From Selaginella moellendorffii (taxonomy: Eukaryota > Plantae > Lycopodiophyta): a DNA stretch of 64,000 nt. Position numbers and translations under genes: made by a program. The notes beneath the pieces were generated by a model, which worked only from the letters and a program-made list of their open reading frames with translations, was not told where the DNA came from and did not search any database. The stretch lies in NCBI RefSeq assembly GCF_000143415.4, contig NW_003314306.1, positions 996,815 to 1,060,814 on the forward strand, given 5' to 3'. How positions within the stretch are numbered: position 1 is the first letter of the stretch; each line of letters begins with the position of its first letter. Below, piece after piece: positions 1 through 64,000 of this stretch.

Positions 1-286
1 CTGGAAGAGGTGACTACCTGAGAGAAAGTAAAAATCTTATCAACTTTTAGTTTGTTTCCTGCGAGGTCAAGACCAAAAATAATAGGATCCATGATAATTT
101 AATAACTAGCTCGTGCGAAGCGCCGCCTCTGGATCGGAAATCTGCCTCAAATGCTTGGTAAGTTTGATCTGAAACAATCGACGAACCTATGCACCGGATG
201 TAAGCCGAAAGAAGGAAGCACACCGCCATTCCCCTAAACCCTAGCAATTTGAATGGGGGCGGGAGAAACCAAAGCATCATTTTGTA

Positions 287-2149
287 CTACGAGGAAAGCC
301 ACTCCATGTACAAAGATATAAATGCGTGGGCCTTCGTTAGCTCTTGGCACTGATCTAGATCTGAGAATCCAATCCAATGTTAAAAACAGGGTATACAAAA
401 ATTATTACTACAGAAGCTATACCTGTTTCTATGGTACATTCTGGCCAAAGGTCTTGGCAATGTGCGCAGTTATTGCACGTTAATATAAAGAAAGGCTCTG
501 TGAATTCATCTTTGCTTAAAGTCTTTGAAGCAAAACAATAAGTTACCATAAGGAGAGAAAGTTTGTTTTGACACGCCATGGATCCTGTGAGCCATTCAGG
601 AAGATAATTCTAGTGCTGCTTGTTTAAGACCAGAATCAAGCTAGCAAAAGAAAGAACGAATTAATTACCAGAAATATCCCATCCTCCATAGTTCTCTTTT
701 GAAGCTTTGACATCTGGGAATGTCTCGTGGCCAAAACAATTCAGCACAGTAGTGGATGAATTACCTGTTAATTGTAAGAAATACATCTAAGGCACATAAT
801 TTGAAAGAGTAAAACATGAACAAACTTACTAAGGTCTAGCCGAATGCTGTCGTTGGCCGGAGAAACGTGGAAGGCTGCCAATTCTGTGCAAACTTGGTAC
901 GCATAGCTCATAGAGTTTATAGCACCGATATCGTTTGCTTCAGCTCGCCTTTTCAGCTCATTTGCATCGTAAAGTTCAACGGAAGAACGATTCAGGCTCA
1001 GAAGATTGGCAAACGCCCTCTATAAAAAAGCAAAAAAATTGGCCTTTATGAAAGAAAAGTTACCAGAAGGTCTGTTTTGTTCTGAACAGCTTCCAGAAGT
1101 GGAGCACAAAGGTTGTCAGATCTACCATATTGCACCTAGCATAAACAAAATGCTTGTCAACCTTTGTATAAATTCTCACGATGTTTACTTACAAAACCAG
1201 CTCCAATGTCTGCTATCAGCGATAGAAGTCATCGCCTTTAAGCTGTCAAATGTAGTGTTCACAAGTAAACACGAAGGAACTCCAAAGACAATACCTTTTC
1301 CTCAGAGAACATGGATTTAACGGGTGCTGAATTTGCTACCAGGCCTTCTTCGGCCAGCTTTGTAATCTCCTGTAATTCTTTCTTGCATTCGGGACCAGCA
1401 GAAACTCCAATCTACAAGAGAAACAAAGAAACATGAGCGAGCTTTGGCGTGAGTAAACATACTTGCTCGTCATAATCACTGTATTCCAAGATTGTTTGGA
1501 CCACGGCTGAGCTTCCCAGCTTGCAGCAACCAAGTGCGGGAATTTCAGTACTACGCACTCAAGGCACCTCCCACAACAATCCATGGATTCTTGTCTTGCT
1601 TGTTATATCGTTGAATAATCAAGTTCTGTATAAGAAAACAGAAATCACACGGTAAGATCATCATCCACTTAATGCCTGATAGTTGGAATAAAGCTTGCTG
1701 CGTCGTGAGATACTTAAGATTCTCATAAGTGAAGTTTTGAAGGGAGAACCGTCTCCGTAATACTGACGCTCGACAGTCACGATTGCCCCTTCCAATGATT
1801 TCACAAGAGTTTTCTAATCAAACACTGATGACAAGAAAGATTGGGCCTTGCCGAGGCTGAAAGTAGGAGCTCATAGTATTTCTGAGAAAATACTCTCGAA
1901 TCCTGGATACATCAAGTGTATTACGACAAAAAAATCGGGTTGTATAAATAAGCCCACCTCTTGGAACTTTTTGATGCAGGAAGAATGAAATCGTCTCGTT
2001 CGTGTTAGTAGATCACCGGAGGAGAACTGGTGTTCGTGAAGTGAATTTCTACATGTGTAAAAGGTTATTATTAGTAAAATATCTCCAGCCCGAGTCGCTG
2101 CAGCAGCCAAGAAAAAGAAGAAACATGCCAAAACTGGAAAACTCGCCAT
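287..2149 (-). pseudogene. Decayed serine carboxypeptidase family S28 (prolyl carboxypeptidase-like) copy
   Basis: Reverse complement is collinear with the intact S28 gene at 51660-53695 (signal peptide MASFPVLACFFFFLAAA, NPWIVVGG, FPDV...NYGG.DI, NGSQDPW, TCNNCAHCQDL). The catalytic GGSYAG is shortened to GGA and several exons are frameshifted. Confidence 0.85.
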
Positions 2150-2223
2150 GATCTCACGTCAAAGAATCTACTGATATTTGAAGCAAGCTTGCCAGAAGGA
2201 CTGCTTTGGAGAAGTTTCCAGTC

Positions 2224-4852
2224 AATGCCGGAAACATAAGAGACAACCATTGTTAAGACGAACGGCTGTCTCATATGGTTCATACCGAATCTTTTTCTAG
2301 AAGTTGCAATAAACCTTTCGTTGTATACTATGTTTAGGATCTCATCCGCGAGTTACAAGAAAGAAAGAGCTGACTTACCATTTATGATACATCACACCAT
2401 AAGTAATCTACAAAATAATAAAGGTCGAGCTCGAACATTACAAGCATACCTGGTAGCTTCTCTTCCGTGAGTAGATCCAAAATCAAGCCAAAGTAACAGC
2501 ACAGAGAGCAAAGCGTAAGCAGCGAACTAGTATTACTTCGAGCTCCGATCACAGTTAATTGAACCAAGAGTACGAGATAGAGCAAGTACTAACTCGAGAT
2601 CAACTTCTCCGTGAAACCGAGTAATCCATGAGCATACACTCATGCCTGCCGCCGGAGACACGACGAAGTCTGCCTCGCACTGAAACGGCAGCATTTGCTT
2701 GATCCACTCGGCTTCCCGCACCTTTAAGGGGATCCGGCCTGGTTACGAGTATGTTCTTGAGCAGGCCCCTCACCTCCCTTGACGGGTAACCGAAGTTGCC
2801 ATCAAGGCCATAGCATGTCAGCTGGAGATCACTCTTATCCTCCTCCTGATCCCACAAAAGCCAAGACTTTGTGTCCGCAACTGCTTGCTCCTTGCATTGA
2901 CATACACGGTAACCACAGGAAGAACTTTCCACTTGGTGAGCTCGGATGAGACACCGCCCCTCGTCTTCAGGGACACAACGCAGCAAGTCATCCCCTCAGG
3001 AAGAATGAGATCGGCACCACGCATATCGTTTTCCGCTTGATGCCCGATAGCAAGGCCTCCTGCAAAGTATCTCGCTGCAGTATCCGGGACTTCCCGCACG
3101 GCAAAAGAATTGCAGAACAGGGGACCACCACTTTGATCGGATGAAGGTACCAGCTAAGCATAACGCTTCACTTCTTGAACTTGAGCAGGCTAGCAGCTGG
3201 GCGTCGCTGGAAGAGCGACAAACAACCTGTTTTTCATAGTAATACGACGTTCATATGTGACGCTACCATCGGGCAGCGAGGACACACCTGCAGGCCTGTT
3301 GCAGCAGCAAACAATACCATCCCTGGCTCTCTGTCACCTTGCCTTCAATGGCGAACTCATTACTGATTCCCATTTCACCCTATCCTATTCTGGCGGCCCG
3401 CACAGGCCTTCCATACTTCATCCAGGTTGACGAAGAACTATACTCCGCAACGCTCAGGCCCGGCTTGAGCATGTCTAGTTGCAAAGTTAGCAAGAAGTAG
3501 ATCGGAGGCAATAAGCATCTCCCGGTCTTCAAGGCCCTGCTGCTGTTGTCCTCGTCACTCTTTCTTGGCAAAAACTTCGCGATTGTCCAGCATGAGCACA
3601 AAGTAGGCATTCCACGGAAACAAAACTCTGAGCGCCCCGCGGAGCTGAGGTTTCGTTCAGACCCCTTGCCTCGTCAAACACGAAAACGGCTCGCCTGTCC
3701 TCGCCGCACTTTCTCGGCGAGCTGCTGTTGTCCTCGTCGCTCTTTCTCGGCAAAAGCTTCGCGGTTGAGTCCAGCGCAAAGCTGGCATTCCACGGAAACA
3801 AAACTCTGAGCGGGTTTCGTTCAAACCCCCTGCCTCGTCAAACACGAAAACGACTCGAGGATTACATCACGGAACTCTGGTCGTAAATGCGCGGCTGGTG
3901 ATCACCATCCAAGAGCTGTTGCAACTGCTCCAATGTTTTTCCATGATTTCACGCTTATCCTCAATGTGAGTTCTTCCCACTTCTCGCTCACTGCTCGGGC
4001 GATGCCAGAATCGCTGCCAGGCAACTGCTTATCCTTCCACTCCACGGCCGAAGTTCCTTTCTCCAATTCATGGAGCCAGGCATTCACCAGTAGAACACCA
4101 TCTCTAGCTCGGTGAAGCTTTGTGTGCCAGGAATTCAGTCTTAAGTCCTTGGCAGATGAGGAGTCCTTGCCAGGCTGCTGTACACACCTAGCCTGGACAT
4201 CTCCATGACAGACCTTCGAAGCATTCAGCCATCTAAAATAGAGTTTTAGATTAATTATTTTTAATAAAGTTTTTTAAAAAGTAAATTCTTTTGATATTAA
4301 TAATTTTGGATTTTTATTAACAATAAATAAGTATTTTTAATAATAAAGAATAAAGAAAATTAGGAATGCTTGGTTAACATTGTAGCTTTAGGCATTTACA
4401 TAATATTTTTGCTATGTTTTGTTTTTTTTGTTTGTAAAATTAATACAGATTTAAATAAAAATAAGTGTTTTAGTTTATAAATAATAAATTTAAAATTTAA
4501 ATATTTATAGTTGATTATTATTTTATTAACTTGAAATCTAAATTCACATAATCTTTTAGTTTTTAGGCTTTTGAATAGGCCTAAAAGAAACATAGTTTTC
4601 TCTTTTTCAGTGGTATTTTTTAGTCTAAAAACATGTAAACATTAACAGAACATAGATTGAGATACTTTAAAATAAATTTTTATTATTGACTCACTCTTAA
4701 TCACCATTAATCACTATATAGTTACATGGAAATCACCATTCTTTTATATTTGAAATTTTTATAGTTTAAAATCATAATATAGTTTACTTTATTAAATTCT
4801 TCTATTAAATTTCATAAATTAACATTACAATACTAACCACAGTTTTATTAAC
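2224..4852. repeat. Left arm of a ~2.63-kb near-perfect inverted repeat
   Basis: Reverse complement of 5471-8108. Mirrored ORFs in the track (4396-4593 minus = 5730-5927 plus; 3902-4087 minus = 6236-6421 plus; coordinate sum 10323). Only a few SNPs and small indels differ. Confidence 0.97.
2530..4230 (-). pseudogene. Relic of a Crinkler (CR)-type NTPase + PD-(D/E)xK nuclease-like gene (left-arm copy)
   Basis: Fragmented frames contain VFVFDEARGL, LLPPIY, YGRP, MVASHM and GADLILP...CCVVSLK in the order I recall for fungal/oomycete CR NTPase-REase proteins. Many frameshifts. Confidence 0.6.
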
Positions 4853-5125
4853 TTTTAATTTTCTTTTCAACCTTAAACTTTTTCTAAAATACTTAAATTA
4901 AATATACCAATGTAATTTATAAGCATAATTTATAAACACAATTTTGTAGTTTCTGTTAGATGATTTATTTAACTAATCATACCAAAAAGAAAAGAAAATA
5001 TTACATTTTTTTAACTAATATTATGTGTTATTTAAATTTTTTCACAATTGTGATTGTTACATCTATTTTACACTTATTTTTAATTCTTCTATTCACAAAA
5101 CTAACTAATGATCTTTTTAAATGTA
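4232..5125. repeat. AT-rich decayed repeat/TE-like block
   Basis: Abrupt GC-to-AT boundary at ~4232. Copies at 5178-6091 and 45920-46986. Confidence 0.7.
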
Positions 5126-5236
5126 ATGAAACTTAGCTATACATACATACATATATATGTATGTATATGTATGTATATTCAGTACATTTAAAAAGATCAT
5201 TAGTTAGTTTTGTGAATAGAAGAATTAAAAATAAGT
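5072..5236. repeat. Inner palindrome (54-bp arms) around a self-complementary (TACA)/(TA)/(TGTA) microsatellite
   Basis: 5072-5125 is the reverse complement of 5183-5236; the loop contains tatacatacatacatatatatgtatgtatatgtatgtata. Confidence 0.9.
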
Positions 5237-5470
5237 TGTTAATGTTCCCACCCAATGTTCCCTAGAACGTTCAAATTTCACTACACATACTTGTGTAGTG
5301 AGAACACCAACTTGGCCAGTCACATACTCGTCATGTGGCACAACTAAACCACCTGAAAAGAAATGTATGAAAAAATCCATTCAAAAACAAGAAACCAGAA
5401 ATTAACATTCTGTACGCGCTCTTGCATTAATTAGCTTATTTTAATGTTAATTTCTATGAGAAAATTATAT

Positions 5471-8108
5471 GTTAATAAAACTGTGGTTAGTATTGTAATG
5501 TTAATTTATGAAATTTAATAGAAGAATTTAATAAAGTAAACTATATTATGATTTTAAACTATAAAAATTTCAAATATAAAAGAATGGTGATTTCCATGTA
5601 ACTATATAGTGATTAATGGTGATTAAGAGTGAGTCAATAATAAAAATTTATTTTAAAGTATCTCAATCTATGTTCTGTTAATGTTTACATGTTTTCAGAC
5701 TAAAAAATACCACTGAAAAAGAGAAAACTATGTTTCTTTTAGGCCTATTCAAAAGCCTAAAAACTAAAAGATTATGTGAATTTAGATTTCAAGTTAATAA
5801 AATAATAATCAACTATAAATATTTAAATTTTAAATTTATTATTTATAAACTAAAACACTTATTTTTATTTAAATCTGTATTAATTTTACAAACAAAAAAA
5901 ACAAAACATAGCAAAAATATTATGTAAATGCCTAAAGCTACAATGTTAACCAAGCATTCCTAATTTTCTTTATTCTTTATTATTAAAAATACTTATTTAT
6001 TGTTAATAAAAATCCAAAATTATTAATATCAAAAGAATTTACTTTTTAAAAAACTTTATTAAAAATAATTAATCTAAAACTCTATTTTAGATGGCTGAAT
6101 GCTTCGAAGGTCTGTCATGGAGATGTCCAGGCTAGGTGTGTACAGCAGCCTGGCAAGGACTCCTCATCTGCCAAGGACTTAAGACTGAATTCCTGGCACA
6201 CAAAGCTTCACCGAGCTAGAGATGGTGTTCTACTGGTGAATGCCTGGCTCCATGAATTGGAGAAAGGAACTTCGGCCGTGGAGTGGAAGGATAAGCAGTT
6301 GCCTGGCAGCGATTCTGGCATCGCCCGAGCAGTGAGCGAGAAGTGGGAAGAACTCACATTGAGGATAAGCGTGAAATCATGGAAAAACATTGGAGCAGTT
6401 GCAACAGCTCTTGGATGGTGATCACCAGCCGCGCATTTACGACCAGAGTTCCGTGATGTAATCCTCGAGTCGTTTTCGTGTTTGACGAGGCAGGGGGTTT
6501 GAACGAAACCCGCTCAGAGTTTTGTTTCCGTGGAATGCCAGCTTTGCGCTGGACTCAACCGCGAAGCTTTTGCCGAGAAAGAGCGACGAGGACAACAGCA
6601 GCTCGCCGAGAAAGTGCGGCGAGGACAGGCGAGCCGTTTTCGTGTTTGACGAGGCAAGGGGTCTGAACGAAACCTCAGCTCCGCGGGGCGCTCAGAGTTT
6701 TGTTTCCGTGGAATGCCTACTTTGTGCTCATGCTGGACAACCGCGAAGTTTTTGCCAAGAAAGAGTGACGAGGACAACAGCAGCAGGGCCTTGAAGACCG
6801 GGAGATGCTTATTGCCTCCGATCTACTTCTTGCTAACTTTGCAACTAGACATGCTCAAGCCGGGCCTGAGCGTTGCGGAGTATAGTTCTTCGTCAACCTG
6901 GATGAAGTATGGAAGGCCTGTGCGGGCCGCCAGAATAGGATAGGGTGAAATGGGAATCAGTAATCAGTTCGCCATTGAAGGCAAGGTGACAGAGAGCCAG
7001 GGATGGTATTGTTTGCTGCTGCAACAGGCCTGCAGGTGTGTCCTCGCTGCCCGATGGTAGCGTCACATATGAACGTCGTATTACTATGAAAAACAGGTTG
7101 TTTGTCGCTCTTCCAGCGACGCCCAGCTGCTAGCCTGCTCAAGTTCAAGAAGTGAAGCGTTATGCTTAGCTGGTACCTTCATCCGATCAAAGTGGTGGTC
7201 CCCTGTTCTGCAATTCTTTTGCCGTGCGGGAAGTCCCGGATACTGCAGCGAGATACTTTGCAGGAGGCCTTGCTATCGGGCATCAAGCGGAAAACGATAT
7301 GCGTGGTGCCGATCTCATTCTTCCTGAGGGGATGACTTGCTGCGTTGTGTCCCTGAAGACGAGGGGCGGTGTCTCATCCGAGCTCACCAAGTGGAAAGTT
7401 CTTCCTGTGGTTACCGTGTATGTCAATGCAAGGAGCAAGCAGTTGCGGACACAAAGTCTTGGCTTTTGTGGGATCAGGAGGAGGATAAGAGTGATCTCCA
7501 GCTGACATGCTATGGCCTTGATGGCAACTTCGGTTACCCGTCAAGGGAGGTGAGGGGCCTGCTCAAGAACATACTCGTAACCAGGCCGGATCCCCTTAAA
7601 GGTGCGGGAAGCCGAGTGGATCAAGCAAATGCTGCCGTTTCAGTGCGAGGCAGACTTCGTCGTGTCTCCGGCGGCAGGCATGAGTGTATGCTCATGGATT
7701 ACTCGGCTTCACGGAGAAGTTGATCTCTTTAAGTTCGAGTTAGTACTTGCTCTATCTCGTACTCTTGGTTCAATTAACTGTGATCGGAGCTCGAAGTAAT
7801 ACTAGTTCGCTGCTTACGCTTTGCTCTCTGTGCTGTTACTTTGGCTTGATTTTGGATCTACTCACGGAAGAGAAGCTACCAGGTATGCTTAGTAATGTTC
7901 GAGCTCGACCTTTATTATTTTGTAGATTACTTATGGTGTGATGTATCATAAATGGTAAGTCAGCTCTTTCTTTCTTGTAACTCGCGGATGAGATCCTAAA
8001 CATAGTATACAACGAAAGGTTTATTGCAACTTCTAGAAAAAGATTCGGTATGAACCATATGAGACAGCCGTTCGTCTTAACAATGGTTGTCTCTTATGTT
8101 TCCGACAT
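5471..8108. repeat. Right arm of the ~2.63-kb inverted repeat
   Basis: Mirror of 2224-4852. Also a direct, more diverged paralogue of ~46185-49060. Confidence 0.97.
6095..7800 (+). pseudogene. Relic of CR-type NTPase + nuclease-like gene (right-arm copy)
   Basis: Mirror of 2530-4230 with the same motifs, including an internal tandem duplication of the FDEA segment (6470-6790). Confidence 0.6.
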
Positions 8109-8519
8109 TTCCAAAGACAAGCCTAGGGTAGCTTGAAAATTTGGCTGAAGTGTGTGATTTTGGCAGTAGAATCCCGTTTCGATTGATTCCAATCGCCCCC
8201 GAGAGAATTCTCAGCTACCCTAGGCTTGTCTTTGGATCATAGCCTTTCATTTGTCCCATTTTGGTGTCTCTTTCGTTCACTTGCGTGCTAAGGGCTGATT
8301 CATAAGTAGCTAGAGTTCTTTCGATGGCTAGTCTTTAGTGGATTGGTCCTCACTTCTCCATTCTTTTTTTTTGTTGTTTCGCAAAGCTTGCTTGGGCTTG
8401 AGTTCATTGTCTACTTTTTTGTTTCATTGCTGCTAAAGACTTGGTCCGGCTAGAGTTCTCGTCCTTTAAAAGCTTTTTATCTCGAGTCTTCGGGAGTTCT
8501 TACCATACATTCTTTCCAG

Positions 8520-9534
8520 GGATGTTCTGGACGACAAAAGAGCAATCTTGGCATGCCTTGTGTCAAGCGTGTACTCACTCCAGCACGACAGATCGAAAAA
8601 CTACACAGGAACTCCACAAGCTCTCGCTCCTCCCTGGTGGACGTCCTTCAACTACGAGCTCCTCGACGTGATCCTCGGCAATGACAAGCTCCGGATCAAC
8701 GGCGCAGTGTTCGTGTGGAACTACAAAAACCACTGGAAGCCTGCCAGAGCTCCGATGGTGGTCCTGGCGCTCAGAGGCACGGACAGCCTAACCAGCGACT
8801 ACATCGTCGACTTCAAGATCGCCAACCAGGAGCTTTACAAGACAGGCAGGTTCACAGCCGCGTACAACGCTCTCCGAAACGCCGTCGCATGGCATGGCAA
8901 GGACAACGTTTGCATCACGGGGCACTCGCTCGGAGCAGCGGTGGCGCTCTCCGCTGCTCGGATGATGGCATCGCATGGCCAGTTCGTCGAGGCTCATCTC
9001 TTCAATCCGCCATTCTCGTCCTCGACCGCTCCATACAAGTCACTCTTCGGTGCTGAGACTTACAGCAATCTCCAAGAGGTTTACACCGTTGCAAAGGCCG
9101 GGCTCGTCAACTTACTGGTGGATGCCGCAAAGAGAAGGGAGTCCGAGGCAGAGTTTGCGGCACTTGGAAGCTGGTACCCGGACATGTATGTTCATCCCAG
9201 TGATCCGGTATGCTCGGGCTTTCTCGAGCACTTCAAGAACTATCAGTATATGCTACAGGGGAAGTATGCGAGATTGGCGATGCCTCACGAATCCATCCGG
9301 GGCGTGCTCTGCTCCTCCAAAGCGAAGCCGCATCACCTCATCCCCTCGGCAAGGCTTCACGTCCCAGCGGATGAAGGCAAAGCTGCGAGTGCTCGAGACG
9401 CTCATTCTCTTACACAGTGGTGGTCGGATGGAGCAGTCGTTCAGGTGCAATTTGTCAACTTGACAGGTCAAGAACACTTGGATCATCCGCTGCAAATCCC
9501 GTTTGGGGGGATAAGCTACGAAGCTATGGTGTAG
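8520..9534 (+). pseudogene. Class-3 lipase / alpha-beta hydrolase (At4g10955-like), copy 1: exon 2 open, exon 1 deleted
   Basis: ALRGT and GHSLG lipase motifs, HLFNPPF. Splice acceptor at 8519. The ATG exon present in copy 2 (18807-18868) is removed by a ~184-bp deletion at ~8153. First in-frame ATG is at 8755, so an N-truncated product is possible. Confidence 0.75.
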
Positions 9535-10024
9535 TACGCGGCTATGACTTCATGGTACATATTTTCTCTGTGCTCAAAGAACCCACCCGAGAAAAAAGTT
9601 TTTATTTTTCCTGTGCTAAACCAAGGTTTGAAGAGAACGCGGCGTGTTTTCGACGTTCAATCTGACTGGAAGAACGTCACAGGTGGATGTTTACCACGTC
9701 ATGACTTTACAATGAACACTTTCATTGTCTGCTCGAGCCAAAGCCTTCAAAGTACGTTTGCTCGCGTTTGTTTTTGTTAGATGGTTAAAGAGAGAAAAAG
9801 GCCGGATAATGAGGGTTGGCGGTTTCAACTAGAGAAGCACAAGCCCAGTGAGGACAGATAGTGGGAATAACTTCAGAAAGAAGAAGCTGAGCTTCCCGAA
9901 AATGAGATTTTTTCGTCACTCTTTAGGTTATGAGAAGGGTTTACTCGTGGTAATCTTGTCAGTTCCTTTTGGGGCTCATCCTTTTGCAGTACTATAAGGT
10001 ACTCTTCTAGGGATTGCCCTTGTG

Positions 10025-11260
10025 ATGAAGAAACAAGCGCCTGTGTTGCTGCAAGACGACACTTTGGAGACGGTTCTCAGCTATGTGGACCTGGCCACAC
10101 TAGCGACCTCATGCTCCGCCGTTTGCAAGTCATGGAACGCCATCATCGGCGATCCATCCTTTCGCCGCCGCTGGTGCCAAAACAGTGGCCACAAGGAATC
10201 CTTGCGGCTTATGACTAGCTCCTTCGACTACGGCGAGCGTTGCCACGCCTGGGATCCATCACGGCCCCAACGCAGCGTGGAGTTTCCGTTGCCCCACAAA
10301 ACGGAAGAATTTCCTAACGCTCAAGTGGTTGCTTCCGCGGGTGGCCTGGTATGCGTCTTCAGGACGCACAGGGGCATGGTTGATCCTGCTGATGATGTGT
10401 TTCACCTGGTGGTGGGGAATCCAGTGACCCAAGAGTGGAGCGAACTACCACCGCTCCATTGGGAGGACAGAGAAAGATGCACTTTAGCGGGAGTGATCGA
10501 CTTTGCCATGTTCGTCGACAAGAATGGCTTCAAAGTCGGTCTGCACTACACCGCTGTCGACTTCTCAGGCCACTGGTGCTGCATCTACGACTCGGCAACG
10601 CGCTCCTGGTCTTCTCTCCCCAAGCTCCCGTTCTCGCCAGCCTACGTCAAAATGAAGGCGCAGCGGCTTTCAGATTACAGCATGGACGTGGCACCCCCTG
10701 CTGTATTCCCAGGCTTGGACGATTACTTCTACGATCTCACCATCCTGGGATTTTACGACTTTGGCCGCGCCAGGTGGAGCACCGGGGAAGTCGTGCGCAG
10801 CCTGAGGATTACAACAGGCCTGGAAGACAAGGTTGACCCGGATGGAGAGATCCTGCGCTGCGTCTTGCCGCTCCCGGGACTGTGCACCGCGAGGCTGTGG
10901 GAGTACAATGGCCAGCGATACTTGGCAAGTGGCTGGGTGTATGCGGGAGGCTACCGCGAGGCAGGGGAGTCCGGAGTTGATGGCTATGGCGTGTGGAAGG
11001 TTGACGACAAGGGTGGCTTGGTTGCCGTCTCTGCAAAGACCCATAAATCGATCCTTCGTCAAGTGTACGCTGGGCAGCGCTTTTTCGGAGCGGTTTTCCG
11101 TTGTTCTGTTCATGCAGAGGCCAATCTGGTGATCTTTTCAGAGATAGGGATCATGTTTGTTTACGACTTGAGCACAGGGGATTGGGGCGGAGTAGGGGGG
11201 CACGTAGATGAATATTCACAAGCAGTGATTTTTCGCCCGTCCCTCAGGGCACCTAGATGA
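10025..11260 (+). CDS. F-box protein (N-terminal F-box, C-terminal kelch/FBA-like beta domain), single exon, ~411 aa
   Basis: LQDDTLETVLSYV...VCKSWNAIIGDPSF F-box, followed by VVASAGGLVC, VGNPVTQEWSELPP and IYDSATRSWS motifs typical of plant F-box/kelch-like proteins. Confidence 0.9.
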   Translation: MKKQAPVLLQDDTLETVLSYVDLATLATSCSAVCKSWNAIIGDPSFRRRWCQNSGHKESLRLMTSSFDYGERCHAWDPSRPQRSVEFPLPHKTEEFPNAQVVASAGGLVCVFRTHRGMVDPADDVFHLVVGNPVTQEWSELPPLHWEDRERCTLAGVIDFAMFVDKNGFKVGLHYTAVDFSGHWCCIYDSATRSWSSLPKLPFSPAYVKMKAQRLSDYSMDVAPPAVFPGLDDYFYDLTILGFYDFGRARWSTGEVVRSLRITTGLEDKVDPDGEILRCVLPLPGLCTARLWEYNGQRYLASGWVYAGGYREAGESGVDGYGVWKVDDKGGLVAVSAKTHKSILRQVYAGQRFFGAVFRCSVHAEANLVIFSEIGIMFVYDLSTGDWGGVGGHVDEYSQAVIFRPSLRAPR

Positions 11261-11607
11261 TCCAGAAAGGAGGATGAACGCCACACAAACAGGTATTGTT
11301 AATCCTGAGCTAGTCTGTAAGTTAACGAGACTTCCTGGGCTGGCAGGAACACACACACCTGTTTGGAGCATTAGCGAAGTCTGTCTATTATTCAAGAATT
11401 ATACACATTATGTACATATAAGATTTTGAGATTCTATGTACATAGAAGATTTTGCCTCCCAGAGGATTGCTACTCAACAGTACGGTAGACATATTCATGA
11501 TGGGGATGAAAGTCTACTCTTCAAATCAATCAATGCCTCGTGATCCGCTGGTACGCTGCACCATTCCTGGGCCATATTCGTAGGTCGGATTCGCCGCGCC
11601 GAAGATC

Positions 11608-12430
11608 TCACGCTGCTGCGGCCGTGGTCTCCTTGTTCCACTTTAGAATTTGTGATCTTAGCAGGCAAAGCTCATGAACATGCTCTCCATCCGCGATCGC
11701 AGTCTTTGCGCTCCCTCGCCGCGGCCTTTGGAAGCCGCCGATAAGACTGCGCCACTTTCTGGCGGCACTCCAGTCTCCTGGTAGAAAAAGAAAAAGAAAA
11801 AACACAAAACAAAACCAAAGAACCTTTTTGCTTTCCCGTCAAGGCGAGCCTCGGTAATTTCTGGAATTCGTCTTCGCTGCTCAAGACGATTGTCGCTCAA
11901 TCCGGCAGCTCTTTAAACATCTACGACCACAAAACAAACGCGTGACCACCGTAGCAAAACATTTCACATACTTACTTTCATAAATCGTGATCATTCGAGC
12001 ATATCACGACAACAAAAACTATGAGGCGACATCCAAAGTGAAAACCATTTCTTCAGAACATCGAAAACAAGAACTTACATGAATAACTTTGCGCCATTGT
12101 TTCAACCTCTTTCTCCTCCAACCAAGAACACGAAGGAAAAAAAAAAACCTCTCCCCCAGATAGACGCAGAGAAAGAAAGCCCAAGCGCAGGCAGCAAGAA
12201 AGAAGAGACTTACCCGTGTAGCGTTTTGGAGCATTCCCTGGGATCCAATGGAGGCGGCCGAGCAAATGGGTCGGCGCTAAACCTTGCGAGGCGCGGCGGC
12301 GAGCACAGCCCAGTTCCCCAATCGCTGGAATCGGCGAGAGCGGCGGCCCCAAAAGCCTCCAAATCTTTGCTTGCCACCTTTTGCTAGACTAAACGAAGCG
12401 AGGGGACTAGCGCACCACCCTCGACGCCAT
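11608..12430 (-). other. Possible multi-exon gene or remnant of unknown function
   Basis: GC-rich segments with minus-strand gtaagt donors (~12213, ~12078) and a polypyrimidine acceptor (~11780). 11650-11780 resembles 23295-23400 on the plus strand (HELCLLRSQI vs DELCLLRSHF). Confidence 0.3.
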
Positions 12431-15400
12431 GGATGGTGGTGGTGGTGGACGCTTAAACTCACGCACACGCACACGGGGGCACACCACTTAATAGAAAGAA
12501 AGAGAAAGAAAGAAGAAACCCAACCCAACTCTCTCCTCTCTCTTTGAGTTGATGGCCTAACTCTCTAAGTAAGAGTGCGATGCACGACTTTCAACTCTAA
12601 CACGGGCAAACAATGGGAGAGAGAGAGCCCAAAAGGTAAGAAAAAAAAAAGATTGAGAAGAAAAAACGGCAAAAAGAAGAACAATGAGGGTTAAAATGTA
12701 TAAACCGACTTGGGTGGTGGAAATTATTTCCCCCCAGCGGTCCAATCCATGGTGGCTTAAGGTGAGATTAAAGGCTAATCACAATTAGCCGCGGGCCAAC
12801 GACTGCTATGTGCCACCGCCACCCTTCGGGAAAACAAATAGGATTTGTGTTAACCGAGGTGGAGTTTATTACCATTAGCGGGTGATTAGCGCCGCAGGCG
12901 TCAGATTGCTTTGCAGCAACGGTGAGGATTGGAGGGCGCCAGCGCTTTACAGGTCTACGTGTACGCTGCATGGACCAGGAAGCAAAAAGCAAAAAATAAT
13001 GCCTGCCTCTCTTTTATATGTTTCAAGCCTGCTAGTCTAAGGGTTTAACTACTATACTCACAATTATAGAATTAGGGCGATTATAAATAACATATTAACA
13101 TGTATATTTGCATCAGTAAGTTTATGCTTTTTGCCATAGACACTAAATAACAAATAGATTACAAACACTAGGAGAAGAATAAATGAAAAGTAATGAAAAT
13201 GTCTGTAAGTAAGGTAAAACTCTATTGAAGCATTAGATTTAGAATTGGGTTGCAAAATTGATAACAATGCATTTTATGTGTTATATAGGTTGTAATTGAT
13301 GAAGAGAGCACACAAGTGTTACACTATTTAAAAATTCAATACAAAGAAATACAAATAATGGATTTAATGAAACAAGAAGGGTCACCATAACTATGGTGAA
13401 GCAAAGTGTAGTTTATTTAAGCTAATATTAGGCTTAAACAAGCCTATATCATTTGAGAAGCGATTAAGCTTTCTTCTTTTCATTATTATTTTCCATTGTC
13501 TTTAACTAAGTTTTCATTCAAGGAGTAAATATTTGGTAATTAAGGTTTAGCAATGAAGTATATAAATAAGCAATATCAAAGTTTTTAAATTTGTAGAGTT
13601 TTAATAATGTATTTTCCTCCTTTTTGTTTATATCAGATTAAAAAGAAGAAAGTTCTTGATATCAAATGCTCTTTAAAAACAAAAAAAAAAAAAACCAAGG
13701 TAGGTTTAGGGTGTTCAAAGTGTTTATTATTTCCTCGTACTTTACAACCTTTTTGGATCTGACAAGTATTGAGCCTTGAAAGTTTATTTACTTCTAAGTG
13801 TTGATTTAATCTTTAATTGCAAATTTTGGTATTTTGTAAATTCACTAATTTAACAAAAGTTAATAGTTGTATAAAGGGTAGTTTAACTTGCTAAGAATGC
13901 ATAGTGATGGATTTATTAGACACACTCTAACTACACATGGTATGGACAAGCTCATCATTCTATTTTAGTATGTTCATCAACTCAGCCTGTTTATTATAAT
14001 ATGGACAAGTGCATCATTCCATCTTAGTATATTCATCAACTCAGCTTGTTTATTTTTCATTTATGTTTTACTAGGTTCATGATATACTTTAAGAGTATTC
14101 AATAAAAGTATCAAGAAAAATAGAATCTAACATGTGCATATTCTTCCTTAAAGAAGTAGAGTATATGGATTGCAAAACATATTATATTAATGAGATTATT
14201 ATAATAGTAGTTTAATATAATAAAATGTATTGAGAAACAAAGATTAATTATAGAGTGGATAAGTTTTTGCCTTTTATGAGTTGAATCTATTTTTATTCAA
14301 AGAGTTTTAAAGATTGCATTGATTAGCATTTGCTAAACAGTTTCTAGTCCATAACAATAAAGAGAAATTGTTGAACTTTATGAATCTCGCCAATTGATGA
14401 TATTAAATAAAGGGTAATATCACTTTTTCACTATGCATTTTTTGAATTTTTTTTGTAATGTTGGGTCATTAGGTTAGGGAAGAAGGTAGATATGATATTT
14501 AATTTTTTCTCATTCAAATAAGTCTTGTGAGAGTAAAATTTTCTTTACTATAAGAAAAAAATTGGACTGTAAAAGAGGATTTAAGTAGGAAAGAAGCATG
14601 CTAGGGTAATAAGTCTATTTCTCACGTCTTTATTTAAATCTTTGTAAATTTTCTAATTTCTTTCTTTTTTTGCAAAAATTTTAGATCTATGAATACTCTT
14701 CAATCCCAATATAAATCATAGATAAAAATGCTATGTTTTAAAGATTTTAAAGGGGAAAAGGGATTATGGGAATTAGCTTCTTTTAACACATATCAAAGAA
14801 ATATTAAGCCAACTTGAAGAATAAACAAAAATTTAATCTCAAAGAAGAAAGTTAACACACTTCATCCTATTGCTTTTTTTTTCAAATAAGGGAAAATATA
14901 ATTTTTTAAAGAAAATTATTCTTTTGGTAGAAAAATACATAAATCCAAGAAAAATAAGCTTAAGAAGCTAAAAAAAAAGGTATAATATAAAATGGTCTAA
15001 ACAATTTCTAAATTTAATTCAAATTTACATTTTCATCTTATAATCACTCTTTAACATCCTTATGATGCCTCAAAATATGAGGGAATACAATTTCTAATAT
15101 TCCTTCTTTGATCCCTATTAAGTTCCTTTTTTTTCACAACAATATTTATTAATTCTATTATTAAAATAGATTCAAAGACAATATAGATCTCTACATAATG
15201 CTTGAGTTAATAGGATTTAATGGATAGGTTTTTGGGCCCTCCTCACCACATAACTATACCCTTAGTTAGTAAATAAAAGGTCCATTCAATTTTTATTGAA
15301 TTCTCTAACCATGTAGATAGAGCAAGTTTCTGATAAAGTATACAAAATATCCAAATAATGCTACTCCCACTTGGATTGAGAGCATTAACTATTCAATCTT

Positions 15401-16726
15401 CTGGAGGAGTTAGAGTTGGCTATTAAACACTTTACCAAATCATTCAATTTATTTATTCATATTTAATTTAATTTTGGACTCTTTAATGTTTATATCATCA
15501 CCCACTATATGAAAATAATTTTTTTACATATTAGTTCTTTATAATCCTCCTTTTATTATCTCGTAGAGACTTATCAAACCCCTTAATGTTTGAGAAAAAT
15601 TGCTTCAGGCTTTCACCCCACCCTCGGATATGTTTGTCCCTAGATATATTAAGCCTTGAACTCAGTATTGGACATGGTTTAAGATTAGATCCTGGATTTA
15701 ATTTTAGCTTCAATTTTGGAGTTGCTTCAGACTTGGTTTTGAATTTGGTTTTGCACTCTATCTCAACACTTCTATATATTAAAAAAATTGCCACATGTTA
15801 GTCATTCTTTTGTTCTTTTTTAAAAACTCATTTATTAATTGTTTTGTGCTTATTCCTAACACTTCTTTAAAAGTTCACTTCCATTTTTGACATTTGAGTC
15901 AAAGCTTTTAGTCCAAATATGTTATACTCATTGAACTTTTACCTCAACCACTACCTTTCGACTTTACTTTGGGATTTAGAGATTTGTATTTTATAAATGT
16001 TTCATGACTAATTTAGTTTGATATCCAAGTAGTTTTTCCCTTAAGCCTCTAATATTACACCATGAATGCTGCCCTCTTCTTTATAGCCATGATATACACG
16101 AGTTATATATCAGACAATATTTAAGAGCTAATAAAACCTAAGTAAGATTTTAAAACTAAAATTCTATCACAATATTTAATTTTGTGTTTTTAATGGCTAT
16201 ATAAGATATAGAGAAACCAGTGCTATAAAGTTGGGNNNNNNNNNNNNNNNNNNNNNNNNNNNNNNNNNNNNNNNNNNNNNNNNNNNNNNNNNNNNNNNNN
16301 NNNNNNNNNNNNNNNNNNNNNNNNNNNNNNNNNNNNNNNNNNNNNNNNNNNNNNNNNNNNNNNNNNNNNNNNNNNNNNNNNNNNNNNNNNNNNNNNNNNN
16401 NNNNNNNNNNNNNNNNNNNNNNNNNNNNNNNNNNCATTTTAGTGTCATTCAAGTGTTCATCACTTTTTTCAATTTAAATCTAGCTATTTAGAGAAAAGGA
16501 ACTCATCCCATTGTTCTATTTCATTAATATTCTTGAGTTTAGAAAAGAACTTAATAAAACTATACAAATAAGTAGTTTGTTGAGTTCAACTATCTATTAA
16601 ATTGCATTTCATTATAGGGTCAAAAATATCTCGAGACCTATTGTTTTTAAAAGAAAAACATTCTTTTCCTTATGTTTCTTAGATTCTATCACAAGGTTTA
16701 TTCAATCAATTACAAAGCTCAATTAC

Positions 16727-16729
<3 letters not shown>

Positions 16730-16773
<44 letters not shown>
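16730..16773. repeat. (TA)n microsatellite, ~22 units
   Basis: Seen directly. Confidence 0.97.
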
Positions 16774-16776
<3 letters not shown>

Positions 16777-17122
16777 ACACTTCTTTTCATGGTAAAAAAA
16801 CAATAAAAAAACCAGTAAAATTATTTGTGGGAGCATATAATTACTTGACTAGGATCAATGTTGTAAACTATCATTGAGATTGTTTTAACAGATTTAAAAT
16901 TCATAAGTGTTATTGTGATGCAAAAGAAACACATGAGAAAAAAAAATTAAAAGTAACAAAAAGGGCTATAAGAAAAAAGGGAAAAAAATTAATAATAAGA
17001 AAGAAAGAAGCAACAATTGCCAAGAAAAAAGAGAGAGAAGTAGTAGTTGAAAAAGATAAAGTAATAAAGAAGAAAACATTAGAAGCTTTGGAAAAAAATG
17101 AGAAGAAAAAAAATTATAAAAA

Positions 17123-17425
17123 AACTAGTTTGTTGCATATTATATGCAACAACACTTGATTTTCTTAATAATAGTGTAATTCTTGTTTAGTATTATTTAA
17201 TAATATAATTGATCAATCAAAACTTTATAATTTAAAAATATAAGATTAATTTTATTGCACACCATTATATGGTAGAATAAAATAGAATATACTAGAAAGT
17301 GTTTAGAAAAAATTATAATTTATAAACATATTTATAAATTATAAATATAATATTAATTTAAATGACAAACAACTATTAAATAGTAGAATCTCCCAGAATA
17401 TATAAATATATTTTTGATGTATCTA
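17123..17425 (-). mobile_element. Decayed copy of the Helentron/HINE-like element at 39091-39420
   Basis: Collinear similarity (aattgatcaa...aagattaat.ttattgca...tagaataaaa.agaatatactagaaag...gtagaat.tcc.agaatat). Terminal hairpin gttgcatattatatgcaac. Confidence 0.6.
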
Positions 17426-17584
17426 TCAGCTCCCTCTCCTCGATAGAAAAATTTTGGATGTTAAGGGCTTTCTATTGAGTAAAGTTTCCTTGCATTTTTT
17501 CTTGCTAAACACCCAGCACCCATAGCTTATTATGAAGGTGGAGAAGGTTGGAAATGGTTCCTCCATGCTAGATGTGGCATTGGT

Positions 17585-18173
17585 ATGTCCTCTTCTTGGC
17601 AAGAAAGAATAAGAATTCTCACTCAAGCTAAAAGTTTATTCTATATTTGTGGCTATTGTAGGAGTGTTGGCATTGCTTTCATTAGCTTCGAGTTTACAAA
17701 TCTTTTTTCTGCCATCTTTATCAAGTGCAATATATGTCATCCAAGTGAAAAAGAGAGACTAAGGCATTTCTTTTTTCTCATATCTATCCCAGAGCAAGTT
17801 ACTAAGGCACTCAAGGAGCACAAAACAATGTTTGTGAGACTGGATGTATATATTAACTATGTAGGCATTGCTGAGCAAAGGGACTTCCTTAGCAATGCAA
17901 AATGGTGCAAGGCCTTGAGCGTGAACCTATCAAATGCACAATCCAAAAAATAAGTCTCAATTCTCACAATTTCCTCATTCCACATTCTTCAAGAGAGCAC
18001 ATTCTAGCCATAAGAATCTGATGCGGGAGAGGAAGAACATTGTGTTAAACTTAATGCTTTATGACTTTATGAGAGAAATGACAAGCTGTTTGGAAGCAAT
18101 TGAGGAGGATTGGGTGTCATATTTACACTTATTTCTCTGCTATGATCTAGATGAAGTGATGGGGAAGTTCTAG
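17585..18173 (+). mobile_element. Possible hAT transposase C-terminal (dimerisation domain) relic
   Basis: Broken frames give KWC...VSILTI / PHSTFFKRAHSSHKNL...R, loosely matching the hAT WW...ILSIPASS...ERxFS pattern. Weak. Confidence 0.3.
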
Positions 18174-18806
18174 AAGAAGAATTGAGTTCTAAATGAATGC
18201 ATATCAAATTTCATTACTACTACATCCAAAAATGAAAGTAAAGTGATGAAAAACTTTTTTCAACTTTGAAAGGGTAAGGTGTAAGCTTTATATATAAAGA
18301 ATGCTGAAAGTTATTGTGAGTATGGGATGGGTTTGGGTATCTGGGAGCTAGGATTGTATGTATCTAGGAAAGCCAATAGCAATGTTGTAGCATGTTTCTT
18401 TGATAAATTTAGTTACTTATCTTTTTTAGTCTAACAAGAGACAAAGTTTTCATAGACATTAGTATCCAGTTTAACTCTAGTTCAAAAAGCAATTTGCTCT
18501 TTACTGTGTTAATAAATTATGTTACTACTTTCTTTTGAAGTTTTCGACTACATAAACCTTTATTTATCATTATGTTTCTAATTACGCACTATTTTAAAAA
18601 AAGTGGTTCTAGCATAAATTTAAATAGCTATAAATATAACGAAACAAGCATTTGCTCCGTAACGAAAAAATCCAAATAAATAGGAATAAGAACCACCCCA
18701 GCAAGTTCTGGCCTGTTGAATTTTGGTTTGAAAATTTGGCTGAAGTGTCGGCGGTGTCCACGATGCGAGAGAACGCGTTCAAGCCCTAGCCAGCGTTCGA
18801 TCGCCA

Positions 18807-20289
18807 ATGCCAGAGGACGATGCATATCGATTCGAGGTTACGGGGCCAAAGCGCAAGCATTTCAACTGGTAAAGAATCTCGCCGCCCTAGCTGCATTGCT
18901 CTGTTTGAAGCGATTCTTGGCGGGCTGGGTGTGTGATTTTGGCAGTAGAATCCCGTTTCGATTGATTCCAATCGCCCCCGACAGAATTCTCAGCTACCCT
19001 AGGCTTGTCTTTGGATCATAGCCTTTCATTTGTCCCATTTTGGTGTCTCTTTCGTTCACTTGCGTGCTAAGGGCTGATTGATAAGTAGCTAGAGTTATTT
19101 CGATGGCTAGTCTTTAGTGGATTGGTCCTCACTTCTCCATTCTTTTTTTTTTGTTGTTTCGCAAAGCTTGCTTGGGCTTGAGTTCATTGTCTACTTTTTT
19201 GTTTCATTGCTGCTAAAGACTTGGTCCGGCTAGAGTTCTCGTCCTTTAAAAGCTTTTTATCTCGATTCCTCGCGAGTTCTTACCATACATTCTTTCCAGG
19301 GATGTTCCGGACGACAAAAGAGCAATCTTGGCATGCCTTGTGTCAAGCGTGTACTCACTCCAGCACGACAGATCGAAAAACTACACAGGAACTCCGCAAG
19401 CTCTCGCTCCTCCCTGGTGGACGTCCTTCAACTACGAGCTCCTCGACGTGATCCTCGGCAATGACAAGCTCCGGATCAACGGCGCAGTGTTCGTGTGGAA
19501 CTACAAAAACCACTGGAAGCCTGCCAGAGCTCCGATGGTGGTCCTGGCGCTCAGAGGCACGGACAGCCTAACCAGCGACCTCATCGTCGACTTCAAGATC
19601 GCCAACCAGGAGCTTTACAAGACGCTCTCCGAAACGCCGTCGCATGGCATGGCAAGGACAACGTTTGCATCACGGGGCACTCGCTCGGAGCAGCGGTGGC
19701 GCTCTCCGCCGCTCGGATGATGGCATCGCAGGGCCAGTTCGTCGAGGCTCATCTCTTCAATCCTCCATTCTCGTCCTCGACCGCTCCATACAAGTCACTC
19801 TTCGGTGCTGAGACTTACAGCAATCTCCAAGAGGTTTACACCGTTGCAAAGGCCGGGCTCGTCAACTTACTGGTGGATGCCGCAAAGAGAAGGGAGTCCG
19901 AGGCAGAGTTTGCGGCACTTGGAAGCTGGTACCCGGACATGTATGTTCATCCCAGTGATCCGGTATGCTCGGGCTTTCTCGAGCACTTCAAGAACTATCA
20001 GTATATGCTACAGGGGAAGTACGCGAGATTGGCGATGCCTCACGAATCCATCCGGGGCGTGCTCTGCTCCTCCAAAGCGAAGCCGCATCACCTCCTCCCC
20101 TCGGCAAGGCTTCACGTCCCAGCGGATGAAGGCAAAGCTGCGAGTGCTCGAGACGCTCATTCTCTTACACAGTGGTGGTCGGATGGAGCAGTCGTTCAGG
20201 TGCAATTTGTCAACTTGACAGGTCAAGAACACTTGGATCATCCGCTGCAAATCCCGTTTGGGGGGATAAGCTACGAAGCTATGGTGTAG
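18807..20289 (+). pseudogene. Class-3 lipase (At4g10955-like), copy 2: two exons, frameshifted
   Basis: Exon 1 18807-18868 (MPEDDAYRFEVTGPKRKHFN-W), intron 18869-19299, exon 2 from 19300. A 25-bp deletion at ~19623 shifts the frame upstream of GHSLG. Confidence 0.85.
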
Positions 20290-20779
20290 TACGCGGCTAT
20301 GACTTCATGGTACATATTTTCTCTGTGCTCAAAGAACCCACCCGAGAAAAAAGTTTTTATTTTTCCTGTGCTAGACCAAGGTTTGAAGAGAACGCGGCGT
20401 GTTTTCGACGTTCAATCTGACTGGAAGAACGTCACAGGTGGATGTTTACCACGTCATGACTTTACAATGAACACTTTCATTGTCTGCTCGAGCCAAAGCC
20501 TTCAAAGTACGTTTGCTCGCGTTTGTTTTTGTTAGATGGTTAAAGAGAGAAAAATGCCGGATAATGAGGGTTGGCGGTTTCAACAAGAGAAGCACAAGCC
20601 CAGTGAGGACAGATAGTGGGAATAACTTCAGAAAGAAGAAGCTGAGCTTCCCGAAAATGAGATTTTTTCGTCACTCTTTAGGTTATGAGAAGGGTTTACT
20701 CGTGGTAATCTTGTCAGTTCCTTTTGGGGCTCATCCTTTTGCAGTACTATAAGGTACTCTTCTAGGGATTGCCCTTGTG

Positions 20780-22005
20780 ATGAAGAAACAAGCGCCTGTG
20801 TTGCTGCAAGACGACACTTTGGAGACGGTTCTCAGCTATGTGGACCTGGCCACACTAGCGACCTCATGCTCCGCCGTTTGCAAGTCATGGAACGCCATCA
20901 TCGGCGATCCATCCTTTCGCCGCCGCTGGTGCCAAAACAGTGGCCACAAGGAATCCTTGCGGCTTATGACTAGCTCCTTCGACTACGGCGAGCGTTGCCA
21001 CGCCTGGGATCCATCACGGCCCCAACGCAGCGTGGAGTTTCCGTTGCCCCACAAAACGGAAGAATTTCCTAACGCTCAAGTGGTTGCTTCCGCGGGTGGC
21101 CTGGTATGCGTCTTCAGGACGCACAGGGGCATGGTTGATCCTGCTGATGATGTGTTTCACCTGGTGGTGGGGAATCCAGTGACCCAAGAGTGGAGCGAAC
21201 TACCACCGCTCCATTGGGAGGACAGAGAAAGATGCACTTTAGCGGGAGTGATCGACTTTGCCATGTTCGTCGACAAGAATGGCTTCAAAGTCGGTCTGCA
21301 CTACACCGCTGTCGACTTCTCAGGCCACTGGTGCTGCATCTACGACTCGGCAACGCGCTCCTGGTCTTCTCTCCCCAAGCTCCCGTTCTCGCCAGCCTAC
21401 GTCAAAATGAAGGCGCAGCGGCTTTCAGATTACAGCGTGGACATGGCACCCCCTGCTGTATTCCCAGGCTTGGACGATTACTTCTACGATCTCACCATCC
21501 TGGGATTTTACGACTTTGGCCGCGCCAGGTGGAGCACCGGCGCAGCCTGAGGATTACAACAGGCCTGGAAGACAAGGTTGACCCGGATGGAGAGATCCTG
21601 CGCTGCGTTTTGCCGTTCCCGGGACTGTGCACCGCGAGGCTGTGGGAGTACAATGGCCAGCGATACCTGGCAAGTGGCTGGGTGTATGCGGGAGGCTACC
21701 GCGAGTCAGGGGTGTCCGGAGTTGATGGCTATGGCGTGTGGAAGGTTGACGACAAGGGTGGCTTGGTTGCCGTCTCTGCAAAGACCCATAAATCGATCCT
21801 TCGTCAAGTGTACGCTGGGCAGCGCTCTATGGGAGCGGTTTTCCGTTGTTCTGTTCATGCAGAGGCCAATCTGGTGATCTTTTCAGAGACAGGGCTCATG
21901 TTTGTTTACGACTTGAGCACAGGGGATTGGGGCGGAGTAGGGGGGCACGTAGATGAATATTCAAAAGCAGTGATTTTTCGCCCGTCCCTCAGGGCACCTA
22001 GATGA
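20780..22005 (+). pseudogene. F-box protein copy 2, frameshifted
   Basis: Near-identical to 10025-11260 but lacks 10 bp (ggaagtcgtg) at ~21540, giving a stop at 21550. The remainder continues in another frame. Confidence 0.88.
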
Positions 22006-22053
22006 TCCAGAAAGGAGGATGAACGCCACACAAACAGGTATTGTTAATCCTGA

Positions 22054-22831
22054 NNNNNNNNNNNNNNNNNNNNNNNNNNNNNNNNNNNNNNNNNNNNNNN
22101 NNNNNNNNNNNNNNNNNNNNNNNNNNNNNNNNNNNNNNNNNNNNNNNNNNNNNNNNNNNNNNNNNNNNNNNNNNNNNNNNNNNNNNNNNNNNNNNNNNNN
22201 NNNNNNNNNNNNNNNNNNNNNNNNNNNNNNNNNNNNNNNNNNNNNNNNNNNNNNNNNNNNNNNNNNNNNNNNNNNNNNNNNNNNNNNNNNNNNNNNNNNN
22301 NNNNNNNNNNNNNNNNNNNNNNNNNNNNNNNNNNNNNNNNNNNNNNNNNNNNNNNNNNNNNNNNNNNNNNNNNNNNNNNNNNNNNNNNNNNNNNNNNNNN
22401 NNNNNNNNNNNNNNNNNNNNNNNNNNNNNNNNNNNNNNNNNNNNNNNNNNNNNNNNNNNNNNNNNNNNNNNNNNNNNNNNNNNNNNNNNNNNNNNNNNNN
22501 NNNNNNNNNNNNNNNNNNNNNNNNNNNNNNNNNNNNNNNNNNNNNNNNNNNNNNNNNNNNNNNNNNNNNNNNNNNNNNNNNNNNNNNNNNNNNNNNNNNN
22601 NNNNNNNNNNNNNNNNNNNNNNNNNNNNNNNNNNNNNNNNNNNNNNNNNNNNNNNNNNNNNNNNNNNNNNNNNNNNNNNNNNNNNNNNNNNNNNNNNNNN
22701 NNNNNNNNNNNNNNNNNNNNNNNNNNNNNNNNNNNNNNNNNNNNNNNNNNNNNNNNNNNNNNNNNNNNNNNNNNNNNNNNNNNNNNNNNNNNNNNNNNNN
22801 NNNNNNNNNNNNNNNNNNNNNNNNNNNNNNN
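22054..22831. other. Assembly gap (other gaps: 16236-16434, 24865-25453, 27414-27513)
   Basis: Runs of N. Confidence 1.
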
Positions 22832-23879
22832 GCGCATACGGATCAGATGTCCGAGCAAACAAGAAGCGGAGCACCTCTCGATGCACCGGATCAGGTTCCT
22901 GGAAAGATGAGTTAAATGAAAGAGAAAGAGCAAAGCAAGAAAAGCGAAAGTGAACCTTACAAGCAACAAGTTGTAGAGACGAGTGAGCAAGTCAGCTCCC
23001 TTCAGGAAAGCCTTGAGTTTCTCCAGCATTTCATCGCCGGTGGTGGTAAATGCTGTTTTCTCTTCCTCGTCATGGCCACCTATGGAACAAATCCTCTTGA
23101 GAGCCTGTAGCTGCACCCTCAGCTCCTCGGTGTGGATAGTCCTCACGGCCGAAGCAAACGCCTGATTCAGGAGCCACGGACGAGCGTCGCCAGCCTTCCT
23201 CCTGTGAAAGCCGAGGAAGAAGTCTGCAAACCGATCGAGCTGGTGCCTGTGCCATCCCCCTCGAGCAAAACACGAGTAGCTTGGCCAAAGCACTGGCGCT
23301 GGATGAGAGCCGCCAGTGAGTGAGCAGTGTTATCGACGGCAAAAGCCCTGGAAGTTCCTGGAGATCCTTGACGAGCTTTGCCTCCTAAGATCACATTTTC
23401 TTCGCAAATTAACTAGATACTAAACGATTGAAGGAGCCTACACTGGAACCTATGTACTTACTGCCTCCGCACCGAAGATCTCACACTGCTGGGAGAAGCG
23501 TGGCGAGTTTTGCGTCCGTTGAGCGACAAAAGAAGAGACCAACGAACCTTCTCTTCTGGAAGAATAAAGCTCCCTCCATTCGTGGGACACAACACAGTTT
23601 CTGTTTTCGTTTTCTTCCCACTACAAACGAAAAATAAGTAAAAAGACCAACAAAAACCTTACTTGCTTAACAGTACCTGAGTGAGCTCCACATGGAACCA
23701 AGAGCGCTGTGAAACTCAGCATGGCCAATCCAGGCCACTTCCAATGTTTTGAAGTAATAACTACCTTTGAGGCTCTTGGTGCTGGTGAAGGCTACCTTTG
23801 TCCGCACTGTTGCTCACAAGGAACATGAGTTCACAGCCAGAGGATTCAAGTTACCAAAAAAAGTAAAAGGTTTAAAGTA

Positions 23880-26800
23880 AAAATTTCATTTAATCCGATT
23901 GAATAAAAAATAAATAATATATACAATGTTTATGCTCTATGGCTACAAAGAAGAAAAGAAGGTCAGTGTATGAGAAAAATACATTTCAATCAATACCTTT
24001 TTACTTTCCTTGATAATGGTCTTTATGCTTTATACTTGCCAAAGAGAAAACAGAATTAGTGCATGAAAAAAATGTATTTCAATCAATACATTTGAGGTGG
24101 TTGCCAAAATGACGGTGGTGAGCCGTGTGGAGGTGGTAGAGATGGTGGCGAAGATGGTGGCAGCCGAGGTGATAAGTGGTGTGAAGGTGGTAGAGATGGA
24201 AATGGCAGCAACTTTGGCACCAATAATGGTGACAAACATGGTAGTAATGTCAATTTTGATGGAGGGGATGGTGGTGGAGGTGGTGGTGAAGATGGTGGGA
24301 GCAATGGTGGTGGAGATGATGGGAGTGGTAATGGTGGAGGTGGGATGGGAGGTGGTGGTGATGTTGAGAGGGGAGTTTTGATCCTAAATAAAAAATAAAT
24401 AATAAGATATAAAAAATACAATCCAAAAAACATACCATTATTTCCTCAAATTTCTTCTATTTATTGATGTTGTCTTTGTATGTTTTGAATTTTTGTTGGT
24501 AACCAAGGGCCATGAAAAATAATTAACCTTCTTGCATAGCAAGAGTTCCCACCCAATACTCTCCCACGTCTAAATTTCACTACACATAGTTGTATAGTGT
24601 GAACGCCAATTTGGCTACTTTTATACTCGTTATGTGGCATAACCAAACCACCTAAAAAGAACTATAAAATGAAAAAATCCATTCTAAAACAACATTTTGC
24701 AAAGCAATCTCCACTTTAACATCCAATGCAACACTAGCAACTTATGTTGAAAGAAATTCTAAACAGTCGGAATTGTTGTTGAAAAATGAAGGTCCTCATA
24801 AATCCCATTTTAAAAATCTAATAAATCCCCCTTGGCTCTAAAAGGACCAATTTATGGTGGTGTGNNNNNNNNNNNNNNNNNNNNNNNNNNNNNNNNNNNN
24901 NNNNNNNNNNNNNNNNNNNNNNNNNNNNNNNNNNNNNNNNNNNNNNNNNNNNNNNNNNNNNNNNNNNNNNNNNNNNNNNNNNNNNNNNNNNNNNNNNNNN
25001 NNNNNNNNNNNNNNNNNNNNNNNNNNNNNNNNNNNNNNNNNNNNNNNNNNNNNNNNNNNNNNNNNNNNNNNNNNNNNNNNNNNNNNNNNNNNNNNNNNNN
25101 NNNNNNNNNNNNNNNNNNNNNNNNNNNNNNNNNNNNNNNNNNNNNNNNNNNNNNNNNNNNNNNNNNNNNNNNNNNNNNNNNNNNNNNNNNNNNNNNNNNN
25201 NNNNNNNNNNNNNNNNNNNNNNNNNNNNNNNNNNNNNNNNNNNNNNNNNNNNNNNNNNNNNNNNNNNNNNNNNNNNNNNNNNNNNNNNNNNNNNNNNNNN
25301 NNNNNNNNNNNNNNNNNNNNNNNNNNNNNNNNNNNNNNNNNNNNNNNNNNNNNNNNNNNNNNNNNNNNNNNNNNNNNNNNNNNNNNNNNNNNNNNNNNNN
25401 NNNNNNNNNNNNNNNNNNNNNNNNNNNNNNNNNNNNNNNNNNNNNNNNNNNNNCAATCGACTGCTATTTTTTTAATAAGCAAGGGCCATGAAAAAAAGTT
25501 GACTCCCTGCATAGCAAGAGTTCCCACCTAATGCTCTCCTATATGTCCAGATTTCACTACACATAATTGTATAGTGTGAACACCAACTTAGCCACTTCTA
25601 TACTCGTGATGTGGCACAACCAAACAGTAAAAATTGTAAAAATTCCACAGTAATTCCATATTAATTCCATAGTATTCCACAAAATTCCATAGAAAAAATT
25701 CCATCTGATCCGATTGAATAAAAAATATGTGGTATATACAGCATTTATGCTCTATAGCTTCAAAGAAGAAGAGAAGGTCAGTTTATGAGAAGAATGCATC
25801 TCAGTCAATACCTTTCTACTTTCCTTGGTAGTGGTCTTTACACTCTATGCTTGCCAAAGTGAAAACAAGGCTAGTGCATGAAAAGAATGTATCTCAATTA
25901 ATACATTAGAGATGGTTGCCGAAGTGACGGTGGTGAGCCGTGTGGAGGTGGTAGGGATGGTAGTGGAGATGGTGGCAGCCAAGGTGATGAGTGGTGTGGA
26001 GGTGGCAAAGATGGAGATAGCAGTGACTTTGGCGGCAATGGTGGTGACAGGCATTGTGGTAGTGTTGATTTTGATGGAGGGGATGGTGGTGGAGGTGGTG
26101 GTGGAGATGGTGAAAGCAATGGTGGTGAAGATGATGGGAGCGGCAGTGGAGATGATGGGAGTGGTAGTGGTGGAGGTGGGATGGGAGGTGGTGGTGATGC
26201 TGGGAGGGGAGTCTCCATCCTAAATAAGAAAAACAAATAGTAAGATATAAAAATTACAATCCAGAAAACATACCACTACTTTAAATTTCTTTCATTCATT
26301 GATATCGTCTTTGTATATTTCGAATTTTTGTTGGTAGCCAAGAGCCATAAAAAACAATTAACCTCCTTCCACAGCAAGAGTTCCCACCCAATGCTCTCCC
26401 ACATATCCAAATTTCACTACATATAGTTGTATAGTGTGTTGTGATGTGGCACAACCAGACCACCTAAAAAGAATTGTAAAATAAAGAAATCCATTCTAAA
26501 ACAACCTTTTGCAAAGCAATCTCCACTCTAGCATCCAATGCAACCCTAGCAACTTATGTTGAAAGAAATTCTAAATAGTCAAAGTTGTTGAAAAATAGTT
26601 TTGAAAGAGGTCCCTTTAAATCCCATTTTCAAAAGATCTCATAAATCCTCTTTATCCCTAGAAGAACCAATTTATGGTAGCGTGCGGTGCAGTATAAGGG
26701 TGATATGGAGAGGGTTTGGCAAGGCACTTACCAAAACTTATGTAACTGGATACGATGGTGCTTGTGGTAAGCAAATATATTTCCTAGCAACTTTTTTATA

Positions 26801-29800
26801 GCTTTATTGATTAGCAGGCAATTAATGGGTTTAAGGTTGAATGTATTACATTCAAGCTATACCCTCGAGTGAACATTAGGAAAGGAAACAAGAAAATACA
26901 TTTTGTTTTCTCAAATGAAGTGACTATGGAAAAAATGCAATCCCTTATGTAAAAATTTCATGTGATCCCATTGAATAAAAAATAAGTGGTATATACAACA
27001 TTTACGCTTTATGACTGCAAAGAAGATAAAAAGGTCAATGTATGAGAAGAATGCATCTTAATCAATACCTTTCCACTTTCCTTGGTGGTAGTTTTTACAC
27101 TCTATGCTTGCCAAAAAGAAAATAAGGTCAGTGCATGAGAAGAATGTATTTCAATCAATACATTGGAGGTGCTTGCCGAAGTGACGGTGGTGAGCCATGT
27201 GGAGGTGGCACGGATGGTGGCGGAGATAGTGGCAGCCGAGGTGATGAGTGGTGTGGAGGTGGTAGAGATGGAGATGGGGTTGACTTTGGCAACAATGGTG
27301 GTGACAGGCATTATGGTAGTGGTAGTTTTGATGGAGGGGATGGTGGTGGAGGTGGTGGTGCGAATGGTGAGAGTAATGGTGGTGGAGATGATAGGAGCGG
27401 CAGTGAAGATGGTNNNNNNNNNNNNNNNNNNNNNNNNNNNNNNNNNNNNNNNNNNNNNNNNNNNNNNNNNNNNNNNNNNNNNNNNNNNNNNNNNNNNNNN
27501 NNNNNNNNNNNNNTGAGAGTGGCAGTGGTGGAGGTGGGATGAGAGGTGGTGGTGATGCTGGGAGGGGAGTTTCGATTCTAAATAAAAAACAAATAGTAAG
27601 ATATAAAAAATATAATTTGGAAAACATACCACTACTTCTTTAAACGTTTTATATTTATTGATATCGTCTTTGTATATTTCGAATTTTGTTAGTAAGCAAG
27701 AGCCATATAAAATAGTTGATCTCCCTACACAATAAAAGTTCCCACCCAGTGCTCTCCCACACGTTTAAATTTCACTACACATAGTTGTATAGTGTGAACG
27801 CTAACTTGGCCATTTTTATACTCGTGATATGGCACAACCAAACTACCTAAAAAGAATTGTAAAATGAAAAACATCCATTCTAAAATAACCTTTTGCAAAA
27901 CAATTTCCGCTCTAACATCCAGCAACTTGTGTTAAAAGAAATTCTAAATAGTCAAAATTGTTGTTGAAAAATGCTTCTAGAGGAAGTCCTTTTAAATCTC
28001 ATGTTAAAAAAATCTCATAAATCCCCTTTATCCCTAAAAATATCAATTTATGGTGGTGTGCGGTACAGCATAAGAGTGGCATGGAGAGGGTTTGGCAAGG
28101 CCACCTAAACCAGACCACATAAAAAAAATTGTAAAATGAAAAAATCCATTTTAAAACAACCTTTTGCAAGGCAATTTCCATTATAGCATTCAATGCAACT
28201 TTAGCAACTTGTGTTGAAATAAATTCTAAATAGTCAGAGTTATCGTTGAAAATGCTTTTGGAGGAGGTCCTATTAAATCCCATCTTCAAAAGATCTCATA
28301 AATTCCCTTTAGCTCTAAAAGGACGAATTTATAGTGGCGTGCAGTGCAACATAAGGGTGGCATGGAGAGGGTTTGGCAAGGGACTTGCCAAGACTTATAT
28401 GATTAAAGACGATGGTGCTTGTGGTAAGAAAATATATTTCCTTTCGGCTAATAACTTTTTTACGGCTTTAATGATTAGCAGGTAAGTAATGGGTTTAAGG
28501 CTGAATATATTACATTCAAGCTATACCCCGGAGCAAACAGCAAGAGGGAAATAAAAAAATTCTTTTTATTTTTTCAAATGAAGCGACTATAGACAAAATG
28601 CGATTCTTAATGTAAAAATTCCATTCGATCCTATTGAATAAAAAATAAGTGGTATGTATAACATTTATGCTCTATGGTTGCAAAAAAAAAAGGAAGGGAA
28701 ATGAGAAAATACATTTTGTCTTCTCAAATGAAGCGACTATGAACAAAATGCAATCCTTAATGTAAAAATTCTGTGCAATCCCATTGAATAAAAAATAAGT
28801 GATATATACAACATTTACGCTCTATGGCTGCAAAGAAGAAAAAAAAGTTAGTTTATGAGAAGAATGCATCTCAATTAATACATTTCTGCTTTCCTTGGTA
28901 GTGGTTTTTATGCTCTATGTTTGCCAAAGAGGAAAACAAAGTCAATGCATAAAAAAAATATCTCTCAATCAATACATTGAAGGCGGTTATCAAAATGACG
29001 GTGGTGAGCCGTGTGGAGGTGGCAGAGATGGTGGCGAATATGGTGGCAGCTGAGGTGATGAGTGGTGTGGAGGTGGTAAAGATAGAGATGGCATTAACTT
29101 TGGCGATAATAATAATGACAGGCATAGCGGTAGTGTTGATTTTAATGGAGGGGATGGTGGTGGAAGTGGTGGTGGAGATGGTGAGGGCAATGATGGTGGA
29201 GATGATGGGAGTGACAGTGGAGATGGTAGTAGAGATGATGGGAGTGGCAATGGTGGAGGTGGGATGGGAGGTGGTGGTGATACTGGGAGGGGAGTTTCGA
29301 TTTTAAATAAAAAACAAATAGTAAAATATAAAAAATACAATCCAAAAAACATACCACTATTTCCTCAAATTTCTTTCATTCATTGATGTTATCTTTGTAT
29401 ATTTCGAATTTTTGTTGGTAACCAAGGGCCATGAAAAACAATTGACCTCCCTGCACAGTAATAATTTCCACCCAATGCTCTTCCATATGTCTAAATTTCA
29501 TTACACATAATTATATAGTGTGAATGCCAATTTAGCCACTTTTATACTTGTGATGTGGCACAATTAAACCACCTAAAAAGAATTGCAAAATGAAAAAACT
29601 CCATTCTAAAATAATCTTTTGCAAAGCAATTTCCACTTTAACATTCAATGTGACCCTAGCAACTTGTATTGAAAAAAATTTTAAACAGTCAAAGTTGTTA
29701 AAAATTGTTTGTAGAGGATGTCCTTTTAAATTCCATCTTAAAAAAATGTCATAAATCCTCTTTAGCCCTAAAAGAACTAATTTATGGTAGCGTGCGGTAC

Positions 29801-32800
29801 AGCATAAGAGTGGCATAGAGAGGGTTTGACAAGGCCACCTAAACCAAACCATATAAAAAATATTGTAAAATGAAAAAATCCATTTTAAAACAACCTTTTG
29901 AAAGGTAATTTCCACTCTAGCCTCCAATGCAATTTTAGCAACTTGTGTTAAAATAAAGTCTAAATAGTCAGAGTTGTCGTTGAAAAATGCTTTTGGAAGA
30001 GGTCCCGTTAAATCCCATTTTTAAAAGATCTCAAAAATTCCCTTTAGCCCTAAAAGGACGAATTTATAGTGGTGTGCAGTGCAATATAAGGGTGGCATAG
30101 AGAGGGTTTGGCAAGGGACTTGCTAAGACCCATATGACTAGAGACGATGGTGTTTATGATAAAAAAATATATTTCATTCTGGCTAACAACTTTTTTGCAG
30201 CTTTATTGATTAGCAGGTAAGTAATAGGTTTAAGGCTGAATATATTACATTCGAGCTATACCCCAGAGCAAACAGCAAGAGGGAAATAAGAAAATATATT
30301 TTATTTTTTTGAATGAAGTGACTATAGACAAAATGCGATTCTTAATGTAAAAATTCCATTCGATCCTATTGAATAAAAAATAAGTGGTATATATAACATT
30401 TATGTTCTATGGCTACAAAAACAAAAAAAAGGGAAATGAGAAAATACATTTTGTCTTCTCAAATGAAGCAACTATGAACAAAATGCAATCCCTAATATAA
30501 AAATTCTGTGCAATCCCATTAGAAAAAAATAAGTGATATATACAACATTTACGCTCTATAGCTGCAAAGAAAAAAAAAGTTAGTTTATGAGAATAATGCA
30601 TCTCAATTAATACATTTCCGCTTTCCTTGGTAGTGGTCTTTATGCTCTATGTTTGCCAAAGAGGAAAACAAAGTCAATGCATAAAAAAAATATATCTCAA
30701 TCAATACATTGGAGGCAGTTGCCGAAATGACAATGGTGAGCCGTGTGGAAGTGGCAGGGATGGTGGCGGAGATAGTGGTAATTGAGGTGATGAGTGGTGT
30801 GAAGGTGGTGGAGATGGAGATGGTAGCAACTTTGGTAGCAATGGTGGTGATAGACATGGTGGTAGTGTTGATTTTGATGGAGGGGATGGTGGTGGAAGTG
30901 GTGGTGAAGATGGTGGGAGCAATGGTGGTGGAGATGATGGGAGTGACAGTGGAGATGGTAGTGGAAATGATAGGAATGGCAATGGTAGAGGTGGGATGGG
31001 AGGTGGTGGTGATGCTGGGAGGGGAGTTTCCATCCTAAATAAAAAATAAATAGTAAGATATAAAAAATACAATTCAAAAAATATACCACTACTTCCTCAA
31101 ATTTCTTTCATTCATTAATGTTGTCTTTGTATGTTTCAAATTTTTGTTGATAACCAAGGGCCATGAAAAACAATTGACCTCCCTGCACAGCAATAGTTCT
31201 CACCCAATGCTCTTCTACACGTCCAAATTTCATTACACATAGTTGTATAGTGTGACCGCCAACTTAGCCACTTTTATACTCGTGATGTGGCACAACCAAA
31301 CAACCTAAAAAGAACTGTAAAATGAAAAAATCCATTCTAAAACAACGTTTTGCAAGGCAATCTCCACTCTAGCATCCAATACAACCCTAACAACTTGTGT
31401 TGAAAGGAATTCTAAACAATCAAAGTTGTTAAAAAGTGCTTCTAGAGGAGGTTCCCTTAAATCCCATCTTCAAAAGACATAATAAATCCCTTTTACCCCT
31501 AAAAGGATCAATTTATGGTGGTGTGCGAACATTAAGAGGGAAATGAGAAAATACATTTTATTTTTTCAAATGAAGCGACTATAGACAAAATGCGATTCCT
31601 GATGTAAAAATTCCATTCGATCCTATTGAATAAAAAATAAGTGGGATATATAACATTTATGCTCTATGGCTACAACAAAAAAAAGGAAGGGAAACGAGAA
31701 AATACATTTTGTTTTCTCAAATGAAGCGACTATGAACAAAATGCAATCCCTAATATAAAAATTCTGTGCAATCCCATTAGAAAAAAATAAGTGGTATATA
31801 CAACATTTACGCTTTATAGCTGCAAAGAAGAAAAAAATGTTAGTTTATGAGAAGAATGCATCTCAATTAATACATTTCCGTTTTCTCTAGTGGTGGTCTT
31901 TATGCTCTATGTTTGCCAAAGAGGAAAACAAGGTCAATGCAAAAAAAAAATATATCTCAATCAATACATTGGAGGCGGTTATCAAAATGACAATGGTGAG
32001 CCGTGTGGACGTGGTAGAGATGGTGGCGGAGATGATGGCAGCTGAGATGATAAGTGGTGTGGAGGTGGTAAAGATAAAAATGGCACTGACTTTGGCGACA
32101 ATGGTAGTGACAGGCATAGCGGTAGTGTTGATTTTGATGAAGGGGATGGTGGTGGAAGTGGTGGAAGTGGTGGTGGAGATGGTGGGAATAATGATGGTGG
32201 AGATGATGGAAGTGACAGTGAAGATGGTAATGGAGATGATGGGAATGGCAATGGTGGAGGTGGGATGGGAGGTGGTGGTGATGCTAAGAGGGGAGTCTCC
32301 ATCCTAAATTAAAAATAAATAGTAAGATATAAAAAATACAATCCAGAAAACATACCACTACTTCCTCAAATTTCTTTTATTCATTGATGTTGTCTTTGTA
32401 TATTTTAAATTTTTGTTGGTAACCAAGGGCCATGAAAAACAATTAACCTCCCTTCACAGTAATAGTTCCCACCCAATGTTCTTCCACACGTCCAAATTTC
32501 ATTACACATACTTATATAGTGTGAACACCAACTTAGCCACTTTATACTCGTGATGTGGCATAACCAAACCACCTAAAAAGAACTATAAAATAAAAAAATC
32601 CATTCTAAAACAATATTTTGCAAGGTAATCTCCACTCTAGCATCTAATGCAACCCTAGCAACTTGTGTTGAAAGGAATTCTAAATAATCAGAGTTGTTGT
32701 TAAAAAGTGTTTTTAGAGGAGGTCCCTTTAAATCCTATCTTCAAAAGACCTCATAAATCCCCTTTACCCCTAAAAGGACCAATTTATAGTGGCGTGCGGT

Positions 32801-35800
32801 GCAGCATAAGGGTGGCATAGAGAGGGTTTAGCAAGGCCACCTAAAAAGAACTGTAAAATGGGTGAACATCAAAAAAGGAAACAAGAAAATACATTTTGTA
32901 TATACAACATTTACGCTCTATAGCTGCAAAAAAATAAAGACGGTCAGTTTATAAGAAGAATACATCTCAATCAATACCTTTTTACTTTTCTTGGTGTGGT
33001 CTTTATGCTCTATGTTTGCCAAAAATAAATAAGGCCGGGCAAAGGCAAGGTATCGCAATCAAACAATAGACCGGTTGGTAAAGTGACGTGGTTATTCGTC
33101 GGAGTTTCAGAGATGTTCGCGGAGATGGTGGCAACCGAGATGATGAATGGTCTGGAGGTGGTAAAGATGGAGATGGTACACTTTGGCACAATAATGGTGA
33201 CAGATATAGTGGTAATGCTAATTTTGATGGAGGGGATGGTGGTGGAAGTGGTGGTGGAGATGGTGGGAGCAATGGTTGTAGAAATGATGGGAGCGGTAGT
33301 GGAGATGGTAGTGGAGATGATGGGAGTGGCAATGGTGGAAGTGGGATGAGAGATAGTGGTGATGTTGGGAGGGGAGTCTCGATTCTAAAAAAAACAAATA
33401 ATAAGATATAAAAAATACAATCCAAAAAACAAATCACTACTTCCTCAAATTTCTTTCATTCATTGATGTTGTCTTTGTATGTTTTGAATTTTTGTTGGTA
33501 ACCAAGGGCCATAAAAAATAGTTGACCTCCCTGCATAGCAAGAGTTTCCACTTAATGCTCTCCCACATGTCCAAATTTCATTACACATACTTGTATAGTG
33601 TGAACACCAACTTGGCCACTTTTATACTCGTGATGTGGCACAACCAAACCACCTAAAAAGAACTGTAAAATAAAAAAATCCATTCTAAAACAACCTTTTG
33701 CAAGGCAATCTCCACTCTAGCATTCAATGCAACCCTAGTAACTTGTGTTGAAAGGAATTCTAAACAATCAGAGTTATTGTTAAAAAGTGTTTTTAGAAGA
33801 GGTCCCCTTAAATCCCATCTTCAAAAAACTTCATAAATCTTTTTTACCCCTAAAAAGACCAATTTATAGTGGCGTGTGGTGTAGCATAAGGGTGGCATAG
33901 AGATGGTTTAGCAAAGCCACCTAAAAAAAATTGTAAAATGAGCAAACATCAGAAAAGGAAACGAGAAAATACATTTTGTCTTCTTGAATGAAGTGACTAT
34001 GAACAAAATATAATCCCTAATGTAAAAATTTTGTGCGATCCCATTGAATAAAAAATAAGTGGTATATACGCAAAAAATAAAAAAATGTCAATTTATGAGA
34101 AGAATGCATTTCAATCAATACCTTTCTGCTTTCCTTGGTGGTGGTCTTTATGCTCTATATTTGCCAAAGAGGAAAACAAGATCAGTGCATAAGAAGTATG
34201 TATCTCAATCAATATATTGAAAGTGGTTGCCGAAATGACAATGGTGAGTCGTGTGGAGGTGGCAAGGATGGTGGTGGAGATGGTGGCAAAGATGGTGGCA
34301 GTCGAAGTGATGAGTGGTGTGGGGTGGCAAAGATGAAGATGGCAGCGACTTTGGTGGCAATGGTGGTGACAGGCATTGTGGTAGTGCCGATTTTGATGGA
34401 GGGGATGGTGGTGAAAATGGTGGGAGCAATGGTGATGAAGATGATGGGAGTGGCAGTGAAGATGGCATTGGAGATGATGGGAGTGGCAGTGGTGGAGATG
34501 GGATGGGAGATGGTGGTGATGCTAGGAGGGGAGTCCTGATCCTAAATAAGAAAAACAAATAGTAAGATATATAAAAAATGCAATCCAAAAGACATACTAC
34601 TACTTCCTCAAATTTCTTTCATTCATTGATGTCATCTTTATATATTTCGAATTTTTTTTAGTAAGCAAGGGCTATATAAAATAATTGACCTCCCTACATA
34701 GCAAAAGTTTCCATCCAATGCTCTTCTACATGTCTAAATTTCACTACACATAGTTGTATAGTGTGAATGCCAACTTGGCCACTTTTATATTTTTGATATG
34801 GCTCAACTAAACCACCTAAAAAGAATTGTAAAATGAAGAAATTTATTCTAAAACAACCTTTTGCAAAACAATCTCCACTCTAACATCCAATACAACCCTA
34901 ACAACTTGTGTTAAAAAAAATTCTAAATAGTCAGAGTTATTGAAAAGTGCTTTTAGAGGAGGCCCCCTTAAATCCTATCTTCAAAAGCCCTTTACCCCTA
35001 AAAGGACCAATTTATGGTGTGGTGGAGCATAAGGGTGGTATAGAGAGAGTTTGGCAAGGCCATCTAAACCAACCACCTAAAAAGAATTGTAAAATGATCA
35101 AATATCAAGAAGGGAAATAAGAAAATACATTTTATCTTCTCGAATGAAACGACTATAAACAAAATGCGAGGTCAATGTATGAGAAGAATGCATCTCAATC
35201 AATACCTTTCCGTTGTCCTTAGTGGTGGTTTTTATGCTCTATGCTTGCTAAAGAGAAAAACAAGGTCAGTGCATGAGAAGAATGTTCTCAATCAATACAT
35301 TAGAGGTGGTTGTTAAAGTGATAGTGGTGAGTCGTGTGGAGGTGGCAGGGATGGTGGCGAAGATGGTGGCAGCCGAGGTGATGAGTGGTGTGGAGGTGGC
35401 AAAGATGGAGATGGCAGCGACTTTGGTGGCAATAGTGATGATAAACATTGTGGTAATGCCAATTTTGATAGAGGAGATGGTAGGAGTAATGGTGGTGGAG
35501 ATGATGGGAATGGCAGTGGAGATGGTAAAACAATAAGTGGTATATACAACGTTTATGCTCTATGGCTGCAAACGAAAAAAAGAAGTGGAGATGATGGGAG
35601 TGGCAGTGGTGGAGGTGGGATGGGAGGTGGTGGTGATGCTAGGAGGGGAGTTTTGATTCTAAATAAAAAACAAATAGTAATATATAAAAAGTACAATTCA
35701 AAAAACATTCTACTACTTCCTTAAACTTCTTCCATTCATTGAGGTCATCTTTGTATGTTTTGAATTTTTGTTGGTAACCAAGGGCTATGAAATATAGTTA

Positions 35801-36560
35801 ACCTCCTTGCATAGTAAGAGTTCCCACCCAATACTCTCTCACACATTCAAATTTCACTACACATAGTTATATAGTGTGAATGCCAACTTGGCCACTTCTA
35901 TACTCATGATGTGGCACAACTAAACCACCTAAAAAGAACTGCAAAATGAACAAATCCATTCTAAAACAGCCTTTTGCAAGGCAATCTCTACTCTAGCATC
36001 CAATACAATCTCAGAAACTTGTGTTAAAAGGAATTTTAAACAGTCAGAGTTATCATTAAAAAATGCTTTTGGAGGAGGTCCCCTTAAATTCCATTTTCAA
36101 AAAATCTCATAAATCCCCTTTGGCCTTAAAAAAACCAATTTATGGTGGTGTGCGGTGTAGCATAAAGGTGGCATGGAGAGGGTTTGGCAAAACACTTACC
36201 AAGATTTATGTGACCGGAGACAATGGTGCTTGTGATAAATAAATATATTTCCTTCTTACTAGCAACTCTCTTGCGGCTTTCTTAATTAGGAGGCAAGTAA
36301 TGGGTTTAAAGCTCAATGTATTATATTTGAACTATACCCTCAAGCTAACATTAGAAAGGAAAACGAGAAAATACATTTTTTCTTCTTGAATGAAGCGACT
36401 ATGGACAAAATGTGATCCCTGATCAAACCAATGTACAAGCTAATATTACTGGGAATTAAAGATTTTTCAATAAAACAAAACGATGAGAAAGCTAAACAGC
36501 CTGAAAAGGTACATATTTTTTTGTTGTTTTTCCTTTTGTTTTTTATGTTGTTTTTTTAGC
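23880..36560 (-). repeat. Tandem array (>=9 units, ~1.1-1.8 kb) of a CpG-decayed multi-exon gene with a Pro-rich exon
   Basis: GGT/GGA-rich blocks recur at ~24080, 25900, 27150, 28970, 30700, 31970, 33070, 34210 and 35290, with conserved flanking modules. The minus strand shows consistent splice signals. Confidence 0.9.
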
Positions 36561-36679
36561 ATGAAGCCTTTTGTTGATTTTCAGTGCTTAATTTATTGTA
36601 CTGAATAGATTAAACATTGGAATTGCAAAACTCATGATCAATTGCCTAGATAAAAAACTCAAGATTTCTCTTAGAATTT

Positions 36680-38095
36680 GATTTATTTTCATTTCAAAAA
36701 TATAGTGCTCACATATTTTTAGATTAGAGAATACCACTAAAAAGTAGAATACTATATCAATATCAAACACCTTCAAATGCGTAAAGAGTAATGAAAACAA
36801 TCCCTCCAAAGACAAAACATATGAAAAGGATTATTTTCATTACTCTTTAAACTTTTGAATAAGCTTAAAAGTAACATGGTATTTTCCTCCTTGGTGGTAT
36901 TCTTTAATCTATACACTAATAAAACATAAATAAAAATTAACTAATTACCAAGGAGGATTTTAAGGTTTTTGTTCAGACAATTGACCATGAGTTTTATAAT
37001 CTCAGTATAATATATTAAATACTAAATACTAAAAAAATAACATTAAAAAAAAGGAAAAACAACAAAAAACACATACCTTTCCAAACTGTACAACCCTCTC
37101 ATCGTGTTATCCCATTGAAATAAGAAATCTTCAATTCCCAATAGTGTTAATTTATATATTGGATTAATCTGGGATCATATTTTGTCCACAATCACTTTAT
37201 TTAAGGAGGCAAAATATATTTTCTCATCCTCCTTCCTAATTTTTGTTTGGGAGTATAAGTGAAATGTAATATTCACCTCCTAATCAAGAAAGCTGATAAT
37301 AGACCATATTTCCCAAAAACCCTTTCAGACTTAGAAAATCCATCTAAAACAATAAAGAAATCCATCTAAAACAATAAAGCATACCATTTCTAAGGGGAAA
37401 GAGAAGGAATCTAAAACAATAAAGCACAGCGTTTCTAAGGGAAAAAGGAAGGAAGGGAATGTACTTAAGAATTCTCTGCTACTACCACTACTAAAGTTGG
37501 GTCGCTAGAGTTCTTGGGCCATTGTTGTCAAGAATCGTTAATAAAAGAAAGAAGGAAAAAGGGGATTGCACTTGCTAGGGCTTCTTGATCAAGCACTCAC
37601 ATTGGAATGGAAATAAAAAGAAGATCTAGTGCTAAAGCGCATACCTTTTGAGGGAAGTGCTACTTCTCAAAAACTTTACCTCCTCCTAAAAGTTTATTTT
37701 CATTTCAAAAATCTAGTGCTCACATATTTTTAGATTAAAGAATACCACTAAAAAGTAGAATACTATATCAATATCAAACACCTTCAAATGCGTAAAGAGT
37801 AATGAAAACAATCCCTCCAGAGACAAAACATATGAAAAGGATTATTTTCATTACTCTTTAAACTTTTGAATAAGCTTAAAAGTAACATGGTATTTTCTTC
37901 CTTGGTGGTATTCTTTAATCTATACACTAATAAAACATAAATAAAAATTAACTAATTACCAAGGAGGATTTTAAGGTTTTTGTTTAGGCAATTGACCAGG
38001 AGTTTTATAACCTCAGTATAATATATTAAACACTGAAAATCAACAAAAGACTTCAAGTTAAAAAATAACATTAAAAAAAAAAAGAAAAACAACAA

Positions 38096-38129
<34 letters not shown>

Positions 38130-40100
38130 GGAAACAAAGAGAAGATCTAGTGCTAAAGCGCATACCTCTTGAGGGAAGTGCTACTCCTCAAAAACCTTAC
38201 CTCCTCACAATCACTTTATTTAAGGAGGTAAAATATATTTCCTCATCCTCCTTCCTAATTTTTGTTTGGGAATATAAGTGAAATGTAATATTCACCTCCT
38301 AATCAAGAAAGCTGATAATAGACCATATTTCCCAAAAACCCTTTCAGACTTAGAAAATCCATCTAAAACAATAAAGCAATCCATCTAAAATAATAAAGCA
38401 TACCATTTCTAAGGGGAAAGGGAAGGAATCTAAAACAATAAAGCACAGCGTTTCTAAGGGAAAAGGGAAGGAACGGAATGTACTTAAGAATTCCCTGCTA
38501 CTACCACTGCTAAAGTTGGGTTGCTAGAGTTCTTGGGCCACTGTTGTCAAGAATCGTTAATAAAAGAAAGAAGGACTACACTTGCTAGGGCTTCTTGATC
38601 AAGCACTCACATTGGAATGGAAATAAAAAGAAGATTTAGTGCTAAAGCGTATACTTCTTAAGGGAAGTGCTGCTCCTCAAAAACCTTACCTCCTAAAACC
38701 TTACCTCCTCCTAAAAGTTTATTTTCATTTCAAAAATCTAGTGCTCACATATTTTTAGATTAAAGAATACCACTAAAAAGTAGAATACTATATCAATATC
38801 AAACACCTTCAAATGCGTAAAGAGTAATGAAAACAATCCCTCCAGAGACAAAACATATGAAAAGGATTATTTTCATTACTCTTTAAACTTTTGAATAAGC
38901 TTAAAAGTAACATGGTATTTTTCTCCTTAGTGGTATTTTTTAATCTATACACTAATAAAACATAAATAAAAATTAACTAATTACCAAGAAAGATTTTAAG
39001 GTTTTTGTTCAGACAATTGACCACGAGTTTTATAACCTCAGTATAATATATTAAACACTGAAAATCAACAAAAGACTTCAAGTTAAAAAAAATTGCTACG
39101 CGTTGCATGTAGCAACGCTTGGTTTGCTTAATTGTAGTTTTATTATTACTTATTAATCTAATTGATCAAATAAAGTTTATAATTATAAGCATGTTTGTAA
39201 TTTATAAACACAAGATTAATCTTATTGCATATCAACCATTAGATGATAGAATAAAAAAGAATATACTAGAAAGGGTTTAGGAAAGTTTATAAATTATAAA
39301 TACTAGATTAATCTAAATGAATACCAACCGTTAGATGGTAGAATATCCTAGAATATCCAAACATATTCTAGGTATATTCACTACCATCCCAATCCCCCTA
39401 TAGGTTTGCTTAAGCAAACCAAAAATAACATTAAAAAAAAAGGAAAAACAACAAAAACAACACAGATATATATATATATATATATATGGAAACAAAAAGA
39501 AGATCAATGCTAAAACGCATACCTCTTGAGGGAAGTGTTGCTCCTCAAAAACTTTACCTCCTCCTCAAAAACCTTACCTCCTCACAATCACTTTATTCAA
39601 GGAAGCAAAAGATATTTTCTCATCCTCCTTTCTAAGTTTTGTTTGGGAGTACAAGTTAAATATAATACTCACCTCCTAATCAAGAAAGTACAAATTAAAT
39701 ATAATACTCACCTCCTAATCAAGAAAACTGATAATAAACCATATTTCCTAAAAACCCTTTCAAACTTAGAAAATCTATCTAAAACAATAAAACATACTAT
39801 TTCTAAAGGAAAGGGAAAGAATCTAAAACAATAAAACACAGCATTTTTAAGGGAAAAAGAAAGGAAAGGAATGTACCTAAAAATTCCATGCTACTACCAC
39901 TGTTAAAGTTGTTAAAGTTGGGCCGCTAAAATTTTTAGGCCATTGTTGTTAAAAATCACTAATAAAAGAAAAAAGGAAAAAAAGGATTGCATTTGCTAAG
40001 GCTTCTTGATTAAACACTCACATTTGCTAAACCACCAATGGAAACAAAAAGAAGATCTAATGCTAAAACACATTCTTCTTAAAGGAAGCATTACTCCTCA
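36680..40100 (+). repeat. Second tandem array, ~1.0-kb period, ~3 units
   Basis: Unit start ttttcatttcaaaaat.tagtgctcacat recurs at ~36686, ~37697 and ~38722. Part of the unit is an inverted homologue of 36250-36560. Confidence 0.9.
39091..39420 (-). mobile_element. Non-autonomous Helentron/Helitron2-type (HINE/DINE-1-like) element, ~330 bp
   Basis: Inserted in an A-run of the 1-kb unit (empty site at 38055-38072). Palindromic end ggtttgcttaagcaaacc (39403-39420), matching subterminal repeat ggtttgcttaa (39121-39131), and hairpin gcgttgc-atgta-gcaacgc (39100-39118). Confidence 0.75.
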
Positions 40101-40304
40101 AAAACCCTAGGGCTCAAAGAACTTAGAAATGCCGTCCCCAAATCAAACCCCATTGGGATTTGACTCACAAGAGGCCGATGGTTCGAACCCTACATTTCGA
40201 ATCACTGTGGTTTTTACTTTAGCCTGATACCAGATATTAGCAGCTTCTTAGTGAATTTTGATCCTATCCTAGGTTACAATAGCTGCACATGCCATGAATT
40301 TTGC

Positions 40305-40379
40305 GTTTGGGAGGATAAGCTACGAAGCTATGGTGTAGTCCGCGGCTATGGTTTTATGGTACATATTTTTTCTGTGCTC
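40305..40379 (+). pseudogene. Fragment of the lipase 3' end (ISYEAMV* plus 3' UTR)
   Basis: Matches 9500-9575 and 20255-20330 with a few substitutions. Confidence 0.8.
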
Positions 40380-41169
40380 GATTCGAACTGCGAGATCCGA
40401 GCTTTGCGAAGGTAAGAGAAAAAAAATATCTACATTTCTTTTTAGATTCCAAGGACGCAGCCACCTACTGGTTTTCAAAGAGATGGTTCTTGACGATTCA
40501 GAAAGAACGCAGCGATTTTTCCAATCATCGGTTTCAGAGAGAATTTTTCAGCTATTCCATCACCATCAAACAAGAACCACCAATCTCTGTTGTCAGGTCA
40601 TTGCAATTATAGTGTTCCATCAGAGAGATCAGAGGGAATCCGATTTTAGAGTGTCATCGCCCAACAGAGAACAGTAGCAAACCAAACAAGCAGAGAGGGA
40701 TTTATACTGCTCTTGGCTCATCGGCAGTTCTTGGGTTCGACGCCTAGACTCGTTCCTCACTGTAAATCTCAGTAGAGGGAGCACACATCTCATCATAGCC
40801 AAGCGATAAACCCCCAAACAAAAGAGAGAAGAAAATTTGCTTCAGCCATCCAAGGAAGGTTGAGCCGCATCAATCCTCAAGCCCGGCAAGGCGAGAACTC
40901 TCGGGCGGCCACTGCGAATGTTTTGAGAACGGAGCCTTAGAATGATCATCACAAGCAAGACGCAAACACTAAAACCCTAGACTAATTGAAGAACCCTAGC
41001 CCCACAGCCTGAATAAATTCATCCTCTATCGCAACCACAGCCGTCCGATCAATTCCGATCTTGCGGCTGTGGCCAGGCGGCAAATTTAGGGCGGATATTT
41101 ATCTTTTTTCTTAAACCCCAGCGTCCACGTCAGCTACACCGATTAGGGTTCTTGGCATTTCTTCTGGAA

Positions 41170-43410
41170 ATGGAGGGGGAGCAGCCTGATCGCGAGCTCT
41201 ACGCGCTCTTGCATCTCGATCCGGATGCCTCCGACGAGGACATCAAGCGCGCGTATCGGCAGTGGGCGCAGGTGTATCATCCGGACAAGCATCGCACACT
41301 CCAGGTACTACATTCTTCGTTTTCCTCCACCGATTCTCGCTGGAAATATTCTGCCAGATGCAAGACATTGCGACTCAGAACTTCCAGCGCATTCGCGAGG
41401 CGTATGAGATCCTCAGCGACGAGAAGAGGCGGCAGGTTTACGACATCTATGGCATGGAGGGGCTGAAATCCGGACTGGAGCTTGGTCCCAAGCTCAAGAC
41501 GAGGGAGGAGGTAAGAAACGAGTATGAGAAGCTCCAGGCACGGAAGGTGGAGCAGAAGCTCGCGTCTCACGTTCTACACTCGGGATCGATGGTCGTCTAT
41601 CTCTCGCTCGTCGAGGCCATGCGATCGTCTCTTCTCAAAGGAGCTGCGCTTACTGCGTAAGCTTGGTGTTTCACTCTCTTCGAGCTTTGTTTCTTCTTCT
41701 TTCTTTCGAGTGTTCTGACTTGAAGCAGCTACGCAGGATGGGAATGACCACGCAAATTCAGGCGCAGATCTCTAAGAAAGACACAGTTCTTGCGGGTGGC
41801 AACATGTTTCTCCGAAGAAACATGGGAGGAGGCTCCATGACTGGAGTGCTTCGCCACCAATATTGCCCGGCTACGTCTCTGGAGTTCATGGCGACTTTGG
41901 GACTTCGGTCGGTTTTGAACTGGCAGATCACCAGGTATTTTCTGTTGCTTGTGGTTTTCTGAGGTTTAAACTTGGAAAGATCAGGCAAATATCGTCTCAT
42001 TCATCGGGCACGCTTAGCCTCTCTTACTCGCTGCGGAGTGGACACGTAACTCTGGGTGAATCATGGACGAGACAGATCGCTGAAAACACGACCGCAACTG
42101 TAAGGAGTTTGTGGTTTTCTGTTTTTCATTATACTGAGATTTGAATGCTCAGCTTTTGCTCTTTCTTGGTCCTGATCCGAATCAAGCGGGTTTAGTTCTG
42201 GGTTGGCAACACAAAGGAACCAAAAACTCGATAAGCTCTGAGATCAAAGCCGGTCCAGCAGCTGCAGGAATCAGTGGCCAAGTCACCAGGCAACTGTCTG
42301 GCAAGTCCAAGGGGAAAGTTAGCGCTCGACTTGGGAGGTATGCTCATCTGTGAAAGTCATTTGGTAACTAGAATATCTATGCAGTACTGGTGTTGAGCTC
42401 GAGATTGGTGGTGAGAGAAGTATCTCTGACCATAGCTCGGCTGGAATGTTCTGCGTGATAGGCCTTCAGGTACTTGTTATCTGTTTTTTTGTTATATAGG
42501 CCTTCTAATAATCTGCGCTTGTGCTGCAGGGAGTGTCTTGGAAATTTAGGTTCACTCGAGGTGGGCAGAAGTTCGTCGTGCCGGTTAGCAGTTTCACGAG
42601 TACTTTCTTTCTTGTGTTATATGGTTCCTCGTCCTGTGCAGCTTTTACTTGCAGCGCGTTTTGATCCGGTAGTGGCACTTGGTGCACTTCTCTTACCATC
42701 GACTCTATATGTTGTTCTCAAGGTACATTTATGAAGACCTCGAACCTCTGGTAATCTATTTGTCTTTCGTGCTCGCAGAAGTACCTCTTTAAGCCGTATT
42801 TCTTAAAGAGAGCAGAAGCGAAGAAGCTGGAACAGCGAAAGTCGACAGTAACACAGGTCTGTAGAAGGCTGTTAATTTCAGTGTCCCTGACCAGGATTAA
42901 CAGGTTCAAGAGTCTCGGGCAAACGCCGAAAAGGCTCAAGATCTCTTGAAAAACGTTGCTCATCGTAAAGTTGCGAAAGCGGAGGAGACAGGAGGCTTGA
43001 TCATTGCCAAAGCCATTTACGGCGATCTCAAGGCCCGGGATGGAAACGTGTCTGGAGAAGACACCCCTCCAACGATTGACGTGACCATACCTCTGCAGTT
43101 CCTTGTCGACGACTCTGGTCAGCTCAAGGTAAAGTTTCTCTACGGAGGAACTTGTGTCGTTTTGATCTATGTTTCATGCAGCTCTACGCCGGCGTAAAGA
43201 AGGCCGGATTGATGGGCTTTTGTGATCCATGCCCGGGCGAGCCAAAGCAGCTGGTTGTCTCGTACACCCTCCAAGGCTCACAGTTCAAGGTAAGGTTTTC
43301 CAAGCCGCTCTCCTTAGAATGTCACTGTTTGTGGTTTTGTCCAGGCTCTGGTCGATGACTATGAGGAACTCACGATCCCACAAGAAGCTCACAAGCTTTC
43401 CTCAAAGTAA
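41170..43410 (+). CDS. DnaJ-domain protein, DNAJC11/ATJ13-like (J domain + C-terminal DUF3395-like region), multi-exon
   Basis: ELYALLHL...[14 protein letters not shown] domain; [13 protein letters not shown]; C-terminal [10 protein letters not shown]...[18 protein letters not shown] and [14 protein letters not shown]. Exons joined by short GT-AG introns; stop 43408-43410. Confidence 0.9.
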
Positions 43411-43545
43411 ATTTTGCGAGCAAGCTCCATCCAACTTGGAATGCTCTAAAACCATGGCACTGGAGCAATGAATAACAAAGGTGGAGCCACCACCAGGTAT
43501 GGATTCTCACATTCTCAAAGCACTAAAGAGAAGCTCTCTTACATT

Positions 43546-44600
43546 CTAAGAGATTTTATTCGCGTTCCAAGTGCAATACAGCCATGGCAACTGCGAGAGA
43601 AAGGTGGCGAGATAAAAGGTCCAGATGGCCATCAACGCTCTCACGCTGCCCACCAGCACTGGCCCAGCTCCAAACGCACCAAGCAGCTCCATCGCCCGCC
43701 CCAGCTGCCGAAACCGATACATGGTATACACCGCCGCCACCAGTGGATAAGTTGGCAGCCTCTCCTTGCAAAGCAGCCGCTCGTACGCCGCCTGGACGAG
43801 GATGAGCGCCAAGTAGGGGCCAAACGCCGCGAGAGCCACGCCCGGCTTTCCCGAAAAGATGGACATCACCAGAGCAAACGCTGCCACTCCAATACCCGCA
43901 TACGTGGTGTAGTCCCAGACTTGAGGCAGGCCTTTGGGATAGCCGAGGATCTCCCAGGGGGCGATCCACGGCGGGAGCTCACCCGGGACGCTCTGCTGGT
44001 GGCCGCATTTGTCCGCGAAGACGAAGAAGGCGTCGGCGGCGAGCACGTAGATCAAGTCGAGGGCGAAGACGGCGCCAAGCCCGATCCAGAAGTTGGCCTG
44101 GAGGAGATCGACCAGGGAGAGTGAGAGCGTCGGGAGCACCACTGCCGAGGTTGCCACCACTGGACCGAGTAGCCACAGGAAACCGGCCTGCTTGTCCACG
44201 AAAGCCAGAGCTTTCTCTCGGATCGACTGTGGATCTTTCGGCGGCCGAGTGGCTCTGGAAGTCTTTGATGAGCTTGAAGCATCGCCGCCAGCGTGAGCAG
44301 CCGAGTAAAAGATACCACCGAGCTTTTCTTCCTTGCGCTGTGGTGGCCGAGACGAAATCCAAGAGTGGAGTGGACGGATTGCCGGGAAGCGATGGCAGGA
44401 AATCTTTGTCAAGCGGAAGAGCTGACTGGAAATTGCGGTGCCAGTAGCAGCATTCGTCCCAAGAGAAAAGGCTGCTCCACCATGCAAGGAAACGAGAGAT
44501 CGAGTGGGTCTATGGTCTAGCTGCTGGAATGACATCCTAAGAGCTTACCTGAAGAAGAACAGGCCGGGAGCCCTGCCGCCATTGCCCTCGCAGCTACCAT
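43546..44600 (-). CDS. Conserved plant multi-pass membrane protein, probably plastid-targeted (At1g48460/At5g63040-like)
   Basis: 329-codon open frame with a Ser/Arg-rich transit-peptide-like start and several hydrophobic helices (LWLLGP..., PYLALILVQ.AYERL...YPLV...YRFRQL.RA). Probable first exon 44600-44549 with a gtaagc donor. Confidence 0.75.
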
Positions 44601-44856
44601 TTCCTCTCGTCCATTAGATACTCTGTCCCGGGGATATTCTCTACTACGTGGCGAACGCGCAAGCTCGAGTACGGCAAGGTGTGTACGGTAGACAACAAGA
44701 GATCTCCTGGCAAATAGAAAGAGTTATCCGATAACCAAGAACACTAAATGCCATGAAACTTACAAGAGCGATGGTTATTTCCAGTGATCTTCTCGTCGAT
44801 GAATCGATGGAAAAAGAGCTGCAAAAAGATCGAGGCTTGCGAGCAGGAGAAAGAAT

Positions 44857-45621
44857 CTAGAGGATGTTGCAGCCGCAGAACCACTTACGGCAGCAACTTG
44901 GTCGCGGTGATGGCGGTGATGGCGCTGGCGGAAGATTTGGAGGAGAAGAGAATGCGGGAATGGTGACGAGGAGGGTTCCCGCGGAGGAAAGACTGCTGCT
45001 GCTTGGCGTGGAATCGATCACCTTGGCTTTGCCTTTGAGAGCGCGCCGCCATTCGTCCTCGACAGTAGAAATTTCGCCAGTGTCGGAATCGCTCGCGTTC
45101 GGGGCAGCGTAAGCACTGTCGGAAGAGCTCGGATTCTCCGGAGCGCGAGAGCTCGGATTCTCCACGCTTGATATTTCGGCCCTGGAAGAGCTCGGACCGT
45201 CGCCGCGACGGCCGCGAGTGCTCGATTCGGCCTCGCCAGAGCTCGGCATCGATATTACGGCGCTGGAGCTGCTCGGATTACCTCCGCCGGGTGCTGTGGC
45301 GCTGGAGCTCGGATCCTCGCCACTGGAGCGTGGGAAGAATATTACGGAGCTTGAAGGCCCTGGATCGAGAGAACGCGGGATCGATGTGGAGGAGGAAGAG
45401 CTTGCGCCGTGGCCAGGGATCGCCGAGGAAGCGCTGGGGCCGCCGCGGATCGACGTTGGCAAGACATCGCCGAATCTTGCGGCCGATGCGATGCTGGAAG
45501 CCCTTGCGCTGGACGCGATCGACCTGGAATTGCTCGGCGCAGCCGTGGCAGCTGGATTCGCTGCGAGATCGTCGTGAAGAACCAGCTCGGACTCTCTGGG
45601 CTTGGAAGGCTTGTTCCCCAT
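44857..45621 (-). CDS. Ser/Pro-rich disordered protein with MGNK N-terminus and Cys-rich CaaX C-terminus (CNIL), 254 aa
   Basis: Single open frame with repeated (D/N/G)PSSS and KGKAKV, ending PSCCRKWFCGCNIL*. Paralogue at 61009-62094 shares upstream sequence. Confidence 0.75.
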   Translation of the reverse strand: MGNKPSKPRESELVLHDDLAANPAATAAPSNSRSIASSARASSIASAARFGDVLPTSIRGGPSASSAIPGHGASSSSSTSIPRSLDPGPSSSVIFFPRSSGEDPSSSATAPGGGNPSSSSAVISMPSSGEAESSTRGRRGDGPSSSRAEISSVENPSSRAPENPSSSDSAYAAPNASDSDTGEISTVEDEWRRALKGKAKVIDSTPSSSSLSSAGTLLVTIPAFSSPPNLPPAPSPPSPRPSCCRKWFCGCNIL

Positions 45622-46989
45622 TGAAATTGCCCGCCCAAAAAGAAAAACCCTTGATTCAAATGACTAGGGCTCTTTACAACTATGGCGTCAATGGCGCGCT
45701 TCCGATAGTAAGTGATTTCTCTAAGTGTGATTAAGAGCTAGCTTATTTGAGGCCTTTTACACTTGGATGGATCATGGGGATCATTTCATCTTTTAGTGTA
45801 ATTTAGATGAAATTCATATTACTTGGCTTTATGGAAAAATTAGAATTTTAGGTTGCTCTATTATTTGCATATATGTAAATATATAATGCTTTTATATGAA
45901 ATTATATATTTGTTGCCAGGTTTCAGTACATTTAAAAAGATTATTAGTTAATTTTGTGAAAAAAAGAATTAAAAATAAATGTAAAAATAGATGTAATAAT
46001 CACAATAGTGAAGAATTTTAAATGACATAAAATATTTGTTAAAAAATTTTAAAATCTAATTTTATTTTTGGTATGATTGGTTAAATAAATCATCTAAAAG
46101 AAATTGCAAAATTGTGCATACGTTATGTTGGTATATCTAATTTAAATGTTTTAGGAAAGTTTAAGATTGAAAAGAAAATGAAAATTGTGGTTGGTATTAT
46201 AATGTTAGTTTAAAAAATTTAATAGAAGAATTTAATAAAGTATACTATATTATAATTTTAAACTATAACAATTTTAAATATAATAGAATGATGATTTCCA
46301 TAATTTTTTATTTTTTGAATTAAGAGTGAGCTAAAAATAAATATTTTATTTTATTTTTTCTTTACACAATTATATGTAATAAAACTTGAACGTGTGGGAG
46401 AGCATTGGGTAGGAACTTAGCAATGTAAGGAGGTGAATTATTTTTTGTAGCCCTTGCTTACCAATGAAAATTTAAAATATACAAAGATAGCATCAATAAA
46501 TGAAAAAAGTTTGAGGAATTAGTGGATTTTAGTAAGTACCTTGCCAAACCTTTTTCGCACTATCTTTTCGTTATACTATGCACTGTTCTAAATATAAAAA
46601 CTATTATTTTATGTTAATTTAACTTTCAGCCCATTCAAAAGCCTAAAGAATAATAAAAATAATCCCTTTCAAAGACTGTGCAAATTTAGATTTCAAATTA
46701 ATAAAATAATAATCAATTATAATTATTTAAATTTTAAATTTATTATTTATAAAATAAAAAATTTATTTTATTTAGATCTTTATTGATTTTACAAACAAAA
46801 AAAGACAAAACATAGCAAAAAAATTGTGTTAATGCCTAAAGCTAAAATATTAACCAAGCATTCCTAATTTTCTTTATTCTTTATTATTTATTTATTGTTA
46901 ATACCAATCAAAAATTTATTAATATCAAAAGAATTTACTTTTTAAAAAGTTTATTAAAAATAATTAATCTAAACATCTATTTTAGATAG

Positions 46990-48720
46990 CTGAATGCTTC
47001 AGAGGTCTGCCATGGAGATGTCCAGGCTAGATGTGTACAGCAGCCTCCTCATCTGCCAAGGACTTAAGACTGAATTCCTGGCACACAAAGCTTCACTGAG
47101 CTAGAGATGGTGTTCTACTTGTGAATGCCTGGCTCCATGAATTGGAGAAAGGAACTTCGGCCGTGGAGTGGAAGGATAAGCAGTTGCCTGGCAGCGATTC
47201 TGGCATCGCCCGAGCAGTGAGCGAGAAGTGGGAAGAACTCACATTCATCAAAGGAGGATAAGCGTGAAATCATGGAAAAACATTGGAGCAGGTGCAGCAG
47301 CTCTTGGATGGTGATCACCAGCAGCGCATTCACGACCAGAGTTCCGTGATGTAATCCTCGAGTCGTTTTCGTGTTTGACGAGGCAAGGGGTTTGAACGAA
47401 ACCCGCTCAGAGTTTTGTTTCCGTGGAATGCCTGCTTTGCGCTGGACTCAACCGTGAAGGTTTTGCCGAGAAAGAGCGACGAGGACAACAGCAGCTCGCC
47501 GAGAAAGTGTGGGTGAGCCGTTTTCGTGTTTGACAAGGCAAGGGGTCTGAACGAAACCTCAGCTCCGCTGGGCACTCAGAGTTTTGTTTCCGTGGAATGC
47601 CTACTTTGCGCTCATGCTGGACACAACCGCGAAGTTTTTACCAAGAAAGAGTGATGAGGACAACAGCAGATAGGGAGATGCTTACTGCCTCCGATCTACT
47701 TCTTGCTAACTAAACATGCCCAAGCCGGGCCTGAGCGTTGCGGAGTATGGTTCTTCGTCAACCTGGATGAAGTATGGAAAGCCTTGAAATGGTTTTGGGA
47801 GGCTGTTAACATGTTAAGTAGAAGCTCATGGGTGGTGGAATTGATAATGAATTCACCATGGAAGGCAAGGTGACAGAGAGCTAAGGATGGTATTGTTTGC
47901 TGCTGCAACAGGCCTGCAGGTCTGTCCTCACTGCCCAATGGTAGCGTCACATATGAACGTCGTGTTACGATGAAAGACAGGTTGTTTGTCGCTCTTCCAG
48001 CGACGCCCATCCTCTCGGAGGCAGATGCTAGCCTGCTCAAGTTCGAGAAGTGAAGAGGTATGCTTAGCTGGTATCTTCATCCGATCAAAGTGGTGGTCCC
48101 CTATTCTGCAATTCTTTTGCCGTGCGGGAAGTCCCGGATACTGCAGCGTTAAGCAGATACTTCGCAGGAGGCCTTGCTATCGGGTATCAAGCGGAAAACG
48201 ATATGCGTGGTGCCGATCTCATTCTTCCTGTCTGGACTCCCGAGGGGATGACTTGCTGCGTTGTGTCCCTGAAGACAAGGGGCGGTGTCTCATCCGAGCT
48301 CACAAAGTGGAAAGTTCTTCTTGTGGTTACCGTGCATGTCAATGCAGGGAGCCAGCAGTTGCGGGCGCAAAGTCTTGGCTTCTGTGGGATCAGGAGGAGG
48401 ATAAAAGTGATCTCCAGCTGACATGCTACAGCCTTGATGGCAAATTCGGTTACCTGTCGAGGGAGGTGAGGAGCCTGCTCAAAAACATACACGTAACTAG
48501 GCCGGATCCCCTTAAAGTTGCGGGAAGCTGAGTGGATCAAGGAAATGCTGCCGTTTCAGTACGAGGCAGACTTCGTCGTGTCTCCGGCGGCATGAGTGTA
48601 TGCTCATGGATTACTCGGCTTCACGGAGAAGTTGATCTCTTTAAGTTCGAGTTAGTACTTGCTCTATCTCGTACTCTTGGTTCAATTAACTGTGATCGGA
48701 GCTTGAAGAAATACTAGTTC
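46990..48720 (+). pseudogene. Relic of CR-type NTPase + nuclease-like gene (third copy)
   Basis: Same motifs. It additionally retains LFVALPATPILSEA (~47982-48025) just after MVASHM, and GADLILPVW. Confidence 0.62.
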
Positions 48721-49133
48721 GTTGCTTACGCTTTGCTCTCTCTGCTGTTACATTGGCTTGATTTTGGATCTACTCATAAAAGAGAAGCTACCAGGTATGC
48801 TTAGTAATGTTCGAGCTCGAGCTTTATTATTTTGTAGTGTTCTGACGGATTACTTATGGTGTGATGTATCATAGATGGTAAGTCAGCTCTTTCTTTCTTG
48901 TTCTTTTTTGTAACTCGCGGATGAGATCCTAAACATAGTATACAACGAAAGGTTTATTGCAACTTCTAGAAAAAGATTCGGTATGAACCATATGAGACAG
49001 CCGTTCGTCTTCTATTCCTCAAGAATAGAACAATGGTTGTCTCTTATGTTTCCAGCATTGACTGGAAACTCCTCCAAAGCAGTCCTTCCGGTAAGCTTGC
49101 TTCAAATATCAGTAGATTCTTTGACGTGAGATC

Positions 49134-50997
49134 ATAGCGAGTTTTCCAGTTTTGACATGTTTCTTCTTTTTCTTGGCTGCAGCAACTCGGGCTGGAGATA
49201 TTTTACTAATAATAACCTTTTACACATGTAGAAATTCACTTCACGAACACCAGTTCTCCTCCGGTGATCTACTAACACGAACGAGACGATTTCATTCTTC
49301 CTGCATCAAAAAGTTCCACCATTTTGATCAAGAGTATTTATACAACCTGATTTTTGTTTTCGTAATACACTTGATGTATCCAGGATTCGAGAGTATTTTC
49401 TCAAAAATACTATGAGCTCCTACTTTCAGCCTCGGCAAGGCCCAATCTTTCTTGTCATCTGTGGAGAATGCAGTTGTCTTCGAGTGCATGACCAAAGATA
49501 TGTGGTAAGCTTGACGCAAAACTTTCCACTATCTTCGAGTTTGATTAGAAAACTCTTTTGAAATCATTGGAAGGGGCAATCGTGACTGTCGAACATCAGT
49601 ATTACGGAGACGGTTCTCCCTTTCAAAACTTCACTTATGAGAATCTTGCTTTACTCCAACTATCAGGCATTAAGTGGATGATGATCTTACCGTGTGATTT
49701 CCGTTTTCTTATACAGAACTTGATTATTCAACGATATAACAAGCAAGGCAAGAATCCATGGATTGTTGTGGGAGGTGCCTTGAGTGCGTGGTTTAGACTG
49801 AAATTCCCGCACTTGGTTGCTGCAAGCTGGCAAGCTCAGCCGTGGTGCAAAGAATCTTGGAATACAGTGCTTATGACGAGCAAGTATGTTTACTCACGCC
49901 AAAGCTCGCTCATGTTTCTTTGTTTCTCTTGTAGATTGGAGTTTCTGCTGGTCCCGAATGCAAAAAAGAATTACAGGAGATTACAAAAGCTGGCCGAAGA
50001 AGGCCTGGTAGCAAATTCAGCAGCCGTTAAATCCATGTTCTCTGCGGAAAAGGTATTGTCTTTGGAGTTCCTTCGTGTTTACTTGCGAACACTACATTTG
50101 ACAGCTTAAAGGTGATGACTTCTTATCGCTGATAGCAGACATTGGAGCTGGTTTTGTAAGTAAACATCGTGAGAATTTATACCAAGGTTGACTAGCATTT
50201 TGTTTATGCTAGGTGCAATATGGTAGATCTGATAACCTTTGTGCTCCACTTCTGGAAGCTGTTCAGAACAAAACAGACCTTCTGGTAACTTTTCTTTCAT
50301 AAAGGTCAAATGTTTTGCTTTTTTTTAGAGGGCGTTTGCCAATCTTCTGAGCCTGCGTCGTTCTTCCGTTGAACTTTACGATGCAAATGAGCTGAAAAAG
50401 GCGAGCTGAAGCAAACGATATCGGTGCTATAAACTCTATGAGCTATGCGTACCAAGTTTGCACAGAATTGGCAGCCTTCCAACTTTCTCCGGCCAACGAC
50501 AGCATTCGGCTAAACCTTAGTAAGTTTGTTCATGTTTTACTCAGATGTTTTTCTTACAATTAACAGGTAATTCATCAACTCCTGTGCTGAATTGTTTGGC
50601 CACGAGACATTCCCAGATGTCAAAGCTTCAAACGAGAACTATGGAGGATGGGATATTGCTGGTAATTAATTCGTTCTTTCTTTTGCTGGCTTGATTCTGG
50701 TCTTAAACAAGCATGCTCTAGAAATTATCTTTCTGAATGGTATTGTTTTGCTTCGAAGACTTTAAACAAAGATGAATTCACAGAGCCTTTCTTTATATTA
50801 ACGTGTAAGAACTGCGCACATTGCCAAGACCTTTGGCCAGAATGTACCATAGAAACTGGTATAACTTCTGTAGTAATAATTTTTGTATACCCTGTTTTTA
50901 ACATTGGATTGGATTCTCAGGTCTAGATCAGTGCCAAGAGCTAACGAAGGCCCACGCATTTATATCTTTGTACATGAAGGAGTGGCTTTCCTCGTAG
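49134..50997 (+). pseudogene. Decayed S28 peptidase copy
   Basis: Start ATG mutated to ATA; IVTVEHQYYG; NPWIVVGGALSAWFRLKFPHLV with the catalytic SYAG deleted; frameshifts. Confidence 0.88.
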
Positions 50998-51659
50998 TAC
51001 CAAATGATGCTTTGGTTTCAATTAACATGATGATTAGATGAATTTTCCCGCCCCCTAGGTTTAGGGGAATGGCTCCTTCTTTCGGCTTACATCCGGTGCA
51101 TAGGTTTGTCGATTGTTTCAGATCAAACTTACCGAGCATTTGAGGCAGATTTCCGATCCAGAGGCGGCGCTTCGCACGAGCTAGTGATAAAATTATAATG
51201 CATGGATCCTATTAGTTTTGGTCTTGAGCTCGCAGGAAACAAACTAAAACTTGATAAGAGTTTTACTTTCTCTCTCTTCCAGCTTGCTCTTTTTTTTTCT
51301 TTTACAGATCGATGGCAATTACTGGTGACTTTGGAACTTCAGGACGACACTAGACTCCGAATTATTCTCAGGTAAGGTCCCTACCATTCATCATTTTTTA
51401 ACATTAGATCAACATTCTCTCACAGTGGCTAGTCAATCAAAAGAAACAAGGGTGTTGCTTGGACGGAGCTCCATTCGTCAAGTAATAGAAAAGATTCGCT
51501 GTAAAACATATGAGACAGCCGTTTGTGTTCTATTCCTAAAAGAAAACAACAAAATCTGCTGCCTCCTATGCTTCCATCATTGACATGAATAACAGTTTCG
51601 GAATTGTCAGCATCCCGGCAGCTTGCTTCAAATATCAGCAAAGCGAGGTTCGTTTGATC

Positions 51660-53695
51660 ATGGCATTTTTCCCAATGCTGACATGCGTGTTCTTTCTCCT
51701 GGCTACTGCAGCAACTACATGCTCTGCTTTGGGTTGGAGAACTTCAATCCACCAACAGCGTCTCTTTTCTGCTTCATCTTCAAACTTAAACAACACGAGC
51801 CAGTTGTTCCAGAAGCAAAGAGTTAACCATTTTGATCCAGAAGTACGACCTTGCATTTTTTATCTGGTGTTTATAGCGTTTGATTGATCCAGGATTCGAG
51901 AGTCTTCTCTCAAAGATACTTCGAGTTCCTGGATTACTTTCAGCCCCAACAAGGCCCAATATTTCTCGCCCTCTGTGGAGAATCCACATGCCGCGGCGGA
52001 TATCAAAGAACAGCTGTAGGAGTAAGCGTCTCACATCATAACGTTTCATCCTTTTATCAAATTTGATGCAAGCAGGCTCTAGCTAAGTCACTAGGAGCTG
52101 CAGTCGTGACAATTGAGCATCGGTATTACGGACAAAGCTATCCCTTCCAAAACTTCTCTTACAAGAACCTCAAGTATCTCACAACACAGCAAGCTTTATA
52201 TGATTATGCTCTCTTTATCGAATATTATCAGGTAGATAAATATCTCGAACGTGTTTTCTCGTGACCTTAACGTTCTTTAGTACAGAACTTGATTAATCTA
52301 CGATATAACAAGCAAGGCAAGAATCCATGGATTGTTGTGGGAGGTTCATACGCAGGTGCCCTGAGTGCTTGGTTTAGACTGAAATTTCCGCATTTGGTCG
52401 TTGCAAGCTGGGCAAGCTCAGGTGTGGTCGAAGCTGTGCTGGAATATAGTGCTTACGACGAACAAGTACGTAAATTTACTTTGAGATTTCCTGTATTTAT
52501 CCTTCTTTGTATGTAGATAGGAATTTCTGTTGGTCCTGAATGCAAGAAGGCATTACAGGAGATCACAAAGCTGGCTGAAGAAGGTCTAGTAACAAACGCA
52601 ACAGCAGTTAAATCTGTGTTTTTTGCACAAAAGGTATTTCATCCTTTCTAAATCGTTTCTCTCAAAGGCTTAAGACTTGCGAACTTCGCACAGCTCAGAG
52701 ATGATGATTTCCTGTCATTGGTAGCAGACATTGCCGCTGGTTTTGTGAGTAGAAAGCTTGAGACTAACATAGTTTTCATTTAACGAGCTTTATATTTTTT
52801 CCGTTTTATTTTTTGTTAGGTGCAATATGGTGCTATTGATATGCTCTGTCCTCCACTTTTGGAAGCCATTCAGAACAAAACCGATCTCCTGGTAATTTGC
52901 TCCTCTTTCATGAGTTCTATACAAGTCACGACTTCGTTGTTTTTCCAGATGGCATATGCACGTATTGGTGGAGTAGATAGCTCCTCCAGTGACTTTTACG
53001 ATGCATATAAACTGAGAAGACAAGCTGAAGCAAACGATATCAGCGCTAAAGACACTATGAGCTGGAATTACCAAATTTGCACAGAATTAGCTTACTTCCA
53101 AGTTGCCCCTACCAACGACAGCATTCGATCATCACGTATAAATCTCCAGTAAGTTTGTTTTCCCTTTTCCCTCTCAGCTTGAGTGTGACTTCATGTTGCT
53201 ACGTGTTAGATTACATCGACATTTGTGCTGTATTGTTTGGTCCCAACACATTTCCAGATGTTAGTGCGGCAAACTGGAACTATGGAGGGCGGGACATTGC
53301 TAGTAAAATATTTTCTTCTTCATGCTGACTTGCTCTGTTCTAATCTTGAATAACAGGTTCTAGAATTATCTTTCTGAATGGCTCACAGGATCCGTGGCAG
53401 CATGCGTCGAAGACGACATTTTCTCCAGGAGGTAAAATGATAGGGCAGCGCTTTTATGCTTAGCAGATTTACAATGATTTATTTTTCCCATAGAACCCTC
53501 CTTTGTATTAACTTGTGAAAGCTGTGCACACTGCGAGGACCTTTCTATGGATTGTAGTTCAGACATTGGTAATGCTTTGATACATGACCACCCTTGCGTT
53601 TAACATTGATTCTCTCAGGATCACCCAGGTGCCAGGAGCTAATGAAGGCCCACGCCTACATATCTTTGTACATGAAGGAGTGGTTTTCCTCGTAG
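51660..53695 (+). CDS. Serine carboxypeptidase family S28 (EDA2/PRCP-like), secreted, multi-exon, apparently intact
   Basis: Signal peptide; FSQRYFEFLDYF...GPIFL; IEHRYYGQS; GGSYAGALSAWFRLKFPHLV (nucleophile Ser); YQICTELAYFQ; NGSQDPW (Asp); CAHCEDL (His). Canonical short introns. Confidence 0.9.
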
Positions 53696-53837
53696 TTAAT
53701 GGCGTCTCTTCGCAATGGCAAACACGATTCATGGCAAACTTTCGTAATGTCTGCTTTGAGCTTTCGAAGTTCTTCTTGTGGTACGTAAGATTTTAGCATG
53801 AAAGAAAAGAGAAACAGAAAAGAAAAAGGCTTTGGTT

Positions 53838-54272
53838 TTAGTCGTCGTCGTCATAATGAATTTCGACAGGCAGATCCACCGGCAGCAAGACGCTCTTGCT
53901 TCGCTGCTTTGTGGAGTTCCCCTCGCTCTCGCCTTGTCCTCGGATCTCCAAGAAGAACGCCATTGTAGCGTGACGGCTCCCCTGGCGTCTCCACACAACT
54001 TGACGACGCCCAAGTTTCCGGATGGAGTCCTGGTGAAAGTATGTATTTGATCTCCAACGAGTGTCCAGTTTTAAGTTAGAAGAGGAAATGTATGATTCGC
54101 AAGGAGTTATTTTACCGGTTTGAGAAACTCGTTGAGTCGAACGTTCTCAGATGCTTGTCCGTGACCAACTTCTTGAGGAAACACTCCTTGTTCATGAGCT
54201 GGAGACGTTCCTCCTGTTCTTCCTGCTCGGATCCTAAAGAACATCCACACTCTGCAAGTTACCTTGCTCCAT
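53838..54272 (-). pseudogene. Degenerate copy of the PARP-fold gene at 56780-57544
   Basis: Shares MEQ start, QLMNKE.FLKK.VT.KH, KLCGD.R and the poly-Asp tail. Deletions and a frameshift at the FHGT motif. Confidence 0.8.
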
Positions 54273-54699
54273 GATCTATTTTGTAGTCATGTCCACAGAG
54301 TAGAGATCTATCAAATGAATGGAATAACGAATTTATGCTAAGGACTTTAGGCTTTGGAATTCGCGTGTTATAATCGTAGCGCGCCCATCCAAGGCGCCGA
54401 CTCGGAACTTTCAGTGGAGCGTTCAAGGCTTGGTAAGTTAACTTCTAGTCGTCGTTCTTAATTTTTAACAAACTAAACCTCGTGAAGTAGCTCGGTTTCT
54501 CAACAACAGCCAAGAGAGTCACCTCTCCATTGGTCTCTTTTTCTCTTTTACAGCTCGATGGTGAATTCTGGTGAACTTTCGAGCTGGGAAGTCAAAAGAA
54601 CGACGCTAGAGTCCGAAATTTCTCAAGTAAGGTCGTTAGCCAATCAAAAGAAACAGGAGTATAGCTTCGACGAAGCTCCTTTCATCAAGTAATGTGAAA

Positions 54700-56620
54700 A
54701 ATTCTCTATGAAACATTGTTCTTCCTCCTGGCTACTGCAGCAGCTACTTGCTATGCTTTGGGTTGGAGAAGTTCAATCCACCGGCAACATTTCTCTTCCG
54801 CTGCATGTACAAACGCAAACCATATTAGTTATTTTTTCCAGAGTCAACCATTTTGATCCAGAAGTACGTCCTGCATGTCTTATCTAGTGTTATTGATCTA
54901 GGATCCGAGAGTGTTCTCTCAAAGATACTTCGAGCTCCTGGATTACTTTCAGCCCGATATTTCTCGCCCTCTAGCCATTTTCAAGCTTTTGTCGCATCTC
55001 TCCTTATACCATTTAGCATCCTTTTTAATCGATTGTTATGCAAACAGCGGCAATCGTTTGAGCATCGTGGGGAGAGCTATCCCTTTCAAAACTTCACTTG
55101 CGAGAACCTCAAGTATCTCACAACACAGCAGGCTTTGTTTGATTATGCTCTCTTTATCAAGTAGATAAATATCTAGAGCGTGTTTTCCCGTGATTTTAGC
55201 ACAGAACTTGACGATAAAGCAAGCAAGGCAAGAATCCAGGGAGCTTCATACGCAGGTGCCTTGACTGCGTAGTTTGGACTTAAATTTCCGGACTTGGTCG
55301 TTGCAAGCTGGGCAAGCTCAGGTGTTATCAAAGCTGTACTGGAATATAGTGCTTACGATGAACAAGTATGTAAAATCACACTGAAGTTTTATCTTGTTGC
55401 CCGCTAGGCACTCTGCTAGTGTATGATGTTCACCACCCAACCGTATAAGCATTAGAGCCTCTCCCAAGACTTTAGATGCTGTGGATCTCTAAAGATATTT
55501 ATGATTATTTTTTCAAGTAGGTGGGAATTTCTGTTGGTCCTGAATGCAAGAAAAAGCATTACAGGAGATCACACGGATGGCCGAAGAAGGTAGCAACAAA
55601 TGTAATAACAGTTAAATCTCTGTTTCTTAAAATAAAAAAGGTATCGATTGCTTCTGTTCTCTCGTTTTACAGCTCAATGACGTTGACTTCCTTTCTCTTG
55701 TAGCAGACGTTGCAGCTCCTTATGTGAGAAAAGAGCTTCATTCGATCCTAGATTGTACTTAACATCTTGTCCCATATTCATTTTATTAGGTGCAATATGG
55801 TGGCATTAAGTTGCTTTGCCCAGATATTCATAACAAAAGCGATCTCCTGGTAATTTTGCTCTTCTCTCATGAGTTGTATACAATGACGACTTTATTTTTC
55901 CAGGTGGCATATCCAGGCAGATGGGGAATAGATTCCTACGATGTATATAAACTGAATAAACAGGCTGAAGTAAACGATATCACTATGGGCTGGTCCTATT
56001 AAACTTGCACAGAATTGGGATACTTCCAAATGAATGCTGGCACACACACGCACCCCTTTCTTTTCCGAGGAACCATGGCCTCCATAAGCTTTCAGGAATC
56101 GATTAAAACTTTGGTGTAAAGTATTTAGCTCCAAGGTTGTAGACGACCAGGCTTGAAAGAAGGGGAAAACAATTCGATCATCACGTATAAATTTCCAGTA
56201 AGTTTGCATTTCCTTTTCCCTCATATCTTGAGTATGCCCAGGAAGCATTATGAAGGTCCTTGCAGCGTGCACGCTTTCACAAGTTACTACGAAGAAGATT
56301 CCGTGGGAAAAAAATAAAACATTGTACTGATCTCTCGTTTTAGCCTGTGGAGAAAATGTCATCTTTGAAGCATGCTGCCACGGATATCATAAAGATAACT
56401 ATTACTCAAGAAGAACAAACTTACCAGCAATGTCCCGTCCTCCGTAGTTCCTGTTTACAGCACTAACATCTGGAAATGTCCTGGGACCAAACAAATTATT
56501 GATGACCAGCAACAAAAAGACACCACCCTTTTGATCGTCTCAGGAGCGCCAAAGTGTAAAGAGCTAATGAAGGCCCACGCGTACATAGATTTGTACATGA
56601 AAGAGCGGCTGTCCTCGTAG
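54700..56620 (+). pseudogene. Decayed S28 peptidase copy with internal inversion
   Basis: Homologous to 51660-53695 with stops, frameshifts and insertions. ~56245-56495 is in reverse orientation. Confidence 0.85.
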
Positions 56621-56779
56621 TTAATGGCGTCTTTTGGTTCTCTTTGGCAACATTCATCCTAGGGTTTCATTTGAGCTTTCTTGTTGTTTCTAATTTTTTT
56701 TTCTTTTAGACACGAACAGAAGGATGACAGAAACGTCAAATGTGAAAGAGAAGATACAGAAAAGAGAAAAGCTTCGATT

Positions 56780-57544
56780 TTAGTTGTCGTCGTCGTCGTA
56801 GTAGTCGTCGTCATCGTCGTCATAGTGATTTTCTACAGGCAGATCGATCTCCGCCACCGGCAGCAGGACGCTCGACTTTGTGTTTGGAATGCTGCGCTGC
56901 TTTGCGGTGTTCCACTCGGTCTCTCCATGTCCTCGGAGCTCCAGGAAGAGCGCCATTGTAGCTTGACGGGCTCTCGTCTTGCAGTACTGCAGGCTCACGT
57001 ACGGATCTTTCCCGACCCAAAACTTCCTGGTGTCTCCACACAGCTTGGCATCCAATCCATTCTTCTTGATGGATTCCAAGTTTTCGGATGGAGTCCCGTG
57101 AAAGACGTACTCGAGAGACTTGAGCTCCGAAGAGTCTCCTTGCTTGACAGCGCAGAACATCTCCACTGCGACCACATGTAAGTTCTAAGTTCGAAGAATG
57201 TATGATCATTGACAACTTAACTGATGAGCTCTTTGTTTGTCTTGGCGGTTTCCTTGAGAGCTTGGACGAACTGGCGGTACATATCGGGCTTATCGGCCAG
57301 AAACGTGTTGAGTCGAACGTTTCTTATCTCTGGATGCTTTTCCGTGACCACCTTCTTGAGGAAACTCTCCTTGTTCATGAGCTGGAGGAGCTCCTCGACT
57401 GCGTGCTCGATTGCTTGATCCTCGGGATCCTGGAGAAAAAGCAGGAAACTGGAGCTTGCGAAAGAACAAAAGAGTTCCAACTTTTACTTTTCCGATGATC
57501 TTGATCTCCCGTCGATAGCCACTCCGCAAGTTAACTTGCTCCAT
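56780..57544 (-). CDS. Stand-alone PARP-fold (diphtheria-toxin-like) ADP-ribosyltransferase-domain protein, ~216 aa, 3 exons
   Basis: Exons 57544-57488, 57429-57222 and 57165-56780 splice in frame via GT-AG introns. Motifs YVFHGTPSENLESIKKNGL, VSLQYC and LLPVAEIDL; acidic tail. Confidence 0.75.
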
Positions 57545-58031
57545 GCGCTCCAGATCGATCTGGTAGTCAAGTCCATTGGGATACTTCGCAGAGGTGATCC
57601 TTCCCAGAGAAACATTCGATGCTCGTCCCTTGGAGATCTATCAAATCAAACAACAAAACTGGAAAGCTATTGCTAGAACGCAATGACATAGCAGACCTTG
57701 TTCTTGTGACCGTCACGAATGGCATGCTCGGTGCTTGCGCTGTATCGCACCCAGCAATCGTCCTCCCTCCAGTAAACTCCAGCCTCAGTGGGATCGGCGC
57801 ACTCCTTGGTGATACACATTCTTGGATAGAAACGATCACAAGCGCAGCCACATTATATTGCGAGAGAATGACTATAATTAATGCTACTTGTCTCCACGCT
57901 CCAGGGATTTTGGATAGATTTTACCCGCATTTTTAGATCAAAGAGTTTAGCTTGAAAAAAGTAAAGGAGATTTCCTTTATGAGTATACAAAATAGGGTTT
58001 ATCAAGTCGCCGAGAAGGCGGGAGGAGAGCG

Positions 58032-60407
58032 ATGAGGATCGCCGTGGTCAACTCTGATCGTTGCAAGCCCAAGAAGTACCATCAGGAGTGCAAGAAGAGC
58101 TGCCCAGTGGTGAAAACAGGCAAATTTTGTTCTCATCTCTTGAAAGGTATGCGATCTGAGATTCGAATTTCCAGGGAAGCTTTGCATCGAGGTCTCTCCG
58201 GCATCCAAGATCTCGTCCATTTCGGAGGAGCTCTGCATTGGATGTGGGATTTGCGTGAAGGTCGGCCACTTCGATTCCCCCTTCCCGTCTTGTTTCGATC
58301 AGTGGTTTGTGTGGCAGAAATGTCCATTTGGAGCGATAGATATCATCAAGCTTCCTAAGGAGTTGGACAAAGAAACCACGCATCGGTATGGAGCGAACAC
58401 TTTCAAGCTACACAGGTTTGCTTGGTTTTCTAGATGCGTAGTACTAGTGTTCTCGTAAACAGGCTGCCTGTTCCAAAGCCGGGCCAGGTCTTGGGTCTCG
58501 TTGGGACGAATGGAATTGGAAAGACGACCGCCTTGAAAGTTCTTCACGGGTTCCTCAAGCCCAACTTGGGGAACTTTGCGGTACTGGCTTTTGCGGTATT
58601 TGTTTTGTTCCTATGACAGTGTTACGTTGTAGGATCCACCGGACTGGCAAGAGATCTTGACATACTTCAGAGGATCGGAGCTCCAGAACTACTTCATGCG
58701 ATATCTGGAAGATAATTTGAAGGTATGGGAACAGGACTTGGGTTCTTCAAGTCATTTCTTAACGAAGCCTGCTGCCTCAGGTGGCCACGAAAACGCAGAA
58801 CGTTTCCGACGTTCCGAAGGTAATTAAAGGCACCGTCGGTGAAGCTCTCTCGCGGAAGGATGAACGAGGCGTGATGGAGGATGTTTGCCATGATCTTGAT
58901 TTGATCGATGTTTTGGACCGAAATCTGGATGATTTGTCTGGTGGAGAGCTCCAACGCTTTGCTATAGCCGAGGTGGCCGTGCAAAAAGCAGACGTCTACA
59001 TGTTTGATGAGCCATCCAGCTTTCTGGATGTTCGGCAGAGGCTCAAGGCTGCTCAAGTCATTCGGTCCCTTCTCACACCAAACAGGTACATGTTTTTTTC
59101 CTTCTTGGTTTCCCTCGTTCCCCTCGACTTACTCTGAGGTTGCAATGCAGCTATGTGATTGTCGTGGAGCATGATCTGAGTGTTCTCGACTATCTATCCG
59201 ACTATGTTTGCTGCCTCTATGGAAATCCCGGTGCGTATGGTGTTGTGACGCTCCCTTTCTCTGTGAGGGAAGGCATAAACATATTCCTCGCTGGATACAT
59301 TCATACGGAAAACGTGCGGTTCCGTGAAGTGTCCCTCACATTCAAGGTAAGAATTGTTTTCACTAACTTGCAATTAAAACAGGGATTATGTCAATGCAAG
59401 GTTGCCGAGAGCGCTCAAGAGAGCCCCGAGGAAGTCCGGACGTACACTCGGTATAAGTATCCTGCCATGTCGAGGACTCAAGGAAGCTTCAAGCTTCAAG
59501 TCAAGGAGGGGAACTTTACAGACTCGCAGATCATTGTGATGCTCGGCGAGAATGGCACTGGAAAGACCACTTTCATAAGAATGCTGGTAAGTTTCCAGAA
59601 CTATTTTCTCGTGACATGCAAAGCTTTTCTATAATCTCAGGCTGGGCTGCTAAAATCCGACGACGACGCTCGTGACTCGGAAGAAATTCCCGAGTTCAAC
59701 GTCTCATACAAGCCACAACACATCAACTCCAAGTCCCAGTCCACGGTCCGGCATTTGCTGCACACCAAGATCCGAGACTCGTGCTTTCATCCTCAATTCA
59801 ACACGGACGTGATGAAGCCTCTCCAGATTGAGGCACTCATGGACCGGGAAGTTGCCAACTTATCGGGTGGCGAGCGCCAGCGCGTTGCTATTTGCCTTTG
59901 CCTTGGAAAGGTAGTAGCGCTTTTCCTTGAACTTATCCTCGCAGCATATCAAACCATTTGCCTTGGCAGCCCGCGGACATCTATCTGATCGACGAGCCCA
60001 GCGCTCACTTGGACTCCGAGCAGCGACTCGTGGCGTGCAAGGTGATCAAGCGCTTCATCCTCCACGCCAAGAAGACGGCCTTCGTGGTGGAGCACGACTT
60101 GATCATGGCAACGTACTTGGCGGACAGGGTCATCGTCTACGAAGAAAAACCGTCGGTGGAGTGCGTTGCCAACTCGCCCCAGAGTCTCCTCACGGGGATG
60201 AACCTGTTCCTCTCGGTGAGTAGCGTTTTCTCTCTCCTTCTCCAGGCGTTCATGGCTGATTTGATTCCACTCTTTCGCTTTGCGCAGCACCTGGACATCA
60301 CCTTCCGGCGTGATCCCACGAACTTTAGGCCGCGGATCAACAAGCTCGACTCCACCAAAGATCGCGAGCAAAAGGCTGCCGGATCTTACTATTACTTGGA
60401 CGACTGA
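58032..60407 (+). CDS. ABCE: ABCE family ATPase (RNase L inhibitor / Rli1-like ribosome recycling factor), divergent
   Basis: Fe-S domain ([14 protein letters not shown]...[13 protein letters not shown]), two NBDs ([22 protein letters not shown]; [23 protein letters not shown]), C-terminal [17 protein letters not shown]...YYYLDD. Multi-exon, frames appear open. Confidence 0.93.
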
Positions 60408-61008
60408 GCAGTCCGGTTTGCTTCTGTAAAGGTTTGAAACGAAAATGTTTCTATTATATGGTTACTTACACGCCATTTGCTTTCGCTGGAACAGTACTCT
60501 CGATCTGGAGGTTCGTTTTGTGGAGCTCGAGTTGTACGCACGCTGGAACACTACTTCTCTCTCTGTTGGTTCGTTGTTTAGAGGTCCGAGTGACTGATCT
60601 CGCAAGAACAACAAAAAGAAGAAAGAAGAGCGAAAACAAAACTGTAAATCGACAGGCGACTTTAAAACATCCCAAGAGCTTACCAGAAGACGCCGTCCCA
60701 TCGCAACTACCATAAACTTCTTCTCCATTTGGTCGAAAGAAGCTAGCAATGTACTCTCGAAAACGGAAAAACAGAAGGTAGAAACAAAAATGGTGGCGAA
60801 GATCAAAGAGCTGTCCAAGGATGTCAAAACACAATCAAAGAGAGACATGCTTCAAAGCTCACCGGGGTGGTCGTCGAGTCTATAGTAGCCATAAGCAGCG
60901 ATCAATCGATAGAAGAGCTTGTGAACGACCAATTGAGGGAACGAGAGAGCGAGGACGGAGAAGACACCGCCAAAACGAAAGACCCGACGAACGAAAGGAA
61001 GAAAGGAT

Positions 61009-62094
61009 CTAGAGGATGCTACAGCCGCTGTGGCAGCAGCGGGAGCACCTACAGCACTTCTGATACCAGCGCTGATGGGGGTGTGGCGGTGGCAACGCGG
61101 GTGGCGCTCCTGGAGAGCTTGGAGGAGGAGAGAAAGAACTGCCAATGTTGCCAATGACAGTAGCAACTGACCCGGTGGATGATTTGCCGCTGCTGATGGA
61201 CTCGCTTTCCTCGATCAGTATCCCCTTGCCTTTATCGTCGGCGCTCGCGATCGGGGTCGGGCCAGCGCGTGATAGACGCGACGGACCATGGAGCAATCCA
61301 CCCGGGCCGGTGATCTCCGAGACTGGGACCTTCGGAATCGAGACTGAGGCGATCGATGAGCTCGGACCTGGAAGACCAGAGCTTGCGGCAATCGGATCCT
61401 TGCCTGGAGACGCGCTGGATGAGCTTGGATCCTTTAAAATCGCGGTCGATGAGCTCGGACCTGGTGCTGTGGCAAGGGACGAGCTCGGATCCATGCCTGG
61501 AGACGACATTATGGCGCTGGATGAGCTCGGATTCTCTGAAATCGCGGTTGCGGCGCTCGATGAGCTCGGACCTGGAAGACCAAAGCTTGCCGTGACACTG
61601 GACGAGCTCGGATCCGATATTATGGCGCTGGATGAGCTTGGATCCTCCGCGATCGCGCTGGATGAGCCCGGATCCCCTGAAATCCAAGGCGTGGCACTGG
61701 ACGAGCCCGGATCTCCGCCCTGAGTTGATATTACGGCGCCGGAGCTGCTCGGATCCTTCCCGCGATAGCGAACTGCGTCGCTGGAAGTGCTCCTGGGATC
61801 AGACCTGCGGAACGTTGGAACCTCGGCTATGGCGGAATCTCTGGGACTCGAAGCAATCAACCTAGAATCGCTGTTAGACCTGGTAAATGCGGCATGCGGA
61901 GTAGCGGGACTAGGCGGAGGAGCGACAGGACCGAGAACGGGAGATGGAAAGAGCCTGGCGATCATCTGGAGATCCTCATTGCGCACTGGCACCACCGGCT
62001 CAGGCGGCGCCGCTGGCTCGCCATTGTCTCCCTCGCTATCGTTGCCCTCTTCTTGCCGTTGCTGCCGGCCAGGATCGGGAGGTGGAGGACCCAT
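61009..62094 (-). CDS. Ser/Pro-rich repeat protein with Cys-rich CaaX end (CSIL), 361 aa; paralogue of 44857-45621
   Basis: Single open frame with about 13 (D/G/N)P(S/G)SSS repeats and DKGKGI, ending WYQKCCRCSRCCHSGCSIL*. Confidence 0.75.
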   Translation of the reverse strand: MGPPPPDPGRQQRQEEGNDSEGDNGEPAAPPEPVVPVRNEDLQMIARLFPSPVLGPVAPPPSPATPHAAFTRSNSDSRLIASSPRDSAIAEVPTFRRSDPRSTSSDAVRYRGKDPSSSGAVISTQGGDPGSSSATPWISGDPGSSSAIAEDPSSSSAIISDPSSSSVTASFGLPGPSSSSAATAISENPSSSSAIMSSPGMDPSSSLATAPGPSSSTAILKDPSSSSASPGKDPIAASSGLPGPSSSIASVSIPKVPVSEITGPGGLLHGPSRLSRAGPTPIASADDKGKGILIEESESISSGKSSTGSVATVIGNIGSSFSPPPSSPGAPPALPPPHPHQRWYQKCCRCSRCCHSGCSIL

Positions 62095-62192
62095 TGGAAA
62101 TGCCCGCCCAAAAACCCTTGATTCAAATGACTAGGGCTCGTGCGTATATGGTTTTATAGTTAAATTGATTATATAGAATTAATCATTGATAA

Positions 62193-62266
62193 GGCCTATT
62201 AGCTCAGTTGGTCAGAGCGTGGTGCTAATAACGCCGAGGTCGCAGGTTCGAAACCTGCGTAGGCCA
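62193..62266 (+). tRNA. trnI-AAU: tRNA-Ile (anticodon AAT)
   Basis: Cloverleaf GGCCTAT/GTAGGCC-A, D arm GCTC/GAGC, anticodon loop CT-AAT-AA, T arm GCAGG-TTCGAAA-CCTGC; T-run terminator directly downstream. Confidence 0.96.
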
Positions 62267-62338
62267 TTGTTTTTTCTTGTAAAGGTCGCTGGCTCGAAAC
62301 CTTTTAACAGCAAAAGAATGTGAGGGCTCCAGGAAGGG

Positions 62339-63398
62339 ATGGTTTTGCTTTGGGTCGTTCTTCTCTTCTCCTCAACGATCTGTCAAGCTGATCGGAATGG
62401 TCTCACGCAAGAAAAGATTCCAGCGGCTTTCGTGGGCGATGATCATCGCCTAGAGGTATCTCTCTTCTCCTTTGGAAGTTTACTCTTGGATTGCATTCCA
62501 GGAGGAGGAGATTATTGCCGAGATTGTGCTTGGAGGAGTGGCAAACCAAGACGTAGAGGTGCGTGTATCTATCTTAATCGTGAGTGTCACAATCCAGAGT
62601 TTCTTATATTCAGGTGGATGAATTCTTCCTTGTAGACGAGGTATGGAGCCCTGTTTCTCAGGATCAATGCGCAACTTACGTTTTCTTTTGCTCCAGGTGG
62701 AAGAATTATTTTTTAAGGAGACAAAGGTACTCGAGCTTAGCTTTTCGAGAGGATCACTGAACTTACTACCGGGCTTTCCAGGTAGAAGAAATCTCTCCAG
62801 GAAAAGAGGTATGAGTTTCACTAGACCGAAACTTAACCGGGAGATCTATTCTTTTTGTTTTTTTTCTGTTTCCAGGTGGAAACGATCGTTGTACGCGAAG
62901 ATGAGACTGTATTGCTGCCGTATGTCTGTACATGGGGGCTCATACTTCTAGGAATTGTGTTGGCGAAGAAGCGCGTTTTGAGGATTCGAGCTCGGGGGAG
63001 CAAGGATCACAAACTTCCAGTCGAAAGCTTCAAGCCCCCAGTGGCTCCAGTGGATACTTCAGTCATTGAAACCTTTGGTGAGATCATAGCGGAAGCTCTG
63101 CATAAGGTAAGAGCTCCTCTTTCATCCTTGGACTTGCTAACAGGATTTTTGGGAGAAGAACACCGGCAAGCTCTCCGAGGAGGCTGTGCGAGGCCTAAGT
63201 AAAGAAAAACTTTGCGAGGTGAGAAGCCACTTAAAATCTAGTACAAACGCTCGTCTTGTTCATTTCCAGGTGATCGGAAGAAGAAAGGCCGAGAGGATTG
63301 CCCGCAGATTTTCCAGGGCCTTCATCGCCAAGTACTGGTAAACGCACTCGTTAAGAAAGATTTGAGCTTTTAGTCGTTTTCTTTCATACATTTTCAGA
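62339..63398 (+). CDS. Uncharacterised single-pass membrane protein (~210 aa) with acidic microexons
   Basis: Signal-peptide-like MVLLWVVLLFSSTICQA. Exons 62339-62455, 62502-62558, 62614-62640, 62697-62726, 62782-62808, 62876-63106, 63144-63218 and 63270-63337 all splice in frame at GT-AG. TM-like VLLPYVCTWGLILLGIVLA followed by KKR. Confidence 0.7.
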
Positions 63399-64000
63399 TG
63401 AACAAGCAACAAGGACGTGATCTTCCTTCGTTTTCTCTTGTTTGATGGTTGAGAGCAAGACTTAAAATCGTCGACGTGGTTGTATGAGTGCGTAATGGAA
63501 CAGAATTCCTCAAACCTAAATTTTGCAAACAAAAACCACACAAAGTACAAGTTATCAACAAATTTCTGATATATGTTAAATTTGATTCTTGTCATAGTTA
63601 GTAGATCTCGCTCAGCAAAGCCAGGATCCCAGCTCGTTCACCATCTCTTTGTATTTATAGAAGAGTATATTCACCAAGAATAATAAATTATTTAAGATAC
63701 AATTTTTATTATATTCATGAACAACTTCACTGAAATTAGAGAGAATATATGTTGAAAAAATTCTCAATAATTCCTAGCAATAAAATGTTATGGATCAAAG
63801 ATGAAACATTAGTTTTAAACATAATATTGGATTCATTTTTTAAAAGCAAGCTTTGAGATATAATTATATGGTGAACGTGAACCATTAGATTACACATATA
63901 TTTAGTTTCTCATCCTATTAGAGTGAGTTTTTTAATAGCATGGATACTTAGTAAAAACTGTTACTTTTATGTGTTGATAGTGTAATTATTTTATTTTCTA

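Follow-up and report, generated by a model that had tools for sequence, protein, structure and literature searches.

A divergent gene with a WWE domain and a short PARP-type domain in the lycophyte Selaginella moellendorffii

Introduction

What kind of protein is encoded by a short gene with PARP-like motifs in the genome of the lycophyte Selaginella moellendorffii, and how does it relate to the PARP proteins already known from land plants? Eukaryote-wide surveys place the PARPs of land plants in clades 1, 2 and, in the case of moss, 6 (PMC2964712, PMC4245714), and the survey devoted to the SRO proteins takes in Selaginella solely for proteins combining PARP and RST domains (PMC2848248). As a whole, these surveys credit land plants with only PARP1-3-type, RCD1/SRO and moss clade-6 PARPs (PMC2964712, PMC4245714, PMC2848248). 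The gene discussed here lies in a stretch of 64,000 nucleotides of contig NW_003314306.1 (assembly GCF_000143415.4, positions 996,815 to 1,060,814), which we call the window and from whose first letter all coordinates are counted. An earlier interpretation of the letters, hereafter the sequence-only reading, described at this place a minimal ADP-ribosyltransferase-like gene outside the known plant architectures.

The reading that we favor, with a probability of around 60%, is that of a very divergent gene coding for a WWE domain followed by a short PARP-type domain, whose product, judging by its motifs, would most likely be a non-catalytic or weakly active module binding NAD or ADP-ribose. In the following sections, we describe the evidence for the gene, its two domains and its relatives, and weigh this reading against the alternatives.

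A gene of four exons

The gene is found on the minus strand and consists of four exons separated by three GT-AG introns, across which the frame is kept, resulting in a coding sequence of 864 nt, equivalent to 288 codons (Table 1). The initial ATG is the first one downstream of an in-frame stop that lies 12 codons 5' of it. The predicted protein starts with a WWE domain (approximately residues 14-90), which is followed by a helical linker, a short PARP-type domain beginning around residue 124, and a tail composed of Asp and Tyr. The triplet repeat coding for this tail is detected by TRF on the plus strand as a (GTC)12 microsatellite. All scans, searches and fold predictions were run exon by exon, and the residue numbers given for the whole protein were obtained by arithmetic.

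Much of what the sequence-only reading had described between 56780 and 57544 is recovered in this gene model. Its coding pieces are present on the minus strand, its two splice joins correspond to introns 2 and 3, both canonical, and its motifs were all found: FHGT..N..SI...GL, SLQYC, KQRSIPN, the LLPVAEI strand and the D/Y tail. The size of its product, ~216 residues, is exactly right when counted from the Met at 57544 onward, but falls short of the 288 codons of the full model. This Met, which had been taken as the start of the gene, is internal to exon 2, where the frame remains open up to 57637 and is then preceded by a further intron and exon 1.

Table 1. Features of the gene and of its surroundings in the window
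Feature	Position	Strand	Remarks
Whole gene	57819-56780	-	4 exons, 3 introns
Exon 1	57697-57819	-	41 codons; ATG at 57819; N-terminal half of WWE
Intron 1	57638-57696	-	59 nt, GT..AG, phase 0; donor GT at 57696
Exon 2	57488-57637	-	50 codons; C-terminal half of WWE; internal Met at 57544
Intron 2	57430-57487	-	58 nt, GT..AG, phase 0
Exon 3	57222-57429	-	69 codons + 1 nt; helical linker, followed by the initial strand and helix of the PARP-type domain (VRLN ... MYRQFVQAL)
Intron 3	57166-57221	-	56 nt, GT..AG, phase 1; junction codon 22 residues before His
Exon 4	56783-57165	-	2 nt + 127 codons; short PARP-type core and acidic tail
HGT of FHGT	57100-57092	-	His codon 57098-57100
Trp at the triad Tyr position	57017-57019	-	KFWVG
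Ser of SLQYC	56993-56995	-	
Tyr of SLQYC	56984-56986	-	
Ser at the catalytic Glu position	56891-56893	-	RSIPN
Acidic D/Y tail	56783-56827	-	encoded by GAC-type triplet repeat
(GTC)12 microsatellite	56786-56821	+	repeat of the tail
Stop TAA	56780-56782	-	no coding exon beyond
Decayed tandem paralogue (relic)	53838-54330	-	tblastn of exons 3 and 4, DNA alignment
Adjoining S28-type peptidase gene	~54.8-56.6 kb	+	
Further S28 copy	49.6-51.0 kb		
Further S28 copy	0.3-1.6 kb		
ABCE1 gene	from 58032		divergent orientation, 212 bp upstream

A WWE domain in front of the PARP-type domain

Exon 1 matches positions 4-32 of the Pfam WWE profile (PF02825) with an E value of 0.029, and exon 2 matches positions 41-66 with an E value of 1.1e-4 and 22.9 bits, above the cut-off of 21.1. 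Since two independent pieces match consecutive halves of this 67-position profile in the right order, they provide good evidence of a complete WWE domain, contrary to the sequence-only reading, in which such a domain was deemed absent. The same reading had seen no RST, zinc-finger or WGR domain, and none of them appears in the per-exon Pfam scan, where exon 3 yielded nothing credible besides two weak sub-threshold matches. The presence of the WWE in front removes the gene from the class of minimal proteins outside the known architectures and gives it the known WWE-PARP layout (similar to that of PARP11, PARP12 and PARP13, or to RCD1 minus its RST), with the WWE located N-terminal to the PARP-type domain, no other globular domain, and a stop after the tail.

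Among solved structures, the best sequence match of exon 2 is the WWE domain of PARP11 (2dk6), with a non-significant E value of 1.9. Both share the pattern Y..ID...M.Q.NL..G..R.IK, of which we take the Tyr, Gln and Arg to be the residues contacting the ligand in the structure of the RNF146 WWE with iso-ADP-ribose. By keeping the Tyr...Gln...Arg of the ADP-ribose-binding WWE domains, this region would probably dock the protein on (poly-)ADP-ribosylated partners.

The PARP-type domain and its fold

When compared on its own with the Pfam PARP family (PF00644), exon 4 scores 20.7 bits (E 3.3e-4), below the cut-off of 26.7, and a language-model atlas places it among clusters of PARP catalytic domains. 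In an alignment of 39 sequences, the window gene retains the six invariant columns of the family (F21, H22, T24, N28, I32 and Y60). The AlphaFold2 model of exon 4, obtained with the family alignment, has a pLDDT of 73.4 and a pTM of 0.67, and in this predicted model the C-terminal part of the protein has the PARP-type ART fold anticipated by the sequence-only reading. According to VIA-align, the model is closest to PARP13 (Z 10.3, rmsd 2.6, 106 of 112 residues aligned), followed by PARP10 (Z 9.6), wheat SRO1 and RCD1 (9.1), tankyrase (9.0), PARP1 (8.0) and KptA (8.0, with 86 residues aligned). Each of the best 50 PDB matches returned by Foldseek is either a PARP catalytic domain or KptA, and in the shape search of the ESM-Atlas the model reaches TM values of 0.74-0.77 with the PARP12 and ZAP clusters, both with WWE domains, and with a cluster of short PARPs from haptophytes.

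When the profile of the family is compared with the sequences in the PDB, PARP12 (E 9.8e-9) and PARP13 (1.3e-8) come first, followed by PARP15, PARP10 and PARP14, and no RCD1/SRO chain is found within the best 60 matches. By both profile and fold, the PARP part of this protein is nearest to the animal clade-3 PARPs (PARP12/13/10/14/15), and not to RCD1/SRO.

The limits of this domain extend beyond exon 4. When 50 relatives were used to build a profile of the 45-70 residues that lie ahead of FHGT, exon 3 reached 10.1 bits with it, versus 5.2 bits for the best of 200 shuffles, and its VRLN...MYRQFVQAL was paired with the N..PG.PLYERF..AW of the family. VRLN...MYRQF corresponds to the strand and helix that canonically come before FHGT, which means that the PARP-type domain starts in exon 3. 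The alternative placement produced by MAFFT, in which EMFCAVK of exon 4 falls on the ERF helix of the family, was rejected as an artefact of omitting exon 3.

Relatives and the link to streptophyte algae

An exhaustive phmmer search with exon 4 among 1.84 billion protein representatives gave no match at E<=1e-10 and seven matches at E<=1e-3, comprising five real relatives and two spurious repeat proteins (P0001 and P0002). Four of these relatives (P0003-P0006) pass the PF00644 cut-off and the fifth (P0007) falls below it; one of them, P0004, is the Klebsormidium nitens protein GAQ83764.1. In this search, no protein at least 50% identical to the product of the window gene exists among the representatives, from which it follows that the gene is unannotated. 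A word-index search with exon 4, whose candidates were proteins of 72-229 residues only, came back blank, and profile searches added proteins from Emiliania, Cymbomonas, MMETSP and metagenomic eukaryotes, together with more Klebsormidium proteins.

The algal short-PARP proteins found in this way, which include Klebsormidium nitens GAQ83764.1 and KFL_001880230, Emiliania huxleyi EMIHUDRAFT_114877 and Cymbomonas CYMTET_53063, are all uncharacterized. They share with the window gene the FHGTP..N..SI...GL and S..YC motifs and, after a short link, a terminal ..LP.. strand, in a domain that has ~110-130 residues after the first helix. Identity to the spikemoss protein is only 21-34%. Many members of the main clade keep the Tyr of the triad, and some keep the Glu. 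The number of conserved columns kept is 20 of 49 in the window gene, 21-26 of 52 in the Klebsormidium type, and 35-49 of ~50 in the main algal clade. In a tree of 39 domains, the window gene sits unplaced on a branch of 7.1 changes per site, and neither a donor nor a sister can be named from it.

The window gene and the Klebsormidium type have in common an insertion of ~17-22 residues between the helix and FHGT, absent from the main algal clade. The Klebsormidium type also has a Trp at the Tyr position of the triad and, probably, the phase-1 intron. In L001, a Klebsormidium-like contig from a eukaryotic metagenome, this intron is of the GT..AG type and has its junction codon 21 residues ahead of the His. 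Judging by an alignment that is weakly conserved, it is probably the same intron as intron 3 of the window gene, and a shared intron of this kind argues for vertical descent.

When exons 2 and 3 were compared with Klebsormidium GAQ83764.1 by BLASTP, nothing significant was returned, and the match between exon 3 and the exon of L001 is weak and differently placed, the upstream profile described above being the better evidence. The upstream parts of the Klebsormidium proteins and of L001 have no match to the Pfam WWE, even at an E value of 10, and an AlphaFold2 model of the upstream part has a pLDDT of 51; the WWE-like appearance of the algal proteins is a visual impression only. A literature search found no paper joining Klebsormidium, WWE and PARP, and within the literature searched the family with a WWE and a short PARP-type domain is undescribed.

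The NAD site and the possible activities of the protein

The gene keeps both FHGT and the Ser..Tyr of SLQYC, which occupy invariant or near-invariant columns of the family. The family alignment agrees with the sequence-only reading in that the triad retains its His, the position of the Tyr is taken by a Trp (aligned to the Tyr of GEYF), and the catalytic strand has no Glu, this gene having a Ser at its position, where the relatives have E, M, G, N or Y. Counted along the whole protein, the residues of the site are His183, Trp210, Ser218, Tyr221 and Ser252. Moreover, the Gly-x-Gly turn that comes before the aromatic residue and the near-invariant Phe that comes after it are both lost, and the strand that follows the third position of the triad has become polar and Pro-containing (IPNT), versus the buried IVVI of the relatives. 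A Trp in place of the Tyr is also seen in the Klebsormidium type and in other relatives and, given this recurrence, may be compatible with NAD binding.

The replacement of Tyr by Trp and of Glu by Ser, plus the polar nature of the next strand, speak against a polymerase, an activity that the His-Trp-Ser motifs make unlikely, in line with what had been proposed before. Features of the PARP1/2/tankyrase type are likewise missing from the per-exon Pfam scan and the alignment: there is no catalytic Glu, and no WGR, regulatory or zinc-finger domain. According to the reading that we favor, the PARP-type domain would be a pseudo-PARP comparable to PARP13 or RCD1, with mono-ADP-ribosyl transfer as the second possibility, after a non-catalytic or weak binder.

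This second possibility would correspond to an active mono-ADP-ribosyltransferase (or NADase) with a His-Trp-Ser site, which the WWE would guide to ADP-ribosylated targets. We regard it as possible, albeit rather improbable. It is favored by the retention of His-Gly-Thr, of Ser..Tyr and of an aromatic residue where the Tyr would be, by the presence of the same Trp in relatives, Klebsormidium among them, whose motifs are otherwise kept, and by the freedom of the third position across the family, as in the mono-transferases of animals, whose H-Y-I/L/Y PARPs function without the Glu. The dN/dS of ~0.5 described below, indicative of some constraint, would also fit an enzyme. However, the loss of the Gly-x-Gly turn and of the following Phe, the change from a buried IVVI strand to IPNT, and the very long branch all weigh against catalysis.

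The tandem relic and the status of the gene

With its four open exons and six of six canonical splice sites, the gene looks intact. This is not the case for its tandem paralogue, a decayed relic located ~3 kb from the intact gene and colinear with the duplicated S28-type gene. The relic has suffered deletions of most of the C-terminal half of the WWE, of part of the linker, and of the region with the Trp and the Ser..Tyr, and its acidic tail is shorter than that of the intact gene. The dN/dS between both copies is 0.49 (dS 0.40, dN 0.20, 122 codons, z ~2.7), a value that comes from a small sample and averages two lineages, and that suggests some constraint on the gene.

The badly deleted relic nearby implies that the family does decay, and the gene itself could accordingly be viewed as a silent, decaying duplicate, that is, a young pseudogene in which the frame is still open. 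Such a fate would be in keeping with the sister copy being already wrecked, with the extreme divergence of the sequence, and with the absence of any entry in public protein sets. Nevertheless, the gene presents four open exons with six canonical splice sites, all the invariant columns of the family, a dN/dS against the relic of 0.49 and not ~1, and a C-terminal WWE half above the Pfam cut-off, and we consider this explanation unlikely.

The two remaining explanations have very little in their favor. A minimal, stand-alone ART-fold protein of ~216 residues, lacking a WWE and foreign to the known plant architectures, would account for the exons and motifs downstream of 57544, which are real, but it is hardly credible in view of the open frame 5' of that position, of the further exon with its own ATG, and of the match of both upstream pieces to the WWE in the right order, the N-terminus of the supposed minimal protein being the end of that domain.

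Just as improbable is that the gene represents a fragment or a mis-split version of an RCD1/SRO gene (WWE-PARP-RST), or a Tpt1/KptA RNA 2'-phosphotransferase. The order of WWE and PARP is that of RCD1, and the fold matches RCD1/SRO1 with a Z of 9.1; however, the Pfam scan has no match to the RST, the stop that follows the tail is succeeded by the 3' region and then by the convergent S28-type gene, and the profile of the family favors PARP12/13/15/10/14, with RCD1/SRO missing from its best 60 matches. The sequence-only reading had itself considered a fragment of a standard SRO/PARP gene, and with a stop after the tail and no RST the gene is not an SRO fragment. As for Tpt1, the HGT..N..SI...GL motif is weakly similar, but the match to its NCBIfam model, the only one in the scan of that library, has 15.4 bits versus a cut-off of 231, the Tpt1 sequence match in the PDB is confined to the HGT motif (E 0.67), the fold match to KptA (Z 8.0 over 86 residues) is lower than that to PARP13 (10.3 over 106), and the N-terminal part is a WWE instead of the RNA-binding N-lobe of Tpt1 with its Arg-His-Arg-Arg tetrad.

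Comparison with known WWE-PARP proteins

The layout of the spikemoss protein resembles that of PARP11, which consists of WWE and PARP only, and those of PARP12, PARP13/ZAP and PARP7, all of which have a WWE directly before a PARP-type fold. The clade-3 members PARP12 (E 9.8e-9) and PARP13 (Z 10.3) are its best matches by profile and by fold, and the absence of the catalytic Glu is shared with the group as a whole. Contrary to these proteins, the catalytic domain of the spikemoss protein is shorter, since the stretch going from the strand after Ser..Tyr to the last strands is much reduced, and it has 17-22 additional residues before FHGT. Its triad is His-Trp-Ser, in place of His-Tyr-Ile, and it has an acidic repeat tail and no CCCH fingers. 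PARP11 has been placed in vertebrates only (PMC4245714). Given this distribution, the His-Trp-Ser triad and the shortened domain, the gene is not a PARP11 orthologue, and the likeness between both is one of layout.

Within plants, the closest parallel is that of the RCD1/SRO proteins (clade 2), in which a WWE also precedes a PARP-like fold whose site is non-canonical. Like them, the spikemoss protein may be a non-enzymatic scaffold; with its 288 residues, it is much smaller than the WWE-PARP-RST proteins. Unlike them, it retains the His of the triad and has no RST, the domain that defines the SROs (PMC2848248, PMC4245714).

A more far-reaching proposal would be that lycophytes keep a clade-3-like WWE-PARP branch coming from streptophyte algae and missed by the published surveys, and that this copy is an active His-Trp-Ser mono-ADP-ribosyltransferase or NAD-consuming enzyme recruited by its WWE. 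We consider this proposal doubtful as it stands; if correct, land plants would possess, separately from PARP1-3 and RCD1/SRO, a module that both reads and writes ADP-ribose. In general terms, a lycophyte gene with a WWE and a short PARP-type domain suggests that the ADP-ribosylation toolkit of early vascular plants has one more branch, as yet unannotated. If any member of the family binds or transfers ADP-ribose, the set of ADP-ribose readers and writers of plants would be wider, and structural work would gain a naturally minimized PARP domain. To this family, the copy in the window contributes a divergent His-Trp-Ser site, a tandem relic that documents the birth and decay of copies, and a probably conserved intron as an argument for vertical descent.

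The genomic neighborhood

The sequence-only reading had suggested a role in defense or translation control, for which the neighborhood was the sole basis. This neighborhood lends no support to either of them, as it consists of an S28-type peptidase gene on one side and an ordinary-looking ABCE1 gene, with all the usual ABC motifs, on the other. PADLOC gave no match, and no Crinkler-like gene was found beside the gene when its immediate neighbors and the large ORFs were scanned. The gene and the adjoining S28-type gene belong to a tandem duplication of ~3 kb, and more S28 copies are found elsewhere in the window. Between the stop codon of the WWE and short-PARP gene and the 3' end of the convergent S28-type gene lies an AT-rich stretch.

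Relatives of the short PARP-type domain

The Klebsormidium nitens protein GAQ83764.1 (1042 aa), a relative of the window's short PARP-type domain, has repeated modules in which a segment with the motifs W..AP.S..W...E and LTF.TMR...IRWGFS is followed by a short PARP domain. By eye, this segment looks WWE-like; Pfam did not recognise a WWE domain in it, and its AlphaFold2 model was poor (pLDDT 51).

A Klebsormidium-like short-PARP gene is found, spliced, on a 232-kb contig (Ga0590114_0000242) of JGI metagenome 3300060284. This contig is eukaryotic, with a PPR gene adjoining the short-PARP gene, of which the gene caller retained the last exon alone, giving a 115-residue protein. Therefore, many of the "stand-alone" short PARPs of 115-153 residues that metagenome protein sets list are probably just fragments comprising an exon.

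Genomic neighbourhood

The ABCE1/RLI gene, which is divergent to the WWE-PARP gene and lies 212 bp from its start, has the full set of ABC motifs. Its ten-residue first Fe-S motif includes a Tyr at what we take to be the position of a cluster-ligand Cys.

On the other side, S28-type serine carboxypeptidase copies form an array. PF05577 was matched in the ORF at 49558-50106 (E 1.4e-14, Pfam), and motifs of the GxSYxG and CTE.G.FQ type are seen in the copy adjoining the WWE-PARP gene. A number of the copies appear incomplete, and between copies there is one inverted segment (56253-56494 versus 53543-53233).

Features of the window and of the metagenome contig
Feature	Position	Strand	Remark
Short-PARP gene	Ga0590114_0000242, 1647-3348		spliced
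S28-type copy	286-1611	-	
S28-type copy	49558-51000	+	
S28-type copy	52300-53600	+	
S28-type copy	54800-56620	+	adjoins WWE-PARP gene
ABCE1/RLI gene	58032-60400	+	multi-exon
Gene pair, first copy	8548-11260	+	class-3 lipase-like ORF, then F-box plus beta-propeller ORF
Gene pair, second copy	19495-22005	+	as first copy
ORF, 254 residues	44857-45621	-	PSSS(S)-rich
ORF, 361 residues	61009-62094	-	PSSS(S)-rich

Other features of the window

Both ORFs with abundant PSSS(S) repeats, neither matched in Pfam, begin with MG (MGNKPS in the 254-residue ORF, a possible N-myristoylation start; MGPPPP in the 361-residue one) and have a C-terminal Cys cluster whose last residues are CaaX-like (CNIL and CSIL, respectively). 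The class-3 lipase-like/F-box pair is duplicated, its F-box plus beta-propeller ORF being At3g26010-like. Long stretches (4001-6000, 14001-18000 and 22001-26000) are low in G+C (24-28%), flanked by gene-rich blocks of about 50% G+C.
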